In this document: positions 1 to 47,620 of the stretch, piece by piece
Position numbering within the stretch: position 1 is the stretch's first letter
Layout of the letters: each line of letters opens with the position of its first letter
NCBI GenBank assembly: GCA_021803945.1
Contig: JAJZKW010000005.1
Coordinates: 7,716-55,335 of the forward strand
Direction: 5' to 3'
Origin: Candidatus Micrarchaeota archaeon
GTDB taxonomy: Archaea > Micrarchaeota > Micrarchaeia > Micrarchaeales > CABMGC01
Length of the DNA: 47,620 bases
The notes under the pieces: model-generated
Database searches by the model: none
The model's input: the letters and a program-made list of their open reading frames with translations, nothing else
Told to the model about the DNA's origin: nothing
Program-made: the position numbers and the translations under genes

Positions 1-50
1 AGGGGTCTTTACGGAGACAATCCCGGATTTCTTATCACAAACGAATGAAC

Positions 51-479
51 TCAGATCATCTTCCTGAGCCTTGAGCTTTTAAACACGTTGCTATTGAAAG
101 GCCTCTCCCGCTTTATCCTTGCCTTAATCTCATATCTTTCAAGGCTTCTGCGCAACTCCAGCTCGTCTATCCTCTGGTCATATCCGAGCACTATGAAGTC
201 AGGCCTGTATCTTAACAGTATCCTGTACATCTCCTCAGGATCTTTTATCCTATTTCCAAGCACTGCTTTGTGGACGAACTTCAAGGCCCCGACGATCTCA
301 AGCCTCGACCTCTCGCCGAACAGCGGCCTCCTCCCTTTTAGCATCTTTATGCTTTCGTCCCGCGCGACTACGACAACAAGCCTTCCATACCTGCTAGCCT
401 GCTTAAGGTAATGTATGTGGCCAGGATGCAGTATGTCGAAAGCCCCGAAAGCCATCACAGTCTTTTCCCGCATACACAT
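51..479 (-). CDS. ribL: FAD synthase (cytidylyltransferase family)
   Basis: FGAFDILHPGH (HxGH) motif, VVVVARD and IVLGYDQ typical of archaeal RibL; start may be the ATG at 473. Confidence 0.85.
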   Translation of the reverse strand: MCMREKTVMAFGAFDILHPGHIHYLKQASRYGRLVVVVARDESIKMLKGRRPLFGERSRLEIVGALKFVHKAVLGNRIKDPEEMYRILLRYRPDFIVLGYDQRIDELELRRSLERYEIKARIKRERPFNSNVFKSSRLRKMI

Positions 480-678
480 ACTCCAGGTTAAAGATATTTA
501 AAGAAATCCCCGGCCAAACCAGGCCAGGTCTTATATGCCCCAGACCCATATATACCGACATCAAATCCCATAGAAACCTATAAAAACTTTGACCTGCTAT
601 ATTATATGGTAAATTCGAATATCATTAGGTGACTTTTGGTATCTTCTATTTATAAAATCAAAAACAACAGGTGAAAAT

Positions 679-2337
679 ATGGCAGAGAATAATCTAGGCG
701 GACAACAGTATATGGTATTGCCGGAAGGGGCCAGCAGGCTTTTGGGAAAGGAGGCACAGAGAACCAATATCGCGGTGGGATATGCGGTAGCGAGCATAGT
801 AAAGACAACGCTCGGCCCTAAGGGCATGGACAAGATGCTCGTCAGCGAGCTTGGTGACATAGTGATAACCAACGACGGAGCCACCATCCTGGAAGAGATG
901 AACGTAGAGCATCCGATAGCAAAGATACTAGTAGAAGTAGCAAAGACGCAGGACAAGGAAGTCGGCGACGGGACAACGTCCGCAGTAATAATGGCCGGAG
1001 ACCTGCTGAGGAATGCGGGAAGCCTCCTTGACCAGGGCATACCTCCTGCAGCAATAATAAAAGGATATGACATGGCAAAGGAGAAGGCCCTTTCAGTGCT
1101 CAAGTCGGTATCAAGCAACATATCCATAGCAGATCACGACAAGCTCGAGAAGATAGCGAGGATATCGATAGGCTCAAAGAACATAGGCAGCGACACCACA
1201 AAGAAGAATCTGGTCAAGCTCGCCATATCTGCGATTGAGCAGGTGGCGGAGAAGCAGGGAGACAAGGCGGTGGTGGACAAGGACTTCATCAAGCTCGAGA
1301 AGAAGGAAGGCGGAAGCATAGACGACACTGAATTCATAAACGGGGTGCTTGTAGACAAGGAGATGGCACATCCGGGAATGCCAAAGTCCATAAAGAACGC
1401 TTCAATAGCTCTACTAGACGTAGCGCTAGAGATAGAGAAGACGGAAACAGACGCAAAGATAGAGATAACCTCTCCGGAGCAGATGCAGGCCTTCCTGAAC
1501 CAGGAGGAGAAGATGCTCAAGGCAATGGTAGAGAAGATATCAAAGAGCAAGGCCAATGTCGTCTTCGTGCAGAAAGGCATAGATGATGTAGCCCAGCACT
1601 TCCTCGCGAAGGCCGGAATCTCCGCAATAAGGAGGGTGAAGAAGAGCGACATGGAGAAGCTCTCAAAGGCCACTGGAGCAAGGATGGTGACGAGCCTCGA
1701 CGACCTATCCAAAGACGATCTCGGCTTTGCAGGCCTGGTTGAGGAGAGGAAGATCTCCGGGGAGCAGATGATCTTCGTGGAGAAATGCAAGGACCCGAAG
1801 AGCGTGACGATATTCATAAGGGGAGGCACAAAGCAGGCAACCGACGAGGTGGAGAGGGCGATAACCGATGTGATCGGAGCGCTGACAAGCACTATAGAGG
1901 ACGGCAAGTACGTGACCGGAGGAGGCAGCACTGAGATAGAGGTTGCAACGAAGCTCAGGGACGCAGCTACAGACATAGGCGGCAGGGAGCAGCTAGCCAT
2001 GATGTCATTCGCAGACGCGCTTGAAGTAATCCCCAAAGCGCTGGCAGAGAGCGCAGGTATGGATCCTATAGACACCCTGGTGCAGCTCAGGAACAAGCAC
2101 AAGGGCAGCTCAGGAAAGGCCTTCGGTGTTGATGTATATGGAAATGTCATATCCGACATGGACAAGCTGGGGGTAATAGAGCCGCTTAAAGTAAAGGTAC
2201 AGGCGATAACCAGCGCAACCGAGGCTACAGTCTCGATCCTGAGGATAGATGACATGATAAGCTCAAAGGGATCAAGGCCTCAGGGCGGAGGAGGGCCAGG
2301 AGGCATGCCTCAGGGCATGGGAGGGATGGAGGACTAA
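679..2337 (+). CDS. ths: thermosome subunit (group II chaperonin)
   Basis: TTLGPKGMDKML, ITNDGATIL, GDGTTS motifs; GGM-rich C-terminal tail; GGTGA SD-like site upstream. Confidence 0.97.
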   Translation: MAENNLGGQQYMVLPEGASRLLGKEAQRTNIAVGYAVASIVKTTLGPKGMDKMLVSELGDIVITNDGATILEEMNVEHPIAKILVEVAKTQDKEVGDGTTSAVIMAGDLLRNAGSLLDQGIPPAAIIKGYDMAKEKALSVLKSVSSNISIADHDKLEKIARISIGSKNIGSDTTKKNLVKLAISAIEQVAEKQGDKAVVDKDFIKLEKKEGGSIDDTEFINGVLVDKEMAHPGMPKSIKNASIALLDVALEIEKTETDAKIEITSPEQMQAFLNQEEKMLKAMVEKISKSKANVVFVQKGIDDVAQHFLAKAGISAIRRVKKSDMEKLSKATGARMVTSLDDLSKDDLGFAGLVEERKISGEQMIFVEKCKDPKSVTIFIRGGTKQATDEVERAITDVIGALTSTIEDGKYVTGGGSTEIEVATKLRDAATDIGGREQLAMMSFADALEVIPKALAESAGMDPIDTLVQLRNKHKGSSGKAFGVDVYGNVISDMDKLGVIEPLKVKVQAITSATEATVSILRIDDMISSKGSRPQGGGGPGGMPQGMGGMED

Positions 2338-2454
2338 CTGCATAAGGTCCAGCCTTCCAGCCAAGGCCATCCAATCCCTTTCAGGTCCTTCGGCAGACTT
2401 TAAATATAAATATAAACTCTTCATTCCATATACCCATAAACAGGGTGTCTCCAC

Positions 2455-3030
2455 ATGACAAAACTAATACTAGTCACAGGAACCGCAGGAGCAGGGAAAA
2501 GCACGATCCTTTCGATATTATCCGGCATAGAGGGCAACAAGCTCAGGATAATCAACCTTGGCTCAGAGATGCTTGACATAGCAAAGGAGAGGTTCAACAT
2601 AACTGACAGGGACAAGGTGAGGCTCCTCGACGACAGTACGACAATAGCGATAAGAAACGAGATCATGCAGAGGATAATAGGCACGAAGGAGGACTCGATA
2701 ATAGACACCCACGCATCGGTAAAGCAGGGAAGGAGATACAGGCCGGGATTCTCCATAGACGAACTGCAGAAGATAAGGATAAGCGCAATAATATACATAG
2801 ACGCGACATCAGAGGAGGTGCTTGAGAGGAGCCTCGCTGACAAATCCAGGACAAGGGCCTACGACTCGATCGCAGAAATAGACGAGTGGAGGAGCGTAAA
2901 CATATCCATAATCTCGACGTTCGCCGTGTATTTAAATATCCCGATATACATCATATACAACAAGGAAGGAAAGCAGGATGAAGCTGCAGCAGAAGTGCAC
3001 AGGATAACAAAAGAGATAATCGGCGAATAA
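2455..3030 (+). CDS. adkA: archaeal adenylate kinase
   Basis: P-loop GTAGAGKST, IIDTHASVK motif; first gene of the conserved adk-DUF106-L34e-cmk-L14e cluster. Confidence 0.88.
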   Translation: MTKLILVTGTAGAGKSTILSILSGIEGNKLRIINLGSEMLDIAKERFNITDRDKVRLLDDSTTIAIRNEIMQRIIGTKEDSIIDTHASVKQGRRYRPGFSIDELQKIRISAIIYIDATSEEVLERSLADKSRTRAYDSIAEIDEWRSVNISIISTFAVYLNIPIYIIYNKEGKQDEAAAEVHRITKEIIGE

Positions 3031-3031
3031 T

Positions 3032-3487
3032 TTGGCCATACCAATACTACCAGAGCTAGCGGCAATAGCAATTGCATACGTAACGCTTACAATCGTAGTG
3101 CAGAGGAAACTGATAAACTACAAGAGGATAAAGGAGATAAAGAAGGAGATGGACTCTAAGATGAAGGAGCTGAAGCAGATGGGCGCAACCGCAACAAAGG
3201 AGATGACGGACGCCAAGCAGAAGGAGATAATGCTGCTCACATCAGAGAGCATGAAGCACCAGATCAAGGGAATGATTATAATACTTCCAATATCAATACT
3301 TCTATATTACGTCGCGCTTCCGGCACTGTTCCCTTCACAGGCCACAGTCATCGTCCTTTCATACACGCTGCCGTACAGGACGTTCTTCATAATTGTGGCG
3401 TTCGTCCTGGGATTGATATCGACGATGCTGCTCTCGCTGTACGAAAGGGCAGTGGCGAAGAGGCAGCAGCCGGTTACCGCTCAATGA
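3032..3487 (+). CDS. DUF106 / EMC3-TMCO1 (Oxa1 superfamily) membrane protein
   Basis: TM helix, coiled coil, then TM helices; conserved position between adk and L34e; TTG start. Confidence 0.8.
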   Translation: MAIPILPELAAIAIAYVTLTIVVQRKLINYKRIKEIKKEMDSKMKELKQMGATATKEMTDAKQKEIMLLTSESMKHQIKGMIIILPISILLYYVALPALFPSQATVIVLSYTLPYRTFFIIVAFVLGLISTMLLSLYERAVAKRQQPVTAQ

Positions 3488-3500
3488 AAAAGGTGTTTTT

Positions 3501-3821
3501 TTGCCAAAACCAATGCACAGATCGAGAAGCTTCAGGAGGCTTGACAGAGTCACTCCGAAGAACAGGCACGTCATCCACTACAAGAGGAAGTCCCCGTCAA
3601 TGCCGCACTGCGCAATCTGCAGGAAGGAGCTCAATGGGATATCCCTAAAGCCGAGAGGAAAGAGCGCAGCGACCAATTCCAGGAAGTTCGGCGGCGTGCT
3701 CTGCGCGTCATGCACCTCCAAGGTGATAAAGCTGGCGAGCAGGATAGAGCAGGGAGAGATGAAGCTAAATGACATCAGCATAGTAGACAGAGCGTTTGTA
3801 CTCCAGATGATATCGCACTGA
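3501..3821 (+). CDS. rpl34e: 50S ribosomal protein L34e
   Basis: MPKPMHRSRS, CxxC...GGVLCxxC zinc motif. Confidence 0.93.
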   Translation: MPKPMHRSRSFRRLDRVTPKNRHVIHYKRKSPSMPHCAICRKELNGISLKPRGKSAATNSRKFGGVLCASCTSKVIKLASRIEQGEMKLNDISIVDRAFVLQMISH

Positions 3822-3842
3822 AGGCATAGCAGATGCATCCCC

Positions 3843-4406
3843 ATGGAAGCAATAATAATATCCGGGAAGCCGGCGGCCGGCAAGACCACAGTAGCCAGGA
3901 TCATCGCCGGACGGCTGCACATAAAAGCCATAGGCGGGGGAGACATACTAAAAGAGATGGCCATCGAGAGAGGGTATAATGCGCACGGCGACGAGTGGTG
4001 GGACTCGAAAGAGGGCATAGAGTTCCTGATGGAGAGGAAGAAGAACCCGGATTTTGACAACGAAGCTGACAAGAAGCTTATAAAAAAGATAGACGAAGGC
4101 GACATAGTCGTCACAAGCTACACTGCCGCATGGATATCCAAGAAGGGCTTCAAGGTCTGGCTCGACGGAACAGAGAAGACAAGGGCGGAGAGGATGGTAA
4201 AGAGAGACAATACGGAAATGTCGGAGAGCATGAAGGTGGTAAAGATAAGGGACATAGAGAACTTCAACGTCTACAAGAAGATATACAACATAGACTTCGG
4301 CAAGGACAAGACACCCTTCGACCTCATAATAGACACCAACTCAAAGCGCCCGGAAGAGGTAGCGGAGATTATATTAAATGAATATAAGAAAAGGAATAAT
4401 AGATGA
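3843..4406 (+). CDS. cmk: cytidylate kinase
   Basis: ISGKPAAGKTT P-loop, FDLIIDT; conserved position between L34e and L14e. Confidence 0.88.
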   Translation: MEAIIISGKPAAGKTTVARIIAGRLHIKAIGGGDILKEMAIERGYNAHGDEWWDSKEGIEFLMERKKNPDFDNEADKKLIKKIDEGDIVVTSYTAAWISKKGFKVWLDGTEKTRAERMVKRDNTEMSESMKVVKIRDIENFNVYKKIYNIDFGKDKTPFDLIIDTNSKRPEEVAEIILNEYKKRNNR

Positions 4407-4410
4407 TTGA

Positions 4411-4650
4411 ATGGCACTGATAGAGGAAGGCAGGGTATGTATAAAGAAATCAGGAAGGGATGCCGGCAGCAAAGCCGTCATAACAAAGGTGATAGACGGG
4501 AGCTTCGTAAACATAATAAGCTCTGTAAGGCCGAAGGAGAGGAAGTGCAACGTCCAGCACCTCGAGTTCCTTTCGGAGAAGGTATCTCTCTCTGACAAGG
4601 GCCAGCTGGCCAAGGTGCTCGAGATAGACACAGCGAAGCTAAAGGCATGA
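4411..4650 (+). CDS. rpl14e: 50S ribosomal protein L14e
   Basis: IEEGRVCIKKSGRDAG KOW motif, RKCNVQHLE. Confidence 0.92.
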   Translation: MALIEEGRVCIKKSGRDAGSKAVITKVIDGSFVNIISSVRPKERKCNVQHLEFLSEKVSLSDKGQLAKVLEIDTAKLKA

Positions 4651-4663
4651 CAAGGGCCATAGC

Positions 4664-5980
4664 ATGAAATTCAGGCTCACTCCAAAGATAAAGGACATAA
4701 TCGCAAGGGACAGGAAAGTGATAATGACGACAACGCGCGGCGAGGTCCCTTTCGTTGCGTCACACGGCAGGGGGGATTTCGTATATGATGTGTCAGGGAA
4801 CAGGTTCATAGACTTCTCCTCATTCATAAGCGTATACAATTTCGGGGTTAATGGCACAAAGGAGGCTGCTGCTGCCATAAGCAGCCAGGCTGCCAAACTG
4901 ATGCATCCTGCGTTCACCGACTATTATGCCGAGCAGCCTGTAGCCTTCGCCGAAAACCTGCTCACGATGTTCCCCAAGGGATTTGGAAAAGTCTTCTTCT
5001 CAAATTCAGGCACCGAAGCCAACGAAGCGGCAATAAAATATTCAAAGCTGTTTACCAAGAGGCAGTATACGATAGCCTTCTATAACTCATTCCACGGAAG
5101 GACAATAGGATCTCTCTCCCTCACGTCTTCGAAGATCGCGCAGAGGGAAAGGTTCGGTCCGTTCAACTCCGTCGTACATGCTCCGTACGCATACTGCTAT
5201 AGATGCCCGCTCGGCAAGGAGTATCCTTCATGCGGCATAGCATGCGCGGATTACCTGAAGAAATACCCGTTGGCCAAGGAGGTCTCCCCGAAAGAGGTTT
5301 CCGCAATATTCATCGAGCCCGTCCAGGGGGAGGGTGGGTATGTAGTTCCCCCAAGAGAGTTCGTCAAGGAGGTCAGGAAGATAGCCACTGACAACGGGAT
5401 GCTGCTTGTCTCCGACGAGGTGCAGGCAGGGTACATGCGTGCAGGGAAGTTCCTTGCTATGGACAATTTCGGAGTAGAGGCCGACATCTATACGCTTGCA
5501 AAGGCAGCAGGCGGAGGCCTGCCCATAGGAATCACCGTGGCAAGGAATTCGCTTGGCAACGTTCCTGAAGGCGCGCACTCAAATACGTTCGGAGGGAACC
5601 TCGTGTCAGTCGCAGCAGCCGACACCACGCTCAGGTACATAAAGAAGAACATGCGTTCGCTAGAGGCGCAGATAAAGGAGAAGAACAGGATAATCATGGA
5701 CAGGCTCAACAGGATGAAGGACGAATACGAGATAGTGGGAGACGTCAGGGGCCTAGGGCTTATGATAGGCGTGGAGTTTGTCAAGGACAAGAAATCCAAG
5801 GCACCTGCGGTCAAGGAAAGGGATGCGGTGGTGCTGGAGTCATTCAACAACGGCTTGCTCATGCTGCCATGCGGTGAATCAGTGATAAGGATAATACCTC
5901 CGATAACGATATCAAGGAGCAGCCTCGAAGAGGGGCTCGACATACTCGAGGCAGCGATCAGGAAGTCCTGCGGGAAATGA
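4664..5980 (+). CDS. class III PLP-dependent aminotransferase (acetylornithine/4-aminobutyrate type)
   Basis: NSGTEANEAA, FHGRT, EPVQGEGG, DEVQAG, LAKAAGGG (PLP lysine), HSNTFGGN. Confidence 0.92.
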   Translation: MKFRLTPKIKDIIARDRKVIMTTTRGEVPFVASHGRGDFVYDVSGNRFIDFSSFISVYNFGVNGTKEAAAAISSQAAKLMHPAFTDYYAEQPVAFAENLLTMFPKGFGKVFFSNSGTEANEAAIKYSKLFTKRQYTIAFYNSFHGRTIGSLSLTSSKIAQRERFGPFNSVVHAPYAYCYRCPLGKEYPSCGIACADYLKKYPLAKEVSPKEVSAIFIEPVQGEGGYVVPPREFVKEVRKIATDNGMLLVSDEVQAGYMRAGKFLAMDNFGVEADIYTLAKAAGGGLPIGITVARNSLGNVPEGAHSNTFGGNLVSVAAADTTLRYIKKNMRSLEAQIKEKNRIIMDRLNRMKDEYEIVGDVRGLGLMIGVEFVKDKKSKAPAVKERDAVVLESFNNGLLMLPCGESVIRIIPPITISRSSLEEGLDILEAAIRKSCGK

Positions 5981-6058
5981 TGGATCAGCGCGTAACGCTG
6001 CGCGCTGCAGCTCAACGCGTTACATACATCATATAAGGAAAAGGAAATAAGGTTCAGG

Positions 6059-9690
<3,632 letters not shown>

Positions 9691-11529
9691 CTACTCGTTC
9701 AGGCTTATGCTGGTCATTATGTGGAGGGACTTTATCTCGTCGAGCAGCACTTTGAAGGCGTAGCTTATCTCTACCTCCTCGAAGTCGTTCTGCTTGCACA
9801 CAGAGCATATCTGCACCTTCTTTATGTGATCGTAATATCCCAGCGAGCCGCAGTTCTTGCACACAAGGACCTCTGTCTTGTCGCTCTGGTCGAGCAGCCT
9901 CTCCTTGAGCAGCAGGCTAGCCCCGTATCCTATTAGAGCATCTCGTTCCATCTCCCCGAATCTCAGGGCACCCTGCCTGGCTTTTCCTTCAGTAGGCTGG
10001 TGGGTAAGTATCTGCACCTTCCCCCTGCTTCTGACCTGTATCTTGTTGCTGACCATGTGGTACAGCCTGTTGTAGTATACCACTCCGTTGAAGATCGTGG
10101 ACCTGAACGGCAGCCCAGTCATCCCGTCATAAAGCACCTCATTGCCGTATCTCTCGAACCCGTGCGATTCGAGCATGTTTCCATAATCCTCTATCCTCTT
10201 AGACCCTGCCTCTGCGAACGCCGTGCCGTCCATTATCCTGCCCCCTACTGCACCGGCCTTTCCTGAGAGCATCTCCAGGAGGTGGCCGAAGGTAAGCCTT
10301 GTCGGTATAGAGTGCGGATTGAGTAGCAGGTCAGGGACTATCCCCTCAGCAGTGAAAGGCATGTCTTCCGGCGGAACTATCAATGCCACAACTCCCTTCT
10401 GCCCGTGCCTGCTCGCAAACTTGTCCCCGTTTTCAGGTATCCTGAGGCTCCTTATCCTTGTCTTGACTATCTTCGTAGCGCCTGTTGATTCTGTGAATAT
10501 AACGCTGTCTACCACTCCGCTCTCCCCTGTCTTCATCACCACCGTATCATCCCTTACCTTCTCCTCTAACCCTCCTGCTCCCAGGTTCTCCTCAAGGAAC
10601 CTTGGAGGCGCTATCTTCCCTATCAACGCGTCCCCTTCAGACACCTCCATCTCAGGCTCTATTATCCCGTCCTCGCTGAGCTTCGAGTATACGTGCTCTC
10701 CCATGTATCCGTCGGCTGTAGGCGGAGGGATCTTGAACTTGTCCTTCTGCCCTCCAGGATACCTCCTCTCCTCATCCACATATGTCTTGTAAAACATGCT
10801 TCTCCCGAGCCCCCTGTCCACAGCGGCCCTGTTCAGGACTATGGCATCTGCCATATTGTATCCATAGTATGTTGAAAGCGCAACCACGAAGTTCTGTCCG
10901 CTGGGGTGGTTGGTTATCTTCACAGTCTCGTATGCCGCAGTGGTGGCTATGGGTTTCTGCGGGTAGAAAAGTATATATGACCTGGAATCGAACCTCTGGT
11001 TGAAGTTTGTGGCATACAGGCCCTGCGCCTGCTTCGTGAAGTTGGCGAGCATTGCGTGCCTTGCCAAGCTGTTGTGCTCAGGGTAAGGCGATGTGTTTAT
11101 CGTAAATCCGAATATTGCCGATATGTCCACCTCAAGGTGGGTGGTCTTTTCCGTTATGTCCTTTTCAGTCATCGCAGCCAGTATATTCTCCTCCTCCTCC
11201 GCATCGAGGTATTCGACTATCCCGTTCCTAAGCAGCCAGTTGAAATTTATCTCCTTGCTCTTCAGCTTCTCCTCCAGCTCGCGTGTGAACTTCGACTGCT
11301 TGTTCTCCACTATTATGTAAGGCTTCCTCAGCCTTCCCCTGTCAGTGTTTATATTGACTGCATTGAGCTTTTCGGAGTATGACACGTTCACCTCTCCTGA
11401 TATCATGCCCTTCCTGCGTGCGGCCCGTATCTCGGCTGCCAGCTCCAGCGGATTCTCCACTGCTCCGGCAACCTTGCCATTGAGGTAAACGTATGCCTTG
11501 CCCTTCGCTCTAGCCGCCATAAACATCAC
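9691..11529 (-). CDS. rpoB1: DNA-directed RNA polymerase subunit B'
   Basis: GDKFASRHGQKG, LRFGEMERD, C-terminal CxxC...CxxC. Confidence 0.97.
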   Translation of the reverse strand: MMFMAARAKGKAYVYLNGKVAGAVENPLELAAEIRAARRKGMISGEVNVSYSEKLNAVNINTDRGRLRKPYIIVENKQSKFTRELEEKLKSKEINFNWLLRNGIVEYLDAEEEENILAAMTEKDITEKTTHLEVDISAIFGFTINTSPYPEHNSLARHAMLANFTKQAQGLYATNFNQRFDSRSYILFYPQKPIATTAAYETVKITNHPSGQNFVVALSTYYGYNMADAIVLNRAAVDRGLGRSMFYKTYVDEERRYPGGQKDKFKIPPPTADGYMGEHVYSKLSEDGIIEPEMEVSEGDALIGKIAPPRFLEENLGAGGLEEKVRDDTVVMKTGESGVVDSVIFTESTGATKIVKTRIRSLRIPENGDKFASRHGQKGVVALIVPPEDMPFTAEGIVPDLLLNPHSIPTRLTFGHLLEMLSGKAGAVGGRIMDGTAFAEAGSKRIEDYGNMLESHGFERYGNEVLYDGMTGLPFRSTIFNGVVYYNRLYHMVSNKIQVRSRGKVQILTHQPTEGKARQGALRFGEMERDALIGYGASLLLKERLLDQSDKTEVLVCKNCGSLGYYDHIKKVQICSVCKQNDFEEVEISYAFKVLLDEIKSLHIMTSISLNE

Positions 11530-12998
11530 AATTTTTCTATCTTGGTAAGTTCCCTTATCCTTGCCTCAGTTGACTCCTCATCCGCTCCAACCGTCACCTT
11601 CGCCATCGCAGCGAGGTACTTGGTCAATCCTACCTCCTGGCCTTCAGGAGTCTCTGACGGGCATATCTTGCCCCACTGCGTACCGTGCACATCCCTTGCC
11701 TTGAAATGCGGATGCTTCTTTGCCAGCGGAGACTTGACTCTCCTGAGGTGCGTATAGGTGCTTATTATGTTTGTCCTGTCAAGCACCTGAGACACTCCTG
11801 TCTGCCCTGCCACCCACGTTCCAGTGCCCATTGCGTATGCAATCCTCTCTGTTATCGTGTCAGGATTGATTATAGACTGAATGCTGAGCTTCCTCCCCCT
11901 TGCGCTCGTCCTCTCTATCTGGTATTTAACCTCCTTGGTGAAGAACCTGAATGCATATGCGAAAAGCTCCTCCATCAGCTCTCCTGAGTACTTCACCCTC
12001 TTGTTGCCATAGTGGTCCTTGTCATCCTCCTTGGCCTGCCTGTTGCCTATTATCGTCGCCTTCCGTGCCATCTGTATCAGGTACTTGCCCTTCTCGAGCC
12101 TGTCTTCAGGAGCCTCCCCTATGTGCGGAAGCAGGTAGTTGTCAACCTGCGTCTCCGCCCTCTTCTGCTGGTATTCCTTGGCCTGCCCTGGAGCAGACAG
12201 CTTCCCAAGCTCTACAAGCGACTCGTTTGACGACATATCCTTGCTTTCTGAGACCTCTATATTGAGCATCATATCATTCTTGAACGGGAGCATGTCTTCA
12301 GCGTAGCTCATTATGTTCTCCGCCTTCAGTCCTAGCGCCTTAAGCACGAGCATGAAGTTAAGGCTTTTCGGCACTGTAGGGAAATCCACAGTGAATATCC
12401 CGTTCTGCGCCCTTGTCACAACGCACCTGGCTCTGAATCCAGGTGCCGTAGAGAAGACCACGCTGGCGACCTTGTCGCCGGTCTTCTTCCTAGTGGTTAT
12501 GATCCTATTCGCGGCTACGTCCTCCAGCCCTATCAGCACACGCTCCACTCCCTTTATTATGAAGTACCCTCCTGGGTCGTCGACATCCTCGCCGTTTTCC
12601 ATCATCTGCTGCTTTGTCTGGGTCTTCAGGTAGCACAGGTTGCTCCTTACCATGATAGGCATCTCTCCCACGAAGACCTCCCCGAACGAGGCAGACTTCT
12701 CTATCCCCCTTATTATCGGGACTACCTCTATGAATATCGGAGCAGAATAAGTAAGGTTCCTCAGCCTTGTCTCGTTAGGCATTATCGGCCTCCTCGATCC
12801 GTCTGCCTCTATCACAGAAGCCTTCTCGAGCCTCACCTTCCCCAGCTTCAGCGCGAATCCCTCCACACTTGGCTCTATTATGCTCTGCCTGTTTATGACT
12901 GCCTGGATCCCGCTGTCCTGGAACCTGTTGAAGCTCTCTATCTGGTGTGTGACAAGGGAATTTGCCTCTAGGTACGATTCAAGCAGTATATTGCTCAT
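11526..12998 (-). CDS. rpoB2: DNA-directed RNA polymerase subunit B''
   Basis: HQIESFN, DPGGYFIIKG, DDKDHYGNKR, CPSETPEG. Confidence 0.97.
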   Translation of the reverse strand: MSNILLESYLEANSLVTHQIESFNRFQDSGIQAVINRQSIIEPSVEGFALKLGKVRLEKASVIEADGSRRPIMPNETRLRNLTYSAPIFIEVVPIIRGIEKSASFGEVFVGEMPIMVRSNLCYLKTQTKQQMMENGEDVDDPGGYFIIKGVERVLIGLEDVAANRIITTRKKTGDKVASVVFSTAPGFRARCVVTRAQNGIFTVDFPTVPKSLNFMLVLKALGLKAENIMSYAEDMLPFKNDMMLNIEVSESKDMSSNESLVELGKLSAPGQAKEYQQKRAETQVDNYLLPHIGEAPEDRLEKGKYLIQMARKATIIGNRQAKEDDKDHYGNKRVKYSGELMEELFAYAFRFFTKEVKYQIERTSARGRKLSIQSIINPDTITERIAYAMGTGTWVAGQTGVSQVLDRTNIISTYTHLRRVKSPLAKKHPHFKARDVHGTQWGKICPSETPEGQEVGLTKYLAAMAKVTVGADEESTEARIRELTKIEKL

Positions 12999-13010
12999 AT
13001 AAACAAACCT

Positions 13011-13241
13011 TTAGCCGTCTATTACTGCCCTGTAGTATGGATATTCCCGCTTTCCTTCCCTCCTGTATATCTTCAATACCTGTCCTGGCTTTGCCTCGAG
13101 CTTCTTCGCCTGTACGTCGCTCTCGAATATCTTAGGAAGGTTATCAATCGTAATATTAAAGGTCTTGAAAAGCTCTTTCACGTCCTTGTCACTCATGATT
13201 TCATGAACCGGAACAAGTTCGTGGTCGCTTTTTGATGGCAT
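13011..13241 (-). CDS. rpoH: DNA-directed RNA polymerase subunit H
   Basis: HELVPVHEIM, LPKI, YYRAV; first gene of the rpo operon; GGTGA SD upstream. Confidence 0.95.
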   Translation of the reverse strand: MPSKSDHELVPVHEIMSDKDVKELFKTFNITIDNLPKIFESDVQAKKLEAKPGQVLKIYRREGKREYPYYRAVIDG

Positions 13242-13481
13242 AATTCACCCAACATCAGCACTAGCAGTGGGAATTCCACTACTCCTTTGTTCAACAAACT
13301 TTATAAGCGTTTTCATAGGTCCTTTTACCTGCAATAAAAGCCTTTTGGCAGGGCTTTGTCGGTTAAATGCCATTCGGCGAGATTGGGATTTTCGATATAA
13401 ATCTCATTATCCACCGATGCGCTCGTAGTACCGACTTTCAGTAGACTTTGCACTATTGATTTGTGATGTCAAAAAGAGAAG

Positions 13482-13503
13482 CCCCTGAACCTATATTCAG
13501 GGG
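13482..13503 (-). terminator. hairpin plus U-rich tract downstream of the orphan gene at 13519-13953
   Basis: CCCCTGAA-6nt-TTCAGGGG perfect 8-bp stem followed on the minus strand by CTTCTCTTTTT. Confidence 0.6.
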
Positions 13504-13518
13504 AAGATTCTTAATCTG

Positions 13519-13953
13519 TCAGTCTCTATGGTAGAGACCTAAAGGATCTTTTTTATTAATTTTTTCTACTAGTACTCCAAAACCAATACCAGCTACACCC
13601 GCAATTGCTAATCCAATAACGGTTACATCTTTAGTTAGCTGGATACTTTTTGTTAGTTGGGCGCCTAGCTGGTTATTATACATCAACCCCACAATCCCAA
13701 TGGCTACACGAGACATTAGTCCGAATGCAGCTATGGCAAGACCTGCGAAAGCTCCCTTTCCAGCTAAATCTGCCTCATCATTTAGTCTCCTCATGAGCCT
13801 TTTATATGTCTCTGCTTCCTTCCCCTGGTCAACCGTTCTTCTTATTGCTCCCCAATACTCCGGGGGCAGTACCTGCGCAGTTGTTTCCCCTCTTTCCCTT
13901 TTCACAGCACTTAAACTATTCTTCGGGACTTCCGGCGCATTTAATTTCTCCAT
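13519..13953 (-). CDS. hypothetical membrane protein (orphan, AT-richer than flanks)
   Basis: 144-aa ORF with two Gly/Ala-rich hydrophobic segments; has its own TATA box and terminator. Confidence 0.7.
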   Translation of the reverse strand: MEKLNAPEVPKNSLSAVKRERGETTAQVLPPEYWGAIRRTVDQGKEAETYKRLMRRLNDEADLAGKGAFAGLAIAAFGLMSRVAIGIVGLMYNNQLGAQLTKSIQLTKDVTVIGLAIAGVAGIGFGVLVEKINKKDPLGLYHRD

Positions 13954-14037
13954 TTTACCACAAACATATTATGCATTTTCTCATATTTAAATATAATTAT
14001 ATTGAGCAATTTATTAGTAATCTGTTGTTGTTTTGGT
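13954..14037 (-). promoter_or_regulatory. promoter cassette: ACCAAAACAACA motif plus TATA (TTTAAATA)
   Basis: Motif starts 46 nt upstream of the TATA box; aligns without gaps to the region upstream of 25586. Confidence 0.6.
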
Positions 14038-14194
14038 GCATATGTAGCTTTGTAGAAATCCCCTCATTCTAACTACCCCGGAAGCTGCCACTACTTTGTT
14101 TAGAACTGGAATTGCTTTTTGAAGAGCCATACTAGAATCAAGACAGTGTTTAAAATGGATTTCACAGCAACGCTTTCGATTAACAAGCCGCAGA

Positions 14195-14267
14195 TGCGAC
14201 CGCCGGGATTCGAACCCGGGTTATTGACTTGGAAGGCCAAAGTCCTACCAGGCTAGACTACGGTCGC
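14195..14267 (-). tRNA. tRNA-Gly(TCC)
   Basis: Cloverleaf GCGACCG...CGGTCGC-A, anticodon loop CTTCCAA, T loop TTCGAAT; CCA not encoded. Confidence 0.95.
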
Positions 14268-14452
14268 ACTGCACACAATATAATGTGCAACTTAATTTTT
14301 AAATTAACGCCTCCTTCAAAACCACACGCAAGCAGGTTGGCTATTCCGCAGATATGGCCTATCTGGCATCTCCCTATCCAATTTCCAACAATTTAAACAG
14401 TTTGCAAATGCATAAATACTATAATTGCGCTAAAATATCCAACTGAGACTAC

Positions 14453-15574
14453 ATGGACGATGAATACAAGATAGGCGCTTATTCCGTTGAGGGCAAAGTG
14501 GACTATGAAGACACGATCAAAAAATTCGGAATCGGCCTTATTGACGACGCTCTGAAAGCGAGGATAAAGAAGGATGCGGGAGAGGTCCATTTCATGATAG
14601 AGCGCGGCATATACTTCGCACAGAGGGACATGAACTGGCTTTTGGACAAGTATGAAAAAGGGGACAAGTTCTATGTATACACCGGGATAGCCCCTTCAGG
14701 CAGCATGACGATAGCACACCTCCTGCCATTCATAATGGCGCAATGGCTGCAGGAAAAGTTTGATGCCGATGTACTGGTGCAGATTCCTGACGAGGAGAAA
14801 TTCCTAGCAAAGCGGGATCCAAAGCTCTCGCTCGAAAGGGCGCACGAGCTTGCCTATGAAGACGCGCTTGACATAGCGGCCCTTGGGTTCAAGCAGTCCA
14901 AGACGAAGATATTCCTCAATACAGAATATGCGACAGTATTGTACAAGCAGGCGGTCAGGGTCTCCAAATATCTTACCTTCTCGATAGTCAAGGACGCATT
15001 CGGATTCGGCAATGATACCAATGTCGGCACGCTCTTCTATACAAGCATGCAGGCCGTCCCGGCATTCCTCAAGTCAGTACAGGAAGGAAGGAACATACCA
15101 TGCGTCATACCTCTTGGTCTCGACCAGGATGTCCATTTCAGGGTCGCGCGGAACGCCATAGACAAGCTCGGATACTACAAGCCTGCGATAATGCATTCAA
15201 AGTTCCTGCCTTCGTTAAAAGGAGGCCCGAAGATGTCCTCAAGCGACCCCGACAATACCATATACCTGAACGATTCGCCTGAGGCGGTGGCAAGGAAGGT
15301 GAACAAGGCAATAACAGGACAGCAATCTACAGCAGAGCTCCAGAAGAAACTCGGAGGCGACCCAGACAAATGCGCAGTATGCCAGTATAACAGGTATCTC
15401 TTCGAGCCAGATGACAAAAAGCTAAAGGAGATATTCGATGGAGAGCGGAAGGGCACGCTTCTCGCAGGGGAGCACAAGAAGGACCTGGCAAACAAGATAA
15501 ACAAATTCCTTGAAGGCCACAGGAAGAACAAGGAGAGATTAAGGGGCAGCCTGGACAGCTTCATGCTGCAGTAA
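14453..15574 (+). CDS. trpS: tryptophan--tRNA ligase (archaeal/eukaryotic type)
   Basis: YTGIAPS, DEEKFL, GLDQDVHFR, KMSSS, GGDPDKC. Confidence 0.93.
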   Translation: MDDEYKIGAYSVEGKVDYEDTIKKFGIGLIDDALKARIKKDAGEVHFMIERGIYFAQRDMNWLLDKYEKGDKFYVYTGIAPSGSMTIAHLLPFIMAQWLQEKFDADVLVQIPDEEKFLAKRDPKLSLERAHELAYEDALDIAALGFKQSKTKIFLNTEYATVLYKQAVRVSKYLTFSIVKDAFGFGNDTNVGTLFYTSMQAVPAFLKSVQEGRNIPCVIPLGLDQDVHFRVARNAIDKLGYYKPAIMHSKFLPSLKGGPKMSSSDPDNTIYLNDSPEAVARKVNKAITGQQSTAELQKKLGGDPDKCAVCQYNRYLFEPDDKKLKEIFDGERKGTLLAGEHKKDLANKINKFLEGHRKNKERLRGSLDSFMLQ

Positions 15575-15633
15575 TCGCTTCCGCTTTCAATATAAAAACT
15601 TTTCATGCAATCTCATAGATACCGGTCATATAC

Positions 15634-16608
15634 ATGCTTGTACTCGGAATAGAGAGCAGCGCACACACCTTCGGGGTAGGGATAGTTGAAGGCGGAAAGG
15701 TCCTTTCAAACGAGAAGTCAATGTACGACATAGGCACAACAGGCATGATCCCTAAGAAAGTTGCAGAGCATCACGTTCAGAACTCAAATTCAATTGTGCG
15801 AGCCGCGCTTGAAAATGCAGGCGTCGGTCTGGAGGACGTAGAAGGCATAGGATATACGAAAGGACCAGGAATAGGGAATTGCCTGCAGGTAGGGCAGATA
15901 GTGGCAAAGACGCTTGCCCAAAAACTGAATGTACCCATAGTGCCTGTAAACCATGGCGTAGGCCACATAGAGATAGGAAGACTGAAGAGCGGTCTTAAGG
16001 ATCCAATAGTCCTTTATGTCAGCGGGGGGAATTCACAGATATTAAAGATTTCAAGCAAGCCGGAGAGGCACTACCGCATACTCGGGGAGACATTCGACAT
16101 AGGCATAGGGAACATGCTTGACAATTTCGCAAGGGCGATAAAACTGAACCCTGCATGGGGCTCCTCCGTAGAGAAGCACGCGCTCGGAGGCAGGTACCTA
16201 AGCATGCCGTACACTGTGAAGGGAATGGATTTTTCCTTCACCGGGCTGCTCACCCACTCCATAAAGCAGATAGGCAAGCACAGCGTCAAGGACATCTGCT
16301 TTTCTCTCCAGGAGACCGCGTTCTCCATGCTCTGCGAGGCGACAGAAAGGGCAATGCTGCTTACAAGCAGCAGCGAACTGTGCGTATGCGGCGGAGTGGC
16401 GCAGAATGCAAGGCTCAAGGAGATGCTTAAGTATGTCGCAGAAGAGCACAGGGCGAAGATAGGCTACGCTGCAAACGAGTTCAACGCGGACAACGGCGCC
16501 ATGATAGCCTTTGTCGCAGAAAGGATGCTTGATGGGGGATGCAGGACAAGGCTGTCTGATTGCACCATCGAGCAGAGATACAGGGTAGACCAGGCACAGA
16601 TATATTGA
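15634..16608 (+). CDS. kae1: KEOPS N6-L-threonylcarbamoyladenine synthase Kae1
   Basis: LGIESSAHT, NHGVGHIE, YVSGGNSQ, ETFDIGIGN, DNGAMIA. Confidence 0.96.
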   Translation: MLVLGIESSAHTFGVGIVEGGKVLSNEKSMYDIGTTGMIPKKVAEHHVQNSNSIVRAALENAGVGLEDVEGIGYTKGPGIGNCLQVGQIVAKTLAQKLNVPIVPVNHGVGHIEIGRLKSGLKDPIVLYVSGGNSQILKISSKPERHYRILGETFDIGIGNMLDNFARAIKLNPAWGSSVEKHALGGRYLSMPYTVKGMDFSFTGLLTHSIKQIGKHSVKDICFSLQETAFSMLCEATERAMLLTSSSELCVCGGVAQNARLKEMLKYVAEEHRAKIGYAANEFNADNGAMIAFVAERMLDGGCRTRLSDCTIEQRYRVDQAQIY

Positions 16609-16621
16609 CAATGTTGATATC

Positions 16622-17209
16622 ATGAGGAAGATTGGAGAAGGCGCGGAAGCAGTAATCTATTCAGGAAAGATATACGGGAAGGAGGTGATAGTAAAATACA
16701 GGGCGCCGAAGAGATACAGGGTAGCGGAGCTTGATACAACGATAAGAAAAGGCAGGACAAGGAAAGAGGCTATGGTAATCTCAAGAGCCACAAATTCAGG
16801 AGTAAATGTGCCAATGCTGATAGGGCTGGGAGCGTATGAAATATACATGGAATACATAAGAGGAACTGCGCTTAAAGATATGGAAGCCTCAAAGGCAATT
16901 ATGGCAATGACCGGAGTGCAACTGGGCAGGCTGCATAATGCAGGGATAGCCCACGGCGATTTCACACCGGCTAACATCATAATGAAAGGGAAAAATGTTT
17001 ATGTGATAGACTTCGGGCTTGCTGAGATTACTGAAAGCAGCGAAGAACGGGCACTGGATCTGCTTCTCATGAAGAGGCAGATTAGCGCAAGCCTTAACAG
17101 AGCATTCCTTTCTGGATACACGAAGACTTCGGGCTCGAGCAGGGATGTCCTAAGGCGCCTTTCCGAAATAGAGGAAAGGGGAAGGTACCAGATTAGGACA
17201 TTGGCATAG
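16622..17209 (+). CDS. bud32: KEOPS kinase/ATPase Bud32
   Basis: GEGAEA, HGDFTPAN, IDFGL, RGRY; immediately follows kae1. Confidence 0.95.
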   Translation: MRKIGEGAEAVIYSGKIYGKEVIVKYRAPKRYRVAELDTTIRKGRTRKEAMVISRATNSGVNVPMLIGLGAYEIYMEYIRGTALKDMEASKAIMAMTGVQLGRLHNAGIAHGDFTPANIIMKGKNVYVIDFGLAEITESSEERALDLLLMKRQISASLNRAFLSGYTKTSGSSRDVLRRLSEIEERGRYQIRTLA

Positions 17210-17341
17210 CGATAGACGCCAAGTATCTCCATACATTTTGTCAAGAGTGTGCCGCTCATATGCATCTGCAATGCATACGCTCAGGCTCATTATCCCTAAT
17301 ACTTGAAGCACGCTGTGTGCCAAACAACAAAATCCAGCGGG

Positions 17342-17455
17342 CTAGAGCTCGCCTACCCTTCTCTTCTGGGCCCTCTTTATCCTGCGCCTCCTCTTCTTGA
17401 GCCACTTCCAGCGCATTCTTCCCTTCTTTTTCCACTTCCTAGGTATGCTGCCCAA
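17342..17455 (-). CDS. rpl41e: ribosomal protein eL41 (L41e/eS32), 37 aa, absent from the ORF track
   Basis: Hand translation from TTG: [37 protein letters not shown], matching the archaeal [14 protein letters not shown] signature; GGTG upstream. Confidence 0.9.
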
Positions 17456-17584
17456 AACAAGCACCAATGAGGTATTAATAATCATAACATTATATAATCA
17501 TAGCGGAAAGGCAAGGACCGCCACGGACCCAGAGGCTGAAGAACAAATATATACTTTGCAGTGGCAAATTCTTACCGTGCTTTC

Positions 17585-18367
17585 ATGGTCAACACAAAAG
17601 CGATAATGATATATGTTGTGCTGCTTGTCGTAGTGGCCATCATAGCCTTCTTCATCCTCCCTTCAAGCCCGCCGAAGACAACTACAGCCTTAACCACGTT
17701 CCCATCAAATTCCCAGAAGACGACAATTCCGCACCAGACCACAGTGATAAGTGCGACCACCACCACAGGTTTTTCGTCTTCATGCATATCTGCCAACCAG
17801 ACGGTCCCGATATACAACGGCAACTTCTCCACAGGCACGTTCGCGGGCTGGAACACGACGGGGCTAGGGTTCGGATCGGCTCCGAGGAACAAGACATACT
17901 ATAACAACAAGCTCATCTATTACGGCTCCCCGTGGGCCGGGTTCAACGGAGTGTACTTCGCGTCCAACTTCCAGGGCGGCACCCAGGTGGTTGGAGGAAA
18001 CCTCACATCAAACACGTTCGTAGTAAGAGAATCTTTCCTCAACTTCAAGATAATCTCTCCGCGCAGCAAGCTGATCTTCGTGCAGATATTGAGGAACGGA
18101 GCACCGGTAATAACGACATACTTCAACACGTACTCCAAGACGAGCTCCAGCAATACAAATTCCTCGAGCACGTTCGTGAACGCGAGCATAAACCTAATCC
18201 CGCTCCTCTGCGAGGACGTCCAGATAAGGGTATCGGCAGGCACACAGACCAGCTCGACCACGTCCGCAAGCACAAATTACATAGCGGTCACAGGATTCTT
18301 CCTGGGAAAGAGGCCGTATCAAGACGCAATCCTTCCGTACAACCAGACCATAAACCTTACAAGCTAG
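17585..18367 (+). CDS. N-terminally anchored extracellular protein with probable carbohydrate-binding beta-sandwich
   Basis: N-terminal TM helix, Thr/Ser linker, NGNFSTGTFAGW and GNLTSNTF...FLNF motifs, many NxS/T sequons. Confidence 0.65.
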   Translation: MVNTKAIMIYVVLLVVVAIIAFFILPSSPPKTTTALTTFPSNSQKTTIPHQTTVISATTTTGFSSSCISANQTVPIYNGNFSTGTFAGWNTTGLGFGSAPRNKTYYNNKLIYYGSPWAGFNGVYFASNFQGGTQVVGGNLTSNTFVVRESFLNFKIISPRSKLIFVQILRNGAPVITTYFNTYSKTSSSNTNSSSTFVNASINLIPLLCEDVQIRVSAGTQTSSTTSASTNYIAVTGFFLGKRPYQDAILPYNQTINLTS

Positions 18368-18377
18368 GTAAGCCATC

Positions 18378-19808
18378 ATGCTATCTGTATACAACACCCT
18401 CTCAAGGTCCAAGGAGGAGTTCAAGCCTCTCTCCGGGAAGGAGGTGAAGATGTTCGTATGCGGGCAGACAGTATATGACGACGCGCACCTAGGGCACGCG
18501 AAGAACTACATAAACTTCGACGTCATAGCCAGGTGGCTGAGGAGGAGCGGATACTCCCTCAAGTACATCCAGAACATAACCGACATAGACGACAAGATAA
18601 TAAAGAGGGCAGCCGAGGACGGGGTCGATCCGATTGCGCTTGCAAGGAGGTACGAATCAAGGTTCATGGAGGACATGGAGGCCATAGGGGTGAAGGCCGG
18701 AGTGGACAGTTATCCAAGGTCGCATGATTTCATAGGCGCCATTAAGGAGCAGCTGCAGATGCTCCTGGACAACGGATACGCGTACGTCCTGGACGGCGAC
18801 ATATACTATGACGTATCAAAATTCAAAGACTACACAAAGCTTTCCGGGATGAGGGTCGAAGAGCTCGAGAAGCACAGGATAGAGCCGAAGGAGGGAAAAA
18901 GGAACTCCTACGACTTCGTCCTCTGGAAAGGCTCGAAGCCCGGGGAGCCGAGCTGGAAGATAGGGCTAAGGCTTGATGGCAGCGAGATGGACATAGAGGG
19001 CAGGCCAGGATGGCACATAGAGGATACGGCAATAACATACGCCATCTTCGGAAGGCAGTACGACATCCACGGCGGAGCCATAGAGCTCATATTCCCGCAC
19101 CATACGAACGAGATAGCCCAGGCAGAGGCGGCATTCAAGGTCAGCCCTTTCGTCAGGTACTGGATGCATTCTGGCATAATGCTGATAAAAGGGGAGAAGA
19201 TGAGCAAGAGCCTGAAGAACTTCATAAGGATAAGGGACCTCCTGAAAGAATACGATGCGGAGGCCTTGAGGATGCTCATATGCTCCACCCACTACAGGAA
19301 AGACATAGCGTACACAGACCAGCTAATGAAAGACGCCTCTTCAAGGCTCAGGCATGCGTATTCATCGCTGGGCATATTCTTCAACATGGAGGCAGAGGAG
19401 AGCAAGGAGTCATGCGCAGAGGTCGACGCTATAATGGACGGGCTCAGGAAGGGCTTCGCCGAGGCTATGGACGACGACTTCAACACTCCTCTCTCCCTTT
19501 CGCTGCTCATGTCGGCGATAGAGAAGCTAAGGATATACGCCGAGTCATATCCGAAGATAAGCTCCAAGTCAAAGGAATCTGCGGTCAGCGAAGTGCTGTC
19601 GCTCTGCGGGATATTCGGGATCATGCAGAAGGACGCGTACAAGGAGAGGCTCTCTGCAGACGAAGCAAGGCTGATAAAGGAGAGGGAGTCACTGAGGAGG
19701 GAGAAGAAGTTCGCGGAATCGGATGTTATAAGGGAAAGGCTGGCCAGCGAGTTCGGCATAATAACGGAAGACAGCGAATTCGGGACGATATGGTACAGGA
19801 AGGGATAG
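18378..19808 (+). CDS. cysS: cysteine--tRNA ligase
   Basis: CGQTVYD, HLGH, GRPGWHIE, DIHGG, FPHH, KMSKS, MDDDFNT. Confidence 0.97.
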   Translation: MLSVYNTLSRSKEEFKPLSGKEVKMFVCGQTVYDDAHLGHAKNYINFDVIARWLRRSGYSLKYIQNITDIDDKIIKRAAEDGVDPIALARRYESRFMEDMEAIGVKAGVDSYPRSHDFIGAIKEQLQMLLDNGYAYVLDGDIYYDVSKFKDYTKLSGMRVEELEKHRIEPKEGKRNSYDFVLWKGSKPGEPSWKIGLRLDGSEMDIEGRPGWHIEDTAITYAIFGRQYDIHGGAIELIFPHHTNEIAQAEAAFKVSPFVRYWMHSGIMLIKGEKMSKSLKNFIRIRDLLKEYDAEALRMLICSTHYRKDIAYTDQLMKDASSRLRHAYSSLGIFFNMEAEESKESCAEVDAIMDGLRKGFAEAMDDDFNTPLSLSLLMSAIEKLRIYAESYPKISSKSKESAVSEVLSLCGIFGIMQKDAYKERLSADEARLIKERESLRREKKFAESDVIRERLASEFGIITEDSEFGTIWYRKG

Positions 19809-20276
19809 CTATCCCTGCTCCTGCCCCTGGGCCTGCTTCTTTCCGTCTCCTGCTTGTGCCTCCGCAGCGCTCCTGCCGCCCCTCTTCTTCTGCCTGTCGG
19901 TCCTTGCATTTGCAAACAGCACGAGCAGGTCCTCCTCCTTCGGCGTCTCTGCCCATGCCTTTATGTAGAGTGATATGTTCTTTAGCGGCCTCGAATACCT
20001 GTCAGTGAAGGCGTACACCCCGTCCTCGTGCTTCAGCAAGCCAACCATGACTCCGAAGTCGAGATACCTCTTCCATGTCGCCATGGGGAGCTCGTCCCCG
20101 CAGTCCTTGAGCCTTAGCCCGTTCCTCTTCTTCACCTCGCACAGCGCCTTCGAGAACCTGTAGGCCTTCGTGTCGTTGTCGAAGTATATCTTTGCTACGT
20201 CCCTAACGTTCGGGTCCTTCAATTTCTCCTTGAGGGGAGCGTCTTCGTACTCCCAGTACCTGATCGCCATGGACAT
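19809..20276 (-). CDS. hypothetical protein, possible winged-helix fold
   Basis: 155-aa ORF downstream of the DRG gene; MATWKRYLDFGVMVGLLKHEDGVYAFT resembles a recognition helix plus wing. Confidence 0.6.
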   Translation of the reverse strand: MSMAIRYWEYEDAPLKEKLKDPNVRDVAKIYFDNDTKAYRFSKALCEVKKRNGLRLKDCGDELPMATWKRYLDFGVMVGLLKHEDGVYAFTDRYSRPLKNISLYIKAWAETPKEEDLLVLFANARTDRQKKRGGRSAAEAQAGDGKKQAQGQEQG

Positions 20277-20335
20277 ATTGTGTTTGGTAATAAATTTAAT
20301 CCTTACTGAGCCGAACCCGCAATCCCGTGCGCATA

Positions 20336-21469
20336 CTAGAAGTCAAATACAACAGTGACTACATCCCCGTCCATCACTTTGTGGTCTTCCCCGACCCTCT
20401 GGTTCGCAAACTTAGAGCTCGGGCCGCTCACATAGGCATACTTTATGCTCTTCACGAGCTTCGTGTTTATCTTCCTGACCACTTCTATTATGCTAGCCCC
20501 TCCGTCAAGGACAAGAGGCTTGCCGAAATCCGGGCTGCCGTCCTTGGGCTTGAGGTACACCCTTATGAGCCCGAGGCCGTCGAACACCTTCTTCTTGACA
20601 TCGTCTATGTTATCTGCCATCTTCGCGCTTATCGGTATCACGCGCATGCCTGTCTTTGCCTCAATCTCATTCTTCAGCGCCTCTATCTTCCTCGAATCCG
20701 CAGTGTCTATCTTGTTCAGGGCAACAACCCCCCTGATATACACGCAGTTGTCGGCTACGAAGTCTATGAGCATCTGGTCAGTAGTATCCTGGTAAAAGAC
20801 AAGGTCCCCGTTGAATATCTTGAACTCGTTGAGCACGCTAAGTATCACGTCCCTGCCGGGTATGCGGTGCCCGTTCCCCTCTATATGCACCCCTCCAGCC
20901 GCTGTCCTCTCAAGCCTGATCTTCGGCCTCTCCTGGTTCACCCGTATGTTCAGCATGCCCAGCTCATCGACAAGCTGGTATACCTGCTGGTGCGCATTTA
21001 TGTCTATGACGAAGAGCATAAGGTCCGCTATCCTGATCACGCTGATTATCTTCAGGCTCCCTCCCCTGCCTATGTGAGCGCCCTGTATGAGCCCCGGAAG
21101 GTCGAGGACCTGTATCTTCGCGCCGTTGTATTCCAGCATGCCAGGTATGACGTCAAGCGTAGTGAATGCGTAGTCCGCCACCTTGGACTGCACTCCGGTC
21201 AGCACCCGCAGGAGAGACGACTTACCTGCATTAGGGAACCCTACCAGCACGACCGTCGCATTCCCTGACTTCCTCACGGAATATCCTGTCCCGCTTCTCC
21301 TGCTGTGGCTCTCTATCTCCCTCCTTATCTTGGCTATTTTGGCCCTCAGCTGCCCTAGGTACTTGTTCGTTGCCTTGTTGTATTTCGTCTTCGAATACTG
21401 CTCCTGCAGCTCCTCTATCTTCTTCTCCCCTGAGGTCTTGTCAATCATAAACATCCGCTTGCGAATCAA
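20336..21469 (-). CDS. drg: DRG-family (OBG-like) GTPase with TGS domain
   Basis: NKAT, GFPNAGKSS, YAFTTL, DLPG, NKID, C-terminal TGS (QRVGEDH...DGDVV); true start likely an ATG near 21448-21454. Confidence 0.93.
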   Translation of the reverse strand: MIRKRMFMIDKTSGEKKIEELQEQYSKTKYNKATNKYLGQLRAKIAKIRREIESHSRRSGTGYSVRKSGNATVVLVGFPNAGKSSLLRVLTGVQSKVADYAFTTLDVIPGMLEYNGAKIQVLDLPGLIQGAHIGRGGSLKIISVIRIADLMLFVIDINAHQQVYQLVDELGMLNIRVNQERPKIRLERTAAGGVHIEGNGHRIPGRDVILSVLNEFKIFNGDLVFYQDTTDQMLIDFVADNCVYIRGVVALNKIDTADSRKIEALKNEIEAKTGMRVIPISAKMADNIDDVKKKVFDGLGLIRVYLKPKDGSPDFGKPLVLDGGASIIEVVRKINTKLVKSIKYAYVSGPSSKFANQRVGEDHKVMDGDVVTVVFDF

Positions 21470-21530
21470 ACCTTGCTGTGCATAATCATTTAATTCTTAC
21501 GAAAGATAAACCTTTGTGGAGGTGCATTGA

Positions 21531-22544
21531 ATGATCGATATTCTAGTCGGCGGCTTCTACGGCGACGAAGGCAAGGGCAAGGTGGCGTCATACCTCGCGC
21601 TGAACGACAAACCAAGGATTGCAGTGAGGACAGGCAGCATAAACGCCGGGCACACGGCTGTGTACAACGGGAATTCATACAAGCTCAGGTCTATCCCTTC
21701 CGCATTCATCAGCGCTGGCACGGAGCTAGCCATATCTCCCGGAGCGCTCATCAAGCTTGACATCCTCTTCAAAGAGATGGAGACGACAAAGACGCGGCAA
21801 AGGATCATGATAGACGGGCATGCCGGAGTCATAACGGAGCTTGAGGCGGAGGAGGAGAGGAAGGACAGCCTGCTGAGCGACAAGGTGGGCAGCACGAAGC
21901 AGGGAGTCGGCGCAGCCGAGTCGAAAAGGATCCTGAGGAGCCTAAAGCTGGCGAAGGACTATCCCGAGCTCTCAGAATTCATAGCCAATGTGCCGGAGAA
22001 GGTAGTGGATTGCGTAAAGGATGGGGGCCTGGTCCAGGTTGAGGGGAGCCAGGGGCACATGCTCAGCCTGTATCACGGAGTCTATCCGTATGTAACGAGC
22101 AGGAACACGACGTCATCTGGAATACTGAGCGACGTTGGCGTGGGCCCGAAATACGTAGGCAGCGTAATAGCGATATTCAAGGCCTTCGTGACAAGGGTCG
22201 GCGGAGGCCCGATGGACAACGAGATGTCCCCTGAGAAGGCAAGGGAACTCGGGCTCCAGGAATTCGGCACTGTGACAGGCAGGCAGAGGAGAGCCGCTCC
22301 ATTCGACCCCAAGCTCGCAAAGGAGGTTGTCAGGATAAATTCGGCAACAGAGGTCGCGATAACAAAAGTCGACGTGCTCTTCAAGGGTGCCGAGAAGGTA
22401 AGGAGCTATGGTCTGCTCCCAAAGGAGGCAAAGGAATGGATAGAAGGGATAGAGGACGAGATAGGCGCCAATGTCACGCTGATAGGCACAGGAGAGGACG
22501 CGCTTGACATGGTGGACCGCAGGAAGGAGATATCAGGCAAATAA
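21531..22544 (+). CDS. purA: adenylosuccinate synthetase (short archaeal type)
   Basis: [34 protein letters not shown]. Confidence 0.96.
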
Positions 22545-22558
22545 TTCCGTGATTACGA

Positions 22559-23989
22559 ATGCCGGACGAAAGAAAAAGGCCGCCAAGGCCATCGAAGCTC
22601 GACGTATCCTATTTCGAGAACCAGGAGCACATCTCCCCTATAGGCATAAGGTACACCACAAGTATGTCAAAGGTCTTCGGAGAGGAGAGCTACATACAGG
22701 CAATATTAGACGTAGAGGCGGAGAACGTAAAGGTGCTGTCCGAGCTGTATCCGGGAAAGGTCCCAGGCAGAGCTGCAAGGAGGATCAAGGCGATAGCCGA
22801 TACCAGTCACGTCAGGCCTGCAGAAGTAAGGAGGAGAGAAGCAGAGAAGACGCACCACGAGCTTGCCGCTGTAATAGGAGTGATGGCAGACAAGGCAGGC
22901 AAGGACGGCAGGTATGTGCACTTCGGGATGACTTCTGCAGACGCAGTGGAAACCGCCAAGGCCCTGCAGATGCTTAAGGCCATTGACATACTGATTAAAA
23001 CCGCAGCGGATACGAGGGACGCATGCCTGAGGGCAGCGTTGTCCTGGAAAGACATCCCGTCGATAGCCAGGACCCACGGGCAGCACGCAATACCTGCCCC
23101 GTTCGGCCTTCCATTCGCCTTCTTCGGATACTGCCTGCAGAAAAACATAGAGAGGCTCAGGTATGACAGGGAGAGGTGTGCAGAAGGGAAGCTGTCAGGT
23201 GTCATAGGCACGTACGATGTGCACGTGAACGAAGGCATCGACGGCCCGAAGGTGGAAGAGAAGGTTCTCAGAAACCTCGGAGTGAAAAAGGCGGAGATGG
23301 CCATGCAGACCCCGCCCCGGGAAGGCACTGCATATATAATCTCAGACCTCGCAGTGCTTTGCGGCAGACTTGCGACAATCGCGTCCTACATAAAGATGCT
23401 GAAGCGGACAGAGATACTGGAGCTGAGCGAAGCTCCTGACAGGGGCTCAGTAGGGAGCTCGGCAATGCCACACAAGAACATGCATGGCAATCCGTTCATA
23501 GAGGAGAGGTGCATCTCGATAGGCAGGATCCTGCGCGGCCACGCGCTGGCATCACTGGAATCCATGTCGGTCGAGGACTTCAGGGACCTAACAGCCTCCC
23601 TCTCAGACAGGGTGATTATACCTGAATCTTTCATACTCTCGGATTATGCGTGCGCCCTGATTAAAAACATAATAGAGCGCGCAAGCATCGTGCCTGAAAA
23701 CATAGAGCACAACCTAAACCGCACAAAAGGCACGGCCTCTTCGCAGCTTGTGATGAGCAGGCTCGTGGACAAGGGGATGCAGAGGCAGAGGGCCAGGGAG
23801 ATATCATTCAATGCCGCTGAGGCCGCGCTGAAAGGTGATATCAGCTACCTTGAAGCGCTGATGGAAGACAGTGAGATAGCAGGGCTCATCTCCGAGGGCG
23901 AGCTCAGGAGCCTATGCGATCCAAGGACAAACCTGGGCATGTCAAGGAAGATAATCGAGAGGATCGCAGGGAAGTACATGAATAAGTAG
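22559..23989 (+). CDS. purB: adenylosuccinate lyase
   Basis: HFGMTSAD, RTHGQHA, SSAMPHK fumarase-superfamily signature; follows purA. Confidence 0.93.
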   Translation: MPDERKRPPRPSKLDVSYFENQEHISPIGIRYTTSMSKVFGEESYIQAILDVEAENVKVLSELYPGKVPGRAARRIKAIADTSHVRPAEVRRREAEKTHHELAAVIGVMADKAGKDGRYVHFGMTSADAVETAKALQMLKAIDILIKTAADTRDACLRAALSWKDIPSIARTHGQHAIPAPFGLPFAFFGYCLQKNIERLRYDRERCAEGKLSGVIGTYDVHVNEGIDGPKVEEKVLRNLGVKKAEMAMQTPPREGTAYIISDLAVLCGRLATIASYIKMLKRTEILELSEAPDRGSVGSSAMPHKNMHGNPFIEERCISIGRILRGHALASLESMSVEDFRDLTASLSDRVIIPESFILSDYACALIKNIIERASIVPENIEHNLNRTKGTASSQLVMSRLVDKGMQRQRAREISFNAAEAALKGDISYLEALMEDSEIAGLISEGELRSLCDPRTNLGMSRKIIERIAGKYMNK

Positions 23990-24062
23990 CAGAAACAGCG
24001 CAGTCTCCCTCCCTCCAAATTTCCGTTATCCCGCTTCTCCTTCGCACGCAGCAGGCTTGGCA

Positions 24063-25373
24063 TCACTGCCCAAGCCCCGGCAGGAACTTTGACATCTGCT
24101 TCTTCATGTCCCTGTTGTTCTTGAGCATGTCCGCCATCTTCTTCATCTTATTGAAGTCTGCTATGAGGCCGCGCACGTCCTTCTCAGATGTCCCGCTTCC
24201 CTTTGCTATCCTTTCTATCCTCTTCGGATCCCTGAGCAGCCTCTCATGCATCCTCTCATCCCTTGTCATGGACCCTATGATGTTCTCATACCTCTTCAGC
24301 TTGACCTCGCCCACTTCCAGAGCCTCTTTCGGGACGTCGACAAGCCCCATCATCCCGAGCACGTTCTTCATTGGTCCCATCTTTGACATGGCCTTCATCT
24401 GCTTGTAGAAGCTGTCGAAGTTCAGCTCCTCTGAGTTGATGTCCTCCTGCTTCATCCCGGAGGCCTTCACAGCCTCGTTGACGTGCGCAATCAGCGATTC
24501 AAGGTCAGGTATGCCCAGCAGCCGGCCCACGAACTTCTTGGAGTCGAAGACCTCGAGCGCGTTTAGCTTCTCCCCTGTCCCTGTGAAGGCGACCCTTATG
24601 GAAGCTGCAGAGACGGCGCTCAGCGCCCCTCCTCCCTTCCCCGATCCGTCCAGCTTGGTAACAATCACTCCGGTAAGCCTTATCGCCCTGTCGAACTCCC
24701 CGGCCTGCCTTCCTGCTACCTGCCCTATGTCGGCGTTTATGACAAGGAGCTTCTCATCAGGCTTGAACTGGCTGTTTATCAGCTTGAGCTCCTTTATCAG
24801 CTCGTCGTCCATCGCGTTCCTCCCGCTGGAGTCGCATATTATCACCTTCTTGCCCTTGAGCTCCGCAAGCCCTTCCCTGACTATCCTTCCGACATCCTTC
24901 TCGCCGTTTATCCCAAAGAATCCGGCGTTCGCCTGCTTCGCCAGGGTCTCGAGCTGCTCGTATGCCGCAGGCCTTGACACATCGCAGCATATCAGCCCCA
25001 CTCCCATCCCCCTGTCCTGGTAGAACTTGGCCAGTTTTGCAGCTGTGGTGGTCTTTCCGGCCCCGTAGATCCCGGCAAGGAGTATCCTCTTCGGCCTGAT
25101 GTCCGGCTCGTAGCTCTCTCCCATGAGCCTTGCCAGCTCCTCATAGACAAGGTTTGTTATGTAATCCCTCTGGCTGACTCCCTGCGGCATCTTGCTCCTT
25201 AGCGCAGCTTCCTCTATCCTCTTGGTCAGTGCAAAGACCAGCCCGACCTCGACGTCAGCAGATATCAGGGCTTTCTGGAGCTCCTTGCCGAACTCCTTTA
25301 TCGTCTTCGAGTCTATCACCGAGGCTCCGCTCAGCCTTGCGATGGCCTTCCTGAGACCCTCTCCCAAATCCAT
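24063..25373 (-). CDS. srp54: signal recognition particle protein SRP54
   Basis: GAGKTTT, DSSGR, TKLDGSGKGGG, Met-rich M domain with SMTRDER and RIAKGSG. Confidence 0.96.
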   Translation of the reverse strand: MDLGEGLRKAIARLSGASVIDSKTIKEFGKELQKALISADVEVGLVFALTKRIEEAALRSKMPQGVSQRDYITNLVYEELARLMGESYEPDIRPKRILLAGIYGAGKTTTAAKLAKFYQDRGMGVGLICCDVSRPAAYEQLETLAKQANAGFFGINGEKDVGRIVREGLAELKGKKVIICDSSGRNAMDDELIKELKLINSQFKPDEKLLVINADIGQVAGRQAGEFDRAIRLTGVIVTKLDGSGKGGGALSAVSAASIRVAFTGTGEKLNALEVFDSKKFVGRLLGIPDLESLIAHVNEAVKASGMKQEDINSEELNFDSFYKQMKAMSKMGPMKNVLGMMGLVDVPKEALEVGEVKLKRYENIIGSMTRDERMHERLLRDPKRIERIAKGSGTSEKDVRGLIADFNKMKKMADMLKNNRDMKKQMSKFLPGLGQ

Positions 25374-25501
25374 AAAAACACATATTTATTGAAAACAAAG
25401 TTCTTTAATCCTGACATGCCTCAGTCTAGTCTACTTTATTAGCGCATTCCGTCGTTTACCGCGTTGTCCAAGAAGCCAAAACCTGTTTTAAAACTCCAGA
25501 T

Positions 25502-25585
25502 ACCAAAATAACAGGGTTCTGCTTCAAATCTGCTAAACGCAATTAGGTTTAAATATGAGGCAAAGTGAATTCATACTGTGATAAA
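25502..25585 (+). promoter_or_regulatory. promoter cassette: ACCAAAATAACA motif plus TATA (TTTAAATA)
   Basis: Motif 46 nt upstream of TATA and TATA 38 nt upstream of ATG, the same spacing as upstream of gene 13953. Confidence 0.6.
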
Positions 25586-25849
25586 ATGGCATCGTTTAAG
25601 GGCACCGGAACGGGACCAGCGCCTCATGCTCCGAAAGATTCAGCGCCGCTTTTTGTGCAATCTTCCCTGGCAGGATTTTTCATTGAGAAGGCACAAATCC
25701 AAGAGGGGAAGGGACTTCCAGCATCAGACTTATGGGAAAAAGCAGCAAAATGGGCTTCAGACGGGGGAAACATATCACTTGCAGCAGAATGCGAACGCAA
25801 GGCAGAGATAGCCAAGCTCAAAGAGCAAATGAGGCCAAAGGAAGACTAG
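25586..25849 (+). CDS. hypothetical protein (orphan, helical C-terminus)
   Basis: ORF behind a clear TATA box, 3 nt upstream of the HAD gene; ATG at 25586 preferred. Confidence 0.6.
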   Translation: MASFKGTGTGPAPHAPKDSAPLFVQSSLAGFFIEKAQIQEGKGLPASDLWEKAAKWASDGGNISLAAECERKAEIAKLKEQMRPKED

Positions 25850-25852
25850 AAA

Positions 25853-26680
25853 GTGCAAGCCCTAAGCACATCAGGCAAGCAGGAAACAAGGACGATTAGA
25901 ATGGATGACATAAAAAGTGCCCTTCGGGACAGCAGCCCGCAGCTAAAACTTGTGCTATTCGATATAGATGGAACAATCCTCTCCTCCGGATCGTTCACCA
26001 AGTGCCTTGTCAAGGTCGTCGTGGATAAGTTAGGCAGCTCCGTAAACACCGCTCCGCTGTCAGACAGGGCAAAGACTGGCAGCACAATGAAATCCGTGCT
26101 TATAAGCATACTCAATGAAGAGGGTATACCAGAAGACAAACAGGAGGGGCTTGTCGAAGAGATGCTTTCATCCGCTACAATGGAATACAAATCCTGGCTG
26201 TCAAAGTTTCCTCTCAAACTATTGGATGGGGTGGCAGAACTCATCGAACTCCTGTCCAGCAGAGAAGACGTAATGCTTGGGATAGTCACCAACAACATAA
26301 AGGAAATGATGCTGCTAAAATTAGACAATGTGAAGCTGCTGGAAGTTTTTTCGCGCTACGGGCTTATGTTCCCTGGAGACAACATCCCCGGAGATAAAGC
26401 CAGTCTCCTCGAATTGGTGGTAGAATCTGCAGTAAAGAACTTCAGCCCGCGCCTTGACAGGAAGAACATCTTCTATATCGGGGACCAAGTCTCCGATATG
26501 CTTGGTGCCAAGGCTGCAGGCGCAGTTGCAGTTGGGATTGCTACAGGAAAATCCACTTTCGAGGAGCTGGAAGCTGCAGGCGCATCCGCCGTATTCCGCA
26601 GCTTCGCAGACAATGCAAGGGCGGCAATGGCTGTTATTGAAATGCCACGGGCCTATGCAGCGAAAAAGATGACAGTATAA
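25853..26680 (+). CDS. HAD-superfamily hydrolase (phosphoglycolate-phosphatase-like)
   Basis: LFDIDGTIL motif I, IVTN motif II, IGDQVSD motif IV, GIATG. Confidence 0.88.
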   Translation: MQALSTSGKQETRTIRMDDIKSALRDSSPQLKLVLFDIDGTILSSGSFTKCLVKVVVDKLGSSVNTAPLSDRAKTGSTMKSVLISILNEEGIPEDKQEGLVEEMLSSATMEYKSWLSKFPLKLLDGVAELIELLSSREDVMLGIVTNNIKEMMLLKLDNVKLLEVFSRYGLMFPGDNIPGDKASLLELVVESAVKNFSPRLDRKNIFYIGDQVSDMLGAKAAGAVAVGIATGKSTFEELEAAGASAVFRSFADNARAAMAVIEMPRAYAAKKMTV

Positions 26681-26783
26681 CCTTCATGGCAGGCTTCCGG
26701 ATAGCGCAAAAGCCACGTAGCAGCTGCATAGCTGGCAGCTACACTAAAGGTTAAAATGTTTTGGATATAAGAAGTATTGCTGA

Positions 26784-26897
26784 GGGCTCATAGCTCAGCC
26801 TGGTTAGAGCGCTGGTCTTATAATGGTCTTTTAGGCAATGTCAAGCCTAGAATGATAAGAGAGCCAGATGTCGTGAGTTCAAATCTCACTGGGCCCA
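26784..26897 (+). tRNA. tRNA-Ile(TAT) with a 39-nt intron at position 37/38 (intron 26823-26861)
   Basis: GGGCTCA/TGGGCCC acceptor stem, CTGGT/GCCAG anticodon stem, CT-TAT-A|A loop; CTTA pairs with intron TAAG (BHB central helix); intron stem TTTTAGGC/GCCTAGAA; 75-nt mature tRNA. Confidence 0.92.
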
Positions 26898-27010
26898 CCT
26901 CAGCACTAACGAGAGAAACAGTAAATCTGAAAACAGAAAAGCAGGCAAAAAGGGATAACCTGGTTGGGCTGAACGACTAAAGCGAAGCATAATCTCCAAA
27001 TAAGTAGCAG

Positions 27011-27268
27011 TTAAGCCAAGCTATTGAATTCCTCTACCGATAGGTCAGCTTCGCTCATTATAGTTCTCAGCATACCTCTCCCTATCGGTCTGTGTGCAGG
27101 AACCACTATCATATATTCTGGTTTCCTGTCTCCAAATAACACGGTATATTTCTCCCTCCTGTCAAGGTGCATTACAATATGGCTTCCTCTCTAGTGGTTT
27201 ACCACATAGCCTACTTTAGAAAGAGCTTTTACTACCTTGTCGTAATTAAGCGGTATTAGCCTAGACAC
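27011..27268 (-). pseudogene. hicA: HicA-family mRNA interferase toxin with an in-frame TAG at codon 26
   Basis: Hand translation MSRLIPLNYDKVVKALSKVGYVVNH*RGSHIVMH...IVVPAHRPIGRGMLRTIMSEADLSVEEF; GSH and VPxH motifs; GTG start overlaps the hicB stop. Confidence 0.88.
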
Positions 27269-27461
27269 TTATCTGCACCGATTCCACAGGAATAGGATCG
27301 CCGTGCTTCTTCAAGGATTCCATATATGCCCGAATGGCCTCCTTCATGTTCTTCATAAGCTCCTTCTTAGTCTTGCCTTCTGTAGCGCAGCCCGGAAGGT
27401 CAGGGACCTTGCCTACGTATACTCCATCTTCATCTCTTTCTATCAATACCCTAAACTGCAT
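27261..27461 (-). CDS. hicB: HicB-family antitoxin (short, no DNA-binding domain)
   Basis: MQFRVLIERDEDGVYVGKVPDLPGCATEGKT...EAIRAY...GDPIP. Confidence 0.92.
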   Translation of the reverse strand: MQFRVLIERDEDGVYVGKVPDLPGCATEGKTKKELMKNMKEAIRAYMESLKKHGDPIPVESVQISV

Positions 27462-27524
27462 AATCTCACTAATCGCTATAATTATATGACAGCTACACAT
27501 ATAAAATGTTTCACTTCTGATACT

Positions 27525-27556
27525 GATGCCGTGAGTTCAAATCTCACTGGGCCCAC
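27525..27556 (+). repeat. duplicated 3' end of tRNA-Ile (att-like repeat)
   Basis: 31 of 32 positions identical to 26867-26898. Confidence 0.9.
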
Positions 27557-27661
27557 ATTTCCGATACAAAACAAAGGCAAGCCTTGCCGCAAAAATTCCA
27601 GTCTCTAGCTATTGATTGCGGAACATGCATCATGTTTCCGCAACCAACGAAACCAAGGAGA

Positions 27662-27802
27662 TTACGTCCTCATTATTTTTTTCCCTGCAGGCCTGTTCTT
27701 GACTCTTCTAGGGTGCTTGTTCTTGTTGCCCTTCCCGTATTTCGCTGCGCGCTTTATAGCCGCTTCCATTCTTCCCCCTCTGCTCTTTTTTGCCATTTTC
27801 AT
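27662..27802 (-). CDS. small Lys/Arg-rich protein (46 aa), absent from the ORF track
   Basis: Hand translation MKMAKKSRGGRMEAAIKRAAKYGKGNKNKHPRRVKNRPAGKKIMRT; starts 9 nt after the upstream stop on the same strand. Confidence 0.5.
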   Translation of the reverse strand: MKMAKKSRGGRMEAAIKRAAKYGKGNKNKHPRRVKNRPAGKKIMRT

Positions 27803-27811
27803 CCCTAATCA

Positions 27812-28414
27812 TTACCTATACACTACAATACGCGCAGAGGACATGTTTGCGTAAGATACGCCCTCTCCAACCTGCAGCTGATATTTTGTCCATATTGAGC
27901 CCGTTATGTTCGAACCTACCGATACCGGACCGGAAGTTATTGGTATGTTGATGTACTTCGTGGCGTTTGAAAGCAGTCCGCCCGTAACGTTTACTGCCAT
28001 CGGAGGCGACCATGAAAGCTCAGGGACCCCATTCGAGTACGTCGTGCCTAACGGAACGAATCTTACTGTCACGCTAGTCCAATTGTATCCTGTATCCTGG
28101 CTCAATGCAACGGTAAGCGTTCCAGAAGTCAAGTTGAATGACGGATTAAGGCATCTGTAAGTTGTGGATAGCGGCGTGCAGCCAACGCTTACTACTATAG
28201 GGGCTGCTGGGGCTGTCTGGTTTGCATATGCAGCCACAGTAGTAACCGGAGATGTCGCAGCAGCGCCTCCGTTTACCCCAAGCAGGGGCAATACCTGGCC
28301 CTTATTGATTGCAAGCGACAGACCAACTACCAACGCTATCAATAGCACCACTATAATGCTAGAAAATACTAGCCTCGCAGACACCGTATAAAACTTTTCT
28401 CTTTTTTCTCCCAT
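27812..28414 (-). CDS. N-terminally anchored extracellular hypothetical protein
   Basis: Single TM helix, Ala/Thr linker, C-x7-C then a beta-rich domain with NxT sequons. Confidence 0.7.
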   Translation of the reverse strand: MGEKREKFYTVSARLVFSSIIVVLLIALVVGLSLAINKGQVLPLLGVNGGAAATSPVTTVAAYANQTAPAAPIVVSVGCTPLSTTYRCLNPSFNLTSGTLTVALSQDTGYNWTSVTVRFVPLGTTYSNGVPELSWSPPMAVNVTGGLLSNATKYINIPITSGPVSVGSNITGSIWTKYQLQVGEGVSYANMSSARIVVYR

Positions 28415-28432
28415 TTTTTCACCAATTAAATA

Positions 28433-28714
28433 TCATATCGAAATCCCTATCAGTTTCAAGACTATTATGATCGCGGCTGCAGGAAGCCCGAATATTGCCA
28501 ATGCTATCCACGTGACTAGGTCAAACGATATCCCCAGACCGAAGAGCAAATTTGCCACCCAGATCAGGACAAGTCCCAGTATGCTGTTTAGAATAAGCCC
28601 AAATATCACGCTGCCAAACTTGAATATCACATATAGTACAAGTATGATCGCCGCTATAACCACAATCTCAGAAAGGATTGCTCCAGCAGCTATACCAAAC
28701 AAAACATCCATCAT
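28433..28714 (-). CDS. BofA-like (pro-sigmaK processing inhibitor family) membrane protein
   Basis: NSILGLVLIWVANL...I.FDLVT...AIFGLPA pattern; three TM helices. Confidence 0.72.
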   Translation of the reverse strand: MMDVLFGIAAGAILSEIVVIAAIILVLYVIFKFGSVIFGLILNSILGLVLIWVANLLFGLGISFDLVTWIALAIFGLPAAAIIIVLKLIGISI

Positions 28715-28723
28715 ACAATCACA

Positions 28724-29017
28724 TCATTCCCTGCTGCCTGTCCTGTACGACCAGTTTACCCCAAGCAGGTTCAACAGTATCAGTATCGCAACCGCTAACA
28801 GCCCAAACACGGCAACAAATATCAGCACCAGGAGATCGTATTTTATCCCGAGCTCAAAGACCGCATTTACAATGAAGATTGCCACAAACCCTATCACAGT
28901 GTTTGCCAATAGGGCATAAGCCAGTCCGCCTCCCAGAGGCAGCACAAGTCCAAGTATCAGTGCAATCAGTACCAGAACCAGCAATAACCCTACCAAGTTC
29001 CCCGTTTTTGTTGTCAT
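28724..29017 (-). CDS. BofA-like membrane protein (tandem paralog)
   Basis: NTVIGFVAIFIVNAVFELGIKYDLL...AVFGLLA aligns with the neighbouring gene. Confidence 0.65.
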   Translation of the reverse strand: MTTKTGNLVGLLLVLVLIALILGLVLPLGGGLAYALLANTVIGFVAIFIVNAVFELGIKYDLLVLIFVAVFGLLAVAILILLNLLGVNWSYRTGSRE

Positions 29018-29033
29018 GCTACCAAATCCAATA

Positions 29034-29501
29034 TCATTTGCTATCCTTTGTCCTGTCGTTCCTGTGGCTTGATTTTATCCTGTTAGCTCCGCTTTGACTC
29101 TGTCTCCCCCTTTCCCTGAACATCCCCCTGTTCTGAGACTCAAATAACCCTATGGAATTCCCCTCAGGGTCTTTGCATAATGCAGTGCGTCCATGCCCAG
29201 GAGTGTTCCTGTCTCCGACAATAATCTGCCCTCCGGATCGTTCCACTTCTGCCATCGTCTCTGTCAAATCAGTTGTAGCTATGTAATTCACAGGGGTCTG
29301 GTTACGGCTGCCTTTTTTATACAATCCGCCTTCAACCCCAGGGCTATGCCTTGTCCCTGTGTTTATATTCCAATACTGCATATTCTGCGCAGCAGAATTC
29401 TTGAACTTCCAGCCAAACACCCCGGTGTAGAACTTCCTCAATCTTTCAGGGTTCTTAGCCGGTATCTCAAAATGCACAACCTCGCTTATTTCATTCTTCA
29501 T
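29034..29501 (-). CDS. VOC family (glyoxalase/bleomycin resistance) protein
   Basis: VVHFEI, FYTGVFGWKF, DPEGNSIGL; basic disordered C-terminal tail. Confidence 0.9.
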   Translation of the reverse strand: MKNEISEVVHFEIPAKNPERLRKFYTGVFGWKFKNSAAQNMQYWNINTGTRHSPGVEGGLYKKGSRNQTPVNYIATTDLTETMAEVERSGGQIIVGDRNTPGHGRTALCKDPEGNSIGLFESQNRGMFRERGRQSQSGANRIKSSHRNDRTKDSK

Positions 29502-29541
29502 ATTTACACCTAATTACTAACTCTATATTAGTTTACATTCA

Positions 29542-29581
29542 TATATAATACTTTGCTATTTTATATAATACTTTACTATTT
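29542..29581. repeat. tandem 20-bp repeat containing BRE/TATA for the VOC gene
   Basis: TATATAATACTTTGCTATTT followed by TATATAATACTTTACTATTT; a third copy lies at 34576-34595. Confidence 0.8.
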
Positions 29582-29682
29582 TTAAATAATTTATTTATTT
29601 AAAAAATACTTTATAAAATTTAAAATACCCGGGCAAATCCGCAGCACAACCGGGTTTGCAGACGAAGGTGCAAGCAACGCGC

Positions 29683-32535
29683 CTATCCGCATAGCTGCGA
29701 GGCCGTCATCCAGCCGCAACCGCTAACCCCCGAGCATACATTGCCTCCAAGGTCCTTGTTTGTGAGGCTTGTAGCGTTTCCATAACATCCAATGCCATTA
29801 AGAGACCCATATACCCTGTTGTCTTGCACATGCGCGAATTGCGAATTCACCATTACTATCCCTTCAGAAGCGTTGCTTATCGTGTTGTTTATGATATCTG
29901 CAGACAAGCTCCTGTTCATCACCAATCCAGTGCGCAACGCCGATATGGTGTTGTTTACCACATCTCCGTTGTTGAACCCGTACAGGTAGATGCCTGCAGA
30001 CGAATTCAATATCCTGTTGCCCCTCACAGTCGACATCTGCGCATTCACCATGTAGATCGAGCTATTAGATGAACTGGCAAAGGTATCGTTTATTATAGAT
30101 ATCTTAGATACAGGCACCTTAGAGACGACCACCACCGGATTCGTGAATCCTATCAGTATGCAGTTCTCCAATGTCACCCCGCTCGTGTTGTATGAGTACA
30201 GGAAAGTGCCTCCGTCCGTGGCAAATATCTTGTGTCCCTTGCAATTTATTGTAGTCCCGTCCGCGCTCTGGACTCTAGAGGAGCGTATGCTGAAGCAGGT
30301 AGCCCCATACGAGTATACCATGTCCTGCGCGAAGCTGATCGTATCAGGGCTTGTTGTAAGCTTGCATATGGCTTCGTTGTATACTGGGGAGACTTCTACA
30401 AGCCAATTGCAGCCTGCAGCAGTGACTCCATAGTTGATCCTTCCGTACTGTTCATACATTCCTGCCGAATCCGGAGCACACTGATATCCGAGGTTAGATA
30501 CAGAGTATATCGAATTGTTGTATATTGTGTTGTACCTTGAATTTGCGATGTAGAATCCATATTCCATAGAAGCGGCAGTGTTATTCAATATCTCATTATT
30601 GAATGACCCAGAGAGCACGAATGCGTACCCCAACGGGCCAAAATCCGCTTTGTTGTTGAGCAGTGCGCTGTCGTTTGTATTCACAATTGAATATGCCTGA
30701 TTGGAGAAATAAGTCACCAAATCGTTCGAAACTAGAGCATTCACGCTGCCGCTTACATTAACTCCATTGATCACAGACTTTATTGTCATAGACCTGATGG
30801 CAACTGACTTCGTGCCTTCCGCAACAACTCCGTCATGGAACCCGGATATGCGGCATCCCTTTACTGTCACATTCGTAACATTATCCATCTTGAACGCAGA
30901 TCCGACCCCCGTTATCGAGGCGATATTGCTGTTTCCAGTGCATTTTATAGACACATTGCTTGCATCCACCCTAAAGCACGATCCCCTTGCAACTACTCCG
31001 CCCGCCACGGCATAATGCCGGGATATCGTTATGTTGCCGCATTCAGTCAGTGGATATACGCTCAGCGCAATCGGCACCTTGATTGGACACGAACTGCCAG
31101 CCCAGTTGCAGTCGGTGTTCCCGCATTTAATGTCATTCGCGGATAGCGTCGCAGAGCCGTAGGTGCTTGCAGTGCAGTACAGGTCAACGTTCGAGTTTGC
31201 AGATGCAGTCCCATTATACAGGCGCACGTAGGTTGAATTGTCAAGAGTCACGCCATAGCTGTCGTTAGATGCCAGGAACCCGCTTATCGAATCATACTGC
31301 GTATTGTTAAAGTACACTCCATACTTATCCGATTGCGCACTTGAGTTTGCTAAGTTCCCATTGTCTGATCCCATGAGGTAGATTCCGTAGGCCCCTCCGC
31401 GCGCATTTATCGAGCTGAGCCCGAATTTTATCACATTCTGCAGGTAAATCCCATATGTATCGTTCTGCAGATCGCACCCTGATATCGTCACGTTGTAGAC
31501 TCCAGTCTCTGAAAGTATACCATACTTTGCATTCCTTATTGTGTGCCCATTGCACTGAAGCCGCACGTTAGATGCATTTATACTTAAGCAAGGAACTGCA
31601 GCGCTACCCAGAAGCGACGCATTCATGTATCCTGCAAAATTAAGGCCGGATTCCAGGCTGTACGACCCTCCCCTAGTTATGCTTCCGCACGAACTTATTC
31701 CCGGGCCGAGTATTATATCGGTTACAGGATATTGGATGTTGCTGCTGTAGCAGCGTGCGAAGTTGCAGAACCTGTTTTCATAGCATGATGAGTCGTTGAA
31801 CTTGTTGTTCGACGAGACGAAGCTCGCCCCAGCTCCGCATGCCATATCTGCATGGCTCTCCAGCAATACTGACTTAGAAATCCTGTTTCCCCGACTGCCT
31901 ATCAATGAAATGCCGTAATGCAAGTTATATTCAGCAGTGATAACCGACAAAGTGTTATTTCCTCCTCCGGTTATGTTTACGGCTCCGACATCATCCTTCA
32001 TACTGTCATTATAGAGCAGGTTCCGGCTTGAGCCGTAAAGGTAGATTCCTGCACCTATCATGCCGTCTGCCGAAACGTTTGATATTTTGTTGCTATCCGA
32101 TCCAATCAGATATATTCCATCTGAGAACTTGGATATGGCGACCTGACTTATGCTAACATTAGATTGTGATTCTATTGCAATCCCATACGATGCGGCACCT
32201 TGACCTCTAGACGATACATTTCCGGTTATTGAATGCCCGCCTCCAATCAGGGAAACGCCGCTTGCCTTCACATCTATGCACGCTCCGCTATTTGGCGTAT
32301 AGCTTAAGTTCGCATCCAAAGTATAGTTCCCAGGGCGCGATATAACAGTGCATGAGCGTATTTCGTATGCCTGTGCCTTAGCAGTACTATTGATTATTGC
32401 ACGCGGAGACGCGCTTATCCAGGCATAGTATAGCAGCCCGATAATCACCAACACAGCAGCAGCCGCAGCTACGTTCTTGGCGATATTGCCATGTGTTTTG
32501 TGCTGCGCATGCTGGTCCCTACCCATTTTTAGCAA
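29683..32535 (-). CDS. large N-anchored surface protein with four Cys-capped right-handed beta-helix (NosD/PbH1-like) modules
   Basis: Repeated SC-x-I...C-I-x-I-x-ASNV-x-L-x-C-x-G caps followed by GI-x-L/NxT beta-helix repeats; N-terminal TM helix. Confidence 0.85.
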   Translation of the reverse strand: MLKMGRDQHAQHKTHGNIAKNVAAAAAVLVIIGLLYYAWISASPRAIINSTAKAQAYEIRSCTVISRPGNYTLDANLSYTPNSGACIDVKASGVSLIGGGHSITGNVSSRGQGAASYGIAIESQSNVSISQVAISKFSDGIYLIGSDSNKISNVSADGMIGAGIYLYGSSRNLLYNDSMKDDVGAVNITGGGNNTLSVITAEYNLHYGISLIGSRGNRISKSVLLESHADMACGAGASFVSSNNKFNDSSCYENRFCNFARCYSSNIQYPVTDIILGPGISSCGSITRGGSYSLESGLNFAGYMNASLLGSAAVPCLSINASNVRLQCNGHTIRNAKYGILSETGVYNVTISGCDLQNDTYGIYLQNVIKFGLSSINARGGAYGIYLMGSDNGNLANSSAQSDKYGVYFNNTQYDSISGFLASNDSYGVTLDNSTYVRLYNGTASANSNVDLYCTASTYGSATLSANDIKCGNTDCNWAGSSCPIKVPIALSVYPLTECGNITISRHYAVAGGVVARGSCFRVDASNVSIKCTGNSNIASITGVGSAFKMDNVTNVTVKGCRISGFHDGVVAEGTKSVAIRSMTIKSVINGVNVSGSVNALVSNDLVTYFSNQAYSIVNTNDSALLNNKADFGPLGYAFVLSGSFNNEILNNTAASMEYGFYIANSRYNTIYNNSIYSVSNLGYQCAPDSAGMYEQYGRINYGVTAAGCNWLVEVSPVYNEAICKLTTSPDTISFAQDMVYSYGATCFSIRSSRVQSADGTTINCKGHKIFATDGGTFLYSYNTSGVTLENCILIGFTNPVVVVSKVPVSKISIINDTFASSSNSSIYMVNAQMSTVRGNRILNSSAGIYLYGFNNGDVVNNTISALRTGLVMNRSLSADIINNTISNASEGIVMVNSQFAHVQDNRVYGSLNGIGCYGNATSLTNKDLGGNVCSGVSGCGWMTASQLCG

Positions 32536-32541
32536 GCCTGG

Positions 32542-34545
32542 CTACTTTTTCCCCTTCCTGCTCAGCGCGTAGCCTGCCGCCGCTATCACGACCACTGCCG
32601 CTACAAACCACGGGATCCACCCTCCTGATGAAGCAGGAGTGCTGGTGCCCGAAGTAGCTATCGTAGTTGGCTGTATTGGCGGGATTACGTTTATAACCTG
32701 TACAAGGCTGCATACTGCCGGTACTGTGCCTATATCGCAAGCCTGAAGCGAACGCGTGCCTGCTGAGAGCCCTGCCGCATTGAATGTAGTCAGCTTTACT
32801 CCAGTGGCCACTACTGTTCCATTGACCAGTATGACTACCGGCCCAGATGACGTAGTCGTAGCATTTACCGTGTCCAGCTGCCCCGTCGTAGTGACGTTCG
32901 ATTCCACCGTCAAGGTCACTAGTGTAGGTGCAGAATTAATGACGACAGGCACTTTAGAGACTACCGGATCTGCGCATATTGTCAATATTGCCGTGTCTAT
33001 TCTTGGCGTGTACGAGATGTTGTCAAGCACAACCGAGTACGTGTAATTATTTATGGCCGTAAGTGCCTGGAACTGCCCCGGTATCAGTGTGTAGCGCGTA
33101 TTATTCAAGTTGCCAAGAGTGGTCTTTACGCTGATCCCTACGTTATAAGGATTTATGAAGTTCATAGTCACTGTTATGTTATTGTCTCCGTTGAGCAGAA
33201 GCTTCTGCGTTCCGCTCTGCGTGAAGTTCAGTATCTCGAAGCATGCTCCATTGCCCTGGCTTACAAGCGTAGGCTTGTAGTTCCCTCCTGCTCCTGTGCT
33301 GCCTCCACCGCTCTGCTGCACTCCTCCTCCCCCTCCTCCTCCACTGTTTGTCGTGCCGCTTGTCGTAGTGGTTGGAGCTACAGTTGTTGTCGTTGATACC
33401 GGTACTGGCACCGATGCGCCTGTGCCTGTGGTTCCTGCAAATGAGACTGCAGCCTGCGCCAGCGCCAGGCCATCCAATGTTGCTCCGGTATTTATCGAAA
33501 TCGAAGTAGATGATAATACTACTCCTGAGAGCTGGGTAGTAGTTCCAAGAGTCACTTGGCCTGCAACAGCCCAGTAGATGTTTTGAGCTTGGCAGCCTCC
33601 TGTCAGAACGACTGTGGCGCCGGAGTCCATGGTAAATGCGCCTGACATGTCAAAGATGTACGTCGCAGCGGAGTTGCCTCCGCAATCAAGAGTGAGAGTA
33701 GTTCCGGTTGGTATGATAACAGTGGCTTCACTAAATGTATAAAGGCCAGGAGCGAGAGTCAGTCCTCCAAGGCTGCCTGCGCCCTTATCGACAACTGGTG
33801 CCGGAGCGGTTGTGCCTTGCGTTTCAGTATATGCATTGGTCATGTCTGTTGTAGCTGTGGTCAGCATGGCTGGAGTCTTGCCTGCTCCTGCGCCGGTGCC
33901 TGTCATGTCCGCACCATATATCCTTCCTGTTACAAGAGGTGATGTAGCGTATTCTCCAGTTGGATCATTCACTAATGGCATTGATCCAAAGCCGGTGATA
34001 CCGCTTGTAGCTGCCGGGCTGATCCCAATATTCCCATCAACTCCAGATCCTGCCGTCGAGATGGCAGTTTCTGCTAGAACCGTGAAATTTCCTGCATCGT
34101 AAAGGGCAGGCAGCGCCGGATAAGTGCCGCTTCCTGCTACTCCATTCTTATCCACTCCCGGATTCATGGCTACTCCGGATGAGACCACAGTGAGAGTTCC
34201 TGTATTAGTAGAAGTTATGCTGTTTCCCCCGGAATCCAAGACGAATACGTTAGCCGCCTGTGTATCCCCTGCCATCCCGTTTACCGTGTATGCGAAGCTG
34301 TTTGACGTTCCAGACTGGAATCCCACCTGTACATTAGTTATTGTATTGAATACCAAGAAGTTGTATGTTGTATATGTCCCGCTCCCTCCAGTCGCCACAG
34401 CTCCGAACGTCACTACGTTGCCTGCGACTTGATTGGAAGGCAGCACCGGGGATGAGGATATCGTGACCGACAGCGCCGTAGCGTTAACCGCTCCGCTTAG
34501 GAACAAAGAGAATAAGAGCAGGCCCAACAGATTCTTGTATAACAT
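32542..34545 (-). CDS. surface-anchored ice-binding-like (DUF3494) protein
   Basis: Signal peptide; NFTVLAETAIS, GNIGISPAA, LGGLTLAPGLYTF, AQNIYWAVAG, TGATLDGLALAQAAV; Thr/Gly linker; C-terminal TM helix plus basic tail. Confidence 0.88.
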   Translation of the reverse strand: MLYKNLLGLLLFSLFLSGAVNATALSVTISSSPVLPSNQVAGNVVTFGAVATGGSGTYTTYNFLVFNTITNVQVGFQSGTSNSFAYTVNGMAGDTQAANVFVLDSGGNSITSTNTGTLTVVSSGVAMNPGVDKNGVAGSGTYPALPALYDAGNFTVLAETAISTAGSGVDGNIGISPAATSGITGFGSMPLVNDPTGEYATSPLVTGRIYGADMTGTGAGAGKTPAMLTTATTDMTNAYTETQGTTAPAPVVDKGAGSLGGLTLAPGLYTFSEATVIIPTGTTLTLDCGGNSAATYIFDMSGAFTMDSGATVVLTGGCQAQNIYWAVAGQVTLGTTTQLSGVVLSSTSISINTGATLDGLALAQAAVSFAGTTGTGASVPVPVSTTTTVAPTTTTSGTTNSGGGGGGGVQQSGGGSTGAGGNYKPTLVSQGNGACFEILNFTQSGTQKLLLNGDNNITVTMNFINPYNVGISVKTTLGNLNNTRYTLIPGQFQALTAINNYTYSVVLDNISYTPRIDTAILTICADPVVSKVPVVINSAPTLVTLTVESNVTTTGQLDTVNATTTSSGPVVILVNGTVVATGVKLTTFNAAGLSAGTRSLQACDIGTVPAVCSLVQVINVIPPIQPTTIATSGTSTPASSGGWIPWFVAAVVVIAAAGYALSRKGKK

Positions 34546-34575
34546 ATTATCAACAATATACTTAATTCAATCTAT

Positions 34576-34706
34576 TATATAATACTTTGCTATTTTAAAC
34601 TAAATTTTATTTTAGTAAAATTCTATTGATTTTAAAATAAACTTTATATCATTAAATCTAGAGTTTAAATATAAAGCCGTACCTTCTAAATCTAAAGTTT
34701 TATAAA
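34576..34706. promoter_or_regulatory. AT-rich divergent promoter region (DUF3494 operon / wHTH regulator)
   Basis: Minus-strand AAAGTATTATATA; plus-strand TATA-like elements preceded by TCTARAGT half-sites (34658, 34691). Confidence 0.6.
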
Positions 34707-34728
34707 TAGTAATTGCAAATTCACTAAC

Positions 34729-35028
34729 ATGGTAATTATAAAAGGATACCTGGAAATACTCCAGCTGGCCAACGGCAATGTCCCCAAATCCTTCAACGAC
34801 TTCACAACAATATCCATAAACGGAAAGCGCCTCAGCTCAGCGACTGTGTCAAAGCGCCTCGATCAGCTCATCTCCGTCGGCGCGCTGAAGGAGGTAATAA
34901 ACAGGTCCCACACCGGAAGGAGGATAATCGCCTACAGGACAACCGAAAGCGGCAAAAGGGTAATAGCTCTAGCCGCCGAGCTTAAAACCATGCTCACCGT
35001 ATCTACGGACAAGCACAAAGCGCACTGA
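34729..35028 (+). CDS. winged helix-turn-helix transcriptional regulator (HxlR/MarR-like), copy 1
   Basis: PKSFNDF, LSSATVSKRLDQL, wing YRTTESGKRV. Confidence 0.85.
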   Translation: MVIIKGYLEILQLANGNVPKSFNDFTTISINGKRLSSATVSKRLDQLISVGALKEVINRSHTGRRIIAYRTTESGKRVIALAAELKTMLTVSTDKHKAH

Positions 35029-35096
35029 CCGATGCCAACAGGCACGCCTGCGCCCATCACGCAGAATCAAACCGTCCACCACCAATAAACCTTATA

Positions 35097-35115
35097 TACT
35101 TTAGATTCTAAAGTA
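35097..35115. promoter_or_regulatory. perfect palindrome, candidate operator
   Basis: TACTTTAGA-T-TCTAAAGTA upstream of the TATA box of the second wHTH gene. Confidence 0.6.
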
Positions 35116-35164
35116 GTATAATAATAACTAAAGTATTATATACTTGAACGTATGATGTAATGTC

Positions 35165-35449
35165 ATGGCAATAACAAGAGGATACATGGAAATACTCCAG
35201 CTGTCCAACGACAATCCCAGGTCTTTCAGCGATTTTACAAAGATACCCATGAAAAAAGGCTTCCTCAGCTCAGCGACTGTGTCAAAGCGCCTCGATCAGC
35301 TCATCTCCGTCGGCGCGCTGAGGGAGATAATAATGAGGTCTAAGCACGGAAGGAGGATAATCGCCTACAGGACAACGGACAAAGGCAAAAGGGTAATAGC
35401 GATAGTGGTGCAGCTGGAAGAGATCCTTTCAACACCAGAAAAAAAATAA
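35165..35449 (+). CDS. winged helix-turn-helix transcriptional regulator, copy 2
   Basis: Paralog of 34729-35028 with an identical recognition helix. Confidence 0.85.
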   Translation: MAITRGYMEILQLSNDNPRSFSDFTKIPMKKGFLSSATVSKRLDQLISVGALREIIMRSKHGRRIIAYRTTDKGKRVIAIVVQLEEILSTPEKK

Positions 35450-35454
35450 AGCCA

Positions 35455-35481
35455 AAAACAAAGCCATGCCAGGGCTAGCCT
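35455..35481 (+). repeat. 27-bp direct repeat, left copy
   Basis: AAAACAAAGCCATGCCAGGGCTAGCCT, identical at 36998-37024. Confidence 0.9.
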
Positions 35482-35483
35482 AC

Positions 35484-36698
35484 TTATTTTATCATAGCGC
35501 CTGATTTCCCAGTTTTCCTCAATTCATCCAGCAAATCCTTTATATTAACTGCGCTTATCAGGCATCCCCCATATTTCGATATGCTGGGTCCGCCTTCGTA
35601 AAAAACCACGAATCCTTTTTTAGGTCTGTATGCCTCTATAAAAGATTGCAGGCTCCTTTCCACAAGATGCCTCTTATCCGCTTTAATCTTCACCTCTATC
35701 GGAATCGGCTCGCCGCCCCGTTGCACAACAAAATCCACTTCGGCATTGTTCTTAGACCGCCAATACCTCACCTCTTCCCCGTTTTTGACCAATTCCGAAA
35801 ACACGAAGTTTTCAAACAGTTTTCCTTTGGTTTCCGGGGGGATATGGAAAGAATTTGATATTGCACTGCGCATTCCAGTATCAACGAAATATAGCTTATG
35901 CTGCTTCACTATCTCTTTTAGTTTGTTCTTGTAAAAAGAAGGAACTCTGGCTATCAAGTAGCTTTTCTCCATCGCATCCATGTATTTCTTTACCGAGAGC
36001 GATGAGAGCCCTAGCGTACGCGATATCGCCTCGTATGATATCAGGCTTCCGACATTGTGAGAAAGATACTGTGCAAGTCGCTCTAGGGCCGCTCCATCCT
36101 CTATATTGAAGGTCCGTGCCACATCCTTGAGTATCATGAGTTGGTAAAGGTCCCTGAGTATAGATTCTTTGTTGGAATTATCGCTTTCCAACACGACCCT
36201 CGGGTATCCGCCATACATAATATGCCTATCTATTACTCTATTGAGGATGCTCGGTGTTACCTCCTTCTGGCCATCAGCATTAAGCACTTCGTTTATGGAG
36301 AACGGATAGAGTGTCAATACGGAGGCTCTTCCTACCAGCCACCCAAGCACTTCCTTGCCAAGCGCAACCTGTGATGATGACGTCACCCACAACCTTTTTC
36401 CTTTGTCTGCAAGATATTTCAGCTTGCTGCCAGGATCCTTCCCGTATTGTATTTCATCCAGCACAACAACATTATCGCCGGATAGGTACTGATTTTCGAA
36501 CCTCTTTATATCTACATCAAAAAGCTCTTTCACGTCAGGGTCATCAAAGCTTAAGTATTTCTCATAGTCATTCTTTGACTGCGCTTTAAGGAATGTAGTC
36601 TTGCCTGACTGCCTGGGCCCTACTACCACTACCACTCTGTTCAGTTTTGATGCCGTTAGGAAAGGCTGAGTTATCTCGCGTTCTACATACATGATCAT
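35484..36698 (-). CDS. AAA+ ATPase (AAA_14) with DUF4143 PD-(D/E)xK domain
   Basis: GPRQSGKTT, LDEIQ, GGYP, KLYFVDTG, FENFV, EVDFV...PIEVK. Confidence 0.92.
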   Translation of the reverse strand: MIMYVEREITQPFLTASKLNRVVVVVGPRQSGKTTFLKAQSKNDYEKYLSFDDPDVKELFDVDIKRFENQYLSGDNVVVLDEIQYGKDPGSKLKYLADKGKRLWVTSSSQVALGKEVLGWLVGRASVLTLYPFSINEVLNADGQKEVTPSILNRVIDRHIMYGGYPRVVLESDNSNKESILRDLYQLMILKDVARTFNIEDGAALERLAQYLSHNVGSLISYEAISRTLGLSSLSVKKYMDAMEKSYLIARVPSFYKNKLKEIVKQHKLYFVDTGMRSAISNSFHIPPETKGKLFENFVFSELVKNGEEVRYWRSKNNAEVDFVVQRGGEPIPIEVKIKADKRHLVERSLQSFIEAYRPKKGFVVFYEGGPSISKYGGCLISAVNIKDLLDELRKTGKSGAMIK

Positions 36699-36997
36699 TT
36701 AATGGAAAGCAACATACTTATACCTTTCTACTAAATATAAATTCAAGTTATTATTTAGTAAGGTTAAATAGTAACCCTGATTCGTATATAACAGCATATA
36801 TGGCCAACCTGGCTCAAATCCCAAGCAGCGACTGCTTTGGCAGGAGTTATATGTGACATCCTCCCAGGGTTTTACGCCCACATAGATAAGCCCACACCTT
36901 CAGCAGCAGTTTACGGAAAGCATCAGAGCGCAGATCATTTTCAGGGATAGATCGCAGCCAGAAGAAACCCCTTGGGCGCCAAATGCGGATGTTCTCT

Positions 36998-37024
36998 AAA
37001 ACAAAGCCATGCCAGGGCTAGCCT
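36998..37024 (+). repeat. 27-bp direct repeat, right copy (contains the stop codon of 37018-37482)
   Basis: Identical to 35455-35481. Confidence 0.9.
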
Positions 37025-37482
37025 CTCCTTGCGCCTTCGAGCGCTCCCTTCCGCCCGTCTTTCACATAAGCCACAAAAGCCGGGACTTTGGGATTGAACT
37101 CTGCATCAGCAAGCAAGCCTCCCTTCCTGACGTATGCATCAACTACAAATGCGAGCTCGTTCTCCCCAGGACAATGGAACGACTTGCTTCCCTCAGGCAG
37201 CGAATCGAACGTCTCCTTATCCACATCAGAAAATCTTCCGCCCTCCTCTATTTTCTTCCGCCCCTCGCTTGCAAGCCCCTTCTGCGCTGCACGGGCCCAT
37301 CCTTTCTTCCACAGCTCCTCCCTGAATTCTGGGCTTCTCCTGTACCACTCCGCGACCTCTTCAAAAGTGGCCTTCCTGTATCCTTTAGGCACTACGCTGT
37401 CCATCTTTGAAGCTGGAACTTTTTCCGATGACAGGTAAACACGCAACGCTCTCTGCCGTGCGTTTTTCAGCGCTTCCGCCAT
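37018..37482 (-). CDS. hypothetical protein, paralog of 38920-39471
   Basis: PKGYRKATFEEV and FVAYVK motifs; ATG at 37482 lies 38 nt after TTATATAT, so preferred over 37533. Confidence 0.7.
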   Translation of the reverse strand: MAEALKNARQRALRVYLSSEKVPASKMDSVVPKGYRKATFEEVAEWYRRSPEFREELWKKGWARAAQKGLASEGRKKIEEGGRFSDVDKETFDSLPEGSKSFHCPGENELAFVVDAYVRKGGLLADAEFNPKVPAFVAYVKDGRKGALEGARRG

Positions 37483-37548
37483 AATGGCACCAAGCATAAT
37501 GGATTTCTTGTGATATATAACTCCTCTCGCCATCCTTTTTAACCCCGT

Positions 37549-38889
37549 TTGCGTAATCCTCCTGTGCGAACTTCAAGCAGGGCGCTGATAAGCGTGCCTG
37601 CGGCCACGGCCGTGGGCCTTGGCGCAATAATAGGCGCAGGGATATTCGTGCTGAGCGGCAGCGCCATTGCCCTTGCCGGTTCAGATGCAATGATAGCGTT
37701 CGCGCTCGTCGGGTTCGTAGCCGTGCTTGTGGCCCTGGAGCTCGGAGAGCTCGGGTCGATCCTGCCGAAAGTTGAAGGCGCCTCGTACTCATACGTATAC
37801 AACGCGTTCGGGAGCGAGCTCGGCTTCATAACCGGCATAATCTTCTATTTCAGCTCGGCTACCGCCATCTCCGCAATATCCATAGGCTTCGGCTCCTATT
37901 TCGCTAACCTTCTGGGCTTCAGTCCAGGAACCCAAATATACTTCGCCATAATGCTCATAGCAATACTGGCAGCCCTGAACCTGATGGGCATAAAGAAGGC
38001 AGTGAATGCGGACTTCGCCCTTGTGCTGGTGAAGCTCGCAGCGCTCCTCGCATTCGTAGCCTTCGCTGCATATTTCGCGTTCGGCCTGGGCCATTTCAAC
38101 CCTTCAAACTTCGGGGTCGACGCAGCGCAGTCAGGCCTGGGGCCCATAGCCGCGGCTAGCATAGTGATATTCTTCGCGTATTCCGGGTTCCAGACGATAA
38201 GCACCCTGACATCGAAGATCAGGGGAGGCGCAAACGCAGCTGCCAGATCCATACTGCTCTCCGTAGTGCTGAGCCTTGCAGTATACATTGCCATAATCTT
38301 CGCGCTCCTTCTCCTTGTGCCGTCATCTGCCTATACTGTCTCATCGGCAGACCCGATCTCGCTTGCCCTCGACGCCTCCTCGGCCCCCTACGCGCTCAAG
38401 CTCGCCGTAGGGATAGGCGCGCTCATAGCGACTGCATCAGCCGCTCTTGCAATGTTCCTCAGGTCTTCAAGGATCGTATACCAGCTCGGGAAGGACGGCC
38501 TCCTGCCCAAAATACTGAGCAGGTACGATGTCAAGAGGGACATATCCCCAGACGCAGTGCTCGCCACTGCTGTCGTGGCAGCTATCGCCCTGTTTTCAGG
38601 AAACGTGTACGTCATAGCCTCGATATCGGTTTTCGGAGTGCTTTTCACGTATCTCATGTCCAGCTTTGCGCTTATCCACTTCAGGAGGATCAAGAAGCTT
38701 GGAAGCTTCATATCGCCCCTCTACCCATACCTCCCTGCTGTGGCCATAATCTCAGTGATAGCCTTCATGTACGGCCTGCCAAAGCAGTCGCTGCTCATAG
38801 GGACCATAATGGTGATAGGCCTCTTGCTAGTGTATTACTTCCTGAGCGAATACGAAGGCAAGAGGGTCGTCAAGGTCAGGCTGTTTTAG
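37549..38889 (+). CDS. APC-family amino acid permease
   Basis: GAIIGAGIF, GASYSY, FFAYSGF; about 12 TM helices. Confidence 0.92.
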   Translation: MRNPPVRTSSRALISVPAATAVGLGAIIGAGIFVLSGSAIALAGSDAMIAFALVGFVAVLVALELGELGSILPKVEGASYSYVYNAFGSELGFITGIIFYFSSATAISAISIGFGSYFANLLGFSPGTQIYFAIMLIAILAALNLMGIKKAVNADFALVLVKLAALLAFVAFAAYFAFGLGHFNPSNFGVDAAQSGLGPIAAASIVIFFAYSGFQTISTLTSKIRGGANAAARSILLSVVLSLAVYIAIIFALLLLVPSSAYTVSSADPISLALDASSAPYALKLAVGIGALIATASAALAMFLRSSRIVYQLGKDGLLPKILSRYDVKRDISPDAVLATAVVAAIALFSGNVYVIASISVFGVLFTYLMSSFALIHFRRIKKLGSFISPLYPYLPAVAIISVIAFMYGLPKQSLLIGTIMVIGLLLVYYFLSEYEGKRVVKVRLF

Positions 38890-38919
38890 CGAAGCATACG
38901 AACAATCGCCGCAATCCGT

Positions 38920-39471
38920 CTATTTCAATTCCGCTCCAGGCGATAGTATTAACTGCGGCGGAGGAAACGTTGCTGTACTATATAATCCAAATTCCTCCTT
39001 TTTACAATCTTCCGAGCCTTTTTCTATATAAGCAAAATGCAATTTTGTTTCTCTAGCCAAAACTGTATTTTCATACGCATCAATTTCCCCTTTTCCGTAG
39101 TTGATTAGCACATTTCTGCAAACCAACCCCAGCACAAATTCTCCTTGTCTGGTCCCTACAGCTACATTTAGATTCACAGGTACTCCGCTTATTTTGTCCG
39201 GTTTAGACTCAGGGATTTTTATCACAATCCACAAAGCCAACCCCTCTTGTAGCATCCTGTATACCAAATCTTTATTAGAAAGAACCTCTTCGAGCGTAGC
39301 TAAACGGAAGCCAGGTAGGGCCAAGCTCTTAGCTTCCTCAGCCGTTACCATATTTTCAGATACGAATACCGGTCTCGTTACCATCTTTTCAGATACGAAC
39401 ATCGGTCTCTTCTCTTTAGATAGAAATGACGGTCCAGGCGGTGGAATCACTCTTTCCGCAAATAGTGCCAT
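38920..39471 (-). CDS. hypothetical protein (orphan, AT-richer), paralog of 37018-37482
   Basis: VTAEEAK...PGFRLATLEEV and HFAYIEK motifs; TATA 30 nt upstream. Confidence 0.7.
   Translation of the reverse strand: MALFAERVIPPPGPSFLSKEKRPMFVSEKMVTRPVFVSENMVTAEEAKSLALPGFRLATLEEVLSNKDLVYRMLQEGLALWIVIKIPESKPDKISGVPVNLNVAVGTRQGEFVLGLVCRNVLINYGKGEIDAYENTVLARETKLHFAYIEKGSEDCKKEEFGLYSTATFPPPQLILSPGAELK
39343..39408. repeat. in-frame 33-bp tandem duplication
   Basis: Two units with 3 mismatches, encoding RPMFVSEKMVT / RPVFVSENMVT. Confidence 0.85.
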
Positions 39472-39546
39472 AACTATATTATCCCTTTTCTGATATATAA
39501 AGTTAGCTTCGGAACCAAAAACAGCGTGAAATCCTGTTGTTTTGGT
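39472..39546 (-). promoter_or_regulatory. promoter cassette: ACCAAAACAACA motif plus TATA (TTTATATA)
   Basis: Motif 45 nt upstream of TATA; post-TATA sequence resembles that upstream of gene 13953. Confidence 0.6.
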
Positions 39547-39792
39547 AAATCAGGGTGCTATTGAATCCTGAACCATGCAATCAAGCCTGCCCGATGGCAT
39601 AGCATTCACGGCGTTCGCCGCGTATAAAAAACATATTTAGCCACCCCGGCAGACTACAGCGAAGTATATCTATACGCCACAGAAGCCGCAGCTGCGGAAA
39701 TTAAGGAATTTTGCCACAAACCGTATCCAGAGCCCTTCCTTCGTGGAGTGCACAGTTCCCTGCCTGAGAATCTGGGCAGTTTTGGGAAGAGC

Positions 39793-41124
39793 CTACCTCC
39801 TTCCGCCGTACCCTCTGCCTACGTAGTTGAACCTTCCCCTGCGCTTCGAATCCCTGTGGTCCCGGTCTCCTCCCTGCGAATCGCTCCTCCTGTGGAAGTC
39901 CCTGCCTCCTCCCCGTCCTCTCCCTCCGCTTCGGAAGCCTCCTCCTCCACGCCCCCTGAAATCTCCTTCCCTCCTGCGCTCTGCGAACGGGAGCTCGACG
40001 TCCTTGAACTTGTTGATGTCAAGGTCTATGTGGTTCATCTTTATATTTGCAATTATCCTTGTGTCCTCCATCAGGCCCTTCTGGTCGAACCCGAAGAGCG
40101 TGAACGCCCTGCCGTCCTTGCCCATCCTAGCCGACCTCCCCACCCTGTGCGTGTACACCTTAGGGTCGTCAGGAGCATCGAAGTTTATTATGTCGCTTAT
40201 GTCGGGTATGTCCAGACCCCTCGACGCAAGGTTTGTCGATATCAGGAAATTAGCATGCGTCTTGAACGCCTGCAGTGAGGCCTCCCTCCTGGACTGCGTC
40301 AGCCCCCCGTGCATGACTATGGCACTGAACCCCTTCCCCTCAAGGAATCTGTGCACATACTCGGACTCCCTCTGCGTAGACGTGAATATTATGCATTTCT
40401 TGGGCTTGAACCTGTCTATGTATGCGAGCAGCGCCGAGAACTTCGTGCGCCCGTTCGCCATGTAGTAATAGTGGCTTATCGTGGTCACGGTGATCTCCTC
40501 TTCTGCACCGATCACCAGCCTGGCAGAGTCCTGCTTCATATGCCTCCTCGCTATCTGCTCTATCTCCCGCGGTATCGTGGCGGAGAACAGCAGCGTCTGC
40601 TTGTCCTTAGGCGCAAGAGACATTATCTGCTCTATGTCTTCGATGAATCCCATGTCAAGCATCAGGTCGGCTTCATCCAGCACGAATATCCTTATCCTGC
40701 TGAGGTTCAGCGATCCCCTGTCTACAAGGTCGAGTATCCTTCCAGGCGTGCCTATCACAATGTCAGTTCCCCTTGACAGGCTGTACATCTGCGCGTTTAT
40801 CGATGCCCCTCCGTATACCACAGTGGTCCTTATCCTGCTCCTGTGGCACAGTTTCTGGGCCACGGTACTAACTTGCAATGCGAGCTCCCTGGTCGGGGTT
40901 ATCACAAGCGCCTGAGGATGTCCCCTTGGCTCAGTGAGCTGGAGTATAGGTATAAGGAACGCTCCTGTCTTGCCACTCCCTGTCTTAGACCTGACTACCA
41001 GGTCCTTGTGCATCAGCACTATCGGTATTGCCCGCTCCTGCACCTCTGTCATGCTCTGGAAATTCATGAGCCTTATTGCCTCAAGCAACTCGGGCTTTAG
41101 ATTAAGCTCCTTAAATTCTTTCAA
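39793..41124 (-). CDS. DEAD-box RNA helicase with RGG-rich tail
   Basis: Q motif, KTGSGKT, PTRELA, TPGR, DEAD, SAT, RGLD, HRVGRSAR. Confidence 0.96.
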   Translation of the reverse strand: MKEFKELNLKPELLEAIRLMNFQSMTEVQERAIPIVLMHKDLVVRSKTGSGKTGAFLIPILQLTEPRGHPQALVITPTRELALQVSTVAQKLCHRSRIRTTVVYGGASINAQMYSLSRGTDIVIGTPGRILDLVDRGSLNLSRIRIFVLDEADLMLDMGFIEDIEQIMSLAPKDKQTLLFSATIPREIEQIARRHMKQDSARLVIGAEEEITVTTISHYYYMANGRTKFSALLAYIDRFKPKKCIIFTSTQRESEYVHRFLEGKGFSAIVMHGGLTQSRREASLQAFKTHANFLISTNLASRGLDIPDISDIINFDAPDDPKVYTHRVGRSARMGKDGRAFTLFGFDQKGLMEDTRIIANIKMNHIDLDINKFKDVELPFAERRREGDFRGRGGGGFRSGGRGRGGGRDFHRRSDSQGGDRDHRDSKRRGRFNYVGRGYGGRR

Positions 41125-41274
41125 TCAATCTACCTTATGTAAAAATACGTTAAAAGTATCAATATATATCTGTCATACGGGTTAAAATGGCTTTGGTTTC
41201 TCCAGGTAGCACGGCGAGGCGCCTTATGCGAAGCGTGTTTATGGCCACCCCGGCACAGATCCTGACCACGCCTT

Positions 41275-42234
41275 CTACCTGCCCTGAGCCTGCTTCTTCC
41301 AGTGGCTTATCGTCTTCTTCAGCCCCTCCTCAAGCGTGTATCTGGGCTCCCAGCCCAGCAGCTTTTTGGCCTTTGTATTGTCCCCTATCAGTATCCTGGC
41401 GTCCAGTGGCCTCTTCGGAGTGGAATTCCACACTATCTCCCCCTTGAATCCTGTCAGCTTCGCTATTATCTTTGCCGTCTCCTCCGTGGTGTAGCTCTTT
41501 CCTGAGCAAATCTGTATCGTCTCTCCTATCGCCTTCTTGTTTCCCAATGCCTTCTCATACGCCGCTACATGATCGTCTACGTATATCCAGTCGCGTATGG
41601 CGCTCCTGTCCCCAAGGTATACCTTGTCGCCCTTGAGCATCTGGGTTATCGTCCTCTCTATGAAGAAGTGCGCATTGGTTCTTCTCCCGAAAGTGTTGAA
41701 CGGTCTTAGGATTGTGGACGGGAAGTTGTATGCCTCATTCATGTATGTCAGATACATGTCCGACGCCACTTTCGCGATCGCATACGGGCTGTTGGGATGA
41801 AGCTGCGATGATTCTGTCAGCTTCTTGTTCCTGTCTTTCAGCGTCATCCCGTACTCCTCGGAAGTCCCTGCAAGTATCATTTGCTTGAAATGCGAAACCT
41901 CCCTATAGCACGCCTCAGCGAGGTTTATCGTGCCTATGTAGTTCGCCTCCGATACCTCCACGTAGTGGTCGTAGGAGAACGAGACAGGGCTTACGGCGGC
42001 AAGATGCACCACGTAATCCGGCTGCACATCCCTCACTATGCTCTTTATTGCCGGGAAGTCCGTCAGCGTGGCGTAATGCGTTATCACCTTCCTGTTCTTG
42101 TCGAACGAGTACCTGCCTGTGACATAGCGGATAAGCTCGTGGACCTCTACCTTCCTGTTTTCCGCAAGCCTACTGACCAGCTCCTGCCCTATGAATCCTG
42201 TCCCTCCAGTTATCAGAATTTTTCCTTCTACCAT
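41275..42234 (-). CDS. NAD-dependent sugar-nucleotide 4,6-dehydratase/epimerase
   Basis: TGGTGFIG, HLAA, TSEEYG, PNSPYAIAK (YxxxK), RDWIYVDD. Confidence 0.92.
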   Translation of the reverse strand: MVEGKILITGGTGFIGQELVSRLAENRKVEVHELIRYVTGRYSFDKNRKVITHYATLTDFPAIKSIVRDVQPDYVVHLAAVSPVSFSYDHYVEVSEANYIGTINLAEACYREVSHFKQMILAGTSEEYGMTLKDRNKKLTESSQLHPNSPYAIAKVASDMYLTYMNEAYNFPSTILRPFNTFGRRTNAHFFIERTITQMLKGDKVYLGDRSAIRDWIYVDDHVAAYEKALGNKKAIGETIQICSGKSYTTEETAKIIAKLTGFKGEIVWNSTPKRPLDARILIGDNTKAKKLLGWEPRYTLEEGLKKTISHWKKQAQGR

Positions 42235-42296
42235 TGTACCACTATGGCCTCCAAAATATCTTTGAACATGCCTATGCTAAAGATTGAAAACCAAGC

Positions 42297-42881
42297 TTAA
42301 TAATCTTTCGAAATCCCAGCCATCCTTGTCACTACATCTTCAACGTAATCCTTCATCTCCCTGGTCACCTTCACTACAGCCATGCCTCTTCCTCTCATCC
42401 CATACACCACAAACTCCCCTATCTTCGCAAAGTATATGCACGCGAGCGATGCGAGGTCCTCCTCTCCATAGACCCGAATCCCGACACGAGCCGCCTTCCT
42501 GCACGCGTCCCTGACAGCTTCCCACATCTCCGCGCTAAGCTCTCCGCGGCCATTGCGCACGCGCACAGGGTCCTTGTAGACCCTTTCTATTATAGGGAAC
42601 TTCGCAGCCTCTTTCTCAGCCCTATAATCGAATATCGATATCTTCGGCTTATACCCCAGCTCCAGCAGCGTGGCCGTTGTCACGTCCCCAACCGAGTATA
42701 TGATGCGATCTTTCCCAATACTCCTCGCTATCTGCCTTCCATCCATTATCCGTCCAAAATCTCCCGACAGCTCCTTGCGCATTCCGCTGCCCAGGCGCAA
42801 GTCATCTGTGAAGCTGAATTCTCCGTCTCTCCTTTTTTTGCGTGGTTTCAATTTGCGTTTATCCGAACCTGCATGCTCCAT
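42297..42881 (-). CDS. GTP-dependent dephospho-CoA kinase (DUF359)
   Basis: VGDVTT, IFDYR, VRN, GEEDLA, VVYG; ATG at 42881 preferred over the AT-rich upstream extension. Confidence 0.85.
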   Translation of the reverse strand: MEHAGSDKRKLKPRKKRRDGEFSFTDDLRLGSGMRKELSGDFGRIMDGRQIARSIGKDRIIYSVGDVTTATLLELGYKPKISIFDYRAEKEAAKFPIIERVYKDPVRVRNGRGELSAEMWEAVRDACRKAARVGIRVYGEEDLASLACIYFAKIGEFVVYGMRGRGMAVVKVTREMKDYVEDVVTRMAGISKDY

Positions 42882-42968
42882 GATGGATATCTGGCACAAA
42901 AGCTCCTTTATATCTTTCCTGCTCTGCAGTCCGTGAAGGAATTTAAACATGCAGTTCAAAATAAAATA

Positions 42969-43493
42969 ATGCGATATAGTGTAATACTGATTTCCATCCT
43001 CGCTGCGCTTGGGATATCCGGGATCGCATCGGCATACGGCCTCGGCACATCATTGATCCAATTCCAGAGCGGCAATGTCAGCATCTACTCCAACGGAACT
43101 GCCTATGCCAACTATTCAATCAACCTGTCATCCGGAAGCACCTGGGGTAGCACACTAAATCTCACCAATGCCGCATACCTGAAGTCCAAGGGAATATCTA
43201 TAACGCTCAGCGCCGCGGCAGGCGACCCGACATTCAGCGGATATGCGCAGATAACAACGAAAGGCACGCTCCCAGGAAGGTACAACGCCATAATGTCTGT
43301 GACCGGGGACGATCCGTCAAATTCATATTCCCTCGGAATATTGGTGCTGGGCGGGACAGGGAACTCATCCGTTTCTTCAGAGCCTCCACAGCCGCAATCT
43401 CCCACAAGCATACTGTACTATATCGCAGGAGCCGTGCTCCTGGCGGCAGCCGCATCCGGATTTTTCATCTCAAAACTGGCAATATGGAGATGA
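42969..43493 (+). CDS. secreted, C-terminally anchored surface protein
   Basis: Signal peptide MRYSVILISILAALG, Ig-like beta domain (PGRYNA), Pro/Ser linker, C-terminal TM helix. Confidence 0.72.
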   Translation: MRYSVILISILAALGISGIASAYGLGTSLIQFQSGNVSIYSNGTAYANYSINLSSGSTWGSTLNLTNAAYLKSKGISITLSAAAGDPTFSGYAQITTKGTLPGRYNAIMSVTGDDPSNSYSLGILVLGGTGNSSVSSEPPQPQSPTSILYYIAGAVLLAAAASGFFISKLAIWR

Positions 43494-43587
43494 ATCCCGG
43501 CTACGAATATCAAAGTAGCCATTCATTTCAAAAAGATTTTTATAACATACCAAATAACTGGTTCAATACAAGAGTATAGGTGTATAA

Positions 43588-44430
43588 ATGAACATAACAA
43601 GGAGAAGCATAGCGATTTTGTTCCTGCTGGGTTTTGTGCTGCCGTTGGCGTATGCGCAGTGGAATACGGGAAGCGGCTACGGAGGCTATTCAACGTCAAA
43701 CACAAGCAGCGCGTCAACGTCATACAATACGTCAAGCACATCTACGGCATCTAGCAATACCTCTTCTTCATCTACAGTATCCGCTGTTCCAGTCGCGACA
43801 TTCCAGGCCATATCAGAGAACAACATCATAGTTAACGCCATTGCAGGAGGATCGGTGAGCCTTCCAGGAATAACGGAGGTAATAGCGCCAGGCACATATG
43901 CGCTTATAGGGAACAAGACAGTAGGGTCGTACAACTTCTCCCTCATACTGTTCAGCACCAAGAACGTGCCGTCCCCAAGCAGCAACGGAACCCTGACTCC
44001 ATCAGGCGCATTCGCATATGCAATAAACGGGCAGATAACGACCGCAATCACAATGGTCAATTCAACGGGCTCGCCCAAGCCTGTGACCACCTTCGTTGCA
44101 GGCAGCCCAAGCACATCGACCACATGGACCTTCCTCGGCGGAACATTCAACGGAACTTCATATACAGGAGGGAAATACGCCTTCGCAGATACATGGAAAC
44201 AGGTCAATTCCACCACGATGGTGAATACGCAGTTCATAAAGCCGGTCATGTGGGTATTCGAGGCAGTAAAGGCCCCCGCCCCTGCAACTACGCAGCCAGC
44301 CACTTCAAAGACCCCGGCGCCTTCCACAAGCGCTCCGTCCAGCCCAGGCACGAGCCCGCTCGTCTATGTTGTAGTAGCAGTAGTGGTAATAGCCGTAATC
44401 GCATACCTATACACAAGGAGCAAGAAGTAG
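43588..44430 (+). CDS. Ser/Thr-rich secreted surface protein with C-terminal TM anchor
   Basis: Signal peptide, S/T linker, globular domain, P/T linker, TM helix plus RSKK. Confidence 0.78.
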   Translation: MNITRRSIAILFLLGFVLPLAYAQWNTGSGYGGYSTSNTSSASTSYNTSSTSTASSNTSSSSTVSAVPVATFQAISENNIIVNAIAGGSVSLPGITEVIAPGTYALIGNKTVGSYNFSLILFSTKNVPSPSSNGTLTPSGAFAYAINGQITTAITMVNSTGSPKPVTTFVAGSPSTSTTWTFLGGTFNGTSYTGGKYAFADTWKQVNSTTMVNTQFIKPVMWVFEAVKAPAPATTQPATSKTPAPSTSAPSSPGTSPLVYVVVAVVVIAVIAYLYTRSKK

Positions 44431-44671
44431 TCCAGCATGGTTTGCAGATTGACAGAGACCTGAATGCATCCCTGAACATACTGAAGCTTGGGATTGAAAA
44501 ATTCCGACTACCCCTGGACAAGGGGAAAGTTGAAGCCTCTGGAGACAGTGTAAGACCTTCGCACATGAAGGCAGTTGCCGATGAATCAGGAACTATACGT
44601 GGGGCATCCAAATGAACAATGCGGATAATATCCACTGGAAGCCCACGATTTCAATCATGTGAGGATGTCAC
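44430..44671 (+). mobile_element. tnpB: IS200/IS605-family remnant: tnpB 3' fragment, omegaRNA region and right end
   Basis: Encodes GLQIDRDLNASLNILKLG (TnpB C-terminal RuvC-III motif) and ends GAAGCCCACGATTTCAATCATGTGAGGATGTCAC (subterminal hairpin plus TCAC). Confidence 0.85.
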
Positions 44672-44718
44672 ACTAATCTCTTTTGTACACCACGACCAAG
44701 CGTATGACTGAATTTCTG

Positions 44719-45183
44719 CTATGCAAGCTTCCTGCCTGATTCAATTCCATTCCTACCTACTTTTCCCCTCGAAAGCCAGAAAGACGCTGCAGCCGACGCA
44801 ACGAGCAATGTGAACGCAAGCGATACCCCGAAGGAGGAGTTGCCGCCGAGCACCCCGAACCCGAACAGGTACCTGAATCCATAGCCTCCTGCTACTGCAG
44901 CCAGGCTTATTGTAGGGGTCGCAGAAGTGAACGGCAGGCCTAGGGCCGCGTCCAGCAGCATGAAGGCCATGCCCATTGCCGACCAGTATGCTATGAACCT
45001 CCTGGCCAGCAGTGACCCTGTCCTTATGTATACGATGGCAAGCACGATGTTTACAGAGGAATAGGCAAGTATGCCCAGCCAGTGTAGAGGCGCTATGCTG
45101 ATTATGAACCTGTCAAGGAATATTATGTAAAGACCAGCAGCCACCTGGAGCAGGACAGCAGCAATAAGCGCATCCTTCTTCAT
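44719..45183 (-). CDS. hypothetical integral membrane protein
   Basis: Four hydrophobic segments; lies downstream of the epimerase on the same strand. Confidence 0.7.
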   Translation of the reverse strand: MKKDALIAAVLLQVAAGLYIIFLDRFIISIAPLHWLGILAYSSVNIVLAIVYIRTGSLLARRFIAYWSAMGMAFMLLDAALGLPFTSATPTISLAAVAGGYGFRYLFGFGVLGGNSSFGVSLAFTLLVASAAASFWLSRGKVGRNGIESGRKLA

Positions 45184-45243
45184 GATCGGAATGCTCTGCT
45201 AAAAATTTTAAAGCCTTCCACGCCCCTTAGGGAATCCGCAATT

Positions 45244-46152
45244 CTATCCAAGCATGGAGATGCCCTGCTCAAGTCCTATCTTCGCCTTGAATCCGAGCAT
45301 CCTCCTGGCCTTGCTGGTATCCGCAAGGGTGGCCATCACATAGTTCTTCACAGGCATCTTGATGTATGTGGGCTTTATCCTCTTGCCAAGCTTCCTGTTG
45401 AGCGTCTCGACCATCTGGTTTATCGTATAGCTCTTGCCGTAGCCCACGTTGAAGACCTCGAATCCCCTTACCTTCGATGCTCTTACCAATGCATCCACCA
45501 CGTCATAGACGTGCACGAAGTCCCTCTTCTGCGTCCCATCCCCGTATATGACCGGGCTCTTGCCCTTCTTCATGAGCCACATGAATTGCGAGACAAGGTT
45601 TGCATATCCCTTCTTTGCCTCCTCGTGCGGCCCGTAGACCGAGAAGAATCTCATGGCGGCTATGTCGCATCCCTCCATCTTGTTGTAGAGCTCTGAGGCC
45701 CTCTCCGCGAATATCCTGCCCTCGGTGTAGTAATCCGTTATCCTGTAATCCGCATCCTCCCTGTGCGGAGGCTTCACTCCGTTGTATATGGAAGACGTCG
45801 ATGCGAAGACCATCGGTATGCCGGCTCCCTTGACGTATTCCAGTATCCTCACCATGCTGTTGGTCACCTCTCCGAGCAGCTTCGGGTTCTCCCTGTACAT
45901 GGGCGAGGCGGAGTACATGCCAAGGTGGTAGACGATGTCAGCATCGAACCGCATCCTTGCAAGCTCCCCGGAGTCCGCATTCCTGAACACCACGTTCCCT
46001 GACTTCATCGCTTCGGCAAGGTTGCCCTTAGACCCAGTAAACAGGTTGTCCACAACGCATACCTCGTTCTCCCTGCAGAGCCTCTCCACAAGGTTGCTGC
46101 CTATGAAGCCCGCTCCGCCCGTCACTATTATCTTCTTGTTCTTAATCTCCAT
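45244..46152 (-). CDS. NAD-dependent epimerase/dehydratase
   Basis: TGGAGFIG, ASTSSIY, RFFSVYGP, GDGTQKRDFVHV; catalytic motif reads YTEGR (YxxxR). Confidence 0.9.
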   Translation of the reverse strand: MEIKNKKIIVTGGAGFIGSNLVERLCRENEVCVVDNLFTGSKGNLAEAMKSGNVVFRNADSGELARMRFDADIVYHLGMYSASPMYRENPKLLGEVTNSMVRILEYVKGAGIPMVFASTSSIYNGVKPPHREDADYRITDYYTEGRIFAERASELYNKMEGCDIAAMRFFSVYGPHEEAKKGYANLVSQFMWLMKKGKSPVIYGDGTQKRDFVHVYDVVDALVRASKVRGFEVFNVGYGKSYTINQMVETLNRKLGKRIKPTYIKMPVKNYVMATLADTSKARRMLGFKAKIGLEQGISMLG

Positions 46153-46399
46153 AAATCCACGCCTATCGTGCTAGTCCTTCAATTATATCCTTAAGCGCGC
46201 ATTTATTTATATGCGCTCAAACTGCGCCTTTACACTGATAGTCCAGTATGGGCTGAAGATAAGTCCCGAGTTGATTTCCCCCGAGCTAAAAATCTGTTTT
46301 TATATGCTAAGCATCTTCGACGGAAAGGCTTTAAGACAACCAACAATATATAAGGTTTGATACAGTATATGAATAGGTTATATCTCGAAACCGGTCTTT

Positions 46400-46582
46400 A
46401 TGGACGAAAAAGAAAAGTTTTTAAAGATATATTCGAACATACCTATGAATCTACGAGATGACATAGTGGCTGTCATCGATGGCAAACCAGTCACTTGGAA
46501 TGTGGCTTTCGTAGAAATTTCAAATAACAGTGAAATTGGCACAAAGATTTTGAATAAGCTTTTAGAAATGGAGATAATATGA
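46400..46582 (+). CDS. small hypothetical protein 1 of a three-gene module
   Basis: 60 aa, ATGA overlap with the next gene, AT-rich. Confidence 0.75.
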   Translation: MDEKEKFLKIYSNIPMNLRDDIVAVIDGKPVTWNVAFVEISNNSEIGTKILNKLLEMEII

Positions 46583-46785
46583 TATCAGAGGATGTAAAGG
46601 AACTTGTAATTGCAAAGCTATCGGTGATGCCATCTGATAGAAAACTTGCAGTCGGCGCTTTCGGCGAGTTTACGAAAGAACAACTAATAAAGCATGTTGA
46701 AGATGATGACGATGTGGGCAGAAAGATCGCGGAAATTGAAATATCCTTTTTGAAAGCAGTAGCCCAAGGTAAGGTGTATGGTTAA
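46579..46785 (+). CDS. small hypothetical protein 2 of a three-gene module (paralog of protein 1)
   Basis: 68 aa; T-x7-[IV]-x6-G-x-K-I pattern shared with protein 1; 8-nt overlap with the next gene. Confidence 0.75.
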   Translation: MISEDVKELVIAKLSVMPSDRKLAVGAFGEFTKEQLIKHVEDDDDVGRKIAEIEISFLKAVAQGKVYG

Positions 46786-47092
46786 AGGATACCTAATTAC
46801 CCTTCCCGACCACGATATAGTTACCCATTATTTATCTACTTATGCTAAACAGACTTTCAGCGTTGCCGAGGAGCATGATTTCAGAATAATACCGCTCGAA
46901 AATATGAAAGCTAACAGTAACGACTTCAGAAGTTACGTTACAAACAATAAAGTTGACTTTGTTGTATTCAATGGCCATGGAAATGGTACATCAGTAACTG
47001 GCCAATTAGATAAGCCGATAATAACAGCGGGAATAAACCACGAACTATTAACAATGCGAGTCGGAAATCTCATGCAGTCTACCGATTGGTAG
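46778..47092 (+). pseudogene. caspase-like (clan CD, CHAT/C25-like) protease, apparently truncated before the catalytic Cys
   Basis: DFVVFNGHG catalytic-His strand; the ORF contains no Cys and ends about 35 aa later. Confidence 0.6.
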
Positions 47093-47159
47093 TTTACTGG
47101 GTTCAAAGTCTATCTTGCGCGTTTCTCATTAGCGCAGCGAAATAGGTCCCACTGGTCTA

Positions 47160-47620
47160 TCAGGCAGCGATGCCCGCATAGTCCACAAGCGCCCGCAGTA
47201 CTCCTCCGACAATGGGTATGCTCTTAGAAAGCTCCCTTATCGTGTTTATGTCCCCTATGTCCGCTCCCTTCAGCAGCGCAGCCAATGGCGGGTAGAGCAG
47301 TATGTAGACCATGGCCACCGATGCCAGGAGCACTGCGCCGCTCAGGAAGGGGTATAGCAGCAATGCAACGGCAGACACTATGGCGTTTGCGAGTATTAGC
47401 CTGGCAAACTTGTTCAGCCTCAGCCTTACGTCAAACATCTTCGAGAGCTCCCTTATGAATACCAGGTCGCCTATGACCGGGCTCAGTATGAATGCTATCA
47501 TCACGTACGCGTTTCCTCCGAAGTATGGCACAAGCGCAAGGAAGAGCGCAAGCACCACCAGGTTTATGGCGATATTGTACTTGAAGACCGTCCTGACCCT
47601 GTTCGCGCTTATCAGTATCG
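47160..47620 (-). CDS. oligosaccharide flippase (Wzx/MOP family), C-terminal part, runs off the window
   Basis: Frame is open to the window edge; multiple TM helices, LVPYFG motif, D(I)xxI...IP(I)VG C-terminus; near sugar epimerases. Confidence 0.68.
   Translation of the reverse strand, partial: ILISANRVRTVFKYNIAINLVVLALFLALVPYFGGNAYVMIAFILSPVIGDLVFIRELSKMFDVRLRLNKFARLILANAIVSAVALLLYPFLSGAVLLASVAMVYILLYPPLAALLKGADIGDINTIRELSKSIPIVGGVLRALVDYAGIAA

Follow-up and report, generated by a model that had tools for sequence, protein, structure and literature searches.

Several archaeal activators, GvpE and TFB-RF1 among them, have sites upstream of the core promoter. Activators of the Lrp type use a position-constrained dimer site a few base pairs upstream of the BRE together with extra sites two to three helical turns upstream, and act via TBP recruitment, as described in the available part of PMC2995911. 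For Ptr2 of Methanocaldococcus jannaschii, LysM and Ss-LrpB, the same text reports a tightly constrained proximal site a few base pairs upstream of the BRE/TATA, a second site on the same helical face, two to three turns further upstream, and several unrelated targets. Short motifs upstream of the BRE/TATA at a few promoters are also described, in the accessible portions of the respective papers, for EarA (PMC10665913), for Sta1 on viral promoters (PMC1635249) and for HhpR (PMC11705074). A different kind of system is formed by mobile promoters and promoter reuse, in which the same promoter, highly similar as a whole, stands before non-homologous genes, horizontally acquired ones included (available part of PMC3575422).

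Herein, three promoters from a Micrarchaeota genome, called A, B, and C, are compared with these systems. Micrarchaeota and other DPANN archaea are mostly uncultured, with very few regulators. Our literature search found no work on promoter motifs or regulators of Micrarchaeota or other DPANN archaea; PMC8407392, in its available part, covers the presence of TBP and TFB only. The kind of arrangement, an upstream regulatory site that defines a small regulon, is known; what is new is this member with its set of targets, TFE plus species-unique genes. We consider it about 60% probable that A, B, and C belong to a promoter class specific to the Micrarchaeota lineage, with fixed-position sites for a putative regulator that would co-control TFE and recent genes.

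The stretch of DNA analysed (the window, 47.6 kb) is core chromosome of a small archaeal genome (G000; 902,125 bp, 26 contigs, about 49% G+C, 94% complete). It contains the thermosome gene, split rpoB, split rpoA, rpoH, several aminoacyl-tRNA synthetase genes, and SRP54. In the species collection, the SRP54 relatives nearest to that of G000 (80-88% identity) come from records titled Candidatus Micrarchaeota, which agrees with the DPANN origin guessed in an earlier reading made without database searches (the sequence-only reading). Gene calls (766 genes) and the intergenic fraction come from a crude ORF-based caller. The related genomes used for comparison are 76-97% complete and, being kin, do not yield independent counts. 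A search for RNA data sets containing this organism gave none. In three metatranscriptome runs from the same study, almost no words were matched; searched against window positions 7000-26999, the runs gave just 35-65-nt pieces of 90-95% identity in RNA-polymerase genes, none of them from the G000 organism. The elements of the three promoters and the genes behind them are as follows.

14026-14035, minus strand: promoter A Box1, CAAAACAACA, 44 nt 5' of the TATA start
14002-14013, minus strand: promoter A Box2, TAAATTGCTCAA
13984-13991, minus strand: promoter A TATA box, TTTAAATA
13966-13983, minus strand: promoter A class-specific stretch after the TATA box, with TGAGAAAA (Box3) and with CATAATAT just 5' of the predicted start
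13519-13953, minus strand: gene A, a 144-aa orphan with two predicted membrane helices and the ribosome-binding-like context GTGGTAAA before its ATG
25504-25513, plus strand: promoter B Box1, CAAAATAACA, 44 nt 5' of the TATA start
25526-25537, plus strand: promoter B Box2 variant, AAATCTGCTAAA; the same CTG variant occurs in metagenome copies
25548-25563, plus strand: promoter B TATA box, TTTAAATA, then Box3, TGAGGCAA
25586-25849, plus strand: gene B, an 87-aa orphan with a TAG stop
39535-39544, minus strand: promoter C Box1, CAAAACAACA, 43 nt 5' of the TATA start
39512-39523, minus strand: promoter C Box2-like element, TGTTTTTGGTTC, readable as an imperfect inverted copy of Box1
39476-39501, minus strand: promoter C TATA box TTTATATA, Box3 TCAGAAAA, and GATAATAT
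38920-39471, minus strand: gene C, a 183-aa orphan whose ATG lies 30 nt after the TATA start

The 12-mer ACCAAAAYAACA is located at 14026-14037 (-), 25502-25513 (+), and 39535-39546 (-). When at most one mismatch was allowed, three matches were found in the window, against a mean of 0.22 in 100 shuffles, none of which reached three. The TTTAWATA box starts 46, 46, and 45 nt past the A of ACC in A, B, and C, and the distance from TATA to ATG is 38 nt in A, 38 nt in B, and 30 nt in C. The ungapped alignment of 13950-14037 (reverse complement) with 25502-25589 is identical at 56/88 positions, and A and C are identical at 27/34 positions from the TATA box onward. The counts and offsets of the sequence-only reading were thus reproduced exactly, as was the equal TATA-to-ATG spacing it gave for A and B. 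The background was measured at 166 other TTTAWATA sites, where 90-nt TATA-anchored segments share 29.7 +/- 4.4 identical positions with a 99.9th percentile of 44.

A profile built from the A, B, and C regions detected further copies in the genome. The exact 12-mer, proposed earlier for a genome-wide scan, is not a genome-wide motif: its three copies in all 902,125 bp lie within the window, at A, B, and C. The core of the class is the 10-mer CAAAAYAACA (Box1), accompanied by three further boxes. CAAAAYAAC has 25 copies in the genome, and 16/25 are in the 16% of bases that the ORF caller leaves intergenic; the motif is over-represented in intergenic DNA relative to chance. The positional bias relative to TATA, which had been suggested as a check, was clear. 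When 141 Box1 sites (at most one mismatch) were compared with 173 exact TTTAWATA sites, seven pairs were at an offset of +43/+44, and every other of the 299 offsets held at most one pair.

Nine clear members were identified: A, B, C, C3:18960(-), C4:30854(+), C8:45617(+), C10:58747(+), C14:19195(+), and C20:14323(-). The TATA boxes of the C14 and C20 promoters are weaker than those of the remaining members. A profile of the nine promoters recovers every member at E <= 7e-10, and the next match is at 0.009. The proposal of a fixed-position upstream site common to unrelated genes is supported, as is the regulon idea; at these nine promoters, the boxes are in register with TATA. Pairwise identity within the class is up to 51-56 of 90, well apart from the 29.7 +/- 4.4 of other TATA-anchored DNA. 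Promoter A shares 56 of 90 positions with B, 54 with C3, 54 with C8, and 53 with C20. Since A is no closer to B than to C3, C8, or C20, the window copies are ordinary members and not a special trio. Box1, Box2, and TSAG are absent at 17 other promoters of the window, those of the thermosome, rpoH, aminoacyl-tRNA synthetase, and SRP54 genes among them. A Box1-like word between the TATA box and the ATG of the thermosome gene (CAAAAACAACA, 659-669) lacks conservation in 11 congeners, and we regard it as a chance occurrence.

The anatomy of the class was determined from 26 genus-level sites aligned on the TATA box. The information peaks are Box1, Box2, TATA, Box3, and CATAATA, as well as a T at -29. 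Box1 begins 43-44 nt before the TATA box and covers -44 to -34 in the alignment. Box2 (WTTGCTAAAA-like; AATWTTGCnAAAA) covers -22 to -10, with CTG in some copies including B. The TATA box is the consensus TTTAWATA; TSAGRAAA (Box3) follows directly on its 3' side, and CATAATA is at +18 to +24. The layout is that of an ordinary archaeal core promoter, which has its TATA box about 25-30 nt ahead of the start and a purine/A-rich, BRE-like stretch ahead of that box; TTTAWATA is present in all copies, and the start codon is at 30 nt (C) or 38 nt (A and B). Start sites were placed solely by the TATA-to-start-codon distances, which peak genome-wide at 28-31 nt; this peak puts the CATAATA element just upstream of the predicted start site. 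The spacing of 30 nt indicates that the transcript of C is probably leaderless, and the ATG at +38 in A and B suggests a leader of about 8 nt. The stretch TGTGRTAAAATGG, counted earlier as a shared part of the cassette, is instead an ordinary GGTGA-like ribosome-binding context that is also present at core genes.

The centres of Box1 and Box2 are at -39.5 and about -16, about 23.5 bp apart. In some copies, such as C10, the Box2 region is an inverted Box1 (CAAAACAACA-N8-TGTTATTTTG in C10). Box1 itself is not palindromic, the Box1/Box2 dyad is clear only in C10, C14, and C3, and over all sites the symmetry is restricted to the outer CAAAAY...RTWTTG. The position of Box2 and that of Box1 about 23.5 bp further upstream are the two positions described for Ptr2 and other Lrp-type activators. 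Because the layout matches what is described for Ptr2, LysM, and Ss-LrpB, a sequence-specific factor on Box1 and Box2 is favoured. The sequences of the boxes are different. Lrp boxes are 13-15-bp imperfect palindromes, whereas the class boxes are unrelated to them in sequence and Box1 is asymmetric. Unlike Lrp-type sites, the class also has conserved sequence downstream of TATA, its targets are mostly orphans plus TFE, and its binding protein is putative. EarA, Sta1, and HhpR differ from the class in motif, protein, and lineage, and none is described for DPANN archaea in the available parts of those papers.

The conservation of the class was examined in related genomes. The pattern CAAAAYAACN{33,36}TTWAWATA has 34 matches in 31 related genomes, compared with one for the reversed control. 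It was found in 10/12 congeners, 2/6 other genera of the family, and 2/11 genomes of the sister family; the two sister-family matches do not resemble the class. When the pattern was tightened to Box1, TATA, and TSAG, a scan of 185,579 species genomes gave 23 matches, 15 of them in Micrarchaeota records; these 15 include a record titled Marsarchaeota, with an SRP54 83% identical to that of G000. Across these species genomes, the class is almost confined to Micrarchaeota. Viral contigs gave no match to this strict composite pattern, and metagenome contigs gave 35. About half of the 35 show Box2 and the downstream elements by eye, and a strict Box2 test flagged 8/35.

The promoter of the TFE-alpha gene allows the boxes to be followed at an orthologous position. 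Box1 is exact in 6/11 genus genomes with the gene (G000, G001, G002, G003, G005, and G011) and also in G015, which belongs to another genus. One mismatch is present in G007, G009, and G010, and two in G004; in G012, the TFE gene is present and the boxes are absent. At these promoters, Box2 is kept across species while the spacers vary. Among the arguments for functional boxes, this footprint is the strongest. At the SRP54 loci of 66 relatives, no class promoter is present upstream of SRP54, and promoter B has no syntenic conservation there.

The genes downstream of the class promoters were then compared. The targets in G000 encode mutually unrelated proteins by blastp, and no paralogy was found among the target genes. 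No credible Pfam family was found for seven targets: A, B, C, those on C4 (159 aa), C14 (213 aa), and C20 (191 aa), and an 871-aa repeat protein on C3. For A, B, and C, the blastp result agrees with the sequence-only reading, which had called their proteins unrelated. The other two targets are a GGDEF-domain protein (1e-24) and TFIIE_alpha (3e-11), the latter encoded by the only TFE-alpha gene found in the genome. The belief that the motif is missing from housekeeping promoters and marks orphans only had to be given up, since it stands before this sole TFE-alpha gene and the GGDEF gene is also a member. TFE-alpha is the single conserved class member, and the remaining members are species-specific.

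No homologues of A, B, or C were found in six-frame searches of 30 relatives, and a search of 5.8 billion protein clusters gave self-matches only among near-length candidates. Gene A has no match in the genome contig collection. Gene C has none in metagenome contigs or in a full HMMER pass over 1.84 billion representatives; in the ESM Atlas it has nothing above 0.85 or TM 0.42, with a poor model for C itself. When 35 target proteins from G000 and its relatives were compared, mutual matches were found among the five TFE proteins only, and the cargo differs per species. A homologue in G000 was found for 5/17 congener target ORFs (4 of the 5 are TFE) versus 32/52 neighbouring ORFs, with a Fisher p = 0.027 that is overstated since the genomes are kin. 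The expected enrichment at non-conserved genes was thus observed, with this reservation on the p value.

The codon-usage score of the eight non-TFE targets has a median of -0.007, the most atypical measured. Window genes score 0.51 when Pfam-positive and 0.34 when Pfam-negative (Mann-Whitney p = 5e-8 and 1.4e-4 versus the targets), and TFE is normal at 0.52. A low score does not mean that a gene is non-coding, as the low-scoring GGDEF gene indicates. The annotated frame of the target genes is by far the best of six in codon usage, and the target ORFs start exactly where the promoter predicts. The codon usage and the narrow distribution suggest that the non-TFE targets are recently acquired or young genes. 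The Pro-rich N-termini noted earlier are a property of A, B, and C, which have 4, 4, and 6 prolines in the first 40 residues; the mean of the 766 called genes is 1.33, and 4.7% of genes carry at least 4. They are not a property of the class, as the other members have 0-2.

The reading that we prefer is that Box1 and Box2 would be bound by one putative sequence-specific factor, as a dimer or a higher oligomer. The factor would occupy a single face of the DNA immediately upstream of the BRE/TATA and could aid the loading of TBP and TFB, like Ptr2-type activators. Promoters that carry the boxes would then be co-regulated, namely those of TFE-alpha and of species-specific genes, A, B, and C among them, that are recently acquired or young. 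The effect of the putative factor would most likely be positive. Its sign is uncertain, because the TATA boxes already match the consensus; weakness is common among activated promoters of archaea. Repression, or an architectural function, would be about equally plausible. The class would tie the expression of species-specific accessory genes to the basal factor TFE, and such genes are suspected mediators of host interaction in these symbionts. With a clearly delimited, conserved cis-element and about nine targets per genome, it is experimentally tractable. The class promoter also helps annotators to recognise real orphan genes in Micrarchaeota MAGs.

The positions of A and B in the chromosome were compared across the genus, and the following neighbours are needed for this comparison.

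13471-13503, minus strand: terminator-like hairpin and T-run after gene A, judged from sequence only
14193-14268, minus strand: tRNA-Gly(tcc); between it and rpoH lies an insertion slot that varies within the genus
25901-26680, plus strand: HAD-family hydrolase gene, probably co-transcribed with B
26784-26899, plus strand: intron-bearing tRNA-Ile(tat)

The gene order TrpRS, tRNA-Gly, rpoH, rpoB is kept in the genus, and the rpoH promoter itself is conserved in all compared genus loci. The gap between tRNA-Gly and rpoH is empty in G010, G001, and G011 (172, 188, and 316 nt). It is 646 nt with an opposite-strand LSm-like gene in G007 and G009, and 1188 nt with other content in G006. In G000, the gap is 952 nt and consists of promoter A, gene A, and the terminator-like hairpin. 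Given this hairpin, gene A appears to be transcribed separately, ahead of the rpoH promoter. The gap between the SRP54 start and tRNA-Ile(tat) is 1410 nt in G000 versus 109-139 nt in six congeners, and B and the HAD gene form a module of about 1.3 kb within it. Neither gene B nor the HAD hydrolase gene was found in the SRP54 loci of 66 relatives. The two share a reading frame, and a fusion by read-through of the TAG codon was considered and set aside; an operon is more likely, based on the normal ATG at 25901 and the start of the HAD domain downstream of that codon. The surroundings of C show no conserved synteny.

These slots bear on one of the two more probable rival explanations, the other being the one on basal reading below. 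The shared boxes might come from common descent of a ready-made strong promoter and not from a dedicated regulon. Such a promoter would move with small modules in a Micrarchaeota-specific pool of mobile or exchanged genes, or would be copied before new genes by promoter reuse. The tRNA-adjacent insertion slots of A and B fit this explanation, as do targets without homologues and with the most atypical codon usage, and a cargo that differs in every congener. In the likeness to mobile promoters, the same promoter also stands before non-homologous genes, horizontally acquired ones included. The difference is that the whole promoters in the available part of PMC3575422 are highly similar, whereas the class keeps its boxes only, with random spacers; the best pair reaches 56/88, and near-identical whole promoters before non-homologous genes were not found. 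A blastn comparison of 1-kb regions flanking A, B, and C gives only 12-15-nt box matches and no extended repeat, and identity in the spacers does not rise above background. The A, B, and C copies were found to have no 3' flank in common and no terminal repeats, element ends, or integrase or transposase neighbours, and the viral contigs gave 0 matches. In a further departure from the mobile promoters of that source, the boxes are also held at a vertically inherited gene, the orthologous TFE promoter, which shows that the boxes themselves are under selection. The mobile cassette proposed by the sequence-only reading is weakly supported overall and unsupported in its strict sense, for want of similarity outside the boxes, shared flanks, and element ends; A and B nonetheless occupy insertion slots. 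On balance, a travelling promoter is unlikely as the explanation of the shared boxes, and it is compatible with the regulated promoter class, not exclusive of it.

The basal transcription factors of the genome were surveyed. One TFB, one TBP, and one TFE were found, which makes a paralogous basal factor unlikely. The only TBP gene found, that of the lineage, encodes a single repeat. TFE-alpha has an unusual basic extension of about 70 aa at its N terminus, rich in Lys and Asn.

A reading without a dedicated regulator is about as improbable as the travelling promoter. In it, the basal machinery itself would recognise the boxes as extended core-promoter or UP-like elements, which would give strength and direction to a subset of promoters. 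The readers could be the Lys/Asn-rich extension of TFE-alpha, TFB, or the one-repeat TBP. A single-repeat TBP would be a symmetric homodimer and could not set the direction of a promoter by itself. The consensus TATA box is joined in the class by specific sequence between TATA and the start, where TFB and TFE act, and TFE-alpha, with its basic extension, is the conserved class member. The distribution of the boxes is not what basal reading would give, as 17 other promoters of the window, strong core ones included, are without them and only about nine promoters of the genome have them. The known reach of TBP, TFB, and TFE does not extend to a specific 10-bp box that lies 65-75 bp ahead of the start. 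A low-complexity, Lys-rich tail is also unlikely to recognise a 10-bp sequence.

A regulator of opposite sign is slightly less probable still. Box1 and Box2 would then bind a repressor or an architectural protein that silences the new genes and TFE until a signal arrives. Consensus TATA boxes require no activator, the target genes look foreign, and archaeal Lrp-type proteins repress or activate from similar operators according to the available part of PMC2995911. The same text describes a location wholly upstream of the BRE/TATA, as in the class, as rare for archaeal repressors. Strict helical register with TATA suits recruitment more than occlusion, and a silencer of foreign DNA is not expected at a TFE gene.

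Chance likeness of AT-rich intergenic DNA, in which A-rich words such as that of the thermosome leader do arise by chance and which the sequence-only reading had named as the grounds for refutation, is very improbable in view of the shuffles (3 vs 0.22), the offset histogram, the reversed control (34 vs 1), the collection-wide scan, and the conservation at orthologous promoters.

Returning to the regulated promoter class, a wider role can be imagined, which we regard as doubtful. The module may serve to express mobile or very young genes that form a pool specific to Micrarchaeota. Newcomers to this pool would land carrying, or would quickly gain, a TFE-alpha-type promoter, often beside tRNA genes, and the putative factor would tie their expression to the level of a basal factor. 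The asymmetric multi-box design may be needed because TBP is single-repeat.

The genome encodes Lrp-like proteins. Candidate DNA-binding proteins of Lrp, HTH_24, or TrmB type are located at C18:11898-12479 and C10:45074 and on C13, C1, C15, C19, and C17. One Lrp-like gene, C18:40122-40574, was considered as the regulator and rejected: an exact Box1 is 79 nt before its TATA, yet it is absent in five orthologous promoters. No orthologue of this gene was found in the two genomes richest in class promoters, G003 and G006, and one was found in G012, which has none. The boxes that are conserved at the orthologous Lrp-like promoters read TTGAA-N-TTCAA, and the promoter in G000 itself carries TTGAA-N7-TTCAA.

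The genome holding the window (G000) carries a TBP gene with a single TBP repeat.

C21, locus L107:1444-1776, + strand: TBP gene, a 110-aa ORF with one TBP repeat

The Pfam TBP match covers positions 1-85 of this ORF at 102 bits, and no other TBP gene was found in the genome. The gene that follows the ORF is convergent. Among the 30 relatives, all TBP matches except two are held in open frames of 100-146 aa. Most genomes of G000's family have one single-repeat TBP gene, and 11/11 sister-family genomes have two such genes at separate loci. These single-repeat ORFs across the relatives suggest that TBP would be homodimeric or heterodimeric throughout the order. In the sections of Brindefalk et al. 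2013 (PMC3597702) consulted here, one-domain TBP proteins are given only alongside full-length TBP, and neither ARMAN nor Micrarchaeum is mentioned.

A second transcription factor gene, TFE-alpha, lies behind a promoter of the nine-member class sharing Box1. This gene, other class targets, a further Box1 and an Lrp-like gene are located as follows.

C8:45721-46425 (locus L104:1240-1944), + strand: TFE-alpha, single copy
C10:58869-59513, + strand: stand-alone GGDEF-domain protein, 214 aa (Pfam 1e-24)
C3:16266-18881, - strand: 871-aa repeat protein, class target
C11:7581: additional exact Box1, 135 nt before the window start
C18:40122-40700, - strand: Lrp-like gene (orthologues in loci L220-L224)

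TFE-alpha bears a low-complexity N-terminal extension of ~70 aa, rich in Lys/Asn/Thr. The relatives' TFE-alpha also has an N-terminal extension, though not one alignable to that of G000. More Box1-like words, CAAAACAACC and CAAAAACAAC, occur within the DNA encoding the extension and immediately upstream. The most symmetric pair of Box1 and inverted Box1 is found in the promoter of the GGDEF gene, whose codon usage is foreign-looking in this archaeon. The C3 protein combines around a dozen tandem repeats, each roughly 36 aa long (AVIRVAQTVGRYEGEIA...LRDKE), with a non-repetitive C-terminal half, and it matched no credible Pfam family. A 100-N scaffold gap follows immediately after the additional Box1, leaving the promoter context of this copy unreadable.

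In the Lrp-like promoter, two TTGAA-N5/7-TTCAA palindromes, kept in six species, flank the TATA box, one on each side. This pair is likely an autoregulatory operator of the gene, unrelated to Box1.

Five further features lie within the window.

about 560-680, + strand: conserved thermosome promoter AGAAACCTATAAAAA
about 13290-13330, - strand: hairpin ACAAAGCCC...GGCTTTT, conserved among the congeners compared
25847-25849: TAG stop of gene B, the 87-aa orphan
26784-26899, + strand: intron-bearing tRNA-Ile(tat), detected by ARAGORN with the intron option and missed with its defaults
26900-37000: variable stretch of lower G+C

The HAD hydrolase ORF lies downstream of gene B in the same frame, with GTG at 25853 and ATG at 25901; the two genes probably form an operon rather than a TAG read-through product. 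Congeners keep the intron-bearing tRNA-Ile(tat), together with its promoter.

In every genus genome examined, the hairpin precedes the conserved rpoH TATA box (AACGCTTATAAA) by ~70 nt; it is possibly the tRNA-Gly terminator. In 12 genus genomes, ~100 nt separate the thermosome promoter from the ATG downstream, which implies a leader unusually long for G000.

Genes of the variable stretch have lower codon scores than core genes. They encode a HicB-like antitoxin, two BofA-like small membrane proteins, a DUF4143 ATPase, a 950-aa NosD/beta-helix protein and a 667-aa ice-binding-like protein.

Follow-up and report, generated by a model that had tools for sequence, protein, structure and literature searches.

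A recurrent cassette of two mini-protein genes and a predicted clan-CD-like cysteine protease gene, truncated in a micrarchaeal genome

Introduction

Gingipain-type enzymes of protease clan CD cleave after Arg or Lys, and the clan also includes transamidase-like enzymes. In bacterial gasdermin operons, the gene of a caspase-like protease is coupled to the gene of its presumed target in a setting of cell death and defence. Another pairing of a caspase-like protease with a small dedicated protein is found in type III-E Craspase, where TPR-CHAT cleaves Csx30, as described in two reports (PMC9729208, PMC11106740). Two small genes together with an effector gene make up the tripartite type II toxin-antitoxin (TA) loci omega-epsilon-zeta, paaR-paaA-parE, pasABC and spoIISABC, in which, according to the section of PMC4803016 devoted to them, each toxin is accompanied by a regulator and an antitoxin or by two antitoxins.

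Here, we analyse a three-gene cassette in a stretch of 47,620 nt from a Candidatus Micrarchaeota archaeon (the window). The cassette consists of two mini-protein genes (ORF1 and ORF2) followed by a gene of a predicted cysteine protease family (ORF3), and the copy in the window is best explained as the decayed remnant of an autonomous three-gene unit that spreads horizontally and occurs in ultra-small archaea (DPANN-type) and bacteria (CPR/Patescibacteria, Omnitrophota and a few others). A literature search for any description of this cassette found none.

Results

A coupled low-GC trio between glycosylation genes

The three ORFs (60, 68 and 104 aa; Table 1) lie on the same strand and overlap by 4 nt (ORF1/ORF2) and 8 nt (ORF2/ORF3), as their coordinates in the window give it. 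GC is 0.38 for the trio and 0.50 for the remaining window, and the low stretch, measured in 300-nt windows, extends over 46200-47099. On one side lies an epimerase gene (Pfam Epimerase, E 8.9e-40), and on the other a 152-aa fragment without a Pfam match of its own that shares 40% identity with the C-terminal end of a 515-aa ORF from another genome of the genus, an ORF that matches Polysacc_synt (Wzx-type) with E 1.8e-19. By these matches, the neighbours of the cassette are a gene for an epimerase and one for a Wzx-type flippase. An earlier note made from the letters of the window alone had described an AT-rich, coupled trio between glycosylation genes, and coordinates, overlaps and GC all agree with that description.

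A 13-nt inverted pair brackets the island; chance alone would, by our own estimate, give about 0.35 such pairs. When an empty site was sought within the genus, the epimerase gene alone matched, at 66-76% nucleotide identity, and the flippase gene is not adjacent there. A TATA-box-like element upstream of ORF1 may be an archaeal promoter; scores in a sigma-70 promoter scan were not above those of shuffled sequences, an operator-like palindrome upstream of ORF1 was seen in none of 13 loci examined, and neither a tRNA nor an Rfam family was found near the window cassette.

Table 1 Features of the cassette locus and its flanks in the window
Feature	Position	Strand	Description
Epimerase gene	45244-46152	-	Flanking gene
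Low-GC island with cassette	46200..47100	.	GC 0.34-0.40 inside vs 0.45-0.57 in flanks
13-nt inverted pair	46235-46247 / 47151-47163		Brackets the island
TATA-box-like A/T element	46346..46353	+	aacaATATATAAgg; about 47 nt upstream of ORF1; possible archaeal promoter, as read from the sequence
ORF1, 60-aa mini-protein (family A10)	46400..46582	+	Invariant or conserved residues across 93 homologues; always first gene of the cassette
ORF2, 68-aa mini-protein (family A9)	46579..46785	+	95 homologues; strictly adjacent to protease gene
ORF3, 104 aa	46778-47092	+	Truncated protease gene
ORF3 homologous part	46778..47062	+	N-terminal 95 residues of a predicted C25/CHAT-like cysteine protease of about 215 aa, including the NGHG His motif
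Deletion scar	47063..47092	+	Nine unrelated codons and stop in place of Cys strand and C-terminal half
ORF3 stop codon	47090-47092	+
152-aa fragment	47160-47618	-	Putative end of flippase gene

The cassette is conserved and autonomous

The trio, with ORF1, ORF2 and the protease gene in this order, is present at all 26 other loci of the window's phylum, and in a collection of genome contigs, where the loci come from CPR bacteria, Omnitrophota and DPANN archaea, it is complete at 77 of 80; the three loci without the full trio comprise two that are cut by a contig end and one with a 5'-truncated protease. ORF2 and ORF1 are directly upstream in 8/8 CPR genomes with an intact protease, and the genomes with strong ORF2 matches are precisely the 25 of 301 with the protease. 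The genes are tightly packed: ORF1 and ORF2 share exactly 4 nt at 32 of 77 loci, and at 75 of the 77 they overlap or are at most 15 nt apart. Divergence runs in parallel in the three gene families, whose distance matrices correlate with r of 0.61-0.71 (Mantel p 0.001; 91 loci). The cassette is also autonomous: there is no fourth conserved neighbour, the next commonest gene cluster being present in 5 of 100 loci. With all three genes conserved at more than 100 other loci, an origin as chance ORFs is far from tenable. The earlier note had mentioned similar trios as hypotheticals in CPR and DPANN genomes and expected the three genes to be linked elsewhere; the trio is indeed found in these groups, annotated as 'hypothetical', and the linkage holds across the loci counted above.

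ORF3 belongs to a gingipain- and CHAT-related family

His, Gly and Cys are invariant in the alignment of 96 full-length protease members. The family motif is NGHG ... [SA]-C-x-S, with the His in an H-G after a hydrophobic strand and the Cys after the next one, and the His-to-Cys spacing of the cassette proteases is 34 residues, compared with 33 in gingipains. The Pfam threshold of Peptidase_C25 (PF01364) is passed by one member of 96, P0018 (E 7.2e-7, 29.2 bits vs a cut-off of 23), which aligns with profile positions 215-374 of 374 only and so falls short of a full gingipain-type catalytic domain; three further members gave weak colinear matches (E 0.016-0.066) and 92 gave none. The CHAT profile (PF12770) was hit by one of the 96 at E 0.061 and 13.2 bits, below its cut-off of 24, and Peptidase_C14, which covers caspases and metacaspases, by none up to E 0.1. 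There was no sequence match to any solved gingipain, and window ORF3 itself had no match in Pfam.

In structural comparisons of predicted models with one another, P0018 as modelled in the Atlas (pTM 0.92) superimposes with TM 0.80 over 203 residues on a 'Gingipain R family' Peptidase_C25 cluster and with TM 0.71-0.72 over 179-186 residues on four CHAT clusters. The nearest relatives of the family are gingipains (C25) and CHAT proteases, not caspases proper, and by motif and modelled fold the third gene is assigned to a clan-CD-like cysteine protease family with a caspase/gingipain fold and predicted proteolytic activity. The earlier assignment of ORF3 to clan CD is thereby upheld, in that the dyad, the Peptidase_C25 match and the gingipain and CHAT structural neighbours agree, and the homologues have both the conserved downstream Cys and the caspase-type fold. 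Window ORF3 keeps the His motif of the dyad and has lost its Cys.

Given the transamidase-like members of the clan, the large protein could in principle be a transpeptidase or ligase, or else a non-catalytic scaffold. We consider this extremely unlikely: the invariance of both His and Cys in 96/96 members argues for catalysis, and no ligation substrate suggests itself, a conserved C-terminal Gly-Gly or sorting signal being absent from the ORF1 and ORF2 alignments.

The window copy is truncated and decay is asymmetric

ORF3 in the window is a truncated gene. Its residues 1-95 are 58% identical to the L007 orthologue, the alignment with homologues of about 215 aa covers these residues only, and tblastn homology stops at 47062, downstream of which tblastn detected no relic of the C-terminal half of the protease. 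ORF3 retains the family invariants P10, N65, G66, H67, G68 and G75 and contains FVVFNGHGN and no Cys at all; its stop codon and that of the flippase gene, at 47160, are 67 nt apart. The window copy is missing everything from the Cys strand onward, much as the earlier note had proposed when it spoke of a lost catalytic half. The truncation is not an assembly artefact, because contigs of independent runs are identical to the window across the junction (X5, 47019-47108 and 47079-47319; X6/X7, 46911-47139). The same genome has no second copy. Relative to L007, dN is 0.18, 0.20 and 0.32; synonymous sites are saturated, and decay after the truncation can therefore not be judged from dN/dS.

Decay of the cassette is asymmetric. 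At seven loci (the window, G195, L079, L131, G314, G536 and G594) a damaged protease gene accompanies two intact small genes, an intact protease without the small genes was seen at 0 of 107, and damaged copies overall number 8 among about 115 loci. If damage followed gene length (protease share 0.61), the chance of all seven hits falling on the protease would, by our own arithmetic, be about 0.03, rising to 0.05 if the ambiguous G594 is left out. The asymmetry rests on seven events and is also compatible with small proteins that are useful alone.

Two conserved mini-proteins of possibly common origin

The ORF1 family (93 homologues) has two invariant residues, F7 and W33, and at least 90% conservation of Y11, P15, R19, P30, E39, I50 and L54; window ORF1 is 73% identical to the L007 orthologue. 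The ORF2 family (95 homologues) has invariant G26 and G47, and its near-invariant R13 is replaced by K in the window. Mean column identity of the small-protein alignments is 35-37%, and the median pI is 6.1 for ORF1, 5.4 for ORF2 and 8.7 for the protease. The AF2 model of ORF2 (pLDDT 94.3) has the order helix-strand-strand-helix-helix and found no clear match in PDB and BFVD (Foldseek best E 0.46, VIA best Z 4.5, BFVD best E 0.33), and an Atlas search with ORF2 returned only unnamed clusters, below 0.9. Neither profile searches with both small proteins nor the fold search with ORF2 recognised a DNA-binding or antitoxin family (RHH, HTH or other), and fused or longer forms of ORF2 or ORF3 were not found, which is weak evidence.

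That the two small proteins are paralogous, as the earlier note held, is suggested by the motif T32-x7-[IV]40-x6-G47-x-K49-I50, whose positions are identical in the two translations. The spacing of this motif stands; that of the Pro does not, being P15 in ORF1 and P18 in ORF2. Hhalign comparisons of the families gave E 0.0044 and 0.0035 with a probability of 8-9%, so paralogy is no more than suggestive.

Two candidate relationships were rejected. A likeness of ORF1 to aIF2-beta, at E 0.014 with a profile of 25 sequences, was gone with 93 sequences and is treated as chance. An OmpR-type winged helix for ORF2 came from PDB matches at E 0.13-0.58, with Trans_reg_C (Pfam) weak in 4 of 27 ORF2 members (best E 0.0035), and was not supported by the fold searches of the model.

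The earlier note had proposed that the mini-proteins act as heterodimeric adaptors or substrates. They might be the natural substrates of the protease, with a signal leading to cleavage of one or both and a downstream response then being switched on either by the cleavage products or because a heterodimer is lost. Each has a near-invariant basic residue (R19 in ORF1, R/K13 in ORF2) of the kind at which gingipain-type enzymes would cut, the three genes strictly co-occur and co-diverge, and an archaeal virus has a two-gene form with an ORF2-like mini-protein and a protease. Precedents to which such a switch can be likened are Csx30 for Craspase and the repressor for an ImmA-type protease, and defence caspase-like proteases with a small dedicated substrate exist, as two reports describe (PMC9729208, PMC11106740). 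Against it, the cassette has neither a sensor domain nor a conserved downstream effector or target gene, the searches with the ORF2 model detected no DNA-binding fold, and an intact protease with broken small genes, which this explanation predicts at some loci, was seen at none of the 107. We regard it as unlikely.

Patchy spread, foreign composition and probable mobility

The cassette is spread patchily: the protease occurs in the 25 of 301 genomes mentioned above and in 20 of 129 genera, the cassette in 11 of 401 CPR genomes (seed genome included) and, within the window's own genus, in 2 of 10 sampled genomes (G000 included). Protease homologues number 565 at E <= 1e-5. As in the window, GC of the cassette is below that of the flanks in 7 of 8 relatives' loci checked. 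In a 98-row tree, family codes are scattered and the domain label changes only twice; archaeal and bacterial versions largely separate on this tree, and transfer between domains is rare.

In a same-genus genome the order is tRNA-Asn, integrase, trio. An integrase directly adjoins the trio at 2 of 26 phylum loci (L038 and L005), and a search of L038 for att repeats was negative. At 8-10 of 19 loci, a TA, restriction, CRISPR or transposon gene is situated no more than 3 kb away, and such families account for 12 of 142 nearest-neighbour ORFs, both being raw counts and the latter following our own classification; many cassette neighbours are housekeeping genes, and most loci lie between chromosomal housekeeping genes. 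CARF and Cas6 genes within 3 kb at L048 are not recurring partners. Pfam scans of 125 and 142 neighbouring ORFs list no gasdermin family, and neighbour scans revealed no TPR, STAND, TIR or recurring CRISPR partner in or beside the cassette. Neither the three window proteins nor 26 full-length cassette proteins drawn from several phyla had a meaningful match in PADLOC-DB v2. With no PADLOC match and with defence or mobile neighbours at part of the loci only, the earlier note's claim of a defence or cell-death module did not find confirmation.

These data bear on two further explanations. In the first, which involves no conflict, the mini-proteins would be subunits of a regulatory protease that has an ordinary role in ultra-small symbionts, serving to activate it or to direct it to its targets; their conservation, the fixed order and translational coupling, which suggest a stoichiometric complex, the housekeeping surroundings at many loci and the separation of archaeal and bacterial versions on the tree would all suit it. 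It is at odds with the presence in so few genomes, also within the window's genus, with the composition foreign to the flanks, with frequent pseudogenisation and with the integrase and tRNA linkage, and because of these four properties an accessory element fits better than a core function. We hold such an ordinary role to be distinctly unlikely.

The second takes the cassette as cargo of CPR/DPANN viruses or integrative elements, serving for instance maturation, counter-defence or host takeover. The distant two-gene form, an ORF2-like mini-protein plus protease, occurs in the Caudoviricetes genome BK063666.1 (host assigned: Methanofastidiosa), some Atlas neighbour clusters of P0018 are labelled mostly Uroviricota, and integrases directly adjoin the trio at L038 and L005. 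However, phage records yielded 1 match in 50,697, at 26% identity, neither plasmids nor IMG/VR contained relatives, the adjacent integrase is confined to the two phylum loci, and chromosomal housekeeping genes flank most loci. A viral or element-borne cargo is very unlikely in our estimation.

Discussion

We tentatively favour an explanation in which the cassette is a tripartite TA or abortive-infection-like module whose small proteins restrain the protease. The intact operon, with fixed order and tight coupling, encodes a protein of about 62 aa, a protein of about 72 aa and a predicted cytoplasmic cysteine protease of about 215 aa with a His-Gly...Cys dyad. The basic protease would be the harmful effector, and the two mini-proteins, which are mildly acidic and may go back to an old duplication, would be produced with it at a fixed ratio, bind it and keep it inactive, permanently or until a trigger releases it against its target. 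Selection would then act against loss of the mini-proteins as long as the protease is intact. In the genome studied here, a deletion has taken away the protease gene from the Cys strand onward and left the effector dead, with the two small genes persisting as apparently intact leftovers.

In favour of this reading are the fixed, co-diverging and self-contained trio, the modelled fold and invariant dyad of the protease, the patchy distribution with foreign composition and with mobile or defence genes nearby at some loci, the asymmetry of decay, the charge difference between the mini-proteins and the protease, and an architecture like that of tripartite TA loci. Several observations speak against it. 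There is no PADLOC match, no recognised antitoxin family, no upstream palindrome and no clear PDB match for ORF2; the conservation of the mini-proteins is high for antitoxins; housekeeping genes make up many of the neighbours, the cassette seldom passes between domains, and plasmids and IMG/VR yielded no relatives. A more far-reaching version, possible in our view if somewhat doubtful, is that of a cross-domain family of autonomous suicide or addiction cassettes specific to ultra-small episymbionts (CPR, DPANN, Omnitrophota), with a minimal gingipain/CHAT-like protease toxin checked by two paralogous proteins of about 65 aa whose fold has no PDB counterpart. If so, no earlier tripartite TA or abortive-infection system would have a protease as its toxin, and clan CD would gain a new minimal family.

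The cassette is unnamed ('hypothetical protein') in hundreds of CPR/DPANN genomes, where very little is known of gene function. Should it prove to be an addiction or defence module based on a protease, TA biology would gain a new effector class and the caspase/gingipain clan a minimal member of about 215 aa with built-in protein regulators of an uncharacterised fold. Such a protease could serve as a compact controllable enzyme, and the module would open a way into conflict systems of organisms that do not yet grow in pure culture. What follows for the genome studied here is modest, namely a dead relic of a horizontally acquired element beside genes for cell-surface glycosylation.

How does the cassette compare with known systems? 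Its partners are soluble proteins of 60-75 aa, in contrast to the gasdermin operons, gasdermin being absent from the neighbour scans. With the C25 gingipains it shares, on predicted models, the caspase/hemoglobinase-type fold (TM 0.80 for P0018) and the H-G motif after a hydrophobic strand followed by a Cys after the next strand; unlike them, the cassette proteases have about 215 aa and no extra domains, pass the Pfam threshold in only 1 of 96 cases, and occur in CPR/DPANN, always behind two mini-protein genes, whereas gingipains belong to Bacteroidota. CHAT proteases are structural neighbours (TM 0.71-0.72) with marginal sequence likeness, and CHAT systems differ from the cassette, which has no sensor domain and no TPR, STAND, TIR or recurring CRISPR partners; the partner genes of type III-E Craspase (gRAMP/Cas7-11, Csx30) are likewise not among recurring neighbours at cassette loci. 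Compared with tripartite TA loci, the cassette has no recognised RHH, HTH or other antitoxin family, and its effector is a predicted cysteine protease, which differs from every toxin in the section of PMC4803016 reviewed here. It resembles these loci in its architecture of two small genes and then a larger effector gene, coupled and self-contained, in being autonomous, patchy and horizontally moving, and in the survival of the small genes where the effector gene has decayed.

A recurrent three-gene cassette

The three head-to-tail genes near the end of the window (ORF1, ORF2 and ORF3; see the table) form a low-GC island of 0.34–0.40 against 0.45–0.57 around it in 300-nt windows (overall, 0.38 for the trio versus 0.50 for the remaining window). 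On the 5' side and opposite strand lies a gene for an NAD-dependent epimerase/dehydratase (Pfam Epimerase, E 8.9e-40), and on the 3' side a membrane-protein gene of which only the 3' end is present, being cut where the window and contig C11 both end. This fragment itself had no match in a Pfam scan. Its sequence shows 40% identity to the C-terminal end of a 515-aa ORF from a genome in the same genus, and that ORF matches the Pfam family Polysacc_synt (Wzx-type flippases; E 1.8e-19). Because of this resemblance, the description of the setting as glycosylation genes is reasonable, with an epimerase on one side and a flippase-like fragment on the other. The small genome comprises 902 kb in 26 contigs and is 94% complete; the genes adjoining the cassette in relatives are archaeal (eIF-6, PcrB, tRNA-intron endonuclease, A-type ATP synthase).

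Features of the window at and near the three-gene cassette
Feature	Position	Strand	Description
Ser/Thr-rich protein gene	43588–44430	+	280 aa
TnpB-like piece	44433–44612	+	60 aa
Inverted repeat, 13 nt	46235–46247 / 47151–47163		12/13 complementary
ORF1	46400–46582	+	60 aa; first of three head-to-tail ORFs
ORF2	46579–46785	+	68 aa; shares 4 nt with ORF1
ORF3	46778–47092	+	104 aa; shares 8 nt with ORF2

Three further observations concern the surroundings. The very Ser/Thr-rich protein, which begins with a hydrophobic N-terminus, ends in a hydrophobic anchor and belongs to no Pfam family, is probably a glycosylated surface protein, a reading that fits the nearby sugar-nucleotide and flippase genes. 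The short piece after it translates to ...IDRDLNASLNILKLG..., which we take to resemble the motif at the C-terminal end of IS200/IS605 TnpB/OrfB proteins; the piece is possibly left over from a transposon, and a Pfam scan of it gave no match. The inverted repeat brackets the low-GC island almost exactly, with its right arm running over the stop codon of the flippase gene; since we estimate that chance alone would give about 0.35 such pairs, it may be without significance.

Of 301 sampled genomes of the window's phylum, 25, in 20 of 129 genera, have a match to the protease profile. At all 26 phylum loci beyond the window's own, the ORF1 and ORF2 homologues immediately precede the protease gene, in the same order and on the same strand. 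Strong ORF2-profile matches (E <= 2.5e-21) occur in exactly those 25 genomes and always adjoin the protease gene; apart from these, the profile picked up an additional, degraded fragment (G195:C13) and two matches of marginal strength in ~1170-aa frames. The marginal matches (G022:C11:64152-64286, E 5.5e-4; G252:C22:19145-19282, E 9.5e-4) cover profile positions 13–58 inside open frames of two same-order genomes and could reflect chance or an ORF2-like domain within a large protein.

When one genome per species was scanned, 130 relatives emerged, of which the best 80 loci were retained. These best 80 of 130 come from Bacteria (many Patescibacteria lineages, Omnitrophota, a Latescibacter and a Vicinamibacteria MAG) and Archaea (Woese-, Pace-, Nano-, Iain- and Nanohalarchaeota, Altiarchaeales), and 77 of them carry ORF1, ORF2 and the protease gene; of the other three, two are interrupted by the end of a contig, and L096 has a protease gene truncated at its 5' end and no small genes. 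In a sample of the CPR phylum, the protease is present in 11 of 401 genomes, counting the seed genome, and all eight with an intact protease have ORF2 and ORF1 directly upstream. These counts bear out the statement in the earlier note that similar trios recur as hypotheticals in CPR and DPANN genomes. The overlap between ORF1 and ORF2 measures exactly 4 nt at 32 of 77 loci, and at 75 of 77 the two genes either overlap or are separated by no more than 15 nt. No fourth recurrent gene was found beside the cassette, the next neighbour cluster occurring in just 5 of 100 loci. Over 91 loci, pairwise distances in each of the three families are correlated with those in the other two (r 0.61–0.71, Mantel p 0.001); the trio travels as a unit.

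A clan CD protease family, truncated in the window

A search with ORF3 against 1.84 billion representative proteins yielded 264 matches at E <= 1e-3, most of 200–219 aa, whose residues 1–95 pair with residues 1–95 of ORF3. Across 96 full-length members a His, the next Gly and a Cys ~34 residues on are invariant, in the motifs hydrophobic strand-NGHG and then hydrophobic strand-[SA]-C-x-S. A near-invariant Asp follows ~40 residues past the Cys. The family lies outside Pfam coverage. One full-length member, P0018, alone of the 96 exceeded the Peptidase_C25 threshold (E 7.2e-7, residues 45–215 on profile 215–374), three more gave weak colinear matches to that profile, and the CHAT profile touched one (E 0.061); profile and single-sequence searches of PDB sequences found no gingipain. 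The confident ESM Atlas model of P0018 (pTM 0.92) has as structural neighbours a Gingipain R/Peptidase_C25 cluster (TM 0.80, 203 residues) and four CHAT clusters (TM 0.71–0.72). We file the family as a new minimal clan CD branch, nearest to C25 and CHAT and a member of neither Pfam family. A profile search of a 5.8-billion-protein collection gave 565 homologues at E <= 1e-5, all unnamed or 'hypothetical', the sources with names being CPR bacteria. From the near-invariant Asp and gingipain structures, we would guess at cleavage after Arg or Lys.

ORF3 is 58% identical over residues 1–95 to its closest intact relative (L007, from a same-family genome) and is, judged from its sequence, the front half of a cysteine protease. 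Its homology ends at position 47062, just ahead of the Cys strand, followed by nine unrelated codons and a stop, and no relic of the C-terminal half was found downstream or elsewhere in the assembly, confirming the suspected loss of the catalytic half. Contigs from independent public runs of other studies (X5; X6/X7) match the window identically across the junction; the truncated allele is genuine and occurs in more than one sample. The window's cassette is a dead relic. Its ORF1 and ORF2 retain the family invariants except the near-invariant R13 of ORF2, replaced here, as in a few other members, by K.

Two mini-protein families

ORF1 and ORF2 belong to no Pfam, NCBIfam, PHROG or PADLOC family. 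Invariant are F7 and W33 in ORF1 (93 aligned sequences) and G26 and G47 in ORF2 (95 sequences). The motif that the earlier note described as shared is real in the window's pair; for the paralogy of the families, profile–profile alignment, in the same register as the motif, gave weak values (E 0.0044 and 0.0035, probability 8–9%), and common descent is possible.

The confident AlphaFold2 model from the ORF2 alignment (pLDDT 94.3) has a helix (4–15), two strands (22–24, 30–32) and two further helices (33–41, 45–62). Nothing convincing matched it among solved structures by Foldseek (best E 0.46) or among viral models (best E 0.33), and with VIA-align the best Z was 4.5, 0 of 48,161 chains reaching Z >= 5; a weak likeness in sequence to OmpR-type winged helices was thus not confirmed. 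A likeness of ORF1 to aIF2-beta disappeared once the profile was enlarged. Median pI is neutral to acidic for ORF1 (6.1) and ORF2 (5.4) and basic for the protease (8.7), weakly favouring protein–protein partners over DNA binders.

Patchy spread and mobile surroundings

The cassette is patchy, occurring in two of 10 sampled genomes of the window's own genus (one being G000). On a 98-row tree, the archaeal/bacterial label changes twice (shuffle mean 31), and within the phylum family codes are scattered. The window's closest relatives fall in a clade of nine archaeal rows (SH-aLRT 97) nested in an otherwise bacterial group. Cassette GC is below flank GC in the window and seven of eight relatives. 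At one same-genus locus (L038, G290:C17), a tRNA-Asn gene is followed by a tyrosine integrase, ORF1, ORF2 and the protease gene, and an integrase-like ORF also lies directly upstream of the cassette at L005.

The L038 cassette (5353-7431) is the first cargo after the tRNA-Asn and integrase. Past it come a HerA/AAA_10-like ATPase and numerous small unknown ORFs, so that the region probably represents an integrated element; a search for att repeats within 7.5 kb found none. Downstream of this element, at 498-2390, are three direct-repeat copies of 117–205 nt with 72–77% identity.

By our own classification and as raw counts without a control set, toxin–antitoxin, restriction, CRISPR, retroelement or transposase genes (AbiEii, DarT/Macro, PIN, HNH with C5-methylase/Vsr, CARF/Cas6, RVT, DDE) lie within 3 kb at 8–10 of 19 phylum loci, and such families (HicB, type ISP, Schlafen-type, Pol-beta NTase, two Fic, AEP-TOTE, NYN, DpnI, PIN) account for 12 of 142 nearest-neighbour ORFs at the best 80 of 130 loci, the others being housekeeping or unknown. 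These conflict and mobile-gene neighbours are suggestive only. The cassette might alternatively serve a virus or integrative element, as a distant two-gene form in one archaeal virus record (BK063666.1) would fit, but no relatives were found in IMG/VR or the plasmids searched. In that record (L140, 3100-4043; host given as Methanofastidiosa), a 66-aa ORF whose residues 31–61 match the ORF2 profile overlaps by 4 nt a distant 248-aa protease homologue that keeps GHG...SC and has a hydrophobic, membrane-anchor-like C-terminal tail.

Discussion

We tentatively propose, at somewhat less than even confidence, that the cassette is a tripartite toxin–antitoxin or abortive-infection-like module, in which the protease would act as effector and the two co-translated mini-proteins would restrain it. 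The protease gene is damaged and both small genes intact at seven loci: by a 3' deletion in the window, a split in G195, one in-frame stop each in L079 and L131, an in-frame stop in G314, retention of positions 2–121 only in G536, and, in the ambiguous G594, two frames with several in-frame TGA. An intact protease without the small genes was found at none of 107 loci (25 + 75 + 7). If first hits were distributed by gene length (~0.61 on the protease gene), all seven would fall on the protease with a chance of ~0.03 by our arithmetic, or ~0.05 excluding G594. Such one-sided decay is expected of a protease that does harm when unrestrained; small proteins with a use of their own would account for it too. 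The read-through match in G594 (G594:C16:17299-17939, L143) holds five in-frame TGA codons, reflecting either heavy decay or a genetic code in which TGA specifies an amino acid.

The mini-proteins could instead be dedicated substrates of a signalling protease, as is reported of Csx30 for Craspase (PMC9729208, PMC11106740), or adaptors of an ordinary regulatory protease.

Full-text literature searches brought up no account of the cassette, and PADLOC has no model for it. New are this branch of proteases, both families of mini-proteins, the CPR/DPANN range and the apparently unmatched ORF2 fold; a small autonomous conflict-type operon around a caspase-like protease is a known kind of system. The omega-epsilon-zeta, paaR-paaA-parE and spoIISABC loci, as described in PMC4803016, have the same architecture as the toxin–antitoxin-like module that we tentatively favour.
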